64,000 nt of DNA from a virus, in IMG/VR virus record IMGVR_UViG_3300036792_000176, positions 1-64,000 of that record, one strand, 5' to 3'. The translations under genes and the position numbers were made by a program. Below, piece by piece: positions 1 to 64,000 of this stretch (position 1 is its first letter; every line of letters starts with the position of its first letter). The notes under the pieces were generated by a model. It was not told the origin of the DNA and did no database searches. It was given only the letters and a program-made list of their open reading frames with translations.

Positions 1-387
1 GCCGAATGATGAGCTGAGGTCCCTCCGTAGTTCAATCTCGGTGAAAGGAGGGCCCTCGTTCACGGGCTGCATGATGTAATTGCCGGTCGGGATCACCACA
101 GGGGAAGGGAGTAGTGATCCCGACACGACGAGGGTGGGCTGGGCGGCCATCTCCAGCTCGTCCAGGTAGAGCTTCCAGGGATATGTGTACTGGTAGTTAG
201 GCCAGTCCCATTTGTACGTGGCGTCCGTGGGGTAGAACTTGCGCTGTGCTATCGACTCTACTGAATCAGTGGCAGCTATGATCTGCCGATCAACCTGCTG
301 TGATGAGTAGGCTGCGACCTTGACGTCGAGGGCGCGCATGACCTCTTCGCGCGTGCAGTAGCACGGCTGCTGTACTGTGGACGCCAT
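1..387 (-). CDS. Putative head-tail adaptor/head completion protein (runs off window edge)
   Basis: Manually translated from ATG at 387: MASTVQQPCYCTREEVMRALDVK...IIAATDSVESIAQRKFYP. The Y-x-T..A...IE...R.F pattern and position after the capsid genes fit adaptor proteins. Confidence 0.6.
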   Translation of the reverse strand, partial: MASTVQQPCYCTREEVMRALDVKVAAYSSQQVDRQIIAATDSVESIAQRKFYPTDATYKWDWPNYQYTYPWKLYLDELEMAAQPTLVVSGSLLPSPVVIPTGNYIMQPVNEGPPFTEIELRRDLSSSFG

Positions 388-464
388 ACCTGTCCCTTGC
401 TTTCTTGGCGATTACCCCTTGCGGGGTGGGTCTGGCTAAGTATTCAGTTTTGTGACTAGCTACT

Positions 465-1160
465 TCAGGACTGTCCGCGCTTCTGTGCGATGTCGGCCCG
501 AGCAGCCTGTATCTGCTCGTCGAGCGAGCTGTCAGCCGACGCCTCCTTGAGGAGATCCTCGGCTGCGTCGTATTCGCCGTTGTCGAATGCCTCGCGAGCG
601 AGGTGTAGAGCGGCCTTGGCGTCGGCAGAGACCTGGTTTGCCCTGGCTATGTCAGCCTTGGACCGAGGAGGCCGCCTAGTAGTATCCGGTGTAGCTTGAG
701 TCGCTTTGGCTGATTCCTCCGAAGAGTCCGGCTGGGGGACTTGGTCTTGTCCAGTCTCGGGGGAACTGCCAGAAGTCGAAGGGGCAGTAGAGGACTGGGC
801 TGGCTTCGACTGTTGGTCCTGTGAGGAGAGGCTCTCCGCAGATTGGGCAGGCGATTGGGTCGACGGATCCGTTCCCTGGGGATTGGAGCCACTCGGTCCT
901 TGCTTCCTTTCGGATGTCGAGGAGCTGGTACCAGCTGATGGCGAATCGCCTCCATCCAGAATGTGTAGGTCGCCGTGATCCTGCGCCTCGAGCGCGTCCG
1001 GCTCGAACTCCTGATCCTTCTCGTCCTGCTCGACCGTGCTCTCATCAGCAGGGAGGCGCGGAGGAATCTGGGCATGATCCTTGTGACCCTGACGCCGGAA
1101 GAGAGGCGGCTCTCTGTTCGTGTCAGCGTTGGTTACACTATCGTTGGTTATGCGCGGCAT
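465..1160 (-). CDS. Hypothetical protein, disordered S/Q/P-rich with helical C-terminus
   Basis: 231-aa ORF in head operon, overlaps the upstream gene. Confidence 0.6.
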   Translation of the reverse strand: MPRITNDSVTNADTNREPPLFRRQGHKDHAQIPPRLPADESTVEQDEKDQEFEPDALEAQDHGDLHILDGGDSPSAGTSSSTSERKQGPSGSNPQGTDPSTQSPAQSAESLSSQDQQSKPAQSSTAPSTSGSSPETGQDQVPQPDSSEESAKATQATPDTTRRPPRSKADIARANQVSADAKAALHLAREAFDNGEYDAAEDLLKEASADSSLDEQIQAARADIAQKRGQS

Positions 1161-1462
1161 AACTGCCCCCAGCTTTCGTCGTTGCCGTCTTTGGCATTCT
1201 TGCTCTTCATCATGGCGGGAGACGGGGTAGCGGGCTTCCCCGTCGGGGGCGGGTCGGCCGGTACGTCGGGGGCGGGGTCGGAGCTCGGAGCCTCGGAGGT
1301 TTCGGCGTCCGCCGGTACTTCGGTACCCCCTTCCGCTTCCGAGGCGCTTATTTCGGAGCCTAGCGCCTCGGCCGTCTCTGATGGCTTGTCAGTGAAACAC
1401 TGCGGACAGAACAGCTCACTGCTTATGATGTTCTTGCACCCGCAAGATTCGCAATCCCACAT
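1148..1462 (-). CDS. Small protein with N-terminal Zn-ribbon (WxCxxC...CxxC) and disordered tail
   Basis: MWDCESCGCKN...CPQC; lies in head operon. Confidence 0.6.
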   Translation of the reverse strand: MWDCESCGCKNIISSELFCPQCFTDKPSETAEALGSEISASEAEGGTEVPADAETSEAPSSDPAPDVPADPPPTGKPATPSPAMMKSKNAKDGNDESWGQLCRA

Positions 1463-1470
1463 CTCTACCC

Positions 1471-1968
1471 CTACGCAGCCGTTATTGTCGCGCCACTGTC
1501 ATACGCGAAGTACGTGACAGAGTAGACGATCGCCCCGGTGTTGGTCGCGCTCGTCTGGACGATTATTGCTCCGGCGGGAACGAGCGCAATTCCACCACTC
1601 TGGATCGGTACCGAAATGGTATTCCCCAGAATGACACCAGAGGCTGAGCTGACGATCAGGGCACTAGTCTGCGCCACCGGAAGCGCCAGCGATGTGCCGA
1701 CCGTTATGCCGCTGATTGATGTAGCGGTGCAGAGTGACGTTGGAGCGGCGGACCCGCCGGTCGGCGTATTGCCGACCGACAGGGTACACGCCTGGCTCTG
1801 CACGACCGTCGTGACCACAGCTGTCAGGCTGGTGATCACAACTCGGCCACCGACCACATTGAATATGGTCTGTGGCGTATTCAGGGCCGGCAGGGTCTTG
1901 GCCCCGCCGGTCACCAGAGCTCCGTAGTTCGCCTCTCGAACCTGCAGAGGCAATGGGTTGGCGGACAT
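1471..1968 (-). CDS. Putative virion decoration protein, paralog 3
   Basis: Shares G.I.VTS..A.V.T / VPAG.I...T.ATNTG...Y..Y..YD.GA pattern with the two neighbouring ORFs. Confidence 0.6.
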   Translation of the reverse strand: MSANPLPLQVREANYGALVTGGAKTLPALNTPQTIFNVVGGRVVITSLTAVVTTVVQSQACTLSVGNTPTGGSAAPTSLCTATSISGITVGTSLALPVAQTSALIVSSASGVILGNTISVPIQSGGIALVPAGAIIVQTSATNTGAIVYSVTYFAYDSGATITAA

Positions 1969-2711
1969 CAGGACACCTGCGCCAGAACGCCCACGCCGGG
2001 GCTGTTGTCAAGCGGCACATAGGTCATGTACCACTTAACAGTTCCGGTGTTGGTCGCCGTGGTTGTCAGGGTTATGTTGCCCACAGGGACTATGAACCCG
2101 CAGTCCTTCGGCACGCTCATCCCGCCGCTGGCGGCTATCTCCAGAGCAGCGCTTCCGGTCCACGTCCATGTCGGCGCGGCGGACCCGGCCCATGCGATAT
2201 TGCCATGAGCCGGAACCGTGTACGTCGCAGGACTCCATGGGGTGGTACCCACAGGCACGCCGTTGACGGTGACGCCGGTCAGCACGCCACCAGCCATCGC
2301 GACGTCCACAGACCCATGGTACGTGTTGACGGCAGGAACACCTGTCGCAGGAACGGCCGGTGTGACCAGCGCACCACCAGCAGCACCCGCGGCTGCTGGC
2401 GCTGAGATCATCGTTCCTGCAGCCAGCGACGTGACCAGAGTCGGGCCGCCGATACCGGGAGTAGCTGCAGCCCCGACGGTAGGAGCCATGCCGATCGACA
2501 GGCTGGTGACCGTTGACGACATCGCTGACGCAACGATCCCAACTAGCGACGTGACGAGGATAGCCCCGCCGCTAACCTTGAACAGCGTGCTCGTTCCGGT
2601 TGCAGGAAGAGCGAGAGGACCCTTGACGACCTGGGCGCCAGCGACGATTGCCCTGAGCTGGTACCCAGGGATCTCGTTGACATCCTTGAGTGGATTTCCG
2701 GTAGTTGCCAC
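1968..2711 (-). CDS. Putative virion decoration protein, paralog 2 (with internal insertion)
   Basis: GYQLR...GAILVTS.VG.V...APTVGAAA..GI...WY.TYVPLDN shared with 2721-3200. Confidence 0.65.
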   Translation of the reverse strand: MATTGNPLKDVNEIPGYQLRAIVAGAQVVKGPLALPATGTSTLFKVSGGAILVTSLVGIVASAMSSTVTSLSIGMAPTVGAAATPGIGGPTLVTSLAAGTMISAPAAAGAAGGALVTPAVPATGVPAVNTYHGSVDVAMAGGVLTGVTVNGVPVGTTPWSPATYTVPAHGNIAWAGSAAPTWTWTGSAALEIAASGGMSVPKDCGFIVPVGNITLTTTATNTGTVKWYMTYVPLDNSPGVGVLAQVS

Positions 2712-2720
2712 GACGAGCTC

Positions 2721-3200
2721 CTAGCTGAGAGAAGCGCCGTTGTCGAGCGGAACGTACGTGAAGTACCACGAGATGGCTCCGGTCGGAGCAGCGCTGCTGC
2801 ACTGCAAGGTGATCGTTCCTGCCGGCACCACGAACGGCGTCGGAAGGAAGACGGCATTGCCGGGACTGGCACCGACGACCAGGAGGCCCCCGACGCCAGC
2901 AGAGACAAGCGGGACCATCCAGGTACCGACAGCCGCACTCGTGATAGCGGTAGCGCCCGCGATGCCCGCCGGAGCTGCCGCCCCGACGGTGGGTGCCGTG
3001 CCGATCTCGAGGGTCGTTGTGGTTCCGGTGATGACCGTGGACACCTTGCCGACCATGGACGTGACAAGAATCGCGCCATTGTTCACGGTGGCAAGCGTTG
3101 ACGATACGCCGCTCGACTGCGGCAGTGCCGTAGCCGCCTTGATGAGCTGAACCCCGAATGCGACAGTTCGGAGCTGGTAGCCCTGGATGATCACCGACAT
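2721..3200 (-). CDS. Putative virion decoration protein, paralog 1
   Basis: Small beta-rich A/G/T/V protein downstream of the capsid gene, paralogous to the next two ORFs. Confidence 0.65.
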   Translation of the reverse strand: MSVIIQGYQLRTVAFGVQLIKAATALPQSSGVSSTLATVNNGAILVTSMVGKVSTVITGTTTTLEIGTAPTVGAAAPAGIAGATAITSAAVGTWMVPLVSAGVGGLLVVGASPGNAVFLPTPFVVPAGTITLQCSSAAPTGAISWYFTYVPLDNGASLS

Positions 3201-3201
3201 G

Positions 3202-3717
3202 TCAGGACGCCAGGATCTCGAGGTTGGCCGGAGCCCTCTGCGGAGTCAGGTCCGAGAGGATCACGGTCACGAGGCCCGTGCTCGAACCGGTCACGGTGAT
3301 CTGGATGTAGCTGTTCGGGTCCGAGAGCTGCGACGTGAACACGTGGAACACGGCCAGCGTCGCGGTGACCGGAGCGTTCGTGCTGGCGGTCGCCAGCTGG
3401 ATTGCGCTCAGTGCTCCGGGGCCACCACCCGGACCACCGGTCAGGTACGGCGCGACGGCCGGGTTGTACGTCTGCTTCTGCCACGCCGTGGCACCGACCA
3501 GACCGGTAGACCAGTAGACGTTCTTGATGACGTTGACGGCCGTCAGGCCGCCAGTGAAGCTGGACGCCTCGTTCACCGTGAACGTGTTGCCGGTCGACGC
3601 GAGGCTCGACGTAGAGCACACGATCATCGCGGACGACGCGCCACGCATCTTGAAGGACTGGTTCGCGGCCACCGGGATGATGTTCGCGTTCCTGCCCAGT
3701 ACTTCCATACCTGCCAT
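3202..3717 (-). CDS. Putative virion structural protein (capsid-associated)
   Basis: Strong GC3 codon bias like the capsid gene; RBS AGAGAGG. Confidence 0.6.
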   Translation of the reverse strand: MAGMEVLGRNANIIPVAANQSFKMRGASSAMIVCSTSSLASTGNTFTVNEASSFTGGLTAVNVIKNVYWSTGLVGATAWQKQTYNPAVAPYLTGGPGGGPGALSAIQLATASTNAPVTATLAVFHVFTSQLSDPNSYIQITVTGSSTGLVTVILSDLTPQRAPANLEILAS

Positions 3718-3798
3718 GACTTACCTCTCTTGCCGGGGTTTCAATGCCGGCAGATTCGGCCTACAACCGCGGAATTGCGGGGACGGCCTGGGGTTACT

Positions 3799-4077
3799 TC
3801 AGACTCCGCCAGCAGATGCAGACGGATTGACGTACGGAGCGAACACCTGAATGTTCAGGCTCGGTGTGCCGGGATTGGGGCCCGTACCTCGGTGCCCGCT
3901 AGCAGACACCGAGTACGGGATCACCTTGCCGTTCACATCTGACGGTGCATCCTCGAGGAAACCGAGGATCAGCTGAAGAGCGTCCTGTCCATCTTCCGAC
4001 ATGTGCGCGTTCGTCTCGCTCTTCAGGGAGGCCACTGTCTCCTCGAGCGTGCCGGAGGCGCTAAACGAGAAACTCAC
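3799..4077 (-). CDS. Hypothetical protein
   Basis: GTG start at 4077 preceded by AGGAG; follows capsid stop. Confidence 0.55.
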   Translation of the reverse strand: MSFSFSASGTLEETVASLKSETNAHMSEDGQDALQLILGFLEDAPSDVNGKVIPYSVSASGHRGTGPNPGTPSLNIQVFAPYVNPSASAGGV

Positions 4078-4111
4078 CGCTGCTCCTGTATCTATTGTGG
4101 CGGGGTGGGGA

Positions 4112-5512
4112 CTAGCGCGAGGCCAGCTGGACGAACGGGGACAGGTTGGGGCCACCGTTGTGCGGCGTGATCGAGCTCTGGATCCAGGGTCGACCGTCGA
4201 GGCGCTCGATGACACGGAACGCCGTCTTGTCGTTCTGGAACCGGTACTGCTCGCTCGAGGCCGACTGCATCATCTGCCGGTCACCGATCAGGTAGTACGA
4301 GAAGTCCACGAAGCTGATGTCGCCGCTGGTGCCGAGCTGCGGGGTCTTCTCCGTGAAGTGGACCGGACGGCCCAGGATGGTGATCGGAGGGGTCGCCGCA
4401 CCAGGGTTGGTGTAGTTGCCCATCCAGACCGGGCCACCGCCGGTGCCCACCGAGAGCGCCATGGTGGCCAGCTCGGGGAAGGTATCGATGGAGGCGATCC
4501 ATACCGCGTTGCCGAGAGCGGTGGGGAGCATGCGGGCGAACATCCCGATGATGTTCTCCCAGACGATCGTCTTGGTCGCCTGGCCCGACTGGGCGTTGAC
4601 CGCGACCGACGCCGGGCAGTTGACGAAGCCGAGCGGCTCGCCGACGCCGGTGCCGTTCATGAACGCCACGTCCTCGTACCAGGCGATCGCCCGGGGGAAG
4701 ATGGTGTCGAAGAACGAGGAGAACGCGGGCGCATCCGCGAGGAGCTCGTTCGGGACCTCGGCGTAAGCGGTGAGCTTCTTGGCGTCGAGCACGACCCGTC
4801 CGAAGGTCGCCTGCGACTCGACGAGCTGCGCACCCTCTTCCGTCCAGTAGCAGACGACGCCACCGAACACGGACGACACGTTGCTCGTAGTGTCGATCAT
4901 GGGGATCGGCACGCGAAGCGAGTCCATCGGGATGACCTGCGCACGCGGCCGCACGATCGCGGTCTCGAGCGCAACCTCGAGGATGTCCGAGCGCAGACGC
5001 TCCGGGATCAGGAAGCCACCGTCGGCGGGGACCTCGGATCCGTAGCTGTTCTGGATCTTCAGCGCGGTGTCGCGCTTCCGGCGCAGGGTCTCGGAGTTCT
5101 TCAGCGTCTCGAACTTGGGCCAGATGGCCTGGAAGAACTCGGCGCTGGTCTCGAACTGGCTGTCGGCACCCTGCTCAGCCTCGAGGCGGGCACCGTAGCT
5201 CGCCTTGTTGTAGGCAGCACCCTTGCCGTGCGACACCCGCCGATTGTTCTCGGCGACCGACATGCTGGGGAGCGCGTTGCTGAAGTTCAGACGGCTGCCG
5301 CCCATGCCGTTGTCACGGGCGAACTCCGCCATCGTGATCTGGACCTGGTCCTTGACCTGGCGGGCAAGGTTGTTGTCCTTCTCCCACTGCTTCTTGGCGT
5401 AGACATTGATGAACTCCTTGAACTGACCAGGCTCAGCCATCATGTTGCGGACTCGGCCGGTGTCAGCGAGAAGCTCCTCGAGCCCCTCCATTGTGTCCGG
5501 GATCGTAGGCAT
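4112..5512 (-). CDS. Major capsid protein, HK97 fold
   Basis: DGGFLIPE, WTEEG, V.L.AKKL.....V.NELL.D, F.NGTG.GEP.G, ILGRPV, GD...Y.IGDR, F.ND.TAFR.IER.DG motifs; follows portal and protease. Confidence 0.95.
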   Translation of the reverse strand: MPTIPDTMEGLEELLADTGRVRNMMAEPGQFKEFINVYAKKQWEKDNNLARQVKDQVQITMAEFARDNGMGGSRLNFSNALPSMSVAENNRRVSHGKGAAYNKASYGARLEAEQGADSQFETSAEFFQAIWPKFETLKNSETLRRKRDTALKIQNSYGSEVPADGGFLIPERLRSDILEVALETAIVRPRAQVIPMDSLRVPIPMIDTTSNVSSVFGGVVCYWTEEGAQLVESQATFGRVVLDAKKLTAYAEVPNELLADAPAFSSFFDTIFPRAIAWYEDVAFMNGTGVGEPLGFVNCPASVAVNAQSGQATKTIVWENIIGMFARMLPTALGNAVWIASIDTFPELATMALSVGTGGGPVWMGNYTNPGAATPPITILGRPVHFTEKTPQLGTSGDISFVDFSYYLIGDRQMMQSASSEQYRFQNDKTAFRVIERLDGRPWIQSSITPHNGGPNLSPFVQLASR

Positions 5513-6996
5513 TAAAGAATTCCTCTCATAGTGCGGGCCCACATTTCAACTTCTTCGTCCGTCGGAACCCAGTCTGCCGAGTCCTCGGAACCACTCGCCC
5601 ATGCCTTCGCATGAGCCTTCAGGTGCGCTTCCGCAGCGCTCTTGTTGGTCAGACCTTGGGTCTGGTTGAGCCGCCCAAGGGCAGCGGTTACTCCAGCCTT
5701 GTTAGGCGGAGATCCTGGGTGCTTGTGGTGCGGGAGCGCGTGCGCCGCCTCGGTTGAGGCATCACCGCTCCTGCTACCAGCACAGATTGCCGACAGCGCC
5801 GAAGCCGGGTTGTCGCTGTTGGCCGCGGCTGACATAGCCGCGCTCCCGTCCCACGCCGTGTTGTCGAACGATGTGGCATGGAGATCGACGTGAGACCGCA
5901 GATACACCCGGTGCTCCTCGTCGGCCTCGTTCCTGGCTGGCGCAGCCCAGTAGTCGTGGTCTGTATCGCCAGCCGCCGTAGCATCGTTGTCGCCATCATG
6001 ATCCGGGTCGGCATGCCCGCTCATGTCATGGTGCACATGATCGTGAGTGTGAGGACCGTAGTCGTCCTCTCCCTCGTCGTGGGCGTGCCGATGCATGTCA
6101 TCGTGGCTGTGACCGTGGGAGTGTGTCACATGCGTGTGATCGTGAATGGCGTCGCCATCGTGATCGTGCGCGTGACCGTGGATGCCGTCGTCGTCGTCCG
6201 GATGCCCGAACGCCGCGTGATTGTGCATGTGCCGACCAGTCATCGGTTCATGCGTCACGCTCGTCGAGCTGTGGTACGGGTGCAGCGCAGCATCCGTCAC
6301 AACCGGCGCCATTGTCGCAGTACCCGTGGACGATGTGGTTATCGAGTTGGTCAGCGTGGCTTCCTGGCGGTCCTCGACAGACCCCTTGGAGTCCTGGCGC
6401 GTCTCGGCCACCTTGCCGTGAACGATGATCGAGTCCGCGAGGCCCGCGTCGATAGCCTCCTGCGCGGTGTACCACTTCTCGCCACGCATGATCTCACGCC
6501 AGGCCGCTACCGTCCCGCCGGTCTTCTCGGCGTAGATGGATGCGATGTTGTCGCTGGCATCGTCCAGCATCTCGGCCATCTCGCGCATCTCGGCCGCGTT
6601 GCCAACGGCCATCGACATGCCGTCGTGCACCATCAGCCTGGCATTCTTGGCGATGAGCACCCTGCGGCCAGCCATGGCGATGACGCTGGCTATCGACGCC
6701 GCGAGCCCGTCGATGTAGACGTCGACGTCTCCGCGTGCCTGCAGGCAGTTGTAGATCGTGATGCCGTCGTACACCTCGCCGCCAGGCGAGTTGATGTGGC
6801 AGTCAACGGGTCCGCTGATGTCGGCCAGCTCACGCGCCAGGTCGTTAGCGCTCAGCCCAAAGAAGCCAATCTCGTCGTAGATGTAAAGCTGTGTCGGTCC
6901 GGTGGCCAGGTTCTTGATGCGGTACCACTGAGGAGCCTTGCCCGTAGACAGGGCCATGATCTTCCTGGCCGTGAGCCAGGGTCTGTTACTGCTCAT
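5512..6996 (-). CDS. ClpP-type prohead protease/scaffold with His/Asp-rich insertion
   Basis: LYIYDEIG, HINSPGGEV.DG, DGLAASIASVIAMAG, LMVH, E.W.TA.EA...GLAD. Confidence 0.92.
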   Translation of the reverse strand: MSSNRPWLTARKIMALSTGKAPQWYRIKNLATGPTQLYIYDEIGFFGLSANDLARELADISGPVDCHINSPGGEVYDGITIYNCLQARGDVDVYIDGLAASIASVIAMAGRRVLIAKNARLMVHDGMSMAVGNAAEMREMAEMLDDASDNIASIYAEKTGGTVAAWREIMRGEKWYTAQEAIDAGLADSIIVHGKVAETRQDSKGSVEDRQEATLTNSITTSSTGTATMAPVVTDAALHPYHSSTSVTHEPMTGRHMHNHAAFGHPDDDDGIHGHAHDHDGDAIHDHTHVTHSHGHSHDDMHRHAHDEGEDDYGPHTHDHVHHDMSGHADPDHDGDNDATAAGDTDHDYWAAPARNEADEEHRVYLRSHVDLHATSFDNTAWDGSAAMSAAANSDNPASALSAICAGSRSGDASTEAAHALPHHKHPGSPPNKAGVTAALGRLNQTQGLTNKSAAEAHLKAHAKAWASGSEDSADWVPTDEEVEMWARTMRGIL

Positions 6997-8468
6997 ACCA
7001 TCTCCAGCTCTCGACCATCGGTCATCCTCTGAATTGTGAATGCATCCTTTATCACGCCCGCGTATTCCATCACGAGCATGTCACTCATCTCGGCGGACAG
7101 CTTGTCGCCCGAGCTATCCGGCGTCACCTCGGGCATGCCGCCTATGTCGCCTGCCTGCGGATCCAGCTTCGGGCTCTTACCGGCCTCGATAGCAGGAACT
7201 GTCTGAGATGGTCCGCCGGCAGCAATTGCAGGTGCAGGAGGTCCGACCCAGCGCATATCCGGAAGGCCGACGCACTGCAGTACGTCGTCCGGGTGCCAGC
7301 CGGCAGTTGCCAGGATAACGGCTGCCTTCGACTTGGCAGTCAGCTCGTCATTCGCGTCATTCGAGCTGGTCGGAGTAGGATCGTCGAAGTCCATCTCGCG
7401 ACCGACGCCTGTCGATCCGAACATCGGCAGGTACATGTAGTTCAGAACGGTACGCAGGCGCTTCAGGCGCGGGATCTCATGCCAGCTTGTGTGGACTTCC
7501 TCGGCCGTCTCCGCGTTAGCACGGTTGACATCCTGGCTGTTCCCAAGCATCGCCTGGTGAATGCGATAAGCTTCCCGGATGACATCCCGAGAAAGATTGC
7601 GCAGCTCAACAAACTGCATATCATGCATAGTGTAGGTGTTTGGATCCCATGTGGCACCCTGCTCAAGAACGCCAACACGATGGCCACGTGCAACCCCCTG
7701 GTGCTGCTCACGCCAGCGGTTCGTGAACTCTCGGAACTCAGTATCGCTCAGGCGCTTAGCAAACGTAACGATACCGCCGGGCGTCGCAGAGTTCAGGAAG
7801 AAGTTGCGGGACCACTCGGCCGTGTACTTGGCCGAGTCTATGTCCGCGAGGAGGGACTGGATGGCGGACAGACCACGGTACATATCGATCGGATTCGGGT
7901 ACCGTAGCTGGATCACCTCGCTGGGCAGAAGCGGAACCTGCTCACCGTTTGGCCCGGAGTAAACCCAGCCAGCCAGGAACTTCTCTCGGTCCGGTACAGG
8001 CTCCATCCTGTCAGGACGAACCGGCCACATCTCAAGAGGGACGCCAGTACCGCTCTCACCCCGGTTCAGAACCCAGTACCACTCTCCGACCAGCTCCATG
8101 AACTGCCAGCCGATTTCGCGGAACTGCTCGCCAGTCATGTAGGGGTTCGGACGGTTCCACAGTTCCAGCGCCCAGTGCCGTAGCACTTCAGGCCGCTGGT
8201 CGGATCCCATATCGTGCTTGGAGTACCGAACGCGACCGTCCGTGTTCTTCTGGTACATCTTCCAGCCGCCGGTCGCCTGAGCCCCGGTGCTCAGAAGCTG
8301 AATGATTGCGTACAGCGTCCCTGTACCGCTCATTGTGTTCAGCTGGGTGAAACGGTCCTGCAGGCCAGATCCGTACAGATTGCCGTTGCGCGTGTTCCAG
8401 CTTGAGTTGAACGGGATCGGGCTGGAGCCGGTCCTGGCTCCTAGCGCCCTTATCAGGGACTTTGTCAC
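6993..8468 (-). CDS. Portal protein (HK97 family)
   Basis: L..RPNPYMTG..F, GE.YW, WP.RPDRM, YRGLSAI, FF.N.A.PGG, VLEQG, DMQF.E.R motifs. Confidence 0.93.
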   Translation of the reverse strand: MTKSLIRALGARTGSSPIPFNSSWNTRNGNLYGSGLQDRFTQLNTMSGTGTLYAIIQLLSTGAQATGGWKMYQKNTDGRVRYSKHDMGSDQRPEVLRHWALELWNRPNPYMTGEQFREIGWQFMELVGEWYWVLNRGESGTGVPLEMWPVRPDRMEPVPDREKFLAGWVYSGPNGEQVPLLPSEVIQLRYPNPIDMYRGLSAIQSLLADIDSAKYTAEWSRNFFLNSATPGGIVTFAKRLSDTEFREFTNRWREQHQGVARGHRVGVLEQGATWDPNTYTMHDMQFVELRNLSRDVIREAYRIHQAMLGNSQDVNRANAETAEEVHTSWHEIPRLKRLRTVLNYMYLPMFGSTGVGREMDFDDPTPTSSNDANDELTAKSKAAVILATAGWHPDDVLQCVGLPDMRWVGPPAPAIAAGGPSQTVPAIEAGKSPKLDPQAGDIGGMPEVTPDSSGDKLSAEMSDMLVMEYAGVIKDAFTIQRMTDGRELEMV

Positions 8469-8469
8469 G

Positions 8470-8763
8470 TCAGCTACCGACCTTTAGCTCGAAGGCAATC
8501 AGGAGGATGGCAGCCGTTATCAGGCCAGCCTTGGCATTCCACATCCATGAGGCCCAGTCGGCACAAACGAACGCCGCTATCGTGTATGTGTGCTCTGCAG
8601 CATGCTTGAGCGAAGGGAGAACGGCAACCCTGAAGAAGCCACGGGTGCTGTCCCATGAATCCGATGCACGCTTCTTCGCGCGCACCTTCCAGTGAACCCG
8701 GCCGGACTTGAACCCGTTGACGGGCTGGTACACGTGGCGAGGAGGGGTCCTTGTGAATGTCAC
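8470..8763 (-). CDS. Small membrane protein
   Basis: Two hydrophobic segments at C-terminus; immediately upstream of portal. Confidence 0.55.
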   Translation of the reverse strand: MTFTRTPPRHVYQPVNGFKSGRVHWKVRAKKRASDSWDSTRGFFRVAVLPSLKHAAEHTYTIAAFVCADWASWMWNAKAGLITAAILLIAFELKVGS

Positions 8764-8960
8764 TCTTCCTCCCCCTTAACGTGCTTCCGCATGTAGTGCG
8801 ACTCGTAGAGCGGGATGATCCTGCGCACTCTCTTCCGGCCACCGGCTGTCCAGCTGACGCCACATTGCTCTGGGCAGTACACCTTAATCCTCCCTCGTAC
8901 CGGAGGAGGTATCTGAATGTCCCCTGGCAGCCGATTCACCTTGCGTGGCTGCTTCCCCAT
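8760..8960 (-). CDS. Small basic hypothetical protein
   Basis: ORF coupled to the next gene by GTGA overlap. Confidence 0.45.
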   Translation of the reverse strand: MGKQPRKVNRLPGDIQIPPPVRGRIKVYCPEQCGVSWTAGGRKRVRRIIPLYESHYMRKHVKGEEE

Positions 8961-9264
8961 CTACAATCGCCTGCCTTACAAGAGCGTCCTTCGCGTCGAC
9001 CAGCCTCTGCAGGCCGATCGTGAGCTGAGGGCCATCACAGAGAGTATTTAGCATCCCTATCGCTAGGATGCATACCCTAGCGCTAGTCTGCCTTATATTT
9101 CCAGCAGCAAGATGATCGTATGACATGAGCCAACGCATCTTCTCCTGGACTGCCGGATGCCTGGTGGCAACTAGTTCATGGTTGCACTCCATGCATATGC
9201 CGGGGCCGCCACACCGTGCCTTCGGGGCGTCTTCTGGCGCATTTACCCAGCCATGGCTAGTCAC
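8884..9264 (-). CDS. Hypothetical protein with helical-hairpin domain (Y.HL...GP.LT.GL.RL..AKD..VR)
   Basis: Motif recalled from a common phage small-protein family; function uncertain. Confidence 0.5.
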   Translation of the reverse strand: MTSHGWVNAPEDAPKARCGGPGICMECNHELVATRHPAVQEKMRWLMSYDHLAAGNIRQTSARVCILAIGMLNTLCDGPQLTIGLQRLVDAKDALVRQAIVDGEAATQGESAARGHSDTSSGTRED

Positions 9265-9557
9265 TCCTCGACACCTCCCCTAGCTTGAACTACCCGGAAT
9301 GGCTCGTCTTCATCTTCGTCCGTGGGGCGTAGAACGGTTATCTCGGCAACATCGTCAACGAAAGCGATATTGCTAGTGCCCTTGGTGATCTCCCGCCACA
9401 TATCCGACATATGCCTACCATCTGCCATGCTTATGCGACGGTTGAGCGTCACGACGAGGGTATCGCCTGGCTTGACGATGGCGGCCATTCTTGGCATGAT
9501 GTCATCGACGAAGCTCACCTTCAGCTTCACTTGTGTTTCGTACGGAATGTTGGCCAT
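9261..9557 (-). CDS. Hypothetical protein
   Basis: ORF between terminase and portal. Confidence 0.5.
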   Translation of the reverse strand: MANIPYETQVKLKVSFVDDIMPRMAAIVKPGDTLVVTLNRRISMADGRHMSDMWREITKGTSNIAFVDDVAEITVLRPTDEDEDEPFRVVQARGGVEE

Positions 9558-10972
9558 AAAGCCACGAAGCTCCTGTATAGCGCGCGGATGCCGAAGTCTC
9601 GGTCGGCAATTACGTACCTCATTGCGTCGCAGCCGTCGTCGTCAACCTTGGACGGCTCCTCCTTGCCCTTATCGGACCACACGTAGCCAGGGATCTCCTC
9701 CAGCGTGCACGTAGGCCGTGAGCCCTCGACAAGCTCAGGGTCGCGCTCCACCACAGCGTCGGCAAGGAGGTAGATCCGGGGCCGACCGTCACCCTCCGGC
9801 CGTAGCCGCCTCTGTATGGCCTCAATGCCCTCGGTCACCGCCTTATGCGCAGGCTGCACGGTCATCTCGATCTCGCGCTCGAGTACGGCACGACCCTCGG
9901 CATCGTGGTCCGCGACCACCGTAGTCGGCCTAGGCTCTAGCCACTCTCGCTCGCAGCCTTTGTCCCTGAGCAGAGTCTTGTCGTGATTGCATCCCGCCTT
10001 GCGGCAGGGGGCCACGATATCCATCATCTGCTGCGCATGCTGGTCGACAGTACGATGCGTGTGGTATATCTCTCGGTACAGGTACATCCGGCCATCCGGA
10101 TCCTCGCACCAGCTCTGGAGGACGAATGGGTGGACATATCCAAAGTCAACTGACCAGTAACGCGGCCAAGCGAATGGTATGCCGAATGCGTCTAGAGGTT
10201 CGTCAGGAGAATGGAGTGTTGCAAATGCATCGCGGGAGAGAACATGGAAGGCATTAGAAAACTCCTCGTAAATGACTCCCTCTGCAGCAACCCAATTGCC
10301 TCGTCGTAGTCTCTGATAACGAACACCGGTGAGATTGTCAAGCTTGGAGATGTAGTCTCTTCCTCGCTCTGTGATCTTCCCGGTGCCGTCGAAGAGGATG
10401 GGGTTGTCTTCATGCCTGCTCTCCAGCATAACCGTACGGCCGTCGTCACAGCGGCGCTTCAGCCAGTGTGTCGGGAAAGATGGGTTGCAGTCAGCCAGGA
10501 GCTGCTGGAAGCTAATCCTCCAGTTTCGGAGGCGAGTCGTGAGGCTCTCCCAGTCGTTCTCGCTTAGCTCCGTTGCCTCTTGCACATAGATAATGTCGTA
10601 CTCGGATGACATTATCTTGTCGATCTTGTCGAGACCGCCGATAGCGATCACGGACCCGTTTCGATACTTGTACTGAGGCGGCTCCTGAGCGGATCCCCCA
10701 TAGAACCATACCTCCCCAGAGTCGAGCGCTTCTCTCGCCACGAATCTCTGCCATGTAACAAGGGCGGTAGAGGACAGTGTAGTCGCAGTCTTGCGGCATA
10801 TCAGTCCGCGCATCCCAGGGTTTACCAAAGCCATCAAGTGGATCTTCTCGAGGCATGCTCGGCTCTTCCCGGTTCCGGCCGGTCCTGCTAGTAGCACCTC
10901 GGCATCGCGTGCCTTCATTGCAACGCGGCAGGCTTTACGCGGCCCGTACCTGTGCACAGCCTGGGTAGGCAT
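9527..10972 (-). CDS. terL: Terminase large subunit
   Basis: Walker A GPAGTGKS, Walker B-like IIYVQEATE, CNP...HWL, nuclease SVDFGY..P, and DD.CDA.RY. Confidence 0.93.
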   Translation of the reverse strand: MPTQAVHRYGPRKACRVAMKARDAEVLLAGPAGTGKSRACLEKIHLMALVNPGMRGLICRKTATTLSSTALVTWQRFVAREALDSGEVWFYGGSAQEPPQYKYRNGSVIAIGGLDKIDKIMSSEYDIIYVQEATELSENDWESLTTRLRNWRISFQQLLADCNPSFPTHWLKRRCDDGRTVMLESRHEDNPILFDGTGKITERGRDYISKLDNLTGVRYQRLRRGNWVAAEGVIYEEFSNAFHVLSRDAFATLHSPDEPLDAFGIPFAWPRYWSVDFGYVHPFVLQSWCEDPDGRMYLYREIYHTHRTVDQHAQQMMDIVAPCRKAGCNHDKTLLRDKGCEREWLEPRPTTVVADHDAEGRAVLEREIEMTVQPAHKAVTEGIEAIQRRLRPEGDGRPRIYLLADAVVERDPELVEGSRPTCTLEEIPGYVWSDKGKEEPSKVDDDGCDAMRYVIADRDFGIRALYRSFVALWPTFRTKHK

Positions 10973-11304
10973 TAGATCTGCCTCCAGACATTACCACGGT
11001 CCAGATATCCGTGCCAGTAATACCCCTCGGCCGCTACGCCACAGCCGATAGACGCGCGCACCTCAACAGACCCGTCCTCGAACTCCTCGAACGTCCATGG
11101 TGGCTCGTACACTGCATGGAGACCACTACCCTGGTCCTTGTGGTCGTACAGTGTTTCACCCCGGTGAATCGGAAGCAGGAACCATACAACCCGCCCCTCA
11201 TGTTCATCAGCCCCCAGCTGTATAGGGTGCGGACCGGAGTAATCGCCAGCCTGAGTTATATCGTCGAGCGTCGGTACGCGCCGAGCCGGAGTGAGGGTAA
11301 CCAT
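10972..11304 (-). CDS. Hypothetical protein (W.F...DGS....SI...WHGYL..G.W; DUF6527-like)
   Basis: C-terminal motif resemblance only. Confidence 0.45.
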   Translation of the reverse strand: MVTLTPARRVPTLDDITQAGDYSGPHPIQLGADEHEGRVVWFLLPIHRGETLYDHKDQGSGLHAVYEPPWTFEEFEDGSVEVRASIGCGVAAEGYYWHGYLDRGNVWRQI

Positions 11305-11621
11305 GTAACGGGCACCGAGATGGGTTTCAGGTGCTCGTTGATGTAGTCGCGTAGGGTCTCGTTACGGTAGTCGGCGGTCTGGACTTCCCTGCATCGATTT
11401 ATGCCATCAACGCTCGGATCGAACACATGACTGCCGCAGCACATTATGCAACGAACCTCGATGTGGCTCGCCACGAATGCCTGCATGCTATCCTTTACCT
11501 CGCCAGCAACGCCAAGATCGTCCATTGGGCCGTACGCCATGCACATGTCATGCATGGCACAGTCGTCTGCGACTACGCACTGCTGGAAGAAGTAGCAGTC
11601 ACCGTGCTCTTTTCCCATCAT
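11256..11621 (-). CDS. Cys-rich hypothetical protein
   Basis: ORF coupled to upstream gene. Confidence 0.45.
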   Translation of the reverse strand: MMGKEHGDCYFFQQCVVADDCAMHDMCMAYGPMDDLGVAGEVKDSMQAFVASHIEVRCIMCCGSHVFDPSVDGINRCREVQTADYRNETLRDYINEHLKPISVPVTWLPSLRLGAYRRSTI

Positions 11622-12013
11622 ACCGCCACCTCCGATGTGCTCCGGAAGATGGCTGAAACGTACGAGTCATCGCAGGCCGCGAGGCGCTGGAGTACGCGCT
11701 GCCGGGTATGCCCCAGAACGCCCTCGCGCATCATAGCGTCCTCGATGGCTAGCGCTAGCGGGCCGATGATCGGAGGCGGTAGCTGTACCACTGGCCGATT
11801 CAGGGCGTCACCGTTACCCTGCCGAGCAAGGTAGGCCGGCAGACACCGCGGGCACATGAGAGCCTGCTGGGTCCCTCTGGTCTTCAGAACCCAGTCCTTG
11901 TTGTGGCCCTCGCAGAATGCGAATTCAGACTGCTCAACAGAGCACTGATGGATCCTGACAGCCTTCTGCTTGCATTTCGGCGTATCGCACCAGACGCCAT
12001 CCTCGGTCCTCAC
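11618..12013 (-). CDS. Cys-rich (Zn-binding) hypothetical protein
   Basis: CxxxxC, FCxxH, CxxC motifs; GTGA/ATGA coupling. Confidence 0.5.
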   Translation of the reverse strand: MRTEDGVWCDTPKCKQKAVRIHQCSVEQSEFAFCEGHNKDWVLKTRGTQQALMCPRCLPAYLARQGNGDALNRPVVQLPPPIIGPLALAIEDAMMREGVLGHTRQRVLQRLAACDDSYVSAIFRSTSEVAV

Positions 12014-12300
12014 GCGACACCTCCGCTGGCACTGCCGGGCTTGGCCAGCTTCTTGCTGCTAGCCTGAGCCTTGCGCTTCTCATCAAGCCAGCGGCCGAAG
12101 TCTGCCTGTAGATCGGGCGGGATCTTGTATAGGTTCACGTGCGCCACGATGGACCCGACAACACCGGATATCACGCCGCCCAGCGATGCGCTCACGTACG
12201 CGGGCATGGCGCCATGGAACAGATATGTCTGAATGGCCCATACGGCTACGCTCGTACCGGCGATGACCAGCCCGGATGCGGCCTGCGTTCCCGCCGCCAT
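12010..12300 (-). CDS. Two-TM membrane protein (holin-like)
   Basis: Two hydrophobic helices followed by a charged tail. Confidence 0.5.
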   Translation of the reverse strand: MAAGTQAASGLVIAGTSVAVWAIQTYLFHGAMPAYVSASLGGVISGVVGSIVAHVNLYKIPPDLQADFGRWLDEKRKAQASSKKLAKPGSASGGVA

Positions 12301-12953
12301 CAGTCGTCCATCCAGTCATCGTCCGGGAAGTCGCGGCCGGAAAGCCACTCGTACACGACTTCCGATACAACCTGCCTGGCATTGCCGAGCCACGCCACAA
12401 CCCGATCCCATGCCCTGTCGAACAGAGTCGGCGGGATAACCGGCTTCGGCTTGAACGTGTCATGCGGCAGCTCGAATGCGTCGAGGACGCTTTTCTCGAA
12501 CTGAGCCTTCAGATCATCGAGCATGCCAGGAGGTACGAGGAATCCATCCTGAGCCGGGATTATGCCGCCAGGCTGTGGCCCCATCACATCGGAGTAGCGC
12601 GCGGCTATGTAGCTCTGTGCAGCGACATACGGGCCATCCTTGGACTCGTGCCATTTCCTACGCCACTCTTCGAGGGACTTGTCGCTGGCATCGTAGTCGA
12701 ATGGAAGGAAAGATGATGGCTGTGGCGGGGTGTACTGGATGGCACCGACACCATCAGGGAACCAGCTGTGTCCGAACAGAAGGCCAGGCTCGTCCTTCTG
12801 GCGGGCGTCCTCGCCCTGGATATTGGCCGCTACCTTGCCCCAGCCGCCCGATGCGTAGTAGTCGATGACAGACTGTACCCTCTCGGAGGGGGTCTGGTTT
12901 GGTAGCTTCAGGTCTAGCAGATTCTCTCTGCCCTGCTCGTGATCTCGGTTCAC
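12300..12953 (-). CDS. Hypothetical protein
   Basis: 217-aa ORF, translationally coupled on both sides. Confidence 0.55.
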   Translation of the reverse strand: MNRDHEQGRENLLDLKLPNQTPSERVQSVIDYYASGGWGKVAANIQGEDARQKDEPGLLFGHSWFPDGVGAIQYTPPQPSSFLPFDYDASDKSLEEWRRKWHESKDGPYVAAQSYIAARYSDVMGPQPGGIIPAQDGFLVPPGMLDDLKAQFEKSVLDAFELPHDTFKPKPVIPPTLFDRAWDRVVAWLGNARQVVSEVVYEWLSGRDFPDDDWMDD

Positions 12954-13870
12954 GTTAGCGCCTCGATGATGTCGTTGCCGTCGTCCTGCTCGATGACGTA
13001 TCGAACAGTGTTCTTGTCCATATCCTCGTCCTGCTTCGCCTTGCTCGGAGCGAGCTCGTCGCTAACAGCCTTGAGGATGGATAGCTTGGCCCGAAGGAGG
13101 GCCTGATGGCGTCGGGATCCGATCACCATGTTCTTGTCGTCCTCGTTCTGGGCGCGCCAGTTCTTGCGCATTTCCTCAACGACGAGGTCAATGTCCTCGT
13201 AATCGCCCTGCAGCTCGGCGATACGGTTGACGCGCTTGCTGATCCACAGACCGCCGGACTCAACGGCAACCTGCCCCTGAAGCGCCGAGCGGACCTCTGC
13301 GATATCCTCGGCATACGTCTCTGCGAAGTCTCTGATGAACTCGGGGTGTACGCCAACGGACTTCGCGATAGCATCGTGAGACCACTCACCCATGGCAAGA
13401 TCGCGCATGAGGGCCATCCTCGCCCGCCCGCGATATAGCTGGGTCGGGTCGAGTACGCGCCGCTGGATCTTGGGAGGCTCTTCGGCGCTGTCCTCGGCGT
13501 CTTCCACGTCGTCAGGGATGGCATCGGCAAGATCTGCCATGCTCTCCCCGGATGACTCTAGGTCATCGATGTCCACAAGGGGATTGGCTATCCTCGGCGG
13601 CCTCTGGGCCTTGTGGCCGTCCATCGTGTGGAGACCCATGTCGTCGTCATCGCGCGGCGCGCGGCGCTTACGACGGGAGGCTGGAGGGACAGGGGCGTCG
13701 GATTCGACAGGGGCCGAGAATCCCGAGTCGTCGTCCTGGCCGTCCGGCGAGGGAACGGAGGTCTTAGCTGGCCTTTTGGAACTGGTTCGGGTTGTCCGTC
13801 CTCCACGGGCTTCCGTACTGCGCGCTCCGGCTGGCTTTCTGACTCTCCGCTCCGATGCCTCCTCAGCCAT
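12950..13870 (-). CDS. Candidate terminase small subunit
   Basis: Disordered N-terminus, HTH-like SHDAIAKSVGVHPEFIRDF, coiled coil; first gene of the packaging operon. Confidence 0.5.
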   Translation of the reverse strand: MAEEASERRVRKPAGARSTEARGGRTTRTSSKRPAKTSVPSPDGQDDDSGFSAPVESDAPVPPASRRKRRAPRDDDDMGLHTMDGHKAQRPPRIANPLVDIDDLESSGESMADLADAIPDDVEDAEDSAEEPPKIQRRVLDPTQLYRGRARMALMRDLAMGEWSHDAIAKSVGVHPEFIRDFAETYAEDIAEVRSALQGQVAVESGGLWISKRVNRIAELQGDYEDIDLVVEEMRKNWRAQNEDDKNMVIGSRRHQALLRAKLSILKAVSDELAPSKAKQDEDMDKNTVRYVIEQDDGNDIIEALT

Positions 13871-13909
13871 TTTGCCACCTGTCCCTGAATCCAGCCATCC
13901 TCAGGCACA

Positions 13910-13938
13910 AGTATAGGGCCCAGACAACCCCCGGTAAA
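13910..13938 (-). promoter_or_regulatory. Putative promoter of packaging/head operon
   Basis: TTTACC-N17-TATACT on minus strand, ~40 nt upstream of ATG 13870. Confidence 0.5.
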
Positions 13939-14017
13939 GCGGTTCCGGATAAATCTGTCTTTCTCGGGGGTACCTAGGCGCTTTTCTGGCGGTATCTGCG
14001 CACTTCAGGGCGTTATT

Positions 14018-14072
14018 TAGCCCAGAAAAGCGTATTTCGCCCCGGTATTGGTGCATACGCTTTTCTGGGCTA
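14018..14072. repeat. 18-bp perfect inverted repeat
   Basis: TAGCCCAGAAAAGCGTAT ... ATACGCTTTTCTGGGCTA; partial third copy at 13978-13990. Confidence 0.85.
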
Positions 14073-14099
14073 TTTACTGCATATTGCTATATTCGGATA

Positions 14100-14672
14100 T
14101 TACCGGGTTCTGGCGAAATATCCCGGTCCTTTTAGGGTCGGGACAGAATTGCCGTTGCTCTGGGACAGGCCGAACAGCGTCTCGGCATTGTCGGCGGTGT
14201 ACGAAGGCTGGTACCACACCTGCATCTTGGTTCCGTCGTTCACGCTGTCGTTGACCCGGTCCATGAACATGCCGTTCAAGTCGGCTAGCCCGTAGCCCTG
14301 CGAAGACGGAAAGTTTTCAGCCTGGAACGAATTCCAGATCTGGCTGGCATCACCGTTGCACGTCCAGATCTGAAGCCGGAGTCCGTCCGAGGTCCCGGTC
14401 CCGTCGACGCACTTGCCGTTTTGCATGCGGATCTCGTATCCGCCGGTCACGGGTATCGCCACGAACTCCTGGTTGGCGTTATCCAGGCATGACCACTCCT
14501 GGAGCTGTGTACCGTCATCAGTGCTGTTGAATGGGTCGTCGATACAGTGATCGGTGTTCTGCGAGAAGTAGATGGAGGAGTAGTTAGTCGCATACGCCGG
14601 GCTAGCCAGGACGATCGGGGCAGCTAGAGCGGCCACGCCGATGAACGACATGCAGGCACTTATCTTCTTCAC
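14100..14672 (-). CDS. Secreted ricin B (beta-trefoil) lectin domain protein
   Basis: GTG start with AAGGAG RBS; signal peptide ending AYA; C.D...Q.W.C...NQ.F / QxW repeats. Confidence 0.85.
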   Translation of the reverse strand: MKKISACMSFIGVAALAAPIVLASPAYATNYSSIYFSQNTDHCIDDPFNSTDDGTQLQEWSCLDNANQEFVAIPVTGGYEIRMQNGKCVDGTGTSDGLRLQIWTCNGDASQIWNSFQAENFPSSQGYGLADLNGMFMDRVNDSVNDGTKMQVWYQPSYTADNAETLFGLSQSNGNSVPTLKGPGYFARTR

Positions 14673-14724
14673 TGGATCTCCTTTTCTATGCCGAGTATCG
14701 ATTTGTGCCATGGCCTCAGACGGC

Positions 14725-15192
14725 TCATGGCTCGAACTGCATGACACTAAGGTCGCCGACCGTGACCTTGTCTGTTCGCCTGTACATCTGCGATCCAGTA
14801 ACCTCGGAGTCGTCGTTATAGGTTGGCAGCATCATCGTCCCGCCAACCCAGTGCGACCTGGGGATAGCCATCTGGGTGCCATCCCAGTATCCGCCACTCA
14901 GGACGATATTGACACTCTCGCTCTTCGGATCGTCTATGCGGTGGTCTCGCTCTTCTATGCCCGCTAGTGCCCGCTCTTCCATCAGGTTTGGGCCAGCCCA
15001 CTGAGGAAAGTGCCCTTCTTCGAATACGAGCGTCAAGGTGCATGTTTTGCTGAGCCTTTTGGGCGCTGATGGATCAGGGTCTTCCATCACTCCCCGTGAT
15101 ACGCTTATGGTCGTGATCTTATCGTCGTCGAATACCAGTGACATACCGTCTGCTATCTTCGGGGTGATACGTATCTCGGTCATCAGTACCAC
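14725..15192 (-). CDS. Hypothetical protein
   Basis: ORF in minus-strand operon. Confidence 0.5.
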   Translation of the reverse strand: MVLMTEIRITPKIADGMSLVFDDDKITTISVSRGVMEDPDPSAPKRLSKTCTLTLVFEEGHFPQWAGPNLMEERALAGIEERDHRIDDPKSESVNIVLSGGYWDGTQMAIPRSHWVGGTMMLPTYNDDSEVTGSQMYRRTDKVTVGDLSVMQFEP

Positions 15193-15806
15193 GTCACCCC
15201 TCGGCCCTCGATGCGACCCTTCAGTATGCGATCTGGAGGAGGGGTGACTGGCAGATTCGACTCTGGCGCGTACTCGCCGCCTCCGCCAACATGCCCGTGA
15301 GATGATCGGAGAGGGCCAGCAACAGCAGCAGCAGCAGCACTTCCCTGGCCGCCCAGCCCCGGCTCCGGGCCAGCGAACCTGAAGCCGCCCCCCTGGCCTC
15401 CTGCGCCGTATGTGTCATTGTGGTCTGTGTAGATTGGGACAGGGTCGCCGATGGCGTTCAGGATCTGGTGCGCCAGCTCGCGGGCCTCCTTGTGCGATAT
15501 AGTAGTCTCCACGATAACCCTGCGATCGTCTGCCTCGTGGATAGACTCTGCGATCTCCTTTTCAGCCCACCAGCTGATTTGCAGCAGACCCGGAGTCCCG
15601 CTCTTGAGCGAGCCGTGAGAGTATGAACACTGGGCCTTCCACTCGGCGCTGGCCATCTCGATGGCGAGGCGCTCTGCAATCTCTGGGAACCTTGCGGTGC
15701 TCGGGAGATCGTTCTTGATCTTCTCCTGGACCTTATGGAACACCTGCTCGTACGAGAGGTATCCATGAGCCGTGTCGATCTCATTTGCCTTCTGGTTGTC
15801 TGACAT
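15183..15806 (-). CDS. Hypothetical protein, paralog of 15849-16394
   Basis: Shared Y.SY..V....KI...P....P.I.E..A.E.A.AEW..QC.Y.H..L and ISW. Confidence 0.6.
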   Translation of the reverse strand: MSDNQKANEIDTAHGYLSYEQVFHKVQEKIKNDLPSTARFPEIAERLAIEMASAEWKAQCSYSHGSLKSGTPGLLQISWWAEKEIAESIHEADDRRVIVETTISHKEARELAHQILNAIGDPVPIYTDHNDTYGAGGQGGGFRFAGPEPGLGGQGSAAAAAVAGPLRSSHGHVGGGGEYAPESNLPVTPPPDRILKGRIEGRGVTWY

Positions 15807-15848
15807 CTTCTTCTCTCGGTAGTCTGTGACTGGTGGGCGTCGTTGCCG

Positions 15849-16394
15849 CTAGTATAGCGGGTGATCTTGCTGCAGGTTGGGGGTTTCCGAATACCCGTTC
15901 TCTGCCGGCTCTGGGGATGTCAGCCCTACCTCGCGGATTCGTGCCTTTGCTGCCTTGTTGAGCACCTCGCGAGGGTCTTTGCGTTCTTGTCTTTCCGCGA
16001 GGAGGAAGCTCTCGTCCTTGCCGTTGGGGCCGTGAGCTAGGGCGTCGTTGAGCTGTATGATCAGCTCCTTTATCTCTTTCCTATCGATATCGGTCCAGAA
16101 GAGGTAGTCTTCTTTCATCCCGTTCTGGTCTCGTACCGGCTGGGCGTTGTTCCAGCTTATCTTGACGAAGGGGTGGTAGTGCAGTCTGGCCTCTTCATCG
16201 AGCTCCGAGTGGTTGTAAGCGCACTGCTCGGCCCACTCGGCCTCTGCCAGCTCCATGGCCACCTTCTCCAGGATGTCCGGGGAGCTCTGTGCTGCGGCGG
16301 GGAATGTCTCCCCTATCTTCTTGCGGGCGTCCTGGAGCACCTCGCCGTACGTACGGTAGGGTGTCTGCGGTTTGTCTTCCTTATTCTCGGGCAT
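15849..16394 (-). CDS. Hypothetical protein, paralog of 15183-15806; probably leaderless mRNA
   Basis: ATG 6 nt downstream of a TATACT box. Confidence 0.65.
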   Translation of the reverse strand: MPENKEDKPQTPYRTYGEVLQDARKKIGETFPAAAQSSPDILEKVAMELAEAEWAEQCAYNHSELDEEARLHYHPFVKISWNNAQPVRDQNGMKEDYLFWTDIDRKEIKELIIQLNDALAHGPNGKDESFLLAERQERKDPREVLNKAAKARIREVGLTSPEPAENGYSETPNLQQDHPLY

Positions 16395-16400
16395 GCGCGA

Positions 16401-16430
16401 AGTATAGCGCGCGGGAACGGGCTTCCGCTA
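16401..16430 (-). promoter_or_regulatory. TAGC-class promoter (leftward)
   Basis: TAGCGG-N18-TATACT-N6-ATG. Confidence 0.75.
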
Positions 16431-16582
16431 CCCTCTCGCGTATATGCAGTCTCCTGGATTCTGTTTCCAGGGTGTCCGCTATATACGGGATTCCGTGTGT
16501 ATCTGTTTGTATCCATCTTATATCTCCGAGGTATAATAAGAGGGTAAAGTCCGGGTCCATCAAACAAGGAGCAAGGGTCACA

Positions 16583-16846
16583 ATGGAAATTCCTGACAAG
16601 TTCTATCGGCAGTCCGATCCGACGCCGCCTAAGCAGCCGCTTCGCATCTTCGGGGACCACCCCAACTCGTTTGCGATAACGTGGCTGTTCTACGCATTCG
16701 TGATCTTCTGGCCATTCATCTTCTTCCACGGAGTTGCACTGGTTATAGTGCAGACTTCGTGGATCGTGTTCATCCTGGCTGTGCTCATCGTGCGCCACAT
16801 CGTGCTGACGATCAGGGACGGTGCGTGGACCAAGTTATCCATGTAG
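16583..16846 (+). CDS. Small two-TM membrane protein
   Basis: AAGGAG RBS, TATAAT upstream (~16533), hydrophobic helices. Confidence 0.65.
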   Translation: MEIPDKFYRQSDPTPPKQPLRIFGDHPNSFAITWLFYAFVIFWPFIFFHGVALVIVQTSWIVFILAVLIVRHIVLTIRDGAWTKLSM

Positions 16847-16874
16847 CCAATTTCGCCTCCCGCCGCTGGCGGTA

Positions 16875-16904
16875 AAAGCCCACTCGTGGAAACGGGTGGG
16901 CTTT
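16875..16904. terminator. Intrinsic terminator (possibly bidirectional)
   Basis: AAAGCCCACTCGT-GGAA-ACGGGTGGGCTTT. Confidence 0.75.
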
Positions 16905-17034
16905 GCCATTGGCTCGCATCGCCATTTTCGTCGCTGATGTTACTGGCGGCAGGAATGCAGTTTGCTGGAAAGTGATTTTTACATCTCCAGTAGAAATAAG
17001 TATCCAGGAGCGCTAGCGCTGTTCTTCCAGACAA

Positions 17035-17225
17035 TATGGTAACCATAATACTTGTATACCATGATGTTAACCACGGTTAACGACTGGTCAGGGTTAGGAC
17101 AGATCCCTTGGTAGCCATAATGTTAACCAACCTACCGAGTCTGTGTCAGCGATACCTTGGTAGCCATAATGGTAGCGAAACTACCGAGTCTCTGTCGGGC
17201 CGAACACTTGGTAGCCAAGGTAACC
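17035..17225. repeat. ~50-bp periodic direct repeats
   Basis: CTTGGTAGCCA at 17107, 17156 and 17207; first two units also share TAAT and CTACCGAGTCT.TGTC; degenerate TGGTAACCATAAT at ~17037. Confidence 0.85.
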
Positions 17226-17297
17226 AGGAGCAACTGGTGACTACGTAAAGTTACAGTGTAACGTTACCATTTCGTTACCCAAAAAGGCCGGTAAGGG

Positions 17298-17326
17298 TAG
17301 CGCCTAGGGGCCCTAGGCGCTATACT
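17298..17326 (+). promoter_or_regulatory. TAGC-class promoter, probable major early promoter
   Basis: TAGCGC-N17-TATACT; shares CCTAGGCGCTATACTTA with the promoter at 21157. Confidence 0.8.
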
Positions 17327-17498
17327 TAAGCTATAGCCCGCCGGTAAGGGGGCGGTAGGGCCCCCGGGCCCGGGGCCCCGCGCCTAGCGCGCGGGGGCCC
17401 GGTCCGGCCCGGGGGCCCGGGGGTAAAGGCCGGTAGGCGCGTACCCCTAGCTAAAAATGAAAGGCCCGGGTACTGCCGGGTAGGGCTTGGTTGCCTAC

Positions 17499-17516
17499 GC
17501 TACTTGAGAACTGAAT
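17499..17516 (+). promoter_or_regulatory. boxA-like antitermination element
   Basis: GCTACTTGAGAACTGAAT resembles the actinobacterial rrn boxA (TTGAGAACTCAA-type). Confidence 0.55.
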
Positions 17517-17519
17517 TTA

Positions 17520-17735
17520 TGACGCCCGTGCTGACGGGCCGGAGTACGGAACCGCGTAGGGAGAGGACTCTACGTAGGCCGTTAATGCCGGGGGACGCCT
17601 AGGTAAACGACTAGGACCCTACCTTTGTATAACCGTAAGTGGGAGTGTTGTGGCGCTCCCGCCCCTACGGTTACCGTGAGGCTAGGCCGATGAATATGGT
17701 AACGGGCTAGCCTACGCGGGTACCGTACGGTACGA
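17520..17735 (+). ncRNA. Highly structured 5' leader / candidate ncRNA
   Basis: Serial stems GCCCGT/ACGGGC, CGTAGGG/CTCTACG, CCTAG/CTAGG, TAACCGTA/TACGGTTA, AGGCTAG/CTAGCCT; no credible ORF. Confidence 0.45.
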
Positions 17736-17760
17736 AAAACCCTTCAAAAGGAGAATTACA

Positions 17761-18156
17761 ATGGGTACCACCGCTCCGAAGACCTCCCCCGCCCCTGCTG
17801 ACGCCCCGGCCCCCGACCTGACGGTCGTCCCGCCGCTGTCCGACGCTGAGGCTGCGCGCGCGGCGCTGAAGGCCGAGCTCGCCGCCGAGATTGAGGCGGA
17901 CCTGCGGGCGAAGCTGACCGCTGAGCTGACCCCGCGCTCCCCGGCCGTGAAGCGTGAGGCCAAAAAGGCGCTCGCCTCGGCGATGATCGCGGCGATGGGT
18001 GACGCCCTGAAGGCGCTGCCCGCCGACCACCCCGCTAACCTGGTCGGCTCGCCCGCTGAGCGCGACCAGATCGTCGCCCAGTGGGTTCACCACTTCCCGG
18101 CCGACCGTGAGACCTGGACCGACCACCTGCCCGCCCCGGTTCGCGCGGGCTGGTAA
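17761..18156 (+). CDS. First early protein; shares QW.HHFPA.R..W..HLP.P.R..W domain with 25940-26932
   Basis: AAGGAG RBS, strong codon bias, clear paralogy. Confidence 0.85.
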   Translation: MGTTAPKTSPAPADAPAPDLTVVPPLSDAEAARAALKAELAAEIEADLRAKLTAELTPRSPAVKREAKKALASAMIAAMGDALKALPADHPANLVGSPAERDQIVAQWVHHFPADRETWTDHLPAPVRAGW

Positions 18157-18234
18157 CTACCGGCGAGTCTGCCTGATCGCCGCCCCCGCCATATGGCGGA
18201 CGGGGGCGGCGGTCGGGTAGGTTACCACGGTAGG

Positions 18235-18263
18235 TAGCCTAAGTACAAAATGTAGGGTATGCT
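18235..18263 (+). promoter_or_regulatory. TAGC-class promoter
   Basis: TAGCCT-N17-TATGCT. Confidence 0.6.
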
Positions 18264-18300
18264 TGAACTGTAAGCTCGCCCCCGTCCGAAAGGTAAGAAA

Positions 18301-18507
18301 ATGTACTCCTCGCTTAACTCCGCCGCCGCTGACGCCGCTGAGATTGCGGTTGACGCCGTGATCGTGTCGGCTGACGCCGAGGGCCTGCTCTCCGACTCCG
18401 CTGTCGTCGGGTACCGCGCCTGGTACGCGGTGTACCTCGCTACCGGTAAGTTCGGCGTTGCTAACGCCGCTAGCTACTGGGCTCCCCGCTACTCCGCTGC
18501 TGAGTAG
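18301..18507 (+). CDS. Small early protein (no His/Gln; CA-free gene)
   Basis: GAAAGG RBS; ORF bounded by repeated intergenic elements. Confidence 0.75.
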   Translation: MYSSLNSAAADAAEIAVDAVIVSADAEGLLSDSAVVGYRAWYAVYLATGKFGVANAASYWAPRYSAAE

Positions 18508-18599
18508 CCTCCCGGCTAACCTGCCTGATCTCCCCGCCCCGTGCGGGGAGGTTGGGTAGGCTACCACGGTAGGTAGCTGTGAAATGAAAGGGGCCCACA

Positions 18600-18854
18600 A
18601 TGCCCAGTACCGAGATGAGCCCCATCGACGTAGCCGAGCAGGTTGGCGGCGACGTGATGACGGCGAGCTACAATGAGGGTCTCGACTGCCAGTCCGACCT
18701 GGTCGGGCTGCGGATCTACGCCGCCATCTACCTGGCCCTGTTCAAGTACGGCCAGTTCGTGGCGGAGTACTACGCCGAGCAGTACTCGGTGAACGACGAG
18801 CCCTACTTCACTGACGCCCATGAGGGTGACAGCGCGTTCGGCCCCCTGAGCTAG
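18600..18854 (+). CDS. Small acidic early protein
   Basis: GAAAGGGG RBS; between repeat elements. Confidence 0.7.
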   Translation: MPSTEMSPIDVAEQVGGDVMTASYNEGLDCQSDLVGLRIYAAIYLALFKYGQFVAEYYAEQYSVNDEPYFTDAHEGDSAFGPLS

Positions 18855-18930
18855 CGGCTAGCTTCCCCGGTGTCCGGGCTACCCGGACACTCGGGGTGGC
18901 TACCACGGTAGGTAGTCAGGAGAGGAAGAA

Positions 18931-19056
18931 ATGCCAAGTGACATGACTGAACTGACCCTCAGGCAGAAGGCCAGGGCGCTGGTCGCCTTCGGCCTGGCCG
19001 ACGACATCAACGAGGCATACGCCCAGCTGGAGGACATGGGCGAGGACGACGACTAG
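18931..19056 (+). CDS. 41-aa early peptide (MPSDMTELTLRQKARALVAFGLADDINEAYAQLEDMGEDDD)
   Basis: Not in ORF track; GGAGAGG RBS; between repeat elements. Confidence 0.7.
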   Translation: MPSDMTELTLRQKARALVAFGLADDINEAYAQLEDMGEDDD

Positions 19057-19138
19057 CGGCCTGCTTTCCCGGGGCTCGGAGCAATCCGAGCCCACGGGAT
19101 GGCTACCCCGATGGTAGTCAGGAGATGGAGAGTAAGAC

Positions 19139-19474
19139 ATGAAGTGCGGATACTGCTCTGATCAAGCGGTGGCCATCCTGACGGCAACGTACATCCGGCA
19201 CCCCAAGCCCACGCCCGTCTGCCAGACGGACCTGGACCGGCTCAACAAGCCCGACAACTTCGACAAGATGCCGACGGTCACGGGCATCGAGCGGGTCTGG
19301 TGCGAGAACCCCGCGCACTCCTCCGATCCGCACTACCCGACCATGACCGGTCGCTACACGGACGCGGACTCCGCTGCCAAGGACCCCAACGAGTGCCACT
19401 GGCCGCACCTGGTGCCGCCGGTCGCCGACCTCCCGGACAGGCCGGAGGGGTACTACCACAGCCCGCTTGGCTAG
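19139..19474 (+). CDS. Small Cys/His-rich early protein
   Basis: CxxC..., GGAG RBS. Confidence 0.7.
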   Translation: MKCGYCSDQAVAILTATYIRHPKPTPVCQTDLDRLNKPDNFDKMPTVTGIERVWCENPAHSSDPHYPTMTGRYTDADSAAKDPNECHWPHLVPPVADLPDRPEGYYHSPLG

Positions 19475-19547
19475 CGGTCCAGCTTCGGTCCCGCCCCTCT
19501 GGGGCGGTGGCCGTGGCTACCCCGATGGTAGTCAAGGAGAGGAAGAG

Positions 19548-19763
19548 ATGAACACCGAGAAGATCGAGCTCCGCATGACTGCCCTGGAGGCTGACTCGGT
19601 AGCTTACGTCATCATGAGTGCCCTCGGTCGAGTCACGATGCTCGACAGGGAGCGCGTCGACGCCACGGCGGCTGCGAACGAGCTGTTCAGGCAGCTGGGG
19701 TACGGGCACCACACCACACTTCACGGCGAGCGCGTCGAGGACAAGGTCAAGGTCAAGTCCTAG
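19548..19763 (+). CDS. Small early protein
   Basis: GGAGAGG RBS before ATG 19548. Confidence 0.7.
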   Translation: MNTEKIELRMTALEADSVAYVIMSALGRVTMLDRERVDATAAANELFRQLGYGHHTTLHGERVEDKVKVKS

Positions 19764-19848
19764 CGGCGAGCTGCCCTGGCCACCCGCCCCGTGCGGGTGA
19801 CCGGGGGAGCTACCACGGTAGGTAGCTGAGCAGGAAGGACAACCCCTT

Positions 19849-20360
19849 ATGCGAGTCCAGACCAAGACCGGCCTGCGTGGGACGGTCATCGACACGAGGG
19901 ATGGCGGGGACAAGAGCCTCGTCCAGTTCGACAACGGAACCACCTGGTGGTGGTTCACCGACTGCCTGGAGGCATTCCACGCCTTCGGCATGTGCTGCGT
20001 CTGCCGTGTGCGCACGGCCATGCGCGGCAGCGGGTACTGCCCTACATGTAGGAGGATCTGATGCAGGTCAAGTTCGAGAACCTCACCCCCACACAGGTCG
20101 CCATGCATATGGCGAACAACTGGAGCGACCCCATGGCAACCGACAGATTCTTCGTCATGGACAAGCTCCCGCTCTGGCCGGGCGATATGGCCCAGATCGG
20201 CCCGTTCACAGTCATCTGCGAGGACACCGAGCTCGACGATGCCAGGTTCACGGTGACCTGGGATGCCGAGCCGTGTATCCACCCCGGCGTGTTCGCCAAC
20301 TCCCAGCCCACAACTCACTGCTGGGCGTGCGACACCGACGTCCCCCGAGAGCTGCTGTAG
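19849..20360 (+). CDS. Two coupled small early genes (19849-20061, 20061-20360)
   Basis: TGATG coupling; Cys motifs. Confidence 0.65.
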
Positions 20361-20453
20361 GACAACCCTCCTGATACCCGAGCCGACCTTCCCTGCGGCT
20401 CGGGTAGCGGGAAGGCTGCCCATCAGGGTAGCTGTGTCGAGAGAGGACACACA

Positions 20454-21131
20454 ATGCTAGAAGAGCTCCTCAAGGAAGCCAGGACCTGGCTGCTCGACTG
20501 CGGCATGAAGCAGTTCGGGCAGTCCAAGAACGACAAGTTCGTGGCCCTGGCGATCCACACCTACTACGACGGCCGCTGGCCCGCGTTCGTCGCGGCCGAC
20601 CCCGCCATGGACGAGTACACGGCACGGCTGGAGATGGACGCGCGCTGGGGCTGCGCCACGGCCGAGAAGTTCCTGCCCGTTAAGGAGGACGAAGATGCAC
20701 TTCCCAGCACCTGAGTGGGGATGGGCCCTGACCGAGAAGGTCGCCATCAGCAGGGTCGGCGACAGCCAGTACCTGATCCTGAGGTTCCCCGAGAACGGCA
20801 GGGACGTCATGCTGGTGACGTTCACGCCCGAGGGCCGGATGTGGCTCAACGGCCAGGACGTCGACGTTGCCGATGACTTCATGGGGTTCATCGGCATGTT
20901 CGACGAGATGAACGCCGACGGCGAGCGCCCCCTGTGGGAGCAGTACATCAGCTACCCGTTCGTAAACGAGGACGAGGAGTAGCAGTGGCCAGATACGAGA
21001 TCCACTATAGCAACGATCACTCCGAGGTCGAGCACCTCTGGCGCGCGGAGGACAAGCTGCTGCCGGAGCTCACCCGCATCGTCGAGACCCCGGGTCTGGA
21101 CCTGCTGCTGGTTCGGGCGCACGAGGCGTAA
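20454..21131 (+). CDS. Three small early genes (20454-20714, 20695-20982, ~20985-21131)
   Basis: Purine-rich RBSs, GC3 bias. Confidence 0.6.
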
Positions 21132-21156
21132 GCGCCTAACGGCCAGCGGATAGGGG

Positions 21157-21185
21157 TAGCGGTGCGCCTACCTAGGCGCTATACT
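21157..21185 (+). promoter_or_regulatory. TAGC-class promoter
   Basis: TAGCGG-N17-TATACT. Confidence 0.8.
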
Positions 21186-21223
21186 TAGGGTAGGCGTACC
21201 GCCCCCGGGAAAGGACAGCAAGA

Positions 21224-23207
21224 ATGGCTAAGGACAGCAATAACCTCCGTGACGTCAGAGGCGTCGAGCACAAGATCCTACCGGACCGCAACAGCAAGTG
21301 GTGCCACCACTGCGCGGTATGGATGGGGATCAACGAGGACCATGAGTGCGACGTTCATCTCGCAATGGACATCTTCAACTACAACTCAACGGTCGCCGCC
21401 AAGATGGCGCTAGGCGAGGGCATTGACCGGGAGACGGTTGCCGCCTGCCTACGCAGCCTGGCCGACGCAATCGAGACCCAGGACTGCGCCGAGGACATGT
21501 CCCCGATCTACGACAGGACACTCTCCCAGCTTCACGGCTGACGGGTTCTATCCTGACGGTTGCTGAGTACCGTCAGGGTGGTGTCCGACAGGACAAGAAG
21601 GAGGAAGAAATGCCTTACGACCACACCCCTGGTTGCGAATGCTACATATGCAAGCCGGATCCGGGACAGGACCCCTTCAAGAACAGCCAGGTCAGCCCGC
21701 CCAGGAGGATCGTGTTCAGGGCAGAGGCGACGAATCACGACTACGTCACCCCAGCCATGGCTGCCAGGCGTGACAAGGCCGCCGCCGAGTTCACGGACCG
21801 CACTCGTCCGCAGGCGGATGTGATCGCCCAGTCCATCCTGGACAGCGACCTGTTCGAAGACATTGACTGCACCGCCCCTCAGGGCAGCGAGGTCGTCTCA
21901 TCGTTCTTCTTCGACGACGAAGAGTACGAGTACGAAGTGACAGTCACCGCAAGGAACAAGACCGAGTACCACATGAACAGGAGCAAGTGATGTCAACCCC
22001 CGTCCCGTCCTGGCTGCTTAACGAGCCGGTCATCGTCACGCTGGTGGCCATGAACCCCGATGCCGCCTGCACCGCAGTCCTGATCAACAGGGAGATCGTG
22101 CCGGCCTCGTACAACAGGCCTCACGTGCCAAACTCCACGGCCGTCGTCATCATCTACGGCGAGGGCTTCGTGTCAGTCAACGGTGAGGACATCATGGCCG
22201 ACGAGAGCGACGAGACCATCCAGCGCCTCTGCAGCCTGGCCGACGTCGTGACCATGGCCCCCAACCCCCAGTGCGGCACCTGGGTCCGCACGCAGGACAC
22301 CTACATCCAGGACCACTTCAACGCCGAGGCAGACAGGAACAGGTAACATGACGAACCCCATCGCAAGGAACATCGCGGTCGCCATCGCTGACGAGTGCAG
22401 CATGTCGTACCACCCCGTGACCGAGGACACCGTCCTCGGTGACATGACCGTCGGTGACGTCGAGCCGGGCGGTGCCAACCGCCCGAACGAGCTGTCAAGG
22501 TTCACCCTACAGGATGACGACTGGCTGTACACGGTGGTTGTCCGGCGCGATCGGCCAGTCCGATGACCGTCATGCGGCAGGTCCTGCCGATCCTGAACTC
22601 CAAGCTGTTCACATGGAGCAGGGAGAGCAAGTCGTACGTGGCCGAGGCATCTGACCTCGGCCTCCGGGCTGGATTCCAGTTCGGTCGGGTGTATGATGAC
22701 TCGATCGACGAGGGATTCACAATGCAGTCCCAGTTCGACCCCAGCGACCACGTGGTCTGCGTGGTCACGGACATCGATACCAAGGAGGGGGACGTCAGGT
22801 TCTGGGTCCTCAAGCCGGTCAGGAACACCGATCGGCTCGACTGGAAAGTAATCATCTTCAACGATTAGGAGCAAGCAGTGAAGGACGCAGACGCAACACA
22901 GATCAAGCACGGACGCTCCAGGATCTACCTGTACCCAAACGGTGAGATCGTGGTGGTCCAGTCCAACAACCTGAGCAAGCCGCCCATGAACGTGACAACG
23001 GACTGCGACGGCGAGCGTACCAGCTTTACCATCCCGGCTCATTACCCGGACAAGATCGACCCTGAGAACCCGGACACCTGGCGCTACTACTGCCCGGCTC
23101 ACCCGGAGGCCACGGTCGCCGATGCTGTACAGGACGGGGCCGAGATGACATGCGGCCACGCGGTGACGGTGCGCCGCCTATACACCCCAGAGCCCGAAAA
23201 CGACTGA
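21224..23207 (+). CDS. Run of six small hypothetical genes (21224-21541, 21610-21990, 21987-22346, 22348-22566, 22563-22868, 22878-23207)
   Basis: Contiguous or coupled ORFs with RBSs. Confidence 0.65.
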
Positions 23208-23308
23208 AACGTGGAGGCGGGCGGACGACGCGAGCGCTTATTCGGTGTCGGACGCCCGTCCTTACGTTCCCAGCTACGTAACGATCATGCACAGAAATGA
23301 GGTGTATC

Positions 23309-23569
23309 ATGGGCAAGCACGGATTCCAGCCATTCAAGCAGCTGGCCATCATAGATGCCCTGGACGATATGTTCGGGAGCACGAAGACCTGGTCCGTGTC
23401 GGACGCAATGTCCGAGCTCGGGAGACGTGGGCTGACAGCCAGTCCCATGACGATGCGCAAGGCAAGGCGCAGTCTGGGCATCCGCTCGGAGCGCGCGCAT
23501 GTAGTCGGAGTCAACGGCATCAGCCACTGGGTGTGGACGATAGAGCCACCCGCTAGCCGTAGCGAGTAG
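23309..23569 (+). CDS. Stand-alone winged-helix-like protein, paralog of prim-pol/helicase C-terminal domain
   Basis: MF....W...DA..EL...G..A...T..K.R..LGIRS......G..G...W.W. Confidence 0.7.
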   Translation: MGKHGFQPFKQLAIIDALDDMFGSTKTWSVSDAMSELGRRGLTASPMTMRKARRSLGIRSERAHVVGVNGISHWVWTIEPPASRSE

Positions 23570-23662
23570 CCGCAGGTCAGGCAGTGTGCATGCCATGGTT
23601 GCAGGGTCGTTAGCGCCGGTAATTACCTAAGCTAATTAGCGGTGGAAATATACCCTAGGGGG

Positions 23663-23691
23663 TACCCTAACGGCCCTGCAGCCGGTATACT
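23663..23691 (+). promoter_or_regulatory. Promoter (variant -35)
   Basis: TACCCT-N17-TATACT in a CA/TG-poor island. Confidence 0.6.
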
Positions 23692-24270
23692 AGAGCGTAG
23701 GAGCCCGAGAGGAAGCGGACTGATGAGCGCGCTAGCCGAGTATGAGATTCACGGCCTGACCAGCAGAGGTCGGCCGGTCGCGGTCGGGATGAGGGCAATC
23801 GCAACCCCGACAACTGAGGTGGCTACATACATCCTCAACGAGCGCTACCCGAGTGCAACGTTCGTATCCCTCAAGCGGGTCATTCTGAAGGACAACAAGA
23901 TCGAGAATGTTGACGCCCGCAAGCTGGACGTCAGGCCGATCAGAAGGGCAAGGGTCCGGTGAAGAGCAGGCTGAAGATGTACGACAGGAGCTTCCTGAAC
24001 GGGACGGTGTTCCTGACGATCTGCAACACCAAGCCGATCACCATTTTCGGCATCAACTACCCCGGCAGAGCAATCTACAGCCTGCCCTGCGCTCCGATCA
24101 GGAGGAAGCGGTGAAGTACCGCACGATGGGCGTGGACGGCATCTACGGCAGTGATGTCGAGGCCGACACGGACGAGGAGGCCATCAGCAAGGCGACCGCC
24201 ATGGGCTACGATGTGCTGGACGTCACGGACAGCATGCAGGGCCCGCTACTGATAATCGAGGGAGACTAGC

Positions 24271-24705
24271 ATGAACTACACCCAGGACCTGATCAACATG
24301 ATGCAGGGCAAGGTGACGCGAGGAGAGATGTCCAAGGAGGAGGTCGTAAAAATCCTCCAGTTCGCGCTCACCAACCTGCCGCATGAGGACGTCATCGACG
24401 CCATCAACGCCGAGTGGTACCTGCCCGAGCGGCAGGCGATCGCGGCCGGAATCACAGCCGAGAATGTCGAGACGCACCCCGTGATGCGCAAGGCGATCAA
24501 GGCGGCCGAGGAGGCTTTCCAGGACGATATGACGCCTGCGAGTGCGTACATGGCGATGTTCAAGGCTGCGTTCATCGTCGCCAAACAGCACGATCTCTCG
24601 GACGAAGATGCGACCGTGATAGCAACCTCGGCTGCCACTGACGGGCAGTCTGACTCCGGTGAGGGCTACAAGAACTTCATCGCGCCCCGCAAGAAGCGGT
24701 CATAA
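24271..24705 (+). CDS. Hypothetical protein (preceded by small ORFs ~23723-23962 and ~24112-24269)
   Basis: GGGAG RBS, GC3 bias. Confidence 0.65.
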   Translation: MNYTQDLINMMQGKVTRGEMSKEEVVKILQFALTNLPHEDVIDAINAEWYLPERQAIAAGITAENVETHPVMRKAIKAAEEAFQDDMTPASAYMAMFKAAFIVAKQHDLSDEDATVIATSAATDGQSDSGEGYKNFIAPRKKRS

Positions 24706-24989
24706 GCGGATCGTATAACCGCAGGTCAGAGGCACACTGCAGGGATCGTCGGCACTCCGTCGGCGGTCCCTGCAGCACGTGTGCACCCGCGGAATCCTTT
24801 AGCGCCGCTAATTACCTAGGCTAACGATCTCGACGACTGCTGACTCCGATGCATCTGGCTCTGAGATCAGCCCGTCCTCTGCTCCACTCGGGACTCCAGT
24901 GCACGGAATCGTTAGCCGAGGTAATTATCCGCCCTAACGAATGCCTGGGCCAGGTTTGTACCTCCCACGAGGTAAGGTATACTAGTTTC

Positions 24990-25310
24990 ATGGACAACGA
25001 ACTCATGTCATTCGAGCAGAGCACCGATCTCAACACCGGCTATGTCGAGCAGACAGAAGAGCCGCGCGCTGCCGGTACGAGGGGCCCGCTCGCTGTCAGA
25101 CAGGCCGAGATACGTGGAGCACTCAAGGCTATGTTCTACATGAAGAGCGTCTGGAGGGCAAATGAGGCCCATGAAACGCTCCAGAACATCGGAATAGTCG
25201 CAAGTCCGAGGGTGATAAACATGGTAAAACGGGAGCTTGGCGTGAAAAGCGTAGCCGTTCACGTCCTTGGAGAACCAGGTGCAAAGCACTGGAATTGGGT
25301 AATGGACTAG
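24990..25310 (+). CDS. Stand-alone winged-helix-like protein, paralog of prim-pol/helicase C-terminal domain; leaderless
   Basis: Ends G.PG...WNWVMD as near the end of 36279-38420; TATACT-N6-ATG. Confidence 0.75.
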   Translation: MDNELMSFEQSTDLNTGYVEQTEEPRAAGTRGPLAVRQAEIRGALKAMFYMKSVWRANEAHETLQNIGIVASPRVINMVKRELGVKSVAVHVLGEPGAKHWNWVMD

Positions 25311-25342
25311 TGAGAATTTCTTCTGCGTGAGTTAGAAGGTAA

Positions 25343-25700
25343 AGTTTCCGGACTGTGTCCTTATATACCTACTACTCCCACTACTATAGTTACTGTATAT
25401 CCTTACTTATGATACGCGGGAGGGCCTGCGGCGATACCACTTCACCCAGCCCCCGAAATCATATATGACACCCCAAACATGAGATTTCAGTAGTGGTAGT
25501 AGTGGCGGTAGTAGAGATATAAGGACATCACCCCGAAACTCGTACTCCTTACCCCGCCATACGCCCCCCAACCGGAAGCAATCACGCCCAACCGGAACCA
25601 ACCCGTATCAACCGGAACGAGCACAAATCCACCAGCGATCAACCCTCAGCCATCCGCGCCGACCCGAACAGCCGTACCCGAACTGAACAGCCGTACCCCG
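25343..25700. other. Putative replication origin
   Basis: 53-bp imperfect inverted arms (25343-25395, 25488-25540), AT-rich; CAACCGGAA x3 at 20-bp period; GAACAGCCGTACCC x2. Confidence 0.5.
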
Positions 25701-25768
25701 CTACTGCACGTAGGCACCCGCCCCCGAATGCTAACTCAAAGTAGTCGACGGAAAGGCTCCTATACGGG

Positions 25769-25798
25769 TAGCCATACCGGGTAGCACTACGGTATACT
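25769..25798 (+). promoter_or_regulatory. TAGC-class promoter
   Basis: TAGCCA-N18-TATACT. Confidence 0.7.
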
Positions 25799-25939
25799 GT
25801 TCATATCGGCCTCCCCCGCCGGTAAGCGGTACGGCGGGGGAAGCTGAGCCAACGGGAAACCGACAGGACACCCCGGCCCCGACAGACCAAACCGCAACAC
25901 CCCAGCCCCACAATGGGCACCAAGAGGAAGAAGAACAAA

Positions 25940-26932
25940 ATGTCCACTGTCATCGAGTGCGAGGGCGCAGGCCAGGCCTGGTCCTACCTCCTCCAGGACT
26001 CCAACGGCAACTCCGTCGACCCCCGGACCGACAACGACACCAAGACCAAGACCACCACCCAGCTCCCCGGCTGCCCGGTCTGCCTGCTCACGGCCAAGGA
26101 CCTCAAGATCAAGGTCAGCCGCAAGAACGGCAAGCTCTCCCCCATCCACATCCCCGAGCACATGGTCGAGGTCCCAGGCGACGAGCTGCTGTTCATGCTC
26201 ATCAACGGCGAGTTCGATGTCCACGTCAAGGGCTGCAACCGGATCAAGGCCCAGCTCAAGAAGAGCGACTACGAGCGCCCCGGCACCGTCCTGGCCACCG
26301 ACCCCCACGACCTGGTCACGCAGCTGTGGGATGACATCATCCCCGAGGCCTGGGTTCAGGAAGAGGACCCGGAGGGCACCCCCGAGGTGCGCGACCCCGA
26401 GACCGACGAGCTGCTCAGCCCGATCAACCCCACCGACGAGTGGCTCGAGAAGCACAACTACTACAGCGCCACCGGCATCCACACCTGCGTCGCCAAGCTC
26501 GGCGGCGAGTGGGCCAACGGCACCGGCGCCAAGGGCAAGGCCAAGTCCAACGGCGGCGCGTCCCGTCAGGCCAAGCGGGACCTGGCGCTGGTCCTCGTCG
26601 AGGCCATGGCGCAGGCGATCAAGGAGCTCCAGGACGACCCGGCCAACGACCCGAACAAGATCATCCCCACCCTGGGATACGAGGAGGCTCGCCAGGTCGT
26701 CGCTCAGTGGATCCACCACTTCCCCGCCAACCGCGACGAGTGGATCAACCACCTCCCCCGCCCCAACCGCTCCGACTGGATCACCGAGTCGGAGGCTGCC
26801 GGCACCCAGACCAGCGACGAGACGGACGACGACACGAACAGCGACGCCGACGCCACCGACGAGGACGAGCTGGACGAGAACCAGAACGACGAGGACACGG
26901 ACCAGGAGGACGAGGACGACGCCGAGGAGTGA
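25940..26932 (+). CDS. Probably highly expressed protein with HHFPA domain and acidic tail
   Basis: Extreme GC3 bias; paralogous C-terminal domain to 17761-18156. Confidence 0.85.
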   Translation: MSTVIECEGAGQAWSYLLQDSNGNSVDPRTDNDTKTKTTTQLPGCPVCLLTAKDLKIKVSRKNGKLSPIHIPEHMVEVPGDELLFMLINGEFDVHVKGCNRIKAQLKKSDYERPGTVLATDPHDLVTQLWDDIIPEAWVQEEDPEGTPEVRDPETDELLSPINPTDEWLEKHNYYSATGIHTCVAKLGGEWANGTGAKGKAKSNGGASRQAKRDLALVLVEAMAQAIKELQDDPANDPNKIIPTLGYEEARQVVAQWIHHFPANRDEWINHLPRPNRSDWITESEAAGTQTSDETDDDTNSDADATDEDELDENQNDEDTDQEDEDDAEE

Positions 26933-26967
26933 CCGGCCAGCTCCACAGCCCATCACCCGCAAGGCAC

Positions 26968-27007
26968 GAGAGCCCGGTACGGCCAGAACACTGGCCGCCG
27001 GGCTCTC
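26968..27007 (+). terminator. Hairpin terminator
   Basis: GAGAGCCCGG..CGGCCAG-AACA-CTGGCCG.CCGGGCTCTC after stop codon. Confidence 0.6.
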
Positions 27008-27272
27008 CGGCGTTCAGACGGACGCCAAAACCCGATATCTCACAGACTGCTGAATGGTGGAGCTCCGAAATAAGGCCGATTAGCCGTCCGCCCCTACCGG
27101 TACCCGGTAGGCTAGCCGCGCGGTCCGTACGGCGGAGCTCCCAAAGGATTCAGGGGTATCCACGGGGACCGCCCCGGTAAGCTACCCTACCCGGTACCCT
27201 AGCTTTACCACTCCGGCTGTAGTACCCTACCCCTTAGACCCCCGCCCCTACCCGAGAATAGGGCAGCAGGTT

Positions 27273-29712
27273 ATGAAACTGACAATCAGCATACCGATTA
27301 CTGAGGACATGCCGGCCCTCACAGAAACAGACCGCATCACCTACCCATCCCTCACCGCAACAATGATCCCCACCCAGTCTAACGCTGGCGGCCACCCGCT
27401 GTACGAGTTCACCGGCGAGGAGGCAGAACTCCGCGCATGGCTGGTGAACGAGTACGGCCTGACGAACGCAGAGGCCACAGCGGTCATGTGGCACACTGAG
27501 ACTGACAGGAACTGAACGATCATGAACGTAACCAGCGACGTCAGCTATGACGACCCGGTATTCACCAGTACAACGTACGTCAACCCGAGCAGCGACATCT
27601 TTGGCCGCAGGGTGAGGGCCGACCTGATCGCAGCCACCGTCGTCAAAGACGGGACCATTAAACCCCGATACAACCGATACATCTGGGGAGTCACGTCCAG
27701 CGGCCTCCTGCGGTGCTACCTTGACTGGGACGGGTCCCGGAGCTGGTGTAGCATTGCGCCACAGTCACTCGATGATCACCACATCCCCCTCCCCATCACC
27801 TATCGCAATGCCGCCCAGCGCATCGTTCAGGTGCTCCACCCCCGTACCATGCGCATCCGCGCAATCGACCCCGCCATGATCATCGAGACGCTGTGATGAA
27901 CACCCATACACACACTAACAAGAGGACACAGTGCCCGAGATAGAGTATGACCGAATCTACGGCTATCACGTCGGCGGCATCAGCATCACATTCGGGAGGG
28001 CCAGGCAGGATGAGAAGCACGGCCCGAGATTCTACGGTGCTGCCCTCAGCGAGGAGCAGCTCAAGCGAGGGCTCGAGACAGGGTTCGGCGCTACCGAGTC
28101 TGAGGCGGTCGCCGACATGTTCAGGCACATCCGCCCGATACACTTCTGACACACAACACACGCAGCACAAGAAAGAAAAGGAGCATCATGGAAAGAGACC
28201 AGATCCCCCACACCGCTGATCGTATCATCCTCACGAACGGGCGGGAGATCGTTCACACCCACCACGCTACAAAGAGCACATGGCACATCGTGCTCGAGCG
28301 GGTAGAGCGCCTGGGCAGGGCACTCACCGACACCGAGATATCCGAGTTCATGCAGAGCGCCCCGGTCGCCCGCATCGAGCACACGGACAGCACATCCCCC
28401 ACCGAGTACTGGCGCGAGCTGGACGAGGACGCCAATACGCCGGACGTCATGGCTCTGCCCACAGACGCAATCAACGACGTCGACGAGGAGCTGGGCCTGA
28501 ACATCAGGAAGCTCACGCCGGAGGAGCTGGAGGCAGACCGCCTAACCTTCGAAGAGTGGCTAGGGCGCACTGGCCGAGGGTCTATGCAGGAGTTCATTGA
28601 CCGGGCCGTGAAGAAGGCCAATGACCGCTGGCGCAGGACCTGGTACCTAGAGACCGGCGGCTGCCCGTGCGAGCAGGGCCCCGAGTGCGGCTGCAGGCTA
28701 TGCCCCCAGTGCGGCCCCAACGGTACCATCGCGCGCAAAGACGCGGGTGAGATCGACAACGAGGCCGAGACGCTAGGAGCCCAGGCAGCCCACGAGGAAG
28801 CAATCCAGACAGGCCACCCCAGCGGCGATGTGTATCTGGAGGACATGCTGGATGACATGGCCCCGACCGCACAGAAGACGACCTACCCCGACTGGGTGGG
28901 CCAGATAGAGGAGGGAATGGCCCGCCCCGGGCCAGGACAGGCCGAGGACAACTACGTCTACCCCATGGAGTGCGGGCACGAGACGGACAGCCCGAAGCCA
29001 CTTGTAACTGGCGCCATCGTACACTGCTCAGTTCACGGACAGACGTACATAGCAAAGGGCGAGGGTGATGGCGACGTGTAGGCACTGGCCGTACTGCGTG
29101 GGCAACGGCCGTTACTGCTGGAAAGAATGCCCGCCCAATCCAATGCTGGACTCAGACAGGTATCCGGATGAAGTGCAGAGCAGAACAACGGAAGGGTTCG
29201 TGATGGCAGACAACGCATTCATCCTCCTCAGGATGATCCAGTCCTACGCCAAGACGCCAGACCAGAAGGCAAAGGCGAACGACTACTACGGCTACGTCCA
29301 GAGACAGGGGTACAACGCAGACAGACAGGTCGCGGAGCTGGCCAAGGTCCTGCTGACCGGCCTCGTGGACAGCAACTGGCCCTGGTCCCCGACCACAGAC
29401 CGCACAGCCAGGTACGGCGGCCCGCAGGGCGTCAACAGCCCCATCTCCCGTATCGACTGGGGTGCTAAGCCAGAGGAAGAGCAAGACAATGAGACGGTTC
29501 AGCCCGCGCACGACATTCCTGAGCTACGCCGGCAGTACCTGGAGATCATCTCGAGGAACATCACAAACGAGCAGATGTCCCAGGCCAACAAGTACTGGGA
29601 CAATACCATGCCGATACTCATGTCTGAGCTGTACAACATGACAAGGAACGTGTCAAGAAGAGCGGACCTACGTCAGCAGACGACTACCGAGAATACCGAG
29701 ACTACCGGGTAA
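27273..29712 (+). CDS. Hypothetical genes (27273-27515, 27522-27896, 27931-28149, 28188-29081, 29065-29712)
   Basis: Tandem ORFs with RBSs; no recognised domains. Confidence 0.6.
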
Positions 29713-29748
29713 GCGGGTACCTAGCCGCGCCTAGCCCTAGCCGTACCC

Positions 29749-29777
29749 TAGCCCTAGGGCCGTGCATACGGTAGGAT
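29749..29777 (+). promoter_or_regulatory. TAGC-class promoter, leaderless
   Basis: TAGCCC-N17-TAGGAT-N6-ATG(29784). Confidence 0.8.
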
Positions 29778-29783
29778 ATACCT

Positions 29784-30336
29784 ATGAACACCCCTAACGG
29801 GCCGAGCCCCGATAACAGCAGGATCGCCCCGACCACTCCAAAGGTACACCTGACGGTGGTCGGGGCGTACGGACGCCACTACGACGACAAGAACGCAGCC
29901 CTCGATGACTGGCAGAACGGGAAGGACTTCCGCATCGCGAGCGTCGGCCCTGACATGGGCCGGTACATGTCTAAGCGAGACACCGAGACCCGCCCCGAGC
30001 TGCACGTCTCGATCCGCTACAAGAGCATGGTGTACATCGTCGACACGGTCACCGGCCAGAGCACCGAAGACGACCACGAGTTCTAGGAAGGACAGCATGG
30101 CGGGAACGCAGGATGGCGACGAGAGCATCTGGGAAGAGGCGACTCTGAACCAGATGCTCTCTGACCCTGACTTTGAGGCCGAGTTCGGACGCGAGCGAAC
30201 CGAGGAAGAGCAGATCGAGCACGAGATGTTCAAGGCTGCCACTATCCTCTCCGAGCCGAGCACACAGATGAGCGTGGGCCGCGATGAGCCCACGGACCCC
30301 GACGACCCAGACCCCGATATCTGCGAAGAGATTTAG
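29784..30336 (+). CDS. Two small genes (29784-30086; acidic 30097-30336)
   Basis: Leaderless start, then GAAGGA RBS. Confidence 0.6.
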
Positions 30337-30373
30337 CACACAAAATCCCGAGGGGATAAGCAAGGAGAGCCCG

Positions 30374-31522
30374 ATGGGCAAGCAGGTGATAGCCTGTCCG
30401 CTAGACAGGATTGCGGAGCTAGCGGACAGGACGGTGTATGCGACCGAGGAAGCCAAGACGGTCGCCATTCTGGCAAGCGCATCCAGCCACGCGCTGGACG
30501 CTAGCCAGACACAGCCGCGCGTGCTGGTTACCGGGAAGACCGGCCAGTGCGGCAAGAGCACACTGCTGTACTTCGCAGAAAACATATGCCTCAACGGATG
30601 GTCATCAAACCCCACATCCTTTGCCCTCAGGGCAAAGTTCATCGAGGGGCCTGTGACAATTTTCATCCATGAGCTGAGCAAGATATTCGGCGAGAACGGA
30701 CTGCGTGGCGCGACGCACCCGGTGTACCAGATAGCCTGCGACGGCTACTCGGTGAAGGGCAAGCTGAGCCTGTCAAATGGCACAGCTCAGGACATCAGCT
30801 GCTACGGCGTCGCCTTCTTCGCGGGCATCAAGAAGGCCGCTCCAGACGACCTGCGTTCCCGCTGTATCATAATCGAGATGGCCCCGAAGCCGGAGAGCAT
30901 GTATCTCGAGGACATACTGGACGAGGACGTTGAGGCCGAGGCGCTGGAGCTACAAGATGTGCTGCACGCCTGGGTACGCTCCGAGATCAAGAACCTGAAG
31001 GCGTACAACAAGGCGCTGAGGGGAGTTCACCCCCGGCTTACAAGCCGCAAGGCCCAGATATGGGGTCCGCTGTACGCCATAGCTAAGGCCGCCGGTCCCG
31101 TGTGGGTAGCACGCTGGCGGCGCGCGTTCGAGATGCTGGCTCTGGACGACGCGAGCCGCGCGCCGCTTATGCCGGAGCAGAAGATAGTCCGGGACGCCGG
31201 AGCGCTCATCCGCAGTAGGCCGGAGGATTCCGTCGAGCCGTACCTGACTAGCCGCGAGCTGCTGGAGTTCTGCCGCAACGTGGACGAGCGACTCTATCCC
31301 CGGCTCAGCGACTACAAGATGGCCGTGCTGATGGCCCGGGGCCTCGGCAAGACCAACACGCTCACATTCCCCGACCGGCACACGCAGAAGGGCTGGTATG
31401 TCTGCGAGGTCATGGAGATCGTTAAGGAGCAGGAAGCCGCACTCGAGCCCGACGAGGAGGAGATCCCCGAGCCAGACGAGTACGACACATTCTTCGACGA
31501 TGTGGACGAGGAGGTGGCGTGA
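30374..31522 (+). CDS. P-loop ATPase with C-terminal DUF3631-like domain
   Basis: G.CGKSTLL, DLRSRCIIIEM, R.AQIW.PL.AIA.AAG..W, C-terminal KGWY. Confidence 0.7.
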   Translation: MGKQVIACPLDRIAELADRTVYATEEAKTVAILASASSHALDASQTQPRVLVTGKTGQCGKSTLLYFAENICLNGWSSNPTSFALRAKFIEGPVTIFIHELSKIFGENGLRGATHPVYQIACDGYSVKGKLSLSNGTAQDISCYGVAFFAGIKKAAPDDLRSRCIIIEMAPKPESMYLEDILDEDVEAEALELQDVLHAWVRSEIKNLKAYNKALRGVHPRLTSRKAQIWGPLYAIAKAAGPVWVARWRRAFEMLALDDASRAPLMPEQKIVRDAGALIRSRPEDSVEPYLTSRELLEFCRNVDERLYPRLSDYKMAVLMARGLGKTNTLTFPDRHTQKGWYVCEVMEIVKEQEAALEPDEEEIPEPDEYDTFFDDVDEEVA

Positions 31523-31628
31523 TGCCGGATGATGGAGACAATAACACAGTCGGAGAACTGATAAGGGCTCTGCGCAAGATCGACAGGAGTAAGATCGTAG
31601 TCTTGCAGGGGTGCGACTGCCTTAATGA

Positions 31629-32693
31629 GTGGGACGGTCGGGTAACAGAGAACGACAAGCCGAACGAGATAGTGCTGAGGATCGACGGATAGGAGAAGCT
31701 GTGCCAACACCGACTGGCCTGCCAAAGGTGGGCGAGGTCTGGGAGAGCACCAGGAAACTCCCAGGTCAGAAGACAAACGTCCAGCGGTTCGTCGTGCTAG
31801 AGCGCGGGCGTGGCGACTACTGGTCTATGCGCGTGTACATTCCTGGGAAGGGCGTTAGCCTATGGGTCGATCCGGCTTACCAGATGAAGATGGGCGAGCT
31901 GAAGTACATCGGCCCGGCGAATGCTGAGATCAAGAAGAAGCTGGGTCTGAAATGAGAGTGATCCTCGACTTCTACTTCGACGACCTGGAGCAGCGCTGCC
32001 TGAATCCGAAGTGCGACTTCAGAGTCGGGCCGTACAGCGAGGAGTGGCGCGGTGGCTGCCCCAACTACCTGGCCGAGGAGCGGAGGACATGCAACAGTGC
32101 GCTCGGATTCTTCCGGGCGTTCGGGAACGAGGCACAGCGCAGCGTTCAGGTGAGGCGGGAAGACGCCCGCCTCCCTGGATCGAACTGCAGGCCAGACGTT
32201 ATCTACGGGGAGAGGTTATGGGGTACAACAACGAGGCGATGCACACTGCGATGTCCATTCTCGAGGCCATCGCCATTCCGGAGCTGCCGGCCATGCTCAA
32301 GAAGATGGTGCTGGATGGCACAGCCGAGGTCATCTGGGACCCGCATGTTAGCGGTGTCGTCGGCTTCATCTACCCAGGCACCAACAGGGCCATGTGCGTG
32401 GTGTACGTTAACCGCAATGACTTCGAGCTTGAGGACGAGTTCGAGAACAAGGTAATGCGGTCCGGTACCGACGTCACAATCAAGGAGGATGGCTCGTGAA
32501 TGAAGGATGCAATCACAGCAAGATAGGGTCGATCGCGTCCATCGAGGAGGGCAGGCACTGTGCATTCATGACGTGCCCGAACTACCGCGAGAAGTGCCCG
32601 TTGCACGCTATCGCGAAGACAGGGGAGGAATGCAACCTGACGATGCGGACCGACGTTACCCTAGCCGACCCGCCGGTACCGCCGGTACCCTAG
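31629..32693 (+). CDS. Small hypothetical genes (incl. 31629-31955, 32218-32499, 32496-32693)
   Basis: Coupled ORFs; starts uncertain. Confidence 0.45.
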
Positions 32694-32718
32694 CCGTACC
32701 GCGTACGCCCCGGTACCC

Positions 32719-32748
32719 TAGCCCTAGCGGTATGCATACGGGTACGAT
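32719..32748 (+). promoter_or_regulatory. TAGC-class promoter
   Basis: TAGCCC-N18-TACGAT; near-copy of the 29749 promoter (GTACCCTAGCCCTAG..TGCATACGG..GATATACCTA). Confidence 0.8.
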
Positions 32749-32804
32749 ATACCTACCGGGCCCCGGGCGATAGGCCAGAGGCCGTCAGGCAAACAGGAGG
32801 AATC

Positions 32805-33487
32805 ATGAGCTACGGAAGATCAAGGCACGTCTTTGGATTCGGCAACAATGCCGACGAGATCGATGACAGCGCGCTAGCTGAGGCAGCGAAGGCATTCAGG
32901 CCTGGCACTAAGCTGCGTGTCCATCCCACGTACACCATCACGGATGTAGGAGGTGCGGCATCTCCTACTCGCTCAATGATGGAAGAGATGGGCGTTGACC
33001 CTACTAAGGTGGCATTCGCGGCGTCCGTCACGGTAAATGAGGTTCTACCCGAGGACGGCCGGTACGTCACGATGTTCATCGGCAGGAAAGAAGAGCCGAC
33101 ACGCCTGATCGGGATCACTGACACAGAGCAGGAGGGCAGGGAGCTGGCGCGCGAGGACTACGTATGGCCCGAGCAGCCTGCGATCAAGTGGGTCAGGCAG
33201 AGGGGGCAGGAGCCGACCCTGGTCACTACAGGAGAGACCGGCGACAGCACCGGTGAGTACCAGATCCACAGGGAGTTTGGGTGAAGGTACTGATCACGAT
33301 AAAAGACACCATCGAGGACGCACGTGAGGTGCGGATGATGGTGAACACAACGAGCGAAGTGTTCATGCACACATTCGCCGATGATGGCGTGATCATCCAG
33401 GACATGGAGATCATCGAGGACGGTCCGCCTGAACCTCCAAAGCCAAAGCGCAGTAAGCGCAAGATCTGTAAGGAGCCGTGGCAGTAG
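32805..33487 (+). CDS. Two hypothetical genes (32805-33284, 33281-33487)
   Basis: AGGAGG RBS; GTGA coupling. Confidence 0.6.
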
Positions 33488-33488
33488 C

Positions 33489-33917
33489 ATGAGCATCCAC
33501 ATAGGCTTCACCGGCACGCGCAAGGGCATGACAAGCGAGCAGAATGAGAAGATTCGCTTCACGCTGCAGAGCTTCAGAGACTACCACTTCGGGATGGACC
33601 TGGTATTCCATCACGGAGACGAGCCGCACTCTGACCGCGAGGCCGCCGAGATAGCGCAGAAGATCGGGTATCGGATAAAGCCGCATCCGCCAGCGGCCAT
33701 GACATCAGAGGACCTGCTAAAGAGGAATCGCGAGATCGTGGCCGCTGTCGAGAATCTATTCGCAGCGCCAGGCGGATTTAAAGAGGAGCTGCGGTCTGGT
33801 ACCTGGGCCACTGTTCGCTACGGTAGGCAGGCTGGCCTGGAAGGGCTGATCATTTGGCCAGATGGCTGCCGCTGCCCTCTGTCGGCCAAGGAGCACGTCC
33901 ACGGCGTACGATTCTAG
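33489..33917 (+). CDS. SLOG-superfamily (DprA/YspA-like) nucleotide-binding protein
   Basis: IGFTGTR, HHGD...D..A, RNREIV, RSGTWATVRY. Confidence 0.75.
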   Translation: MSIHIGFTGTRKGMTSEQNEKIRFTLQSFRDYHFGMDLVFHHGDEPHSDREAAEIAQKIGYRIKPHPPAAMTSEDLLKRNREIVAAVENLFAAPGGFKEELRSGTWATVRYGRQAGLEGLIIWPDGCRCPLSAKEHVHGVRF

Positions 33918-34077
33918 GAGTAAGCATGCAAAAGGAAGCTTCTGATACACCCCGGTATGTCATATACGATATGCCCGAAGACATTCCGCTGGGAGCATTC
34001 GTGACCCTCCGAAGGATGTCGAAGCAGGAGATCGACGGCGAGGACACCGTCGTCTACGAGTATCTGGGGCACGAATA

Positions 34078-34761
34078 GTGAAAGACACCTATTACGAGAG
34101 AGAGACATGGGCGACTGTCGACATGATCAACCCGCCGTTGCCCGGCATATCATTCTCCGTAGTGTCAAGAGTGCGAGTCCGTCGCCGTGGGCGAGGCGCG
34201 GCTAAACGACTAATGGCGCAGGTACTCGAAGACGCCGACAGAGAGGGAGTGCCGCTCATCCTCGCGGTCGATCCGGATTACCAAGCCAACCCGGATATGG
34301 ATATCGACCGGCTACGCGCGTGGTACGAGAGGCTTGGCTTCCGCAGAATTATCAGCAACGAGCCTGACTTCCTCCTGCGCAACCCCAAGGTGTACGAGGG
34401 AACCGGCTGGCCACAGAAGCTGGAGTCAAAGCGGGCATACTGCACCAATCCGGCGCATGGCTACGGTGAGCACGACAGGATGTGCGTGCCCCCGGCAGAT
34501 CCTACCAATCCCAACATACGCATGATCCGTGTCCTGTGGGGCCTGTGCGGATACTGCAACGACACGGACGATCACACACACAGTCTTGCCGATTTTGCCA
34601 GGTGGCATCATCAGCGGATGAGGGTCGGCTACTCAGAGAGGAACAAGTGGGCCAACCCGGATGAGGATGGATCCATAGTTATCCACGGAGACATGGAGAT
34701 AATGCTGCTGTCCGATGGCTACCGGAAGGAGCGGAAGGATGGACGCCGAGAGGGAGCGTAG
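34078..34761 (+). CDS. GNAT-fold acetyltransferase with Cys/His-rich C-terminal extension
   Basis: RGRG.A..LM...L..AD, L.L.V, L.AWYERLGF. Confidence 0.75.
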   Translation: MKDTYYERETWATVDMINPPLPGISFSVVSRVRVRRRGRGAAKRLMAQVLEDADREGVPLILAVDPDYQANPDMDIDRLRAWYERLGFRRIISNEPDFLLRNPKVYEGTGWPQKLESKRAYCTNPAHGYGEHDRMCVPPADPTNPNIRMIRVLWGLCGYCNDTDDHTHSLADFARWHHQRMRVGYSERNKWANPDEDGSIVIHGDMEIMLLSDGYRKERKDGRREGA

Positions 34762-35035
34762 GTACGCCGATAGGCTCAGGAAGCATAACGATATGCTAAT
34801 CATCCTGTCTGGAATGGGCAAAGCCGAGCGCGCCGTAAGATGGATCGTATTCATAACAGCGGCTGTATCGACAACCGTCGGTATATACCTTGCGTTTGAC
34901 CACACCCCGAACATTGGCTACGGCTGGCCTATGATCGTGACCGGCGTAATCATGCTCATCCTGTTCGGGCCGCTCTACGACCAGTTCATGTATCTGTGCA
35001 TAAGAGTGAACGACTGCTGGCCACCGAGAGGCTGA
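34715..35035 (+). CDS. Two-TM membrane protein
   Basis: Hydrophobic helices. Confidence 0.5.
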   Translation: MATGRSGRMDAERERRYADRLRKHNDMLIILSGMGKAERAVRWIVFITAAVSTTVGIYLAFDHTPNIGYGWPMIVTGVIMLILFGPLYDQFMYLCIRVNDCWPPRG

Positions 35036-35064
35036 GCCCTGGAGCTCCGAGATACGGACGTAAG

Positions 35065-35096
35065 AGGGCCCGGTAGCCGTACGGCTACCGGGCCCT
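35065..35096. terminator. Perfect 32-bp palindrome between convergent genes (terminator or binding site)
   Basis: AGGGCCCGGTAGCCGTACGGCTACCGGGCCCT. Confidence 0.7.
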
Positions 35097-35138
35097 AGGC
35101 GCGCGGCGTAGGGGCGAGCTCCGCCCCGTTTACGCGAG

Positions 35139-35669
35139 CTAGAGGATCATAGGGTTCCATAGGCGGTCGCGTAGGCGGGCTGACTTACGGGCACGACGTA
35201 GCATGGTGATGAGGTGACGGGCAGCATCACGCTTATGCATACTGCCTACAGTATCCTGGTACAGACCCCAGGCCCTGAGACGATCGTCCGTAGCGGTGCT
35301 CTTCGCCATACCGCGCGTCTGCTGCACGATACGCGCGTCATTCAGGAATCTACGATGCCTGGCATACTCGAGCATGGCATTTATGCGAACCGGAGAGAAC
35401 ACGTCATCGTCTGTGAAGGGGTTGTCATTATCGAACTTCTCGGTGACGACGGCCGGTCCTATTCCGTAGTCCAGGCTCTGTACCTCACGGACGGTTCGGG
35501 CGATAATGTCAACCTGGGCACATTCATCGCCGGTAACCTCTCGGCACTCGAAGCGCAGCCATCTTCCGGGGGCATCGCCGTAGATCGACATCCGAGGTAC
35601 CTGTGCTATGCATATCCCAGTAGTTCCGCCAGGATCAAGTGCGACCATGTTCAGATGCGGGGGTGTCAC
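35139..35669 (-). CDS. RuvC-like Holliday junction resolvase
   Basis: VALDPGGTTG, VVTE, H.RDAARH. Confidence 0.75.
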   Translation of the reverse strand: MTPPHLNMVALDPGGTTGICIAQVPRMSIYGDAPGRWLRFECREVTGDECAQVDIIARTVREVQSLDYGIGPAVVTEKFDNDNPFTDDDVFSPVRINAMLEYARHRRFLNDARIVQQTRGMAKSTATDDRLRAWGLYQDTVGSMHKRDAARHLITMLRRARKSARLRDRLWNPMIL

Positions 35670-36278
35670 ACAGTCACCACGATTACTGCTATCACTGCCG
35701 CTAGTGCGACGACCATGCATGTCATGACGATGCCTAGCATGAAGCCAGCTACAGCAGGAGGGAAGTCCACTCCTGTAGCCATGAATGTAATTGTACGAAT
35801 TCTCTCGTCCAGATCTGCGAGCCGTGTCATCACCGGATCACTTCCTTCCATTCTTCCCATTTCATATTGGGGTGGTCTTGCTCCCAGCGTCTTCGCTTCT
35901 CGAGCTTGCGGTACCGTTTGGCCGTGTAGAGCATGAAGCCACATATTGCAACTAGTAGGTACGGAATCATTTCCGTTATCATATCCGAATACCTCCGGCT
36001 AGTGTCTGTGATGAGAGGGTAAGGTAGCCAATTGCATGAGAAGCCATCGCCAGAATCTCGGGTAGTGGCAATGCCCTGCACGAGATATCTACCGGGCAGT
36101 GAAGGTCACCGGAGTACTCGTCATACTGCATATAAACACCGTGAATTCCGCAGAACGGCGATGAAGAGGAGTCGGGCAAAGTTTCCCTTTCTGCGTATTA
36201 AGGTTTCTCGGGCGGACCCCCGATCGGTACGGTAAGGTAACCGCTAGCTAAGCCCGAGCCCGGAGGTCCTGCCCGATA

Positions 36279-38420
36279 ATGAGTATAGCCGATCGTACCC
36301 GAAACCGCGCGGTTTCGGGCGATTCGGAGGAGCGCCGTGACGCTGCGCTTCTCACTGCAAGGAGGCTAGTTCGCTATGGAATGCCCGTATTTCCAGCAAG
36401 GGTTGATGAAGATGGAAATCCCGACAGAGACGATAGACGATGGGCACGGTGGCAGAGGTACCCTGCAGATATGGATGTACTTGCAGGATACCGCCCCGGC
36501 GACGCACTGGCGGCAGTATGCGGCATCACATTCGATGTCATTGACATCGACCCGAGGAACGGCGGCAAGTTCTCATTCAACAGGATGTCGGATGAGCTCG
36601 GCGACTCGGCTCCAAAAGTGTACGGAATGTCTAAGACGCCGAGTGGCGGAACTCACCTCTACATCGCAGCTCTGGGCATAGGTAGCCATAACGGCTTTAT
36701 GCCGGGAATTGACCTAAAGGGTGGATTCCCAGACGGTAGTGGACGTGGCTTTGTATTCATCCCTCCAACCATCCGTCCGGTCAAAGGACACGATGGCGAA
36801 AACGGTGTCATAACAGGCGGATACGCCGAACAGGGCGTACGCATGGGTACGTACAAATGGCTCGAGCAGATGTCGCCCCCAGGAGGAGACTCATCCTCAG
36901 AGGAGATCTCATCCTACATACTGGCAGCCGTAGAAGGATCGCGAACACAGAGACCTACTGGTCAGCATGGTGCGAGGATAACCGCTAATCGGCTACGGTC
37001 TGACTGTATCAAGGCCGAGGCCGGGGGACAGCGCGCAGCCATGCTCCGTTATGTTCACGAGCTAGAGCGCAAGGGCTACGACAAGAATGACATCCTGGTT
37101 CTACTTCGCAGTCTATGCGCAGATATGCCCGTTTACGATGAGCGTCGCCCTTGGTGGCCTGTAAAAGGTCGCAACCCGGACCGAGAGCTGCTGACGCTGT
37201 TCCATCGTAGCGGGACAGTGATACCGGACGCCACCGATGAAGAGCTAAGCATTCTTGAGGGTCCCAGCGTGGCACAGGTTGTGCCGATGGGACTGACGCC
37301 ATTCTCTGAGATAGACCGCGGTCTCAGCAGCTGGCTCTGGAAAAGATACATCGCTGTCGGTGACATAACCATACTGGACGGAGACGCTGGTAATGGTAAG
37401 TCACTGATAACGCTAGACATCGGCGCTCGCGCAACTCGAGGGCGTGAGATGCCGGATGACTCGGACGGGCCTGATTGCTGCTCTGTCCTGCTGCTAGCGC
37501 CAGAGGACAGCGACAAGGTGACGGCTGGACGTCTAGAGGCCGCGAGCGCGGATATGACGCGGATCTTCAGGCCAGCGCTCACCCTGAGGAAGAAGAAGGG
37601 CAACGATGATCCGAAGGCGTACTCTGGGGATGAGCTAGTAACATTCCCAAAGAGCGTCAATAGGCTCAGAAGATGGATCGTAGCCTACGGCATCAAGCTG
37701 ATCATAGTTGACCCCATCTCTGCGTTTCTGGGCGAGAAGGTCAACAGCAACAACGACGCGAGCGTCCGCCAGGCCCTGGCCCCTCTGAGCGCAATGCTAT
37801 CAGAGGTAGGGTGTAGCGCCATATTCATCCGGCACTACAACAAGGACTCTACCCTCAAGGCGGCGCACCGTGGCGGTGGCTCGGTAGCGTTCGGTGCGGT
37901 ATCCCGCGTACAGCTGATCAGTGGCGAGGTACCGGCCGATAAGGCCGAGAAGTTCCAGTGTGAGGGCAAGGTCTTCGGTATAACGCAGGTGAAGAACAAC
38001 CACCTGAACCGTAGGCCAGGATACACGCTAGCGTATACCATTCAGGACAGTGACGTTGTCGCTGACACCGATGGCAACATGGCCCCTATGGTGCGCTGGC
38101 TCGGAGAGCTCACGCTGAGTGCGGACGAGCTAGCTGGCTCCGAGGTTAAGCCGAGACGCGGGCCAGAGCCGATGGTTCAGGATGAGATATCTGAAGTCAT
38201 CCAGTCCATGTTCGAGCATCAGGAGGTATGGGACGCCAAGGATGCCGTGAACGAGATAAAGGCGGCGGGTATCTCTGCCAACATGAGTACGGTGAACAAG
38301 GTGAAGAAGAAGATGGGTATCCGCAGCGTTCCGAGGCGCACGCGGGGTAAGCCTGGAACAACAGGCTGGAACTGGGTAATGGACGTAAAAATGAAGGTAT
38401 CTGAAGAGGAAGAAGAATAG
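36279..38420 (+). CDS. Bifunctional primase/polymerase (Prim-Pol) fused to AAA_25/RepA-like helicase
   Basis: G.PVFP, DVIDID.RNGG, TPSGG.HLY, PGIDLKG...FV..PPT; GDAGNGKS, LIIVDP, IRH.NK, GGS. Confidence 0.9.
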   Translation: MSIADRTRNRAVSGDSEERRDAALLTARRLVRYGMPVFPARVDEDGNPDRDDRRWARWQRYPADMDVLAGYRPGDALAAVCGITFDVIDIDPRNGGKFSFNRMSDELGDSAPKVYGMSKTPSGGTHLYIAALGIGSHNGFMPGIDLKGGFPDGSGRGFVFIPPTIRPVKGHDGENGVITGGYAEQGVRMGTYKWLEQMSPPGGDSSSEEISSYILAAVEGSRTQRPTGQHGARITANRLRSDCIKAEAGGQRAAMLRYVHELERKGYDKNDILVLLRSLCADMPVYDERRPWWPVKGRNPDRELLTLFHRSGTVIPDATDEELSILEGPSVAQVVPMGLTPFSEIDRGLSSWLWKRYIAVGDITILDGDAGNGKSLITLDIGARATRGREMPDDSDGPDCCSVLLLAPEDSDKVTAGRLEAASADMTRIFRPALTLRKKKGNDDPKAYSGDELVTFPKSVNRLRRWIVAYGIKLIIVDPISAFLGEKVNSNNDASVRQALAPLSAMLSEVGCSAIFIRHYNKDSTLKAAHRGGGSVAFGAVSRVQLISGEVPADKAEKFQCEGKVFGITQVKNNHLNRRPGYTLAYTIQDSDVVADTDGNMAPMVRWLGELTLSADELAGSEVKPRRGPEPMVQDEISEVIQSMFEHQEVWDAKDAVNEIKAAGISANMSTVNKVKKKMGIRSVPRRTRGKPGTTGWNWVMDVKMKVSEEEEE

Positions 38421-38428
38421 GTAAACCC

Positions 38429-38458
38429 TAGCCTGCAGTCGCCGAGATAGGGTAGGAT
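38429..38458 (+). promoter_or_regulatory. TAGC-class promoter, leaderless
   Basis: TAGCCT-N18-TAGGAT-N6-ATG(38465). Confidence 0.75.
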
Positions 38459-38662
38459 AGGGGTATGACGTACCGTACCGGGGCGACCCCCGAATACTGG
38501 TGCGACCCCGGTAGGCCGAGAACAGAGGAATACCCATGAACTGGCCGTATGAGGAGTGCGAGGTTTGCGGAGGCGCTCTGATGTTCAACGGCGATGACTG
38601 GATGCACATCAACTCCGGGAAAGACGACACCCTTCACATCCCTTCACCAGACAGGAAGACGA

Positions 38663-39805
38663 ATGCCTAAGATCGAAATCAAGACGCAGATGACTGCCCA
38701 GCAGCTGATCGATCTCATAATGGCGAGCGGGGCTGACCTGAGCAAGCCTGCACAGATCTTCATCGACCTGGGGAACGACGGTGCCGAGTACTATGGCATC
38801 GGAAAGGTCGAGACCTGCTTCCATCCGGCCAGCAAGGACGACGAGCCCAATCCGTACACGAGCCTCGTTATCGGGCTCGGCGAATTCCACTGCGGGTGAT
38901 GACATGCCTCGATCAAGCGAGTTCGCCAGGAAAGACCGGCAGCTCACGGGTGCCATCAAGAAGGTGCGCTCCGAGCTGCGCAACATCGTTCTGGACTGGA
39001 ATTCTGGTAGCTATCACGACAAGACTGCCAAGGACAGGAACAACACCCTAGCCACAATGTACGCCGCTGCCGAGCGAGCCCAGTTTGAGGCGTTCGAGGT
39101 TAAGCAGCTGATCGCTAGTTGGAAGGACCTGGAATCCGGCATGCCGGTTACCGCTCCTACGCAGCCCCAGCGAGTCATCCCTCACGCTCCGGAGTGCGAG
39201 GAGTTCGCGCTTACTACCAGGATCGGCAAGCAGCTGGACGAAGAGTTCAATAGCGGAAAGCTCGACGAGGGCACCTACTACCACAGCCTAAACGCTCTCG
39301 TCGCAACGCTACACGAGGCCGAAGAGTGCCCTGGCCGTCACGAGAAGCCTAGGGGCTAATTATGCCCGATACACTCAAGAGCCGGAAGGCTGAAATCAGC
39401 CGCGATCTCCGCGCCCGAATAAATCGAGGTGAGGAGATTGCCGGCAGTATCCTCCCTAAGAATCCATTCACCATACAAGTCGTCGGCAAGTCTTTCAGCA
39501 ATCTGCAGGCGAGGATCATCTACTCTGATCAGGCACCGTACTACATAACGGTTACCGAGGGTGATACATTCGCGGTCGATGGATCCGGAAGGACCGAGCC
39601 TGCTGTCAAGACCGAGCCTGCTGTCAGGCCCGACTTCTCGGTCGACATAAGCGAGGCTAAGTTCAGCAACCGTAACGGACTGGACCTAACGTTCTACCCG
39701 CATGGCCCTAGCCATGGCTTTACGATATCAGATATGACGACGGCCGAGCTGGCCGTAGTTCACCGCTACATCGGTGAGTTTCTAGAGGGGCAAAAGAATG
39801 GTTAG
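38663..39805 (+). CDS. Hypothetical genes (38663-38899, 38904-39359, 39362-39805)
   Basis: Contiguous ORFs. Confidence 0.55.
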
Positions 39806-40805
39806 TCTGGACAGCCGCAATTTCCATGCGGATGAGATGGACCTGGACGCGGCACTCAACAAGGTGCGCAAGCTCATCGAGCGGTCGAGCTACCATCAGG
39901 ATCACGGCGAGCAGGATAGGGCTAACGACCTGCTCACACAGGCCGATGCCCTCATGTTCAAGTACTCCATCGACAAGGCGATGGCAGAAGCGGCGAAGCC
40001 CTCTGCCGAGCAGGCAAAGCCCAAGAGGATCAAGGTCGAGATGTGCGGCCCTGGCGACCCGCTGGCATTCGAGATCTCATGCCTGGTCAACGTGGTAGCC
40101 AGGCACTGCCGTTGCATGGCCATCTGGCTCCCCTCAGACTACAGGCCACATGTCTCGGAGATCTTCGGGTACGAGTCAGACGTACGCTACGCCGAGATGC
40201 TTTACACCCAGCTCCTCATGCACATGACTTCGGTCCTCTTCCCCAAGATGGACCCAAGCAAGACGCTCGGCGAGAACTGTTACACCCTTCACAACCAGGG
40301 ACTCAACTGGCTGGACATGGCCGAGCTTGATGGCTGGAAGAAGCTTCCGGCTGCTGACTATCCGGGCGTCAAGGTTCCGTTCACCAAGGACTTTGATTTC
40401 AGCGTATCGCCGTCCACGAAGGTGGGCGGCATCTACAAGCGCGCGTACTACGCTGAGTGCAAGCGCCTTGGCGAGCAGCCTAAGATCGTGCCCGCCTCGG
40501 CAAGCAGGCAGGCGCGTACCGACGCATTCCGAAAGAGTGTGGCCAAGGGGTACGTCAATCGTATCGCAGAGCGTCTCTTCAGGGTCGAGAAGGCCCAGAA
40601 CAAGGTCGGCACAGCACTGGTCCTGGCAGGCCAGAAGGACACGATCGAGGCTATGTTCGCTGAGGCATATCCGCACAGCAAGTCTTCGGTGGACGAGTTC
40701 AAGGCCAAGAGCAACCCCGAGGCGATGCTCAGGGGTATGAGGCGCGCGGACGAGGCCGACCTGAGCGTCGGCGTCGGTGGCGGCAGGGCGAGGGCCATCG
40801 GGTGA
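39798..40805 (+). CDS. DUF2786-domain protein
   Basis: L.KVRKL......A..L...A..LM.KY.ID, .FGYESD, FR.S...GY...I..RL. Confidence 0.75.
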   Translation: MVSLDSRNFHADEMDLDAALNKVRKLIERSSYHQDHGEQDRANDLLTQADALMFKYSIDKAMAEAAKPSAEQAKPKRIKVEMCGPGDPLAFEISCLVNVVARHCRCMAIWLPSDYRPHVSEIFGYESDVRYAEMLYTQLLMHMTSVLFPKMDPSKTLGENCYTLHNQGLNWLDMAELDGWKKLPAADYPGVKVPFTKDFDFSVSPSTKVGGIYKRAYYAECKRLGEQPKIVPASASRQARTDAFRKSVAKGYVNRIAERLFRVEKAQNKVGTALVLAGQKDTIEAMFAEAYPHSKSSVDEFKAKSNPEAMLRGMRRADEADLSVGVGGGRARAIG

Positions 40806-41692
40806 CAGTAGAAGAGGTGAGGCGTGTCCAGAAGGTACTCGGCCTCCTAGACACGCACTTGGTATACGTGGATGCGGAAGAGGGATTCTGGATGGCGCAC
40901 ACTCAGCAGGAGCGCGAGAGTGTGCCAGATCTGCATGAGTGCCGCATCCACAGATACCTATGCCGCGAGCCTATCGTGGTTACCGGCTGGTACATAATCG
41001 AGGAAGACGGATCGATCGGAAGGATTGACATGAGAATGGAATCGCCGTGATACGCGAGGGATTCGAGCGCCTGTACGCCACATGGGTGTATAACTTCGAC
41101 AGATGGGCGTGGAAGCGGCGCTGGCGCATGATCAAGATGCGCCACAGGGAGTTCACCGATAGGTTCGAGCACTGGTACGAGACTGGCAACTGGTGGTACG
41201 ACCGTGGGTGAATTCATAGTGGCCATGGCGAAGGAGATTGCATTCATCGTCATGGCCACGACGGTGATCCTTGCCGTCCAGTACCTGATAGTACGATACA
41301 TCCTGAACGGGATCATGGACGTGGTAGACCACACGCACCCCCTGGCTCTATGGCGTCTGCGTCTTCTGTTCTTCCGGCTCAGCGGTCGATGCCGTGAGTG
41401 TCATCTCAGGAACGGCATCCACAGGTTCGGGTGCACCAGAAGACAAGGCGAGGAGTGACTATGTATTTCTGGCCATGGCTTGCAGCACTTCTGTCATCGC
41501 TAGTTGCATGCTTCGTTTTCCTGGCGGCTGCGATGCTGTCGAACCCTGGGTCTAAGAGGGAGAAGTTCATGGCTTACATGTGCGTGAGCTCTTTCCTTGT
41601 ATTCCTGCTGCTGGTGTACATGTCCGCATCTATACACGGGGTAACCTCCAAGTAGACTGCGCGGCCGGTAGGAGGGTTTCTAGCCGAAACGG

Positions 41693-41721
41693 TAGCGGGC
41701 TCCGGCCCGGTACGGTACGCT
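41693..41721 (+). promoter_or_regulatory. TAGC-class promoter
   Basis: TAGCGG-N17-TACGCT. Confidence 0.75.
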
Positions 41722-41754
41722 TTACCTAGCGCCCGAATAGAGTAGGAGAGCCGA

Positions 41755-42528
41755 GTGTTTACCTGCGGCAACTGTCACGAACAGCACGAAACCGCCGACG
41801 AAGGCAGGCGTTGTTACGCATCGGCCCCAGCGCGCGAGATGACGCCCGAGCAGCTGGAATTCATCAACACCCTCCTCGTGGAACGTGACATGACTCCGCT
41901 TCCGCTGGTTCCGAGGCCGAACCTGACGCTGTCGGAGGCTACGGCAGAGATCAAACGCCTGCTGCTGATCAAGGTGCGTGTTGCCGATACCGGCATACCA
42001 GAAGGCTACTACGCAGTCGCATCCATCACCGGGAACAATGACTTTGACTTCTTCCGGATCGATCGCCCAGACAAGGGCAAGTGGGCTGGCTACACATTCG
42101 TCAAGCGCGTCATCGGAGGCCACCCCGACGTAAATGTTAGCAAGGTAGAGGCTCGCAAGGCGATCGCGGCAATACGGCAGGCCGGGATTGATGAGTCCGG
42201 CGAGCTGTACGGCGAGAAGATGAAAGCCTGCTACAAGTGCAACACATCCCTAACCAAACACGCGAGCACCGTGCTTAAGGTCGGCCGCACCTGCGCCGGC
42301 AGAGTCGGCAAGGGCGCGCTCTGGGATTCCATCCAGGCAGAGTTCGAGAAGGAGGGTAAGAATGGCGACGAAGATAGTGCTGCTAGCGGTAGAGGTAGAA
42401 GACCCGACCCCCGCGGAGCAGATCCAGAGCGCAAACCCCGGGCTGTCGGAAGAGACGATCCAGATGTACCAAAGAGTCGCCGACCTTCTCGGCCCCGTGG
42501 GCGAGCCCGCGCTGCGAGAGCTGTGTAA
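41755..42528 (+). CDS. Zn-finger (DUF6011-like) protein
   Basis: PEGYYAV, F.R.DRP..G.W.G, YG.....C..C...LT...S....G..CA. Confidence 0.65.
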   Translation: MFTCGNCHEQHETADEGRRCYASAPAREMTPEQLEFINTLLVERDMTPLPLVPRPNLTLSEATAEIKRLLLIKVRVADTGIPEGYYAVASITGNNDFDFFRIDRPDKGKWAGYTFVKRVIGGHPDVNVSKVEARKAIAAIRQAGIDESGELYGEKMKACYKCNTSLTKHASTVLKVGRTCAGRVGKGALWDSIQAEFEKEGKNGDEDSAASGRGRRPDPRGADPERKPRAVGRDDPDVPKSRRPSRPRGRARAARAV

Positions 42529-42996
42529 CAGTATGTGCAGCGAAAGCAGGAACGAAGGGTACTACAACGGGTAGCATCCGTCGATAACGAGGAGAACGGC
42601 ATGAACGACAAAAGCCAGTACGTCGGCAACACGATGGGGGCGTCCAACTCTCAGGGTCCCTCGACGCCGAAGTGGTCGAAGGACTGGCAGTTTCAGCTGG
42701 CCAAGCAGTTTGAAGGAACCCGCTGGGACATCTAGCGTCCCCTGAATGTCCTGCTCGTGCGAAAGCCAACGAGTCCCGATGTAGTGGGTACTGCCAAGGC
42801 GAGCAGGGCCTTGAGGGGATGATCCCTCTGGGAGGAGGTGAATGTAATGGAAACTAGCGTCGTCGAGAAGAACAACGTCACGATGCAGCAAACGGTGCAC
42901 GGCACGTTCCAGCCCAAGGGCTGGGAGCTGGCCCTGGGCTGGGAGCTGATCCGCAACATGCAGCCGTAGTACCCGATCCCGAGTAGTCCTGTTGTG

Positions 42997-43027
42997 GACC
43001 GGCCGGAGCTTCCCCCTCCGGCCGGTC
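42997..43027 (+). terminator. Hairpin terminator
   Basis: GACCGGCCGGAG-N7-CTCCGGCCGGTC. Confidence 0.7.
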
Positions 43028-43956
43028 AGTTAATGGAGGAATAATAATGCTGCTTGAGCAGCGTATCGCTTACTACAACAAGCAGACCGGCCGAGATGAT
43101 TGCAGGCCAGGTCCGCAGGCAAGGAGGGCAAGGCACAAGAGGAAAGGAGGCAGGGCTCACAGCCATGATGGCAACCGCTGCCCGATCTGCCAGCCTCTTC
43201 CGCAGGTCAAGGTGCAGATGCAGAACCAAGAGACGGGAGATCCCAGGAATTGGGTTCAGAACTTGCTGTTGTCGCAGCGGCCGCGATAGTATTTGGCGGC
43301 GGCAGCATCTGGATCGGATGTCTATGGTTCAGGAACCATCTTCACGAGAGGTGGCTACGGAAAGAGCAGAACTCTTACGAGAGACAGAGAGTAACGGGAG
43401 ACAGGAAACAGGAATGGCTACAATAACCAATCGAGAGGACGTCGACAAGCTTATCGACAATGCCGGGGTGTACCCTGGCGACGAGGACAGTTTCACCGGT
43501 CCTGTCGTAAGGATCGTCGAGTACAAGAACCAAGCCGGAGAGACCATATTCGGAGTGGTGTACGAGATCGAGGCTGCCAAGAACATGCTGGACCGGTACG
43601 ATCACCCTTCGCAGTACATTCGTAACCCGAAGGTGATCTGGCGACACGCGGAATGGATCTCATGAGTCGCACATTCGTAATCTCTCTCGACGTGAGCGAG
43701 GGGACGGCTCTGGGGTTTCTACGGGCAACCCAGAAAAGGAAATCCCTCCGGGCCAAGACGGACGACGGCACGGCATTCGACGTGCCGGTCCTGTTCATCT
43801 ACCCGACCGACGATACCGGTCACTGCAGTCAGCATACGGAACAAGAGAAATAACCCCTCAATCCTACCGTAACAGTAGGGTTTCCGGCAAAACACCCCGC
43901 CCCCGTTTTCAGGGAATGGGCACCCCCAGAAAAATCTCCGAGGGAGATAGATTCAC

Positions 43957-44808
43957 ATGACAGCTAGTACCCAGCGAATGATCCTGGTCTCGAACATCCA
44001 CCCCAACCCGAACAACCCTCGTAAAGAGGCCGGGAACGTCACCGAGCTCGCCCGCCAGATCAAGGACCGGGTCGACCAGGGTCTGCCCGCTCTCGTCCAG
44101 CCCATCATGGTGATCCCGGCACCACAGTACGGCGGAGACCACGTCATGATCGAGGACGGGTATCGCCGCTGGGTGGCCGGTAAGAGTGTGGTGCGCGCTC
44201 TTGAGTGCACAGTCAACTACCCGCGTCCGGACGAGGACCTTACCCGGAGGGCTCTGTCAATCGGCCTGGTCACGGCCCTCCACAAGATGGATCTCACCCC
44301 GCTCGAGAAGGCGGATGCGTTCGGTCGTCTGCACAAAGAATTCGGCATGACGCAGGATGCCATCGGGAAACAGTTCGGTATCACCGGTAGCTCTGTCGGC
44401 TACTACATGGCTCTCCTCGATCTGTCCGATAAGTCCAGGGGTGACGTCGCATCCGGGAAGCTGTCGGCGGATCGAGCGATCTCTGCCGTCAGAGAGCACA
44501 GGTCCAAGAATCGCAAGAAGAGCGGCAAGAAGCCTATCGATGTCGGCTGGGAGCCGGATCACTTCAGCGATAGCCATTACCTGGCGAAGAACGCCAAGGT
44601 AATGTGCGACGCTCGCGGGCACGGTAGCCGTCGGCGCTTCGCGGGTGCCTGTCACGCCTGCTGGGAGACGGTCATCCGTCGTGACGAGAATCAGGTCACT
44701 AAGGTGGACTTCCTTACCGCCGGATCGAAGGAGCTCCAGTTCATGCCACCCGCCCCTCTCGAGAACGGCGTCGCTGGCGTGAACGGAACTACGGGCAATC
44801 ACAAGTGA
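43957..44808 (+). CDS. ParB/RepB/Spo0J-like protein
   Basis: I.PNP.NPR, L.QPI.V, IEDG.RRW.A, DL.PLE.A.AF..L, HTH MTQDAIGKQFG.T.S.V. Confidence 0.85.
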   Translation: MTASTQRMILVSNIHPNPNNPRKEAGNVTELARQIKDRVDQGLPALVQPIMVIPAPQYGGDHVMIEDGYRRWVAGKSVVRALECTVNYPRPDEDLTRRALSIGLVTALHKMDLTPLEKADAFGRLHKEFGMTQDAIGKQFGITGSSVGYYMALLDLSDKSRGDVASGKLSADRAISAVREHRSKNRKKSGKKPIDVGWEPDHFSDSHYLAKNAKVMCDARGHGSRRRFAGACHACWETVIRRDENQVTKVDFLTAGSKELQFMPPAPLENGVAGVNGTTGNHK

Positions 44809-44980
44809 AGCGACTTCGGTACAAGTACTCCCCTGTATACCGCCGGATATACCTATTGTACGGCGAGAAGAATGGGCATGCCGTACTCAAGGGGAAGCGA
44901 GCATGGCGCAAGGTTAACGGCGTTGGATTTAACACCAGGAAGTTCGGTAATCGCATCATCCTATTCCGGCGCTACTAGGC

Positions 44981-45009
44981 TAGCGCGCTAGGCCGGTATG
45001 GAGTAGAAT
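44981..45009 (+). promoter_or_regulatory. TAGC-class promoter, leaderless
   Basis: TAGCGC-N17-TAGAAT-N7-ATG(45017). Confidence 0.8.
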
Positions 45010-45016
45010 AAGGGGT

Positions 45017-46480
45017 ATGGACGTTAATGGCACGCCGCCGGTAATCATCCGGCACGGGATGGGGTCCTGCAGCAGGTGTGGGGCCCCATTCAAGGCTGGC
45101 GACAGGCGCGAGTCTGACCCCTGCTGCTCCGCTCCTGACTGCGAGGCGATCAATGACGTCTCGCACTACGGGTGCCTCCCTCCGGCGCTCAAGAAAATTG
45201 CCGACGAAGAAGCCATGTACACAAACTGGGGCGATCATGCCTAGGTATCACTGGGCCAACGTTATAGACGAAGAGTCCAAGAAGGTACGCATCCTCTCCG
45301 AGCAGTGCAAGACATGCATATTCCTGCCCGGCGACAAGATGCTACTCGGGTCACGCCGCATGCACGAAGTGGTCCAGAAAAACCTGGAATCCAACTCCCT
45401 CCTGACATGTCACGCAACCCTTCCGGGCATGCCGGATGACGAGAATTACCAGCCAGCAGTTTGCAGAGGATTCTGGAATCTGCACGGGCTCAAGACAGCT
45501 GCCGGCGCTCTCGCGAAGTCAGTTATCGGAATCATATTCGTAAACCCTCCAGAGAACGGTAAGAAAGATGACGATGCTGGCGCTGCCAATTCCGAGGTAC
45601 GGCGTCCTGCTGTCGAGCGGCAATCTGATGAAGGATCTACGGGGCAAGGTAGCCTGGGGCACTGACTTCAAGGGCATATCGTCTGCCAGGATAGTTCTCG
45701 GAGGCAATGTGGTGCTGCTTCGCTACTGCCTATGGTGCGACGACTACCACCAGGACAGCCAGGATGGCTGCGTTAAGTTCCCGGCGCTGATCGGAGACGA
45801 CATATGAGCAACAGCCCAGACTTCCCGGTCATAAAGGGCCAGGTATGGCGCTGGAAGGGTATGAAGTGCCTGGTACAGAGGGTGGCCATTGACGGCTCCT
45901 GGGCCGACCTCCGGGTGTTCCCGCTGGACTATCCAAGGTCAAAGTACTGGCCGAAGAGGATGGACATTCCATTCCCGGACGAGTTTGTATTCGAACGAGA
46001 GAGCAAGGGGGCCATGCACACATTCCTGGTTACAGTAAAGACGCCAAAAGTACACAGTCACGATCCGTCCAACAAGAAGGTTGGTAAGTGCCCATTCTCC
46101 GATGAGTGCACCGATAGCACAGGCCAGCATCACACCGGCGTTCTCCGGGCCACTGACGACGATATATCTCTCATAAAGAATGGCTCAGGATCCATCAACG
46201 GTGTCGAGTACAGCCACATCACGCGCATAGAGAAGATGCGCCCGTGAAGGCGTCGCTAGACCCGAATGCCCAGAAGCTGATGGATGCCGCCAATGAGGCG
46301 AGGAACATCTCTGATCTACTCAGGATAGCTTCCAGGACGATGGAATTCGACTCTGGCATGAGTCCCACCAAGGAGCATATAGACGCCGCGTACGCATCAC
46401 TGTACAGCATCAGGAAGAGGCTGAGCAAGCTGGTTGCAAATATGGGCGTAGGGATCCCGGGGAGAACGAGTGCGAGCTGA
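45017..46480 (+). CDS. Small hypothetical genes (45017-45244, 45237-45665, 45568-45807, 45804-46247, 46244-46480)
   Basis: Coupled ORFs, several Cys-rich. Confidence 0.55.
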
Positions 46481-48449
46481 CATCACCACGGACGGTAGGC
46501 ATGTCATCGCGCATATCCCGTACGCTCGCGGAGAGGGGACAGAGTGGGCCAAGAAGGTACCCGGCGCTAAACCGGTGTACGAGAAGGTAGATGGTCTGGA
46601 CAAGGATAAATTCAAGCACTGGTCTTATCCTCTCACCATGGAGACGTGCCGCACCTTCCGGCGCATATTCGGATCAGAGCTTACCGTTCGTAATGCCCTG
46701 TCAGATTGGGCTCGTGCCGCCATAGCTGCAGGCGAGCAGCTTGAGCAGCTACGCGACGGAGCTAGCGCCGCGCTCCCTCGTGTTGAGTCCGAGTCGCCAT
46801 TCCTTCATGCCGCAATGATGGACAGGCCGTACCAGCCTGCCGGCACGGCGTTCATGGTTCTGGCCGGACAGTGCATCCTCGGTGATGAGCCGGGTCTTGG
46901 CAAGACGCTACAGACACTCGGCGCTCTGATCGAGTCTGACAGCAAGGACATCCTCGTCGGCTGCCCGCGCACAGCTACCCGTAACGTATGGGAGCGAGAG
47001 ACGCGGCGCTGGGCACCTAACATCCAGGTGTTCGTTGCCCAGGGTACCCGGGCAGAGCGCGAGGCGGCTATGGACGGCTACGCCGCGTTCCGCAAGAACT
47101 GGCCTGACATACAGTGCATGCTCGTTATCAACAACGAGATGATCAGGGCAAAGCGTTACCAGCAGTGCAAGCTCACCAAGGACTGGAAGAAAGATGGCAA
47201 CCCCTACGCCGCCTGGTCAAAGATAAAGAGGCCATACGGATCCTGCAAGAAAGACCATCCGCACCGCACTGTTGCTGAATATGAGTGGCCGTTCCTATTC
47301 AAGCGTAAATGGGACGCTATCGTCATCGACGAGTCTCACAATCTTCTTGCGTCTACATATAATGTTGGCAGTAAGAGCATCACCCAGGGACGTTACGGTG
47401 CAATGAAGTTGCGCAGACGTCTACGGCCGGAAGGGCTGGCTCTAGCCCTGAGCGGCACGCCATTCCGATCGAAGCTGACGAAGGGCTGGGGTACACTAAA
47501 CTGGTGCCGCCCAGATGTATTCAGATCATACTGGAACTTTGCCGGACATCACTTCGGCGTAGAGCAGGGCAAATACGGACAGGTCGTAGCCGGAGGAGCC
47601 AAGGTACCCAAGCCGGTAGATCAGGAAGCATTCGATGCAATGCTACGACCATACTACCTAGCCCGGACAAAGGAGCTAGCAGCTCCTGACCTGCCACCAG
47701 TGCTGTTCGTCGGCAATCCTCCTGAAAGTGATCCAGAGGGAATGCACGGCATATGGCTTGACATGGACCCGAAGCAGAAGAAGTCGTACCAGAGCATGGC
47801 CGCTCTTGCCGAGGCTAGGCTGAGAGGTGGGCTACTCACGGCTAACGGCACCCTCGCGGAGATAACGCGCCTTAGGCAGTTCGCTACGGCGCACGGCAGG
47901 ATGGAAGGGAACACATTCGTCCCAGACCTGCCCTCCAATAAGGTTGACTGGATTCTTGAGTTCCTGATGGAGCGGGAGGGACACGAGGAGAAAGTCCTTA
48001 TCGCATCCAGCTTCACTCAGATCGTTCACCTTGTGTCTGAATGCATAGAGAAGGAATTCAAGGGAGAGGTGCTACGCCTTACCGGAGCGACAACAGACCG
48101 CGGTCGTGTGGAGATCAAGGATAGGTTCAATGATCCAGATGATGATGCGCGGGTGCTTGTAGTTCAGTCCAAGACGGGCGGAGAAGCCATCACCCTGGAC
48201 GGATGCTGCAGCGACCTTGTGATCATAGACCTACCCTGGACTTCTGACGAGGAGAATCAGCTTGTCGCTCGTATCCATAGGGTGAGCAGAGTACACCAGG
48301 TGATGGTGCATAGACTGTTCAGCCTTGGCTCTGTCGACGGCTGGATGGCAGCATACTCTGACGAGCAGAGGGCTGTCATCGAGTCGAACAAGCCAAAGGC
48401 AAGAAAGAGGACAGCCCTGGAAGCCATAACATGGCACAAAAATTCGTAA
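46470..48449 (+). CDS. SNF2-family (SF2) helicase
   Basis: GDEPGLGKT, IVIDESH, LSGTP, GGEAITL, Q..ARIHR. Confidence 0.92.
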   Translation: MRADITTDGRHVIAHIPYARGEGTEWAKKVPGAKPVYEKVDGLDKDKFKHWSYPLTMETCRTFRRIFGSELTVRNALSDWARAAIAAGEQLEQLRDGASAALPRVESESPFLHAAMMDRPYQPAGTAFMVLAGQCILGDEPGLGKTLQTLGALIESDSKDILVGCPRTATRNVWERETRRWAPNIQVFVAQGTRAEREAAMDGYAAFRKNWPDIQCMLVINNEMIRAKRYQQCKLTKDWKKDGNPYAAWSKIKRPYGSCKKDHPHRTVAEYEWPFLFKRKWDAIVIDESHNLLASTYNVGSKSITQGRYGAMKLRRRLRPEGLALALSGTPFRSKLTKGWGTLNWCRPDVFRSYWNFAGHHFGVEQGKYGQVVAGGAKVPKPVDQEAFDAMLRPYYLARTKELAAPDLPPVLFVGNPPESDPEGMHGIWLDMDPKQKKSYQSMAALAEARLRGGLLTANGTLAEITRLRQFATAHGRMEGNTFVPDLPSNKVDWILEFLMEREGHEEKVLIASSFTQIVHLVSECIEKEFKGEVLRLTGATTDRGRVEIKDRFNDPDDDARVLVVQSKTGGEAITLDGCCSDLVIIDLPWTSDEENQLVARIHRVSRVHQVMVHRLFSLGSVDGWMAAYSDEQRAVIESNKPKARKRTALEAITWHKNS

Positions 48450-48839
48450 GGCAGGTAAGGTACCTTGGGCCTAGTCTGACATTCGTCTCTAGCTCGTATA
48501 ATTTCAGTTCATGGTACTGCGACGCATTGAGGGTGGACGGCTTGCATATAAAAACAGAGTTGATGACAGGCGAGGACACCCTGACCTACCTCGCCAAGAA
48601 TTATGGCGAGCCAGAGCTAGCGGGGCTGGGCACAGGCGATCCGGCCGCGACCGCGCGGCGTAATCTGGAGATTGCATGCCAGTACGGCATATCTGGACAG
48701 CCTGTTGCTGGCGGCCATTACCACGTTCTTTGCTACCGTCCTAAGCGCGGAAAGAACAAAGTTATGTACCGGGTAGAGGATCACACCTCGAGATCAGATA
48801 GAATCGGAAAAGAAAATCTAGCTGATCCCGTGATTAAGG

Positions 48840-48868
48840 TAGCGCCCCCGACTAAGAGCCGGTATAGT
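48840..48868 (+). promoter_or_regulatory. TAGC-class promoter inside an open frame
   Basis: TAGCGC-N17-TATAGT. Confidence 0.75.
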
Positions 48869-48919
48869 AGGGGTCTCGAGGTAAATGTACGAGAGACCCG
48901 TTCGAATAAGGAGCAGTTT

Positions 48920-49660
48920 ATGCCTACCCGTGGAGCTACCAAGGCCAAGCCCGCAAAGGCCAAGGTCGTCGAGCCGGAGCCGGAGGAGCTTGAGGAGGAG
49001 CTCGACGAGGACGAGGAGCTGGAAGACGAGCTGGACGAGGACGAGGACGAGGACGAGTCCGAAGAGGACGAGGACGAGTCTGAGGACGACGAGGACGACG
49101 AGGACCTGGACGACGAGGCGGACGAGGGCGACGAGGAGGAGGAAGAGGAGGAGGAAGAGGACGACGAGGACGAGGACGAGTCTGCCGTCGACTACACCCC
49201 CTACGCCACCAAGCCGATCACGGACACGATGGCGGACTTCGCCACCTGGATCAACCAGGAGATCTTCGTGCCCGTCGGTTCCTCGATCGAGGAAGTCGGC
49301 GCTGAGGACCCGGTTCGCCTGATCGCCATCGCCGGCACGGCCCGCATGGAGTTCCAGCGCTCGCCGTTCAACATCTCGCAGCGCGAGGCTCGCAAGCAGG
49401 CCAAGCTGGACGCGGCGGCTGCCAAGGCCAAGCCGGTCAAGGAGACCCCGGCCAAGGGCAAGCCCGCAGCCAAGACCGCTCCGCCTGCGAAGGGCAAGCC
49501 GGTCGCCAAGGCCGCTCCCGCCAAGGCTGCCCCGGCCAAGGCCGCTCCCGCCAAGGCGACGGCTGCGAAGCCAGCCGCCAAGGCGACGGCTGCGAAGCCA
49601 GCCGCCAAGACCGGCGGCCGTGCCGTCACCCGCAAGAAGGGCGCTGCGGCTCCCTACTAG
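48920..49660 (+). CDS. Protein with long D/E tract and histone-H1-like AKP tail (in frame with upstream ORF from 48431)
   Basis: AAGGAG RBS before ATG 48920; long E/D run; (AKAAP)n repeats. Confidence 0.8.
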   Translation: MPTRGATKAKPAKAKVVEPEPEELEEELDEDEELEDELDEDEDEDESEEDEDESEDDEDDEDLDDEADEGDEEEEEEEEEDDEDEDESAVDYTPYATKPITDTMADFATWINQEIFVPVGSSIEEVGAEDPVRLIAIAGTARMEFQRSPFNISQREARKQAKLDAAAAKAKPVKETPAKGKPAAKTAPPAKGKPVAKAAPAKAAPAKAAPAKATAAKPAAKATAAKPAAKTGGRAVTRKKGAAAPY

Positions 49661-49665
49661 AAGAT

Positions 49666-49870
49666 GTATCGGCAAGTATCGCCTCCCCGTCTTGCCGATG
49701 CGGCTCCGGAAGGATGTAGCCAACCGGAGCGATAGATCCTGTCCCAACCCCCACCCGGGACAGGAGACCCCCAGCCCGTATGCAACGCCACCGCCACTGG
49801 ACAGTCCGGGGATCCCTCTTCCTCTGGAGAGCCGGACAGTGCGAGCGGGGCCCGGTGCATACGGGCTGGG
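49666..49870 (+). ncRNA. Candidate structured RNA (four tandem stems)
   Basis: ATCGGCAAG/CTTGCCGAT, GCTCCGG/CCGGAGC, TCCTGTCCC/GGGACAGGA, CCCAGCCCGTATGCA/TGCATACGGGCTGGG. Confidence 0.5.
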
Positions 49871-50154
49871 CCTGGTCCGCCAAACCCCTCAGCCCAAAAG
49901 GACATACCTTGCACGCTCCATCACAGCGTCAGACGGAAGAGCTACCGTCCGCAGTAAGCGTACCGCGCTACTACATACCTAAGCATGCCAATCAGCTTGT
50001 CACATTGGAATTGGAACGTCGAGCAGAAATCAGACGCCGGTCTCCCGGCAGGGTGCAGCGCTTCCTCCAATACTTCGCTGCATTCCGCCGGAGGACCAGT
50101 CCTCCTCCTACCGCCACCAGGCGCTAGGGTCTCAACCGAGAAGGACAAGCAAGT

Positions 50155-51093
50155 ATGCGTACGACAATCCGCCGAGCACTGCTCGGCATCAGCGCTGCGG
50201 CGCTGTGCGCGGTTGGCCTGGCTATCCCGGCCGTCGCGAATGCTTCTGCGAGTGTTGCGGCTACGCCGCTCAGTGTCGCTCTGTACCACAACGGTGACAG
50301 CAAGGCGACATGGGACGCCAGCGGCAACCCGGTTCTTACTGCCGGGACGGACGCCGGAACGTCCGCCCAGGTGCAGATCAAGAATGTGCACGGAACGCAG
50401 CTGCCCACCACCGAGCCGTCGTTCACCGCGTCGGCGTCCGGCGGTGGTGACCCGCGCTGGGTGATCGAGCTGCACAACGGCCAGTACCTGTTCGGCTACC
50501 CGTACCAGCCTGCGGCCACGCGCTGGTCGGTCAACCCGGGTGGCAACCAGAACACTGACTACGCAACAGCTGTCGCGGCTGCCGAGGCTGGCGGGTCTGA
50601 TAACTACATCACCGCCGCGTTCATCGTGGACGATCAGGGCGGCAACAGCCTGGGAGCGGTCACCCTGACCGGCGTCCAGTACAACGGGGAGACCCTGGCT
50701 GCTCCTGTCGTGTTCAGCGGCGGGATCGTGAACAAGAACAGCGGCAAGTGCCTGGACGTGACCGGGGCGTTCGGGACGTTTGCGGCCGGACAGGGCCTGC
50801 AGCAGTGGACGTGCGGCGCGGCGGGCGGCGAGGACCAGCACTTCACGCTGACCACTGAGCCGGACAACTCGTCGTACCTAACCATTGGCGGCCTGTACGT
50901 CACCACGAGCACCCAAGGTGCGCAGATGACCCTGGTGACGGCCCCGACCACAATGGTCAAGTCGGGCCCGTACTACAAGTGGACCTCACTGGTCATGGAT
51001 GTGCGGGCGCGCTCGCTCTCCAACGGCGCGGTCGTTCAGGGCTACGCCCAGCAGGCGACTAACAACAACAACCAGCAGTGGTCGCTCCCGTAA
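50155..51093 (+). CDS. Secreted protein with C-terminal ricin B lectin domain
   Basis: Signal peptide; NKNSGKCLDV, QQW.C, NQQW. Confidence 0.85.
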   Translation: MRTTIRRALLGISAAALCAVGLAIPAVANASASVAATPLSVALYHNGDSKATWDASGNPVLTAGTDAGTSAQVQIKNVHGTQLPTTEPSFTASASGGGDPRWVIELHNGQYLFGYPYQPAATRWSVNPGGNQNTDYATAVAAAEAGGSDNYITAAFIVDDQGGNSLGAVTLTGVQYNGETLAAPVVFSGGIVNKNSGKCLDVTGAFGTFAAGQGLQQWTCGAAGGEDQHFTLTTEPDNSSYLTIGGLYVTTSTQGAQMTLVTAPTTMVKSGPYYKWTSLVMDVRARSLSNGAVVQGYAQQATNNNNQQWSLP

Positions 51094-51177
51094 CACCTGA
51101 AGAACCCGCCCCGGTCCCTGGCGCTCGAGAGTCAGGGGCCGGGGCAGCCCCGAAAGATTTTGATTGACAATTGAATA

Positions 51178-51303
51178 GTGGTGGTCGAGTCGCAGGGTAA
51201 CACCTGGATCCTTGGAGGCGCTCTCTGGGCGAGCGGCGCATGACCGACAGTCCTTTCTGAGGGGTGGGGACTGGCTAGAGCGACTACGGACCAGGGCCAT
51301 CAC
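51178..51303 (+). ncRNA. Candidate multibranch structured RNA
   Basis: Closing stem GTGGTGGTC/GGCCATCAC; inner AGTCGC/GCGACT, CAGG/CCTG, CAGTCC/GGACTG. Confidence 0.45.
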
Positions 51304-51336
51304 ACTAAATCTTGGGTAGCGATCGAAAGGATTGAA

Positions 51337-51882
51337 GTGACAGAAGTTCTGATGACGGAGGGTGTTCAGCCAGGAGACGTCCTGGCCGTTCACACAGCTA
51401 GTTTCACATCCGGGGCAATCAGGCTCGGGGCAGCCCTCATCGATGAGGAGACGGCTGCTAACCATATCGCTGTCCTTGACCACCAGGACGCGAAGGGCAC
51501 ATGGTGGTGCATCGAGGGCAGGCCGGGCGGCGTCGGGTGGCGGGACGCGACGGGGTATCTGGGCAGCGTGTTCACGATAACCAACCGCAATCAGCCGAAG
51601 ACTCCTGTGCAGCGCACGGCCATAACGTTGGCCATGCGCTCCCTGCTAGGTGTGGGGTATGACTGGGAGGCCATCTTTCAGGATGGCGTGCGTGACCTGC
51701 ACATCCCGGACCCGTGGGCCGAGAAGTGGAAGGGCGAGGTGGCCGGACACGTCGTATGTTCAAGTGCCGCGACAATCGGCTACTACCGGGCAGCGCCCCT
51801 CGAGTACCCCAAGAATGTTGCCCAGCCCCTCGTGCAGCCTGCCGACTGGGTGCAGTTCATCGTTGAGAATCAGTTCCAGTAA
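51337..51882 (+). CDS. Permuted papain-like (NlpC/P60, YiiX/YebB-type) enzyme
   Basis: QPGD, NH.A, IEG...GV, G..YD, VCS. Confidence 0.75.
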   Translation: MTEVLMTEGVQPGDVLAVHTASFTSGAIRLGAALIDEETAANHIAVLDHQDAKGTWWCIEGRPGGVGWRDATGYLGSVFTITNRNQPKTPVQRTAITLAMRSLLGVGYDWEAIFQDGVRDLHIPDPWAEKWKGEVAGHVVCSSAATIGYYRAAPLEYPKNVAQPLVQPADWVQFIVENQFQ

Positions 51883-51890
51883 GGGGAGTA

Positions 51891-52316
51891 ATGAGCTATA
51901 CCGTAGGATTCAAGGTCACTAACGGACAGGTCCACGAGGTGACCGTGTCTGGCGGCCTTCCTGATGGAGAGTACCTCATCGGAGGGCACGAGGACCAGCT
52001 CGGTAACAGCATCAACGTCACCCGGAAGCTCCCGACCGGTATGCACGTCGTCGAGGCCCAGCACTACCAGTCCTACCACAACTACGACCCCGACAAGTTC
52101 CAGGTTCCGGTCGAGCCTGTTCGCAGGCCGTACGTAGAGGATGTCAGTCTTCCGGATGCTCCCGTCGTGAGTCCAGCCCGGCGAAAGACGGCCGAGCAGC
52201 CGGTCACTCCGCAGGACCCGAGTGAGGCCGAGCTGTACAACCCTGTGGCCAGCGTCAAGGCTCTGATGGACGATGACGATGACGAGCACGACGGTCCGGA
52301 CAACGCCTGGCGGTAA
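51891..52316 (+). CDS. Hypothetical protein
   Basis: GGGGAG RBS. Confidence 0.6.
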   Translation: MSYTVGFKVTNGQVHEVTVSGGLPDGEYLIGGHEDQLGNSINVTRKLPTGMHVVEAQHYQSYHNYDPDKFQVPVEPVRRPYVEDVSLPDAPVVSPARRKTAEQPVTPQDPSEAELYNPVASVKALMDDDDDEHDGPDNAWR

Positions 52317-52376
52317 ACAAGCTCCTCGGCTGGCCGTAAGTACAACGCGGACGTAAGTATGGCCAGCCGGGGTCAT

Positions 52377-52450
52377 GGCGGGGTGGAGCAGTTTGGTAGC
52401 TCGCCGGACTCATAATCCGTAGGTCGTCAGTTCGAATCTGGCCCCCGCTA
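52377..52450 (+). tRNA. tRNA-Met(CAT), initiator-like scaffold
   Basis: GGCGGGG/CCCCGCT acceptor, GAGC/GCTC D stem, CTCATAA loop, TTCGAAT T loop. Confidence 0.9.
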
Positions 52451-52487
52451 CGTGCATCCGCACAATTCCACCCGAGATTGGAATAGA

Positions 52488-53270
52488 ATGGAAGCTACAC
52501 TCAAGGAAGTCATCGAGAAGCCGGTTACCGGCCTCGCTGGCCGTACGCCCAGGGCGCAGTTCGAGATGCCGAGGACCAGCAAGAACAAGAAGGGCAAGGA
52601 GGTGCGCCTGTTCCTGGACGTCTCCGGCTCTGAGCAGGAGCTGGCCTCGCCCGACCTGGACCTCACCAAGGCGCAGGTGATCGAGAACAGCCTGCCCATC
52701 ATCGTCGGCAGGATCGCCAAGTACGACTCCAAGATGGTCGACGAGCAGTCCGGCGGATCTCCCGCCAAGGGAGGCGTGCTCACCTTCGCGTTCAGCTACG
52801 AGGGCGCGTACGAGGGATTCAACAAGGACGAGGCCAAGTTCGAGGACGAGCGCTTCCTGGGTGACATCAGCGAGGCGAACAGCCCCGAGAAGATGGCGCG
52901 CATCCACGCACTCATCGAGATGGGATGCACCACCAACATCGTCCCGGCCCTGGACGCCGCCAAGCTGGCGTACGAAACCGAGTTCCCCAATGGCGATGAG
53001 GACACCGCCATCGTCGACCTGGTGATCACCGACGGCAAGGTCAGTGACCACAAGAAGTTCGAGAACTGGCTCGATGACAACGCCGGTCCGTCGCACGTCA
53101 TCGTCGTGGTCATCATCGGCTATGGCCCCGGGGCGCAGGACGCCAAGAAGCACTACGACCAGATCGCCGACGACAACCGGTACCTCACGGTCGTGTGGCT
53201 CCCGGGCGTCGTCAACCCCGATGAGATCGCCACGGACGTCGAGCTCGCCTGCGGCCTTATCGCCGCCTAG
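52488..53270 (+). CDS. von Willebrand factor A domain protein
   Basis: MIDAS DVSGS, T, VITDG; VIIGYG. Confidence 0.85.
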   Translation: MEATLKEVIEKPVTGLAGRTPRAQFEMPRTSKNKKGKEVRLFLDVSGSEQELASPDLDLTKAQVIENSLPIIVGRIAKYDSKMVDEQSGGSPAKGGVLTFAFSYEGAYEGFNKDEAKFEDERFLGDISEANSPEKMARIHALIEMGCTTNIVPALDAAKLAYETEFPNGDEDTAIVDLVITDGKVSDHKKFENWLDDNAGPSHVIVVVIIGYGPGAQDAKKHYDQIADDNRYLTVVWLPGVVNPDEIATDVELACGLIAA

Positions 53271-53381
53271 TACTCCTGCCGCGCTAACGACACCGTGAGA
53301 TCGACGGGGCAGGACACAACTGAATAAACAACTGAACGTCCTGCCCGCACCGTGTGGATCACAAGGCCGAGCAGGACACGG

Positions 53382-53450
53382 GGAGAGCTACCTCAGTGGA
53401 AAGAGGACCGGGTTGCCGGGAAGTGACGGGTTCGAGTCCCGTGCTCTCCA
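53382..53450 (+). ncRNA. tRNA-like RNA lacking a canonical anticodon loop
   Basis: Perfect acceptor GGAGAGC/GCTCTCC, D arm CCTC/GAGG, T arm ACGGG-TTCGAGT-CCCGT; anticodon arm only CCGG-GTTG-CCGG. Confidence 0.8.
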
Positions 53451-53566
53451 CGGCAGGCCAGGGCCTGAAAATCCCTGAATCCTGCAACCGGATGCTAGTC
53501 TGGGGCCGGGTGCGCCGTCGCTCGCTAGCACGATCGGCGGGCACCCGGTTGACTAAGGAGGAATTG

Positions 53567-53917
53567 ATGAGTGACGTACGCGACTCCGCTACCGATCAGC
53601 CCCTGCCTAAGCCTGGCAAGAAGCTTGTCCAGGAGAGGCTTATTGGATTCATACGTGGAGAGCATTTTAGCAACGATGTCTCGTTTGAGATAACAAGCGG
53701 CATAGAGCAGCGCCGAGAGCTGGGGATCAAGAAGTACGGCACTCCCGTTCAGACGTTCAATGGCAGGGATGCGCTTCTTGATGCATGGCAGGAATCTCTT
53801 GACCTGTTGACGTACATTTATCAGCTAGACCTTGAAGAAGGAGGATGGGAGGAAACCCTTCACAGAGTTATAGTGGTAGTAGAGGATCTTGCATATGCAA
53901 GGATACGCAGATCCTGA
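53567..53917 (+). CDS. MazG-like all-alpha NTP pyrophosphatase family protein
   Basis: R..LG..KYG......GRD.L.DA.QE.LD...Y. Confidence 0.6.
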   Translation: MSDVRDSATDQPLPKPGKKLVQERLIGFIRGEHFSNDVSFEITSGIEQRRELGIKKYGTPVQTFNGRDALLDAWQESLDLLTYIYQLDLEEGGWEETLHRVIVVVEDLAYARIRRS

Positions 53918-54123
53918 TGCCAGTTCCAGAGCGCGTGACGGCATCCGTCCGCCCAGAGATATTCGAGGACCTCCGCAAGAGTGTAGAGAGGAATGGGGTC
54001 TCGCAGACGTATATCATAAACCAGGCTATTAAATTGTACGAGTTTGTTGACTCCGAGATCGCTGCTGGTGCAGACATGATACTGCGCCGAGATGGTGTAG
54101 AGAAGCTTATAGAACTGTTCTAG
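53917..54123 (+). CDS. Ribbon-helix-helix DNA-binding protein
   Basis: RVTASV.PE....L......GVSQT.IIN.AI..Y. Confidence 0.7.
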   Translation: MPVPERVTASVRPEIFEDLRKSVERNGVSQTYIINQAIKLYEFVDSEIAAGADMILRRDGVEKLIELF

Positions 54124-54196
54124 GGGTGTTAGCTCAGCCGGTCAGAGCAGCGGACTCATAATCCGCCGGTCGTGGGTTCGAGCCCCACACACCCCA
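54123..54196 (+). tRNA. tRNA with CAT anticodon (Ile2/lysidine-type or elongator Met)
   Basis: Full cloverleaf GGGGTGT/ACACCCC, GCGGA-CTCATAA-TCCGC, GTGGG-TTCGAGC-CCCAC. Confidence 0.92.
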
Positions 54197-54312
54197 CAGG
54201 GAAGGAGGAAGCCGTATGTGAGCACCTAGATCACACGCCGTGCCTTGCGTGTCGTGCACCACAGCGACGGCAGCGGCATCCTTCTTCCCGCAAGGTTGCC
54301 ACGGGATCCCAC

Positions 54313-54366
54313 GGGGTAGGCGAGAGTGGCAGGGCATGTCGGTTCGAATCCGGCCCGCCTACCCCA
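54313..54366 (+). ncRNA. Minimal tRNA-like element (long acceptor-like stem + T arm)
   Basis: GGGGTAGGCG/CGCCTACCCC plus GTCGG-TTCGAAT-CCGGC. Confidence 0.65.
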
Positions 54367-54386
54367 CCTAAGTAAGGAGAGGTTAA

Positions 54387-54764
54387 TTGACTGATCAGGT
54401 CCCAGAGAAGATCCCCGCTCCGGAATACGACCCCACAGCCGGTCGGCCTAATCCAGTGCCGGAAACGGTAACCCCTGAGTCGAGGGCGGACGAGGCGGGC
54501 CAGGAGACAATCGCTCCCGAAGTCAAGCACGTCAGCATTCAGGGTGTGGGCGCTACGGCCGGAACCGCTGTGCCAGCAGTCACCCCGGAGAAGCTACAGG
54601 CTGACGTGCAGGACGTCGAGGCGAAGGCAAAGCCGGTCGTAATCAAGCTGGAGCACGCCATCGCGGCCATCGACAAGTTCCAGGTCGAGAACCCCGGCAT
54701 CAGGTCCTGGGTTGTCGAGGGACTCAAGGACGCGCTGACCGCCATCGAGCATCACGAGAGCTAG
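54387..54764 (+). CDS. Hypothetical protein
   Basis: AAGGAGAGG RBS, TTG start, followed by a hairpin. Confidence 0.65.
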   Translation: MTDQVPEKIPAPEYDPTAGRPNPVPETVTPESRADEAGQETIAPEVKHVSIQGVGATAGTAVPAVTPEKLQADVQDVEAKAKPVVIKLEHAIAAIDKFQVENPGIRSWVVEGLKDALTAIEHHES

Positions 54765-54997
54765 CCGATCGCCCCGCCTGGGATATCCTGGGCGGGGCAG
54801 CACTCGTTAAGGAGCGGATATGTATTCAAGTCACGAGCTAGCCAGGCGCTTGCTAGAGCTGCCCGACATCGATGTCGTCCTGACGGAAGACGGAGAAGCC
54901 ATAACCGGAGCACACGAGAGCACATACGACGATGGCCAGGCAATAGACGTCGAGTGCATCACTCTCGAGACAGGATCCGAAGAAGAGTCTGAGTAAC

Positions 54998-55996
54998 ATG
55001 GCACCGATCATCCTCCCTATCGTAACCACTAGCGAGCGAACGTGCTTCCGTCGCTGCCCACAGAAGTGGTACTGGCGCTACGTTGATGGCATGGTGCCCA
55101 AGGGAGACGTACCGGATGCTCTCTGGTTCGGCATAGGAGTTCACGAGGCGCTCGCTGCATGGTATCTGAAGGGGAAGAAGCGTGGCCCGCATCCCGCTGA
55201 CACCTTCCTGGAGTGGATCGGTGACGAGCAGCGCCACATTCTCGTGTCCCCGGCCGACCACGAGCGCGCCGACGACGAGCGTGCCAAGTTCGACGATGCC
55301 AGGGAACTCGGTGTGTCCATGCTAGAGGGGTATGTCGAGGAGTGGGGCGAGGATAGCCACTGGCAGGTGCTAGCGATCGAGCGCCCATTCAAGGTGCTGG
55401 TCAAGCACAATGGCGTATCTATCGCTCGCTTCTGGAGTACATGGGACGGCGTGTACCGCGATCTGCGTGACGGCCGCATATACCTCATGGAGCACAAGAC
55501 CGCCTCTCAGATACAGACGTCCTACCTCGAGCTCGATGACCAAGCGGGTATCTACTGGGCGCTAGCCGGTGCTATCCTCCGTAAGGAGGGTGTGCTGAAG
55601 GATCGCGAGGAGATCGCTGGCATACAGTACAACTTCCTGCGCAAGAGCAAGCCTGATGAGCGCCCACGGGACGCGAGCGGCGCGTACCTGAATCAGAATG
55701 GCTCTGTGAGCAAGCGTCAGCCGCCTGAGCGCTACGTCCGGCCGGATCCTATCGAGCGCAGCCCCAGAGAGCGCAAGACTCAGCTCGAGCGTCTCGAGGG
55801 TGAGGTGGTCTGGATGAATGCTATGCGTTGGGGCGATATGCCTGTCATCAAGAGCACCCAGAAGGACTGCACATTCTGCGAGTTCTTCATCATGTGCAAG
55901 GCCCACGAGCGCGGTGGTGAGAACTGGAAGCAGATAGCCAATTCTCAGTTCGCCATTGGCGAAGACCCCTACGACCGATACCGAAAGGCCGCCTGA
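54998..55996 (+). CDS. PD-(D/E)XK (RecB/Cas4-like) exonuclease
   Basis: S....F.RCP..W, FG..VH.AL, E..F, D......EHKT, Q...Y, C.FC.F...C. Confidence 0.88.
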   Translation: MAPIILPIVTTSERTCFRRCPQKWYWRYVDGMVPKGDVPDALWFGIGVHEALAAWYLKGKKRGPHPADTFLEWIGDEQRHILVSPADHERADDERAKFDDARELGVSMLEGYVEEWGEDSHWQVLAIERPFKVLVKHNGVSIARFWSTWDGVYRDLRDGRIYLMEHKTASQIQTSYLELDDQAGIYWALAGAILRKEGVLKDREEIAGIQYNFLRKSKPDERPRDASGAYLNQNGSVSKRQPPERYVRPDPIERSPRERKTQLERLEGEVVWMNAMRWGDMPVIKSTQKDCTFCEFFIMCKAHERGGENWKQIANSQFAIGEDPYDRYRKAA

Positions 55997-56044
55997 CAAT
56001 TTTGCATTACGCTCCGGATACGGTATAATAGTAGTGATGAAAGG

Positions 56045-56953
56045 ATGCAGATGGCACCAGTCAAGCGGGGCGCTCGTCGTGGCCGGCCAACCGCTAAGTC
56101 ACAGCGTGAAGAGCCAGAGAGCATGGAGGTTGATGAGGTCGAGGTCGATATTGAGGATCTCGGCTCATTCGCTGAGAGCATCAACATACTGCTCTATGGC
56201 CCTAGTGGTGTGGGGAAGACCGTACTTGCCGGTGGTGCCCCGAACGCTACTTTCTTCTCGACAGAAAAGGGTGTCATTGCGGCTCGCCGAGCAGGCCACA
56301 AGGCTGGGCTGATCCGTGTGCCTACCTGGGAGCACGTCGTGGCAGGCCTCAAGGTGGCAGACGCCAGACTGGGCCCTGAAGACTGGCTTATCGTCGACAG
56401 CATCACGAAGATGCAGATGCTGTACATTCGATGGATCCTCAAGGTCAACAATCAGCGCAACGGCTCTCGTGACCTTGACATCCCTGCCATCCAGGATCAC
56501 CAGAAGTGGCAGAACGGGTACATGCGCTTCATCGACCATATCGTCGATGCGCAGTACAACTCCATACTGATCGCCACGCAGATGATGAAGGAGGACGAGG
56601 AGGGGGAGGACATGATCCTCCCGGCTATCACCGGCAAGGGATACGCGATAGCCGAGTATGTCTGCGCCCAGACAGACGTGAATCTGTACTACAACGTCTC
56701 GGCCACTGCCAGCACCGACGATATGACCATCCGGAGAGCCCTCGCACAACCATATCCCCCTTACCACGCCAAGGACCGGTACAACTGCCTCGGGAAGTTC
56801 GTGGACGTGGAAGAGAACGATTTCGGAGCGATGAATGGAATCATCGGCAGTATCCAGTCAAGCCTCGACGAGCCCGCAAACGACGAGGTACATCAAGTGC
56901 AGCCAGCACAACTCAATCGTCGCACGCGGAAGCGGAATAAGGCTAGTGCATAA
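56045..56953 (+). CDS. AAA_24/Sak4-like ATPase (recombinase)
   Basis: ILLYGPSGVGKT, LIVDSIT, AKDR; lies between nuclease and SSB. Confidence 0.85.
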   Translation: MQMAPVKRGARRGRPTAKSQREEPESMEVDEVEVDIEDLGSFAESINILLYGPSGVGKTVLAGGAPNATFFSTEKGVIAARRAGHKAGLIRVPTWEHVVAGLKVADARLGPEDWLIVDSITKMQMLYIRWILKVNNQRNGSRDLDIPAIQDHQKWQNGYMRFIDHIVDAQYNSILIATQMMKEDEEGEDMILPAITGKGYAIAEYVCAQTDVNLYYNVSATASTDDMTIRRALAQPYPPYHAKDRYNCLGKFVDVEENDFGAMNGIIGSIQSSLDEPANDEVHQVQPAQLNRRTRKRNKASA

Positions 56954-57048
56954 GAAGTCTGGCGTGATTTGCACCAGCCAAATGTTCCAGGTCGTCGAGG
57001 TTCCCAAGGTGAACCGAGAGACGGCATTCGCTGAATTTATGGGATGGG

Positions 57049-57355
57049 ATGGCGATGGGCCCGAGCAGCGATCGTCCTCTGCACCCTGATGAGAAGCTCG
57101 GGATCACCGAGCATAAGCCCGAGACATTCTTCATCGTGACAAATGGAGGTCCGCATCCAGGAACCAGGGTGACGGATGAGGGCCAGATGCCATGGCCACT
57201 ACCCGGCATCCTAGGCGACTCGGGCGGACGGTACATCAAGATCTCCGAGAGCAATCTCGGTCCGCAGGGCGCTGGCAGCCGTATCGTGCGAAGCGCTCTG
57301 TACAAATGGGAGTCGGATACCCCATCCGGCGTCGTAGAAGGAGAGGCAGGCCAAG

Positions 57356-57363
<8 letters not shown>
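57049..57363 (+). CDS. Hypothetical protein
   Basis: ORF overlapping the SSB start. Confidence 0.5.
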
Positions 57364-58225
<862 letters not shown>

Positions 58226-58244
58226 CAATCCCCCTCAAATAGAC

Positions 58245-58279
58245 GTCCGGCCTGGGCTCTCGCGGGGTCCAGGCCGGAC
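58245..58279 (+). terminator. Hairpin
   Basis: GTCCGGCCTGG...CCAGGCCGGAC. Confidence 0.6.
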
Positions 58280-58291
58280 CCAGGAGCAGTT

Positions 58292-58615
58292 GTGAATGAT
58301 CTAGTCTTCAGGGAAATACAGCTCAACGGCAAGATTACGGTAGAGCTTCCGGCGCATGTATGGATCGGATTCCTCTACGAGTACTCCTCCTGTGAATGGA
58401 ACGGCATATGCGCCAATAGCATAGTTGGCGCTATCCAGGACGGCATGCTTAGCCCTCTGTACGTCAAGGAGAGGGAGGCGGCCATACAAGAGCATTCGGC
58501 CAAGCACAATTCGATCTTCGCGTCATTCCTTGGCATGCCCCCTGGCGTTCCGCCGAACATCTCCGGGATAACCGACGTCGAGCCGAACGAGGAAAACGGA
58601 GAATCGACAAGTTGA
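58292..58615 (+). CDS. Hypothetical protein
   Basis: AGGAG RBS, GTG start. Confidence 0.55.
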   Translation: MNDLVFREIQLNGKITVELPAHVWIGFLYEYSSCEWNGICANSIVGAIQDGMLSPLYVKEREAAIQEHSAKHNSIFASFLGMPPGVPPNISGITDVEPNEENGESTS

Positions 58616-59442
58616 TAGTCGAGGTGATTGGGTGCGGACCGGCCGGTCTGGCAGCAGCTCACGCCGCTAAGGGTCTGGGCGCAGACGTCGTCATATACGC
58701 CCCAAAGGCGATGACACCCCAGCGCGGGCCGCTCCTTATGCAGCGTCCAATACCGGGCATCAACACAGGACACCCCGATGGCACGATACACCAGGTCGTT
58801 ATCAACGGAAGCATCCTTGACTACCGATACAAGCTATACGGTGACATCAACATCGGTATCAACGGGGACATCCTGAAGCCGCACTACCATGCCTGGAAGC
58901 ATAACGAGACGTACGAGACACTATGGGGGATGTACGAGCATCTTGTGGTAGACCGTCGAATCAGGGCTACCGAGCTTGCGTCCATGCATCGCCAATCTGA
59001 TCTCGTTGTGAGCACAGCGAATGCGGAGAGCATGTGTATGCGTGGACATACATTCGTCAGCAAGAGTGTTGCGGTAACGACTAGGGCATCGTTTCTCGAT
59101 CAACCTGATAACACGATCATATTCAATGCCGGGGACAGCCCAGACTGGGTTCGTAGCTCACTTGTCTTCGGCGTAGGATCAACAGAGTGGCCGACAGACA
59201 GAGCGCCATCCGGGTCGCACATCATCCGGAAGCCGGTCAGTACGGACTGCGACTGCTATCCTCATGTTCTCCGTACCGGCCGCTTCGGGAAGTGGCAGAA
59301 CGAGACCTGGGTAGATACCGCTTACTGGGACGCGTACAATGCCGTGTACAGCATAAAGCACAAAGAAGAAAGGTACCTTATCGATGGCATCTCAGGCGGG
59401 TTCACAGGAGCAGGACTGCTCGATCTGTCTACTGATAGCTAA
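58612..59442 (+). CDS. FAD/NAD-dependent oxidoreductase (UDP-galactopyranose mutase-like fold)
   Basis: N-terminal VIGCGPAGLAAA; DLVVST; C-terminal GRFG.W. Confidence 0.75.
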   Translation: MIVEVIGCGPAGLAAAHAAKGLGADVVIYAPKAMTPQRGPLLMQRPIPGINTGHPDGTIHQVVINGSILDYRYKLYGDINIGINGDILKPHYHAWKHNETYETLWGMYEHLVVDRRIRATELASMHRQSDLVVSTANAESMCMRGHTFVSKSVAVTTRASFLDQPDNTIIFNAGDSPDWVRSSLVFGVGSTEWPTDRAPSGSHIIRKPVSTDCDCYPHVLRTGRFGKWQNETWVDTAYWDAYNAVYSIKHKEERYLIDGISGGFTGAGLLDLSTDS

Positions 59443-59752
59443 CAGGAGGTACATCGAGCTCCACGAACACGGCGTACTCTTCATACCGAACAATGCGGTC
59501 AAGGAAGGGCATATATGTATCGCCCCTCGCATACATGTCCGTAACGTAATCACCAACCCGGTGATAACCGCCCAGGTGTTCCGGCTCGCTGCCATGCGAG
59601 CGGCGGTACTAGCTCCGGTATGTACCATGAGCACAACGGCCGGTAGTGAGTCGGCAAAGATAATCCCCCATTTCTACATTCACGTGATCCCCTCGACGGA
59701 CGAGGAGATAGCCGAGCAGCTTAAGAAGAGGATCAATGAGTCAGGATCGTAA
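59384..59752 (+). CDS. HIT-family protein with variant triad (HFYIH)
   Basis: CxxC, GH..IAP..H, G......PH.Y.HVIP. Confidence 0.7.
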   Translation: MASQAGSQEQDCSICLLIANRRYIELHEHGVLFIPNNAVKEGHICIAPRIHVRNVITNPVITAQVFRLAAMRAAVLAPVCTMSTTAGSESAKIIPHFYIHVIPSTDEEIAEQLKKRINESGS

Positions 59753-60653
59753 CACAGGCAAAGAAGTCGCCCGCTTCGCTGATGTGGCGATGTACCGCGC
59801 GCAGCACAACGAGATGGCAGACCGTGGAGAGGAGGTCGTGCCCAGGGTATACCTCGTTGCCATGACGCCCAACCCCCTTCGCGTAATGGCGGCCGCTGCG
59901 GAGCTGTACGCTGGACGAGTGGTGACCGACCCGGAGGACATCAGCCGAGAGACAGCGCTCAAATGGTTCGGCGACATGACGCGAACCGCTCTGCAGGCCC
60001 CTCTGGAATTCATCGATCTCCACTTCATGTTCGAGGGCGTGACCCGCGCCTTTACCCACCAGCTCGTGCGGCAGCGTACCGCTGTGTACGTTCAGGAGAG
60101 CCAGCGCTTCGCTGTCAAGGACAACGCTATGCTCGAGGTGTCATACCCTCCGTCCATAGCTAAGCTGAACGATGACCACCCAATGCGCGTCGTCTGGGAC
60201 AAGGCCGTAAGCGAAAACTCCTGGGCGTACAACGCCATGGTCGAGGGCGGAATACCGGCTGAGGATGCCCGCGGTCTTCTGCCCACGAACATCACGACAA
60301 GGGTCCACTACAAGACCAACCTGCGCAACCTCGCTGAGCACGCTGGCATGCGCCTATGCTCGCAGGCCCAGTACGAGTGGAAGCAGGTCTGGTTCGGGAT
60401 TCTCGAGGCCATCAACGAGTACGGTCCAGACGATCAGCGGTGGCAGCAGAAGCGTATCGCAAGCCTGTTCCGTCCAATCTGCTATCGCACCGGTAACTGC
60501 GAGTTCCGGGCAGAGACGGACCGGTTCTGCGCAATCCGCGAGCGCGTTATGGCGCATCACGCCCGTGGCGAGGGGCCACAGACGTGGGTCGACATCGACT
60601 CCAGGGAAGCTCTGCGAGAGGGCGCGGCGCGGCTAGCGCCCGACATGACGTGA
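59736..60653 (+). CDS. thyX: Flavin-dependent thymidylate synthase-like protein
   Basis: PLEF, GV.RA..HQLVRQR....QESQR, G.P.EDAR.LLP, NLR.L, R.C..AQ.E. Confidence 0.9.
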   Translation: MSQDRNTGKEVARFADVAMYRAQHNEMADRGEEVVPRVYLVAMTPNPLRVMAAAAELYAGRVVTDPEDISRETALKWFGDMTRTALQAPLEFIDLHFMFEGVTRAFTHQLVRQRTAVYVQESQRFAVKDNAMLEVSYPPSIAKLNDDHPMRVVWDKAVSENSWAYNAMVEGGIPAEDARGLLPTNITTRVHYKTNLRNLAEHAGMRLCSQAQYEWKQVWFGILEAINEYGPDDQRWQQKRIASLFRPICYRTGNCEFRAETDRFCAIRERVMAHHARGEGPQTWVDIDSREALREGAARLAPDMT

Positions 60654-61652
60654 GCAGCAACTACCGACTCATATGCATGTCGCATCACCCCGCAATAACT
60701 GTAGGCGACGACATGGTTATAGATACAGCCATCAGGTCGTGGGAGAAAGGTGACGACCGGATAGTCGGCCACGAGAATTGCGATCTCATGGTGGGACAGT
60801 TCTCGTACCCTCTCGTGAGCGTAGGCTGCTTCGGTATGAGCATGCCGAACTCAGGTTGCAAGGGGCATCATCCGAACATAGCATGGATGGACACGGAGTG
60901 GCTGCGAGTCCTCTCTTATGTGATGGTTATCGATGACGAGACCGAGGGTATGCTACGCCCATTCGTGAATGGCTGCTGGACGCCAAGAAGAATGGATAGG
61001 CTTCAAAATCTCCTCAAGAGGCAGTGATGGCAAAGCTTACCAGGTGGGGATTTGCAGATGCACTGGTAAGGGCTGGCGTGTTCTCGAAAGATCAGATTAA
61101 TGACATAAGAAGGGTGGTGATAGACTGCCCTTTTAATGACAACCCGGTCATGTACGTAGAGATGTCCACATCCCCGAAGGTTATGGACGTATTCCTGTCC
61201 CTAGATGGCATCAAGATAGTCGGTATCCCAACGGAGGACATTCCGGGTGAGCCAGAAGGAATCGACATACGAGCCGCACGGCCTGAGCAGGGTGCTGAGG
61301 CACCTTCTGAATAAGCACGGGTATGAGGGCATAATCAGTTGTCTGAATAACCTGATGGACAATCCGACGGAACGTTACCTATCGCTATGGCCAGAGGAGG
61401 CGAAAACATATGCCGCAGCTAGAACCAGAAGAGAAGGCTTCAAAGCAATCAATGCCAGCTGGCGGAAAGATCGAACACTTCGCTCTTGAGGCCCGTCTGT
61501 ATGTCGAGCTAGATGGTCCGGGCTCACACTCTGATGCAGTCAGGCAAGTAGAGGACAGGCTGTCTCTGGTCATGTATAAGGACGACCCCTCGGTAAGCGG
61601 CCCAAAGATACGTGTCATAAAAATCGAAGAGGTAAGGACCAGAAGGACTTGA
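60650..61652 (+). CDS. Small hypothetical genes (~60650-61027, 61024-61314, 61247-61489, ~61452-61652)
   Basis: Coupled ORFs; starts uncertain. Confidence 0.45.
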
Positions 61653-62314
61653 GCAAGATGGACGAGAAAGAACTGTTCATATCGATTGACATCGAGACTG
61701 ATGGCCCCTCCCCCGGGCTGAACAGCATGCTATCCCTCGGGGCAGTAGCATTCACGATGGACACCATCGTGGTGGACAGGTTGTATTCATTCTCGAGGAA
61801 CATCCTACCGATAGATGGAGCATTCGAGGACGCCGATACCATGGACTGGTGGGACACCCAGGGAGATGCCTGGGAAATGTGCCACAAGGACCAGGTAGAT
61901 GCCGTCGACGCAATCGGAGAATTCGCTGGGTGGCTCGAGGACCTATCCGCGTACGGTAAGCTAGTAGCGGTAGCGTGGCCAGCTGGCTTCGACTTCACAT
62001 TCGTTAACTGGTACATGCACCAGTTCTACGGAAAGAACCCCCTCGGATTCGCATGCATGGACATCCGCAGCTACGCGAACGGCCTGTTCGCTGTATCCGG
62101 GTACTACGAGAAGATACCGGAAGGTGATCTGTACAAGATATTCAGCGTCAAGCTGGATGACATAAAGCCACACGTAGCAGTAGACGATGCTCTGCGACAG
62201 GGTCGCCTCCTCCACTCTCTCCTCCAGTACGCCGAGGACCTCAGGCGTAACCCGACAGAGGCTAGGGCCTGGCTGAACACAATGGCACGGGCTAACGGAA
62301 CAGGCTTGGAGTAA
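61649..62314 (+). CDS. DEDD 3'-5' exonuclease
   Basis: ISIDIETDG, FDF.F, DI.S, H.A.DDA..Q. Confidence 0.85.
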   Translation: MSKMDEKELFISIDIETDGPSPGLNSMLSLGAVAFTMDTIVVDRLYSFSRNILPIDGAFEDADTMDWWDTQGDAWEMCHKDQVDAVDAIGEFAGWLEDLSAYGKLVAVAWPAGFDFTFVNWYMHQFYGKNPLGFACMDIRSYANGLFAVSGYYEKIPEGDLYKIFSVKLDDIKPHVAVDDALRQGRLLHSLLQYAEDLRRNPTEARAWLNTMARANGTGLE

Positions 62315-63033
62315 TGGCCGAGCCATGCTGTGCCGAGGGTGCATGCTGTTGCATGTCCAACAATAGCGAAAAGGCATGCTTCTGCGTACACAGGAGGATA
62401 GTTACCTCGCAGAGGATCTTCGGCCTGCAGGATATATCAGTAGACATCCCGCTAACCCTGTACCCGGGCGCATTCACGAGATTGTCAGCAATGGGAGAAC
62501 GAGTGACCGAGCACAGCCACCCCCAAACCCTGGAAGCGCATTTCCAGATTGCAATGCTAAAGAACATGGAGTTCGGGAACACCGCTCCGGTTCGTGACGG
62601 CCGATATGTTCAGCTGGGTGCTGGCAAGAAGTTCATCAGGAACTGGGTGAACCTGGACTACCCCGAGTGGGACGCCGAGAAGATGCCGCTGCCGTTCGCT
62701 GACGAGGAAGTAGACGGCATCGCTAGCTACCACACCCTCGACCATATCAAGGCGGTCATCCCTCTCCTCGCGGAGATCCAGCGGGTGCTAGTGCCGGGCG
62801 GATGGTTCGTAAACATCGTGCCGCACTACGACTCGGAGCTATGGCACTCCGACCTTACCCACGTCAGCCAGTTTGGCACCGAGACGTGGCGCAGTATCTT
62901 CAGCACGAGGCACTACAACCACGATGCCGTCGAGGGCCACACAGACTGGCACATGAAGATCAAGTTCAACATGGTGATGGCGGTGACCGAGCGGAACGCC
63001 GTTCTGGTTACAAAGCTAGTCAAGGAGGATTAG
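62314..63033 (+). CDS. Class I SAM-dependent methyltransferase domain protein
   Basis: LGAG....NW.NLD, LPF.D..VD.I...H.L.H, EI.RVL.PGG. Confidence 0.8.
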   Translation: MAEPCCAEGACCCMSNNSEKACFCVHRRIVTSQRIFGLQDISVDIPLTLYPGAFTRLSAMGERVTEHSHPQTLEAHFQIAMLKNMEFGNTAPVRDGRYVQLGAGKKFIRNWVNLDYPEWDAEKMPLPFADEEVDGIASYHTLDHIKAVIPLLAEIQRVLVPGGWFVNIVPHYDSELWHSDLTHVSQFGTETWRSIFSTRHYNHDAVEGHTDWHMKIKFNMVMAVTERNAVLVTKLVKED

Positions 63034-63034
63034 A

Positions 63035-63541
63035 GTGACTGAGATGGATGACCGAACGATGCAACCAGGACAGCACGAAAGAGGAGGTATCCTGGCAAAC
63101 TTCCATAACGAGGGAAGAAGGAGAGAGGCGGAAAGAGTCGCTCACGACCCGCTATCGGGCGGCAATGTAGGTGTTCCTGCTTTCGAGGACAGCATTGCCA
63201 TTCGCGCCGCCAAACAGTTCATGGATGAGTGCGGCCTAGTGCCAACACCGGATGCCACGGGACAACTGGTGGAGGTGTTCCTCCCGTGCCTTGCGATCAT
63301 GTGCCAGCGTGGCTACGACCCTAACGGAGGCACCTGGCGAAAGTCTGGCCGTCTCGGCGCGCTATCAGACGTCAGGAAGAAGTTCGAGCGTCTGTGGGAG
63401 CGTATGTGGATCAATGGAAAGCGTCACGATGACTCGGCGTTCGATCTCATCAACTTCACCGGCTTTCTTCTGCGCTCTGAAAGGGAAGGGTTCGGGGAAT
63501 GGGGAACCCCTAACCTGGACGGCCTTATGCTCGAGGAGTAA
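63035..63541 (+). CDS. Nmad1/DUF1599-like (MazG-related) nucleotide-modification-associated protein
   Basis: W...G..G...D..KK..RL.......DD...DLIN(F/Y). Confidence 0.55.
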   Translation: MTEMDDRTMQPGQHERGGILANFHNEGRRREAERVAHDPLSGGNVGVPAFEDSIAIRAAKQFMDECGLVPTPDATGQLVEVFLPCLAIMCQRGYDPNGGTWRKSGRLGALSDVRKKFERLWERMWINGKRHDDSAFDLINFTGFLLRSEREGFGEWGTPNLDGLMLEE

Positions 63542-63543
63542 CT

Positions 63544-63810
63544 ATGTCTCATATCATTCTGGCGGCAGCGATACTCGTTGTCCTGGGGGTATTCTTGTTC
63601 GCTACCCTCACGCGAGCGATGTCGCGCTCTGGTCTAACTGTCATTACGAGCGGGGACCCGGACTACAAGATGGTCCTGTGTACCGCAAAGGGGTGCAAGG
63701 ACGGGTACATAGTCCTCCGCGGAAGCCATGACATGGTCAGCGCCAATCTGTTCCCGTGCGCGATATGCCATGGAACAGGCCATGTCATGAGGAAGGTGAC
63801 GAATGCCTAG
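63544..63810 (+). CDS. Small membrane-anchored protein with DnaJ-like Cys motif
   Basis: N-terminal TM; C...C.DG, C..C.GTG. Confidence 0.55.
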   Translation: MSHIILAAAILVVLGVFLFATLTRAMSRSGLTVITSGDPDYKMVLCTAKGCKDGYIVLRGSHDMVSANLFPCAICHGTGHVMRKVTNA

Positions 63811-64000
63811 TAGTCCTGAGGACGAGCTGAGGGAAGCTACGATCGGACTCGCCAACTCGTACAACTACGTGTGCTCGTTCGGCAATGCGGACGATTACGT
63901 GAATGAGGAGAACATAACAACCAACACATTCAAGTTCACTCACGATGGCAAGATGTTCAGGGCTACCGTAGTGAAGGAGGGGGATGGTAAAGAAGAAGAA
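63803..64000 (+). CDS. Hypothetical protein (runs off window edge)
   Basis: MPSSPEDELREATIG... open to end of window. Confidence 0.5.
   Translation, partial: MPSSPEDELREATIGLANSYNYVCSFGNADDYVNEENITTNTFKFTHDGKMFRATVVKEGDGKEEE

What the first reader, a model, noticed from the sequence alone, without database searches (positions are those of the whole stretch)
58612..63541. Nucleotide-modification-like cluster: FAD oxidoreductase, HIT, ThyX(RQR), DEDD exonuclease, methyltransferase, Nmad1-like
Seen: these genes are co-oriented and largely coupled, and ThyX has RQR-x7-S in place of the canonical RHR-x7-S signature. Known: MazG/Nmad1-type pyrophosphatases, thymidylate-synthase homologs and flavin enzymes recur in phage base-modification loci. 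A second MazG-like gene lies at 53567. Inference: the cluster may make a non-standard pyrimidine nucleotide or a modified sugar/donor for DNA hypermodification, matching the TG/CA avoidance.
Basis: partly seen in the sequence, partly recalled or inferred. Interest (0 to 1): 0.7.

Follow-up and report, generated by a model that had tools for sequence, protein, structure and literature searches.

The report
Phage ThyX-like nucleotide enzyme module
Next to its DNA polymerase gene, this uncultured phage carries a widely conserved but untested set of nucleotide enzymes built on an unusual thymidylate-synthase-like protein and a partner flavoprotein; related Pseudomonas phages have a modified thymine in their DNA, but nothing here shows that this phage does.

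Summary
The genes are real, co-oriented and tightly packed, and the ThyX homologue does read RQR-x7-S. RQR is not peculiar to this phage: Gln replaces the His in 120 of 120 close homologues. The wider clade has lost every canonical ThyX histidine I could align, keeps the dUMP-contact residues and has four conserved cysteines.

Across 80 related viral loci the conserved core is Cas4 exonuclease, Sak4, an acidic protein, the FAD flavoprotein, the ThyX-like gene, a DUF1599/Nmad1-like gene and a split DnaE. The HIT-like gene, the DEDD exonuclease and the methyltransferase are accessory.

The same core, with distant flavoprotein and Nmad1-like homologues, lies in PB1-like Pseudomonas phages. A 2025 preprint reports hypermodified thymidine at TG sites in two of them, with no genes assigned. 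The methyltransferase family matched only phages of the host genera in which I found this ThyX-like gene.

Not confirmed: TG/CA avoidance (odds ratio 1.06), any TG-linked restriction-site signature in this genome, and the "MazG-like" label at 53567. The HIT-like protein has a degenerate triad.

Verdict: a nucleotide-tailoring module, about 45% likely to make something other than plain dTMP and 35% likely to supply ordinary thymidylate. Earlier notes of this scan describe the same cassette on other DNA.

The parts
54998..55996 (+). Cas4/RecB-like PD-(D/E)XK exonuclease. It is the first gene of the conserved replication module and lies upstream of the finding.
   Evidence: Pfam PDDEXK_1 1.3e-15 and phrog_1218 1.6e-84. 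Matched in 45 of 80 related loci.
56045..56953 (+). Sak4-like AAA_24 recombination ATPase.
   Evidence: Pfam AAA_24 4.8e-19 and phrog_124 6e-38. Matched in 51 of 80 loci.
57356..58225 (+). Conserved protein with a long acidic (Glu/Asp) tract; function unknown.
   Evidence: Translation. Matched in 50 of 80 loci, always between Sak4 and the flavoprotein.
58292..58615 (+). Small ORF (107 aa) of unknown function. Its stop overlaps the flavoprotein start by 4 nt.
   Evidence: No family hit. Matched in 6 of 80 loci.
58612..59442 (+). FAD flavoprotein ('oxidoreductase', phrog_8720). It is a minimal two-domain FAD fold nearest to UDP-galactopyranose mutase, protoporphyrinogen oxidase and group A monooxygenases. 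It has an N-terminal GCGPAG motif, and Cys142, His146, Cys213 and Cys215 are nearly invariant.
   Evidence: phrog_8720 7e-45. AF2 pLDDT 93. Foldseek E about 1e-7. VIA Z 14.9 to 4dsg and 13.8 to 1sez. Matched in 67 of 80 loci, and none of the 13 misses is a clear absence. Conserved residues from alignment A2.
59384..59752 (+). HIT-like protein with an N-terminal CxxC and a degenerate triad (H-F-Y-I-H). Accessory gene.
   Evidence: Pfam HIT E 0.0024, below cut-off. phrog_3962 3e-5. Alignment A4. Matched in 4 of 80 loci.
59736..60653 (+). ThyX-like flavoenzyme of the His-less, four-cysteine clade. Motif HQLVRQRTAVYVQESQRF; Cys208, Cys249, Cys255 and Cys265.
   Evidence: Pfam Thy1 1.2e-34. TIGR02170 scores 85.8 bits against a cut-off of 87.9. 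Alignments to T. maritima ThyX. Motif counts. Wide-clade alignment.
60650..61027 (+). ORF of about 117-147 aa, function unknown. The start is uncertain: 60584, 60650 or 60674.
   Evidence: No family hit. Matched only in L014, 1 of 80 loci.
61024..61314 (+). ORF of 96 aa, function unknown.
   Evidence: No family hit. Matched in 1 of 80 loci.
61410..61652 (+). ORF of 80 aa, function unknown. The gene call is weak: it has low third-position GC.
   Evidence: No family hit. Matched in 1 of 80 loci.
61649..62314 (+). DEDD (DnaQ/Rv2179c-like) 3'-5' exonuclease, probably replication-linked. Accessory gene.
   Evidence: Pfam PF16473, 39 bits. phrog_255 and phrog_192, the latter 'DNA polymerase exonuclease subunit'. 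PDB 7t2s E 2e-22. Weak NCBIfam matches to the PolC exonuclease region. Matched in 5 of 80 loci.
62314..63033 (+). Class I SAM methyltransferase (Methyltransf_11, phrog_6636). The family matched only phages of the host genera in which the ThyX-like gene was also found. Homologues match from about residue 71-99 onward.
   Evidence: tblastn gave 131 records: Pseudomonas 58, Gordonia 45, Mycobacterium 26, Burkholderia 1, Salmonella 1. Matched in 15 of 80 loci. Found in 14-1, DL68 and WTB, not found in F8 and F13.
63035..63541 (+). DUF1599/Nmad1-like helical protein. The ordered core spans residues about 48-165, and the disordered N-terminus varies between relatives.
   Evidence: AF2 model, with the core above pLDDT 90. 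VIA Z 9.0 to 2p06 and 5.3-6.4 to HisE/MazG chains. 3 of 47 members hit PF07659. ESM Atlas. Matched in 54 of 80 loci.
63544..63810 (+). ORF of 88 aa, Cys-rich at its C-terminus, function unknown.
   Evidence: No family hit. Matched in 1 of 80 loci.
63984..64000 (+). Start of the PHP-domain gene of a split DnaE polymerase. It runs on to 64922 of the record, and the polymerase core gene lies at 65598-67976, outside the window.
   Evidence: Pfam PHP 1.1e-29; DNA_pol3_alpha 6e-63; phrog_11165 2e-257. PHP matched in 64 of 80 loci and the core in 61 of 80.
53567..53917 (+). The label is not verified.
   Evidence: PHROG families of unknown function only. No Pfam, NCBIfam or PDB match. The listed homologues are annotated 'hypothetical'. 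No hhalign match to the Nmad1-like family.

Best explanation
The stretch is the nucleotide-enzyme part of the phage's replication operon. It is a conserved tailoring module, not a loose set of neighbours.

Shown: a ThyX-fold flavoenzyme keeps the dUMP-contact residues but has lost the canonical histidines and has four conserved cysteines. It always travels with a small FAD flavoprotein of the UGM/PPO/monooxygenase fold, a DUF1599/Nmad1-like helical protein and the phage's own split DnaE.

Inferred: the ThyX-like enzyme binds dUMP and FAD and puts a carbon substituent on C5. The flavoprotein, the lineage-restricted SAM methyltransferase and the HIT-like protein process that nucleotide or its donor. 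The Nmad1-like protein binds or hydrolyses a competing nucleotide. DnaE, with the DEDD exonuclease as proofreader, uses the product.

My committed reading is that the end product is a thymidine-type nucleotide or DNA base other than plain T, related to the hypermodified thymidine reported in PB1-like Pseudomonas phages. The chemistry, and whether this phage's DNA is modified at all, are not shown.
For: 1. Conserved set. Among 80 IMG/VR loci holding the ThyX-like gene, the flavoprotein matched in 67, PHP in 64, the DnaE core in 61, the Nmad1-like gene in 54, Sak4 in 51, the acidic protein in 50 and Cas4 in 45. Eleven of the 13 loci without a flavoprotein match have under 4.3 kb of sequence upstream of ThyX. 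The other two (L059, L081) have the DnaE-first gene order and only 1.0 and 2.6 kb upstream of PHP.

2. Rewired enzyme. Gln stands at the His of RHR in 120 of 120 close homologues: 105 RQR-x7-S, 10 RQR-x8-S and 5 with the first Arg shifted or lost. Against T. maritima ThyX, H53 becomes L, H59 F, H79 Q, Y91 F and H178 Q, while R78, R80, S88, R90, R147 and R174 are kept. PMC3498832 names R78, R80, S88 and R90 as dUMP contacts. C208, C249 and C265 are present in 14 of 14 wide-clade sequences and C255 in 13 of 14. The TIGR02170 score falls just below its equivalog cut-off.

3. Same core in PB1-like phages. In DL68, gp50 is ThyX-like (RTR, 30% identity, E 2e-28) and its polymerase matches the DnaE core at 36% identity, E 6e-89. 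gp44 matches the flavoprotein profile: hhalign probability 94.8%, E 5e-8, 140 columns. gp52 is a HAD phosphatase with a weak Nmad1-like tail. A Burkholderia phage WTB protein matches the flavoprotein profile at 94.2% over 168 columns. A protein of Pbunavirus PA5 ranks third by fold in BFVD, E 2.4e-8.

4. Measured chemistry in that group. F8 and 14-1 virion DNA holds a thymidine derivative (nucleoside masses 362 and 390) replacing about a quarter of T in a TG context. No genes are assigned (PMC12191111, section 8 read whole; 'thymidylate' occurs 0 times).

5. Methyltransferase distribution. The family matched 131 of 50,697 phage records: Pseudomonas 58, Gordonia 45, Mycobacterium 26, Burkholderia 1 and Salmonella 1. 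The first four genera are those in which I found the ThyX-like gene. A small-molecule-type methyltransferase has no role in plain dTMP synthesis.

6. No ThyA homologue in this record, DL68, PBI1, Ranch or Lizz, 0 of 5.
Against: No chemistry exists for this phage or for any actinophage relative.

All dUMP-contact residues are kept, so plain dTMP synthesis remains fully possible. According to a review passage, the RHR residues hydrogen-bond the FAD phosphate and ribityl (PMC6514825), and Gln could do the same.

This genome shows no significant TG-linked signature. The GC-stratified mean z difference between TG-containing and TG-free palindromic hexamers is 0.29 (p 0.19). The positive control DL68 gives 1.36 (p 0.004) and PBI1 gives 0.53 (p 0.059).

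The TG/CA odds ratio is 1.06.

I found no kinase, glycosyltransferase, HAD phosphatase or SDR among the ORFs scanned. A TG-specific pattern would need a step that acts on DNA, and I see no candidate for one.

The genes responsible in Pbunavirus are unknown, so the link is by shared gene content only.

The methyltransferase distribution is judged by host genus counts. I did not check the module record by record.

The flavoprotein matches in PB1-like phages are remote: hhalign against single sequences, and only a Rossmann-level match in F13.
Confidence: 0.45

Rival explanations
1. Ordinary thymidylate supply. The ThyX-like protein is a divergent but genuine flavin-dependent thymidylate synthase making dTMP for the phage's DnaE. 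The flavoprotein is a helper, for instance a supplier of reducing power to an enzyme that has lost its NADPH-site histidines. The Nmad1-like protein cleans the nucleotide pool. The HIT-like gene, the methyltransferase and the exonuclease are unrelated accessory genes of the replication operon.
For: Pfam Thy1 E 1.2e-34, and TIGR02170 only 2 bits below its cut-off. The dUMP-contact residues are all kept. The ThyX-like gene is the only thymidylate-synthase homologue in the record. It sits among replication genes. Streptomyces phage Lizz also carries a dCMP deaminase, the classical dUMP supplier. Inteins interrupt 4 of 12 longer homologues; inteins usually sit in essential enzymes (my general knowledge). 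There is no TG signature in this genome.
Against: The flavoprotein has the fold of oxidases, monooxygenases and mutases, not of flavin reductases. The strict co-occurrence of the flavoprotein and the Nmad1-like gene, and the host-genus restriction of a small-molecule-type methyltransferase, have no role in dTMP synthesis. Every canonical histidine I could align is replaced across the clade, and a four-cysteine motif is present. PB1-like phages with the same core have modified thymidine and no other known candidate genes.
Confidence: 0.35
2. No common pathway. The genes are independent passengers of a mosaic replication region, and their co-occurrence reflects shared descent of that region. The flavoprotein, the methyltransferase and the HIT-like protein act on host metabolites, RNA or defence molecules rather than on DNA precursors.
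For: The HIT-like gene (4 of 80 loci), the DEDD exonuclease (5 of 80) and the small ORFs (0-1 of 80) are sporadic. Gene order differs between sub-lineages: the flavoprotein is sometimes adjacent to ThyX and sometimes 5-9 kb away on the far side of DnaE. In phage 14-1 the methyltransferase lies at record positions 6707-7207, among genes annotated hypothetical and with no ThyX-like gene in the 8.4 kb shown.
Against: The flavoprotein, the ThyX-like gene, the Nmad1-like gene and DnaE stay together from Pseudomonas myoviruses to actinophage siphoviruses, which share little else that I saw. The methyltransferase is still found in Pbunaviruses although, in 14-1, it is not beside the ThyX-like gene. 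That argues for functional dependence rather than linkage.
Confidence: 0.1

Closest known systems
Canonical flavin-dependent thymidylate synthase ThyX (T. maritima, M. tuberculosis, PBCV-1; Pfam PF02511, TIGR02170)
   Same: It has the same fold family. Residues aligned with T. maritima Q75, R78, R80, S88, R90, R147 and R174 are kept, so dUMP and FAD binding are expected.
   Different: H53 becomes L, H59 F, H79 Q, Y91 F and H178 Q. There is a C-terminal extension with conserved cysteines, which together with C208 make four. The score is below the NCBIfam equivalog cut-off. The best PDB match by sequence is only E 1e-7. The activity is untested.
Annotated gene set of cultured actinobacteriophages: 'oxidoreductase - (phosphatase) - (methyltransferase) - DnaE-like DNA polymerase III - ThyX-like thymidylate synthase'. 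Examples: cluster D mycobacteriophage PBI1, Gordonia phage Ranch, Microbacterium phage TinyMiny, Streptomyces phage Lizz.
   Same: The families are the same. The flavoprotein profile matches PBI1, Ranch and Lizz at E 3e-77, 4e-62 and 6e-86. PBI1 and Ranch have RQR and Lizz has RSR. The split DnaE is as in TinyMiny and in Microbacterium cluster EF (passage of PMC7302621).
   Different: ThyX identity to cultured phages is at most 41%, and there was no megablast match. The gene order differs: here ThyX lies upstream of DnaE. I found no HAD phosphatase; a HIT-like gene sits between the flavoprotein and ThyX instead. None of these phages has a tested function for the set.
PB1-like myoviruses (Pbunavirus DL68, F8, 14-1; Burkholderia phage WTB; Escherichia Wifcevirus F13) and the TG-context hypermodified thymidine of F8 and 14-1 (Yee et al. 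2025 preprint, PMC12191111)
   Same: They have a His-less ThyX-like gene (RTR) with the same four cysteines. They also have a distant flavoprotein homologue, a weak Nmad1-like segment, a DnaQ-like exonuclease and DnaE in the same order. The methyltransferase family is shared with 14-1, DL68 and WTB.
   Different: Identities are about 30% for ThyX and 36% for DnaE. These are myoviruses of Proteobacteria. The Nmad1-like piece is fused to a HAD phosphatase. The biosynthetic genes for the modification are not identified in the preprint. This genome lacks the restriction-site signature that DL68 shows.
ThyA-based thymidine hypermodification pathways (phages M6, ViI, SP10, PhiW-14; Lee et al., PMC8989533)
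   Same: The logic is the same: a thymidylate-synthase-type enzyme creates a C5 handle on dUMP, which further enzymes then decorate (abstract and passages of PMC8989533).
   Different: Those pathways use a classical ThyA-family dUMP hydroxymethylase followed by steps on the DNA. The DNA-kinase step of those pathways is my recollection and comes from no call. No ThyA homologue and no kinase were found here.
UDP-galactopyranose mutase, protoporphyrinogen oxidase and group A flavin monooxygenases (two-domain FAD fold)
   Same: The flavoprotein model aligns over about 230-250 residues: Z 14.9 to 4dsg, 13.8 to 1sez and 13.4 to 3gmb. It has an N-terminal GxGxxG motif.
   Different: It is only 276 aa against 365-473 aa for those chains. 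Sequence identity is 10-16%. Top rows differ by about 1 Z unit, so no sub-family can be chosen. The nearest clusters in the ESM Atlas are 95-98% viral.
DUF1599 / 'Nucleotide modification associated domain 1' (PF07659) and the all-alpha MazG/HisE pyrophosphohydrolase fold
   Same: The helical core has that fold. Weak family-level hits exist: 3 of 47 members, best E 0.01. Atlas clusters with 32% and 59% DUF1599 members are neighbours.
   Different: The window's own protein has no Pfam hit. The family alignment shows no conserved pair of glutamates; that such a pair is typical of active MazG enzymes is my recollection. A catalytic role is therefore doubtful.

Membership tests
ThyX, flavin-dependent thymidylate synthase | Thy1/ThyX domain (Pfam PF02511) above the gathering score | tested here: met
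   120.2 bits against 24.8, E 1.2e-34, residues 40-229.
ThyX, flavin-dependent thymidylate synthase | ThyX motif RHR-x7-S | tested here: not met
   The window reads RQR-x7-S. Gln stands at the His position in 120 of 120 close homologues. PB1-like phages read RTR and Lizz reads RSR.
ThyX, flavin-dependent thymidylate synthase | NCBIfam equivalog TIGR02170 at or above its cut-off | tested here: not met
   85.8 bits against a cut-off of 87.9.
ThyX, flavin-dependent thymidylate synthase | dUMP-contact residues (T. maritima R78, R80, S88, R90, named in PMC3498832; also R147 and R174) | tested here: met
   All are aligned and kept. They are invariant in alignment A1 except the first Arg, which is shifted or lost in 5 of 46 sequences.
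ThyX, flavin-dependent thymidylate synthase | Conserved histidine at T. maritima position 53. Its role in stacking on the folate is recalled from Koehn et al. 2012, a paper that is not held. | tested here: not met
   The profile alignment puts Leu at this position. It is Leu or Ile in 14 of 14 wide-clade sequences.
ThyX, flavin-dependent thymidylate synthase | Makes dTMP from dUMP and methylene-tetrahydrofolate | not testable with these tools
   Needs thyA complementation or an enzyme assay.
ThyA-type thymidine hypermodification system (M6, ViI, SP10) | ThyA-family dUMP hydroxymethylase | tested here: not met
   PF00303 found in 0 of 5 records, this one included. The control genomes matched in 10 of 14.
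ThyA-type thymidine hypermodification system (M6, ViI, SP10) | 5-hydroxymethyluracil DNA kinase and group transferases (this feature list is recalled) | tested here: inconclusive
   No kinase or transferase family appeared among the ORFs scanned with Pfam and PHROGs. Many ORFs have no family at all, and I did not search with those specific families.
PB1-like phage ThyX-like/flavoprotein/DnaE module | His-less ThyX-like gene with four conserved cysteines | tested here: met
PB1-like phage ThyX-like/flavoprotein/DnaE module | Flavoprotein of the same family upstream of the ThyX-like gene | tested here: met
   hhalign of profile A2 against DL68 gp44 gives 94.8% (140 columns) and against the WTB 324-aa protein 94.2% (168 columns). 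F13 matches at Rossmann level only.
PB1-like phage ThyX-like/flavoprotein/DnaE module | Modified thymidine in virion DNA | not testable with these tools
   Reported for F8 and 14-1 only. The indirect restriction-site statistic is not significant here, p 0.19.
HIT (histidine triad) family | Pfam HIT above the gathering score | tested here: not met
   18.9 bits against 21.5, E 0.0024.
HIT (histidine triad) family | H-x-H-x-H-x-x triad (motif recalled) | tested here: not met
   The window reads H-F-Y-I-H. Three relatives read H-M-Y-V-H, H-M-Y-A-M and H-M-Y-V-D. Only the most distant of the five, from L015, reads H-V-H-V-H.
DUF1599 / Nmad1 (PF07659) | Match to the Pfam model | tested here: inconclusive
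   The window protein has no hit. 3 of 47 family members hit, best E 0.01, below the cut-off. Atlas and fold neighbours point the same way.
DEDD 3'-5' exonuclease (DnaQ/Rv2179c-like) | Family domain above the cut-off and a close solved relative | tested here: met
   PF16473, 39 bits against 27. PDB 7t2s E 2.2e-22 over residues 6-191. The first exonuclease motif, D-I-E, is visible in the translation.
Class I SAM-dependent methyltransferase | Methyltransf_11 above the gathering score | tested here: met
   39.2 bits against 21.2. phrog_6636 5.8e-44.
MazG-type pyrophosphohydrolase (the ORF at 53567) | Any match to a MazG family or structure | tested here: inconclusive
   No Pfam, NCBIfam or PDB match. 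Only PHROG families of unknown function match. No structure was predicted for it.

The most novel reading that the evidence does not exclude
The His-less, four-cysteine ThyX-like protein is not a thymidylate synthase. It would be a new flavin-dependent enzyme that puts something other than a methyl group on C5 of dUMP: a hydroxymethyl group, or a sugar-derived carbon chain taken up through a flavin-N5 adduct as in UDP-galactopyranose mutase. The partner flavoprotein and the lineage-restricted methyltransferase would tailor the product. On this reading the cassette is the unidentified gene set behind the Pbunavirus TG-thymidine modification, and it also operates in a large group of actinophage-like viruses. 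My own arithmetic shows that the reported nucleoside masses fit either an O-linked or a C-linked polyol on thymidine: 242 + 120 = 362 and 242 + 148 = 390.
Probability: 0.3. Interest if true: 0.85.

Novelty: new variant of a known kind. Interest (0 to 1): 0.6.

Why it matters
Pbunaviruses are widely used as therapeutic phages. A 2025 preprint reports that two of them carry a hypermodified thymidine, and it names no genes for it. This cassette is the obvious candidate.

The window shows that the cassette extends to an uncultured actinophage-like lineage, with its own accessory genes: a HIT-like protein and a module-linked methyltransferase.

If the ThyX-like enzyme has new chemistry, it would be the first ThyX-family enzyme known to feed DNA hypermodification. 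That would matter for restriction evasion, for sequencing artefacts and for enzyme discovery.

If it only makes dTMP, the clade still shows that the 'essential' ThyX histidines are dispensable and that a dedicated flavoprotein partner exists.

Either outcome can be tested directly in cultured relatives.

Tried and rejected
- Megablast of 58000-64000 against the phage collection found no match.
- tblastn of the 168-aa protein against phages found no match at E 0.01.
- The PF07659 search of the whole record found nothing at E 10.
- hhalign of the Nmad1-like family against Ranch gp81 ('MazG-like') and against the ORF at 53567 gave no meaningful match. I therefore do not equate them.
- Foldseek of the 168-aa model against PDB gave nothing at E 0.001 or better. 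VIA-align was needed.
- Complex prediction on ThyX-like plus flavoprotein returned 'no answer' with a score of 0.00. It counts neither for nor against binding.
- The search for fusions of the ThyX-like protein with partner enzymes found 12 longer proteins. Four carry an intein domain and none carries an enzyme domain beyond Thy1. The longer forms among the near-length hits have Cys-rich N-terminal extensions only.
- I looked for PurZ-type or other known base-replacement genes, kinases and glycosyltransferases. None appeared in the Pfam and PHROG scans.
- TG/CA dinucleotide avoidance is absent. The TG-linked palindrome statistic is not significant in this genome.
- Two papers that would give residue roles are not held: Ulmer et al. 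2008 and Koehn et al. 2012.
- Paper searches for a published link between a ThyX-like gene and Pbunavirus or actinophage DNA modification found none. I saw listings only, apart from the papers named in the full report.

Full report
**What the window is.** The window is the first 64,000 bases of an 87,997-base IMG/VR virus record, with CheckV completeness 93%. GC content is about 0.58.

Capsid, protease, portal and terminase genes lie on the minus strand at 4-11 kb. From about 17.7 kb onward, nearly all genes I called are on the plus strand. That arm carries primase-polymerase/helicase, ParB-like and SNF2 helicase genes. A tape-measure gene lies near the far end of the record.

No phage record matches the region at the DNA level. 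The best cultured relatives of the ThyX gene are actinobacteriophages, at no more than 41% protein identity.

**The observation.** All six named genes exist where stated. They are co-oriented and tightly packed.
- The ThyX call is solid: Pfam Thy1, E 1.2e-34.
- The DEDD exonuclease is solid: PF16473 above its cut-off, and PDB 7t2s at E 2e-22.
- The methyltransferase is solid: Methyltransf_11 above its cut-off, and phrog_6636 at 6e-44.
- The 'FAD oxidoreductase' has only Rossmann-level Pfam matches. It belongs to phrog_8720 (7e-45).
- The 'HIT' call is below the Pfam cut-off, and its triad is degenerate: H-F-Y-I-H.
- The 'Nmad1-like' call has no direct family hit. Three weak lines support it. 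3 of 47 family members hit DUF1599, best E 0.01. Atlas neighbour clusters have 32% and 59% DUF1599 members. VIA-align gives Z 9.0 to AF_0060 and Z 5.3-6.4 to HisE and MazG chains. The tool warns that helical bundles often reach such scores.
- The 'second MazG-like gene' at 53567 has no support from any tool.
- 'TG/CA avoidance' is not there: the odds ratio is 1.06.

**RQR is a clade character.** Of the 120 best database homologues (60-100% identity), 105 read RQR-x7-S-x-R and 10 read RQR-x8-S. The other 5 keep the Gln and the second Arg but have the first Arg shifted or lost.

I aligned 46 of the 120. I chose those on longer contigs plus all five exceptions. In that alignment Q113, R114, E121, S122 and R124 are invariant.

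PBI1 gp65 and Ranch gp84 also read RQR. Streptomyces phage Lizz reads RSR. PB1-like phages read RTR.

**How the protein differs from canonical ThyX.** I aligned the family profile to T. maritima ThyX. The chain numbering minus 12 reproduces the residue names given in PMC3498832 (passage).
- Kept: R78, R80, S88, R90, R147 and R174. PMC3498832 names the first four as dUMP contacts.
- Replaced: H53 by L, H59 by F, H79 by Q, Y91 by F and H178 by Q.

A review passage says the RHR residues hydrogen-bond the phosphate and ribityl of FAD (PMC6514825). Gln could keep that role. The role of H53 in folate stacking is my recollection, because the paper is not held.

The clade also has four conserved cysteines: C208, and C249, C255 and C265 in a C-terminal extension. 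C208, C249 and C265 are present in 14 of 14 sequences spanning actinophage-like and PB1-like members, and C255 in 13 of 14. I could not model whether they cluster.

The NCBIfam thyX equivalog score is 85.8 against a cut-off of 87.9.

**Which genes belong together.** I fetched 80 IMG/VR loci that hold the ThyX-like gene. I searched them with every protein from 53567 to 69000.

| Gene | Loci matched (of 80) |
|---|---|
| Flavoprotein | 67 |
| PHP gene | 64 |
| DnaE core | 61 |
| Nmad1-like | 54 |
| Sak4 | 51 |
| Acidic protein | 50 |
| Cas4 exonuclease | 45 |
| Methyltransferase | 15 |
| ORF of 117 aa downstream of DnaE | 7 |
| Small ORF at 58292 | 6 |
| DEDD exonuclease | 5 |
| ORF of 104 aa at 57049 | 5 |
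| HIT-like | 4 |
| Other small ORFs | 0-2 |

Of the 13 loci with no flavoprotein match, 11 have under 4.3 kb of sequence upstream of ThyX. The other two have the DnaE-first gene order and only 1.0 and 2.6 kb upstream of PHP. No locus shows a clear absence.

Two gene orders occur. In the nearer relatives, as in this window, the order is Cas4, Sak4, acidic protein, flavoprotein, ThyX, Nmad1-like, PHP, DnaE. In the more distant ones the order is flavoprotein, (Nmad1-like), PHP, DnaE, ThyX.

Cultured phages show the same set under the labels 'oxidoreductase', 'phosphatase', 'DnaE-like DNA polymerase III' and 'ThyX-like thymidylate synthase'. The flavoprotein profile matches PBI1, Ranch and Lizz at E 3e-77, 4e-62 and 6e-86.

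The split DnaE is also seen in TinyMiny. It is described for Microbacterium cluster EF (passage of PMC7302621).

**The flavoprotein.** I built an alignment of the window protein plus 58 of the 67 relatives, dropping 9 near-duplicates. The AF2 model has pLDDT 93.

Foldseek and VIA-align place it in the two-domain FAD fold. VIA gives Z 14.9 to UDP-galactopyranose mutase, 13.8 to protoporphyrinogen oxidase and about 13 to several group A monooxygenases. These scores are too close together to choose a sub-family.

It is small, at 276 aa. Its nearest Atlas clusters are 95-98% viral. C142, H146, C213 and C215 are nearly invariant.

**Link to PB1-like phages.** Earlier notes of this scan on other genomes describe the same cassette. 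They pointed me to a 2025 preprint. I read its outline, all of section 8 and passages found by term search.

According to section 8:
- Virion DNA of Pbunaviruses F8 and 14-1 resists five enzymes whose sites contain TG.
- LC-MS shows a new nucleoside of mass 362 in F8 and 390 in 14-1.
- These replace about a quarter of thymidines.
- They are read as sugar-alcohol and aldopentose derivatives of thymidine.

No biosynthetic gene is named. The word 'thymidylate' does not occur in the text.

I then tested the homology myself, using Pbunavirus DL68.
- gp50 is a ThyX-like protein: 30% identity, E 2e-28, RTR motif, same four cysteines.
- Its polymerase matches the DnaE core at 36% identity, E 6e-89.
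- gp44 matches the flavoprotein profile: hhalign 94.8%, E 5e-8, 140 columns reaching well beyond the Rossmann motif.
- gp52 is a HAD phosphatase (Pfam 3.6e-10). Its C-terminal end weakly matches the Nmad1-like profile, E 9e-4.
- gp53 is an RNase_T-type exonuclease.

A 324-aa protein of Burkholderia phage WTB matches the flavoprotein profile at 94.2% over 168 columns. Escherichia phage F13 has the same gene order but only a Rossmann-level match. A protein of Pbunavirus PA5 is the third-best fold match in BFVD, E 2.4e-8.

**The methyltransferase.** tblastn against 50,697 phage records finds the family in 131 records: Pseudomonas 58, Gordonia 45, Mycobacterium 26, Burkholderia 1 and Salmonella 1. 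The first four are genera in which I also found the ThyX-like gene. In two Gordonia phages it is adjacent to the 'oxidoreductase'. I did not check the module record by record.

In a direct search of five records it is present in 14-1, DL68 and WTB. It was not found in F8 or F13.

F8 and 14-1 are the two phages with measured nucleosides, and their masses differ by 28. That equals CO, as in the authors' reading. It also equals two methyl groups, which is my arithmetic. With two phages this is a lead, not a finding.

**Indirect test for modification in this genome.** I compared palindromic hexamers that contain TG/CA with those that do not. Expectations came from a maximal-order Markov model, and I stratified by GC content.

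| Genome | Mean z difference (TG-containing minus TG-free) | One-sided permutation p |
|---|---|---|
| DL68 (positive control) | 1.36 | 0.004 |
| PBI1 | 0.53 | 0.059 |
| This record | 0.29 | 0.19 |

The six most avoided hexamers here are TG-free: GCCGGC, GGCGCC, ACGCGT, AGGCCT, CCGCGG and AGCGCT. Three are pure G+C, and the overall contrast is not significant. This neither supports nor excludes a modification.

**What else I looked for.**
- No ThyA homologue in this record, DL68, PBI1, Ranch or Lizz.
- No kinase, glycosyltransferase, HAD or SDR family among the ORFs scanned. Many ORFs have no family at all.
- No fusion of the ThyX-like protein to a partner enzyme. 4 of 12 longer forms carry inteins.

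**Reading.** The core genes form a functional set that has stayed together across very different phages. Three things are hard to explain by plain dTMP synthesis:
- the rewiring of the ThyX active-site surroundings;
- the obligate flavoprotein of an oxidase/mutase fold;
- the module-linked small-molecule-type methyltransferase.

The same set lies in the only phages of this kind whose DNA has been analysed, and that DNA is modified.

Against this stand the intact dUMP site, the absence of any chemistry for this lineage, the lack of a DNA-level enzyme candidate and the null restriction-site statistic.

My weights are:
- tailoring module with a product other than plain T: 0.45;
- ordinary thymidylate supply with a helper flavoprotein: 0.35;
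- unrelated neighbours: 0.10;
- something else: the remainder.

The DEDD exonuclease is most simply the proofreader for DnaE, as annotated in WTB. The HIT-like protein sits where many relatives have a phosphatase. Its triad suggests that it is not a standard HIT hydrolase.

Noticed in passing
window 63984-64000, continuing to 67976 of the record (L004:984-4976): The DnaE polymerase is split into a PHP-domain gene (63984-64922) and a core gene (65598-67976). About 0.7 kb lies between them and holds only small ORFs. Microbacterium phage TinyMiny shows the same split, and it is described for cluster EF.
   Followed up: partly
phage records NC_011703 (14-1) and NC_007810 (F8); window 62314-63033: The methyltransferase family of this window is present in Pbunavirus 14-1 (modified nucleoside mass 390) and was not found in F8 (mass 362). 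The 28-unit difference equals CO, or two methyl groups. Nominal masses cannot tell these apart.
   Followed up: partly
window 59736-60653 (residues 208, 249, 255, 265) and 58612-59442 (residues 142, 146, 213, 215): The ThyX-like clade has four conserved cysteines, three of them in a C-terminal extension that I saw in none of the solved ThyX chains aligned. The flavoprotein family has a nearly invariant Cys3His set. Either could be a metal or iron-sulfur site. I could not model this.
   Followed up: partly
window 52377-52451 and 54123-54197: Two tRNA-Met (CAT) genes lie 1.7 kb apart on the + strand. They flank the 272-aa ORF at 52452-53270 and the ORF at 53567.
   Followed up: no
whole record: GGCGCC (7 observed against 33.9 expected) and GCCGGC (22 against 57.0) are strongly under-represented. 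ACGCGT, AGGCCT and CCGCGG are also low. This looks like pressure from host restriction systems that cut GC-rich sites.
   Followed up: partly
proteins P0121, P0122, P0123 and P0127 (homologues of window 59736-60653): Four of the 12 longer ThyX-like homologues carry an intein-splicing domain (PF14890). One also has a helix-turn-helix domain.
   Followed up: no
window 50155-51093 (+) and 14100-14747 (-): Two separate genes carry ricin-type beta-trefoil lectin domains. One lies in the replication arm and one among the structural genes.
   Followed up: no
window 62314-62600: The methyltransferase ORF begins with a Cys-rich stretch of about 70-95 aa. Of the 14 locus homologues called, only the closest relative (L014, 243 aa) is long enough to share it; the rest are 166-214 aa. 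The true start, or an extra small domain, is unresolved.
   Followed up: no
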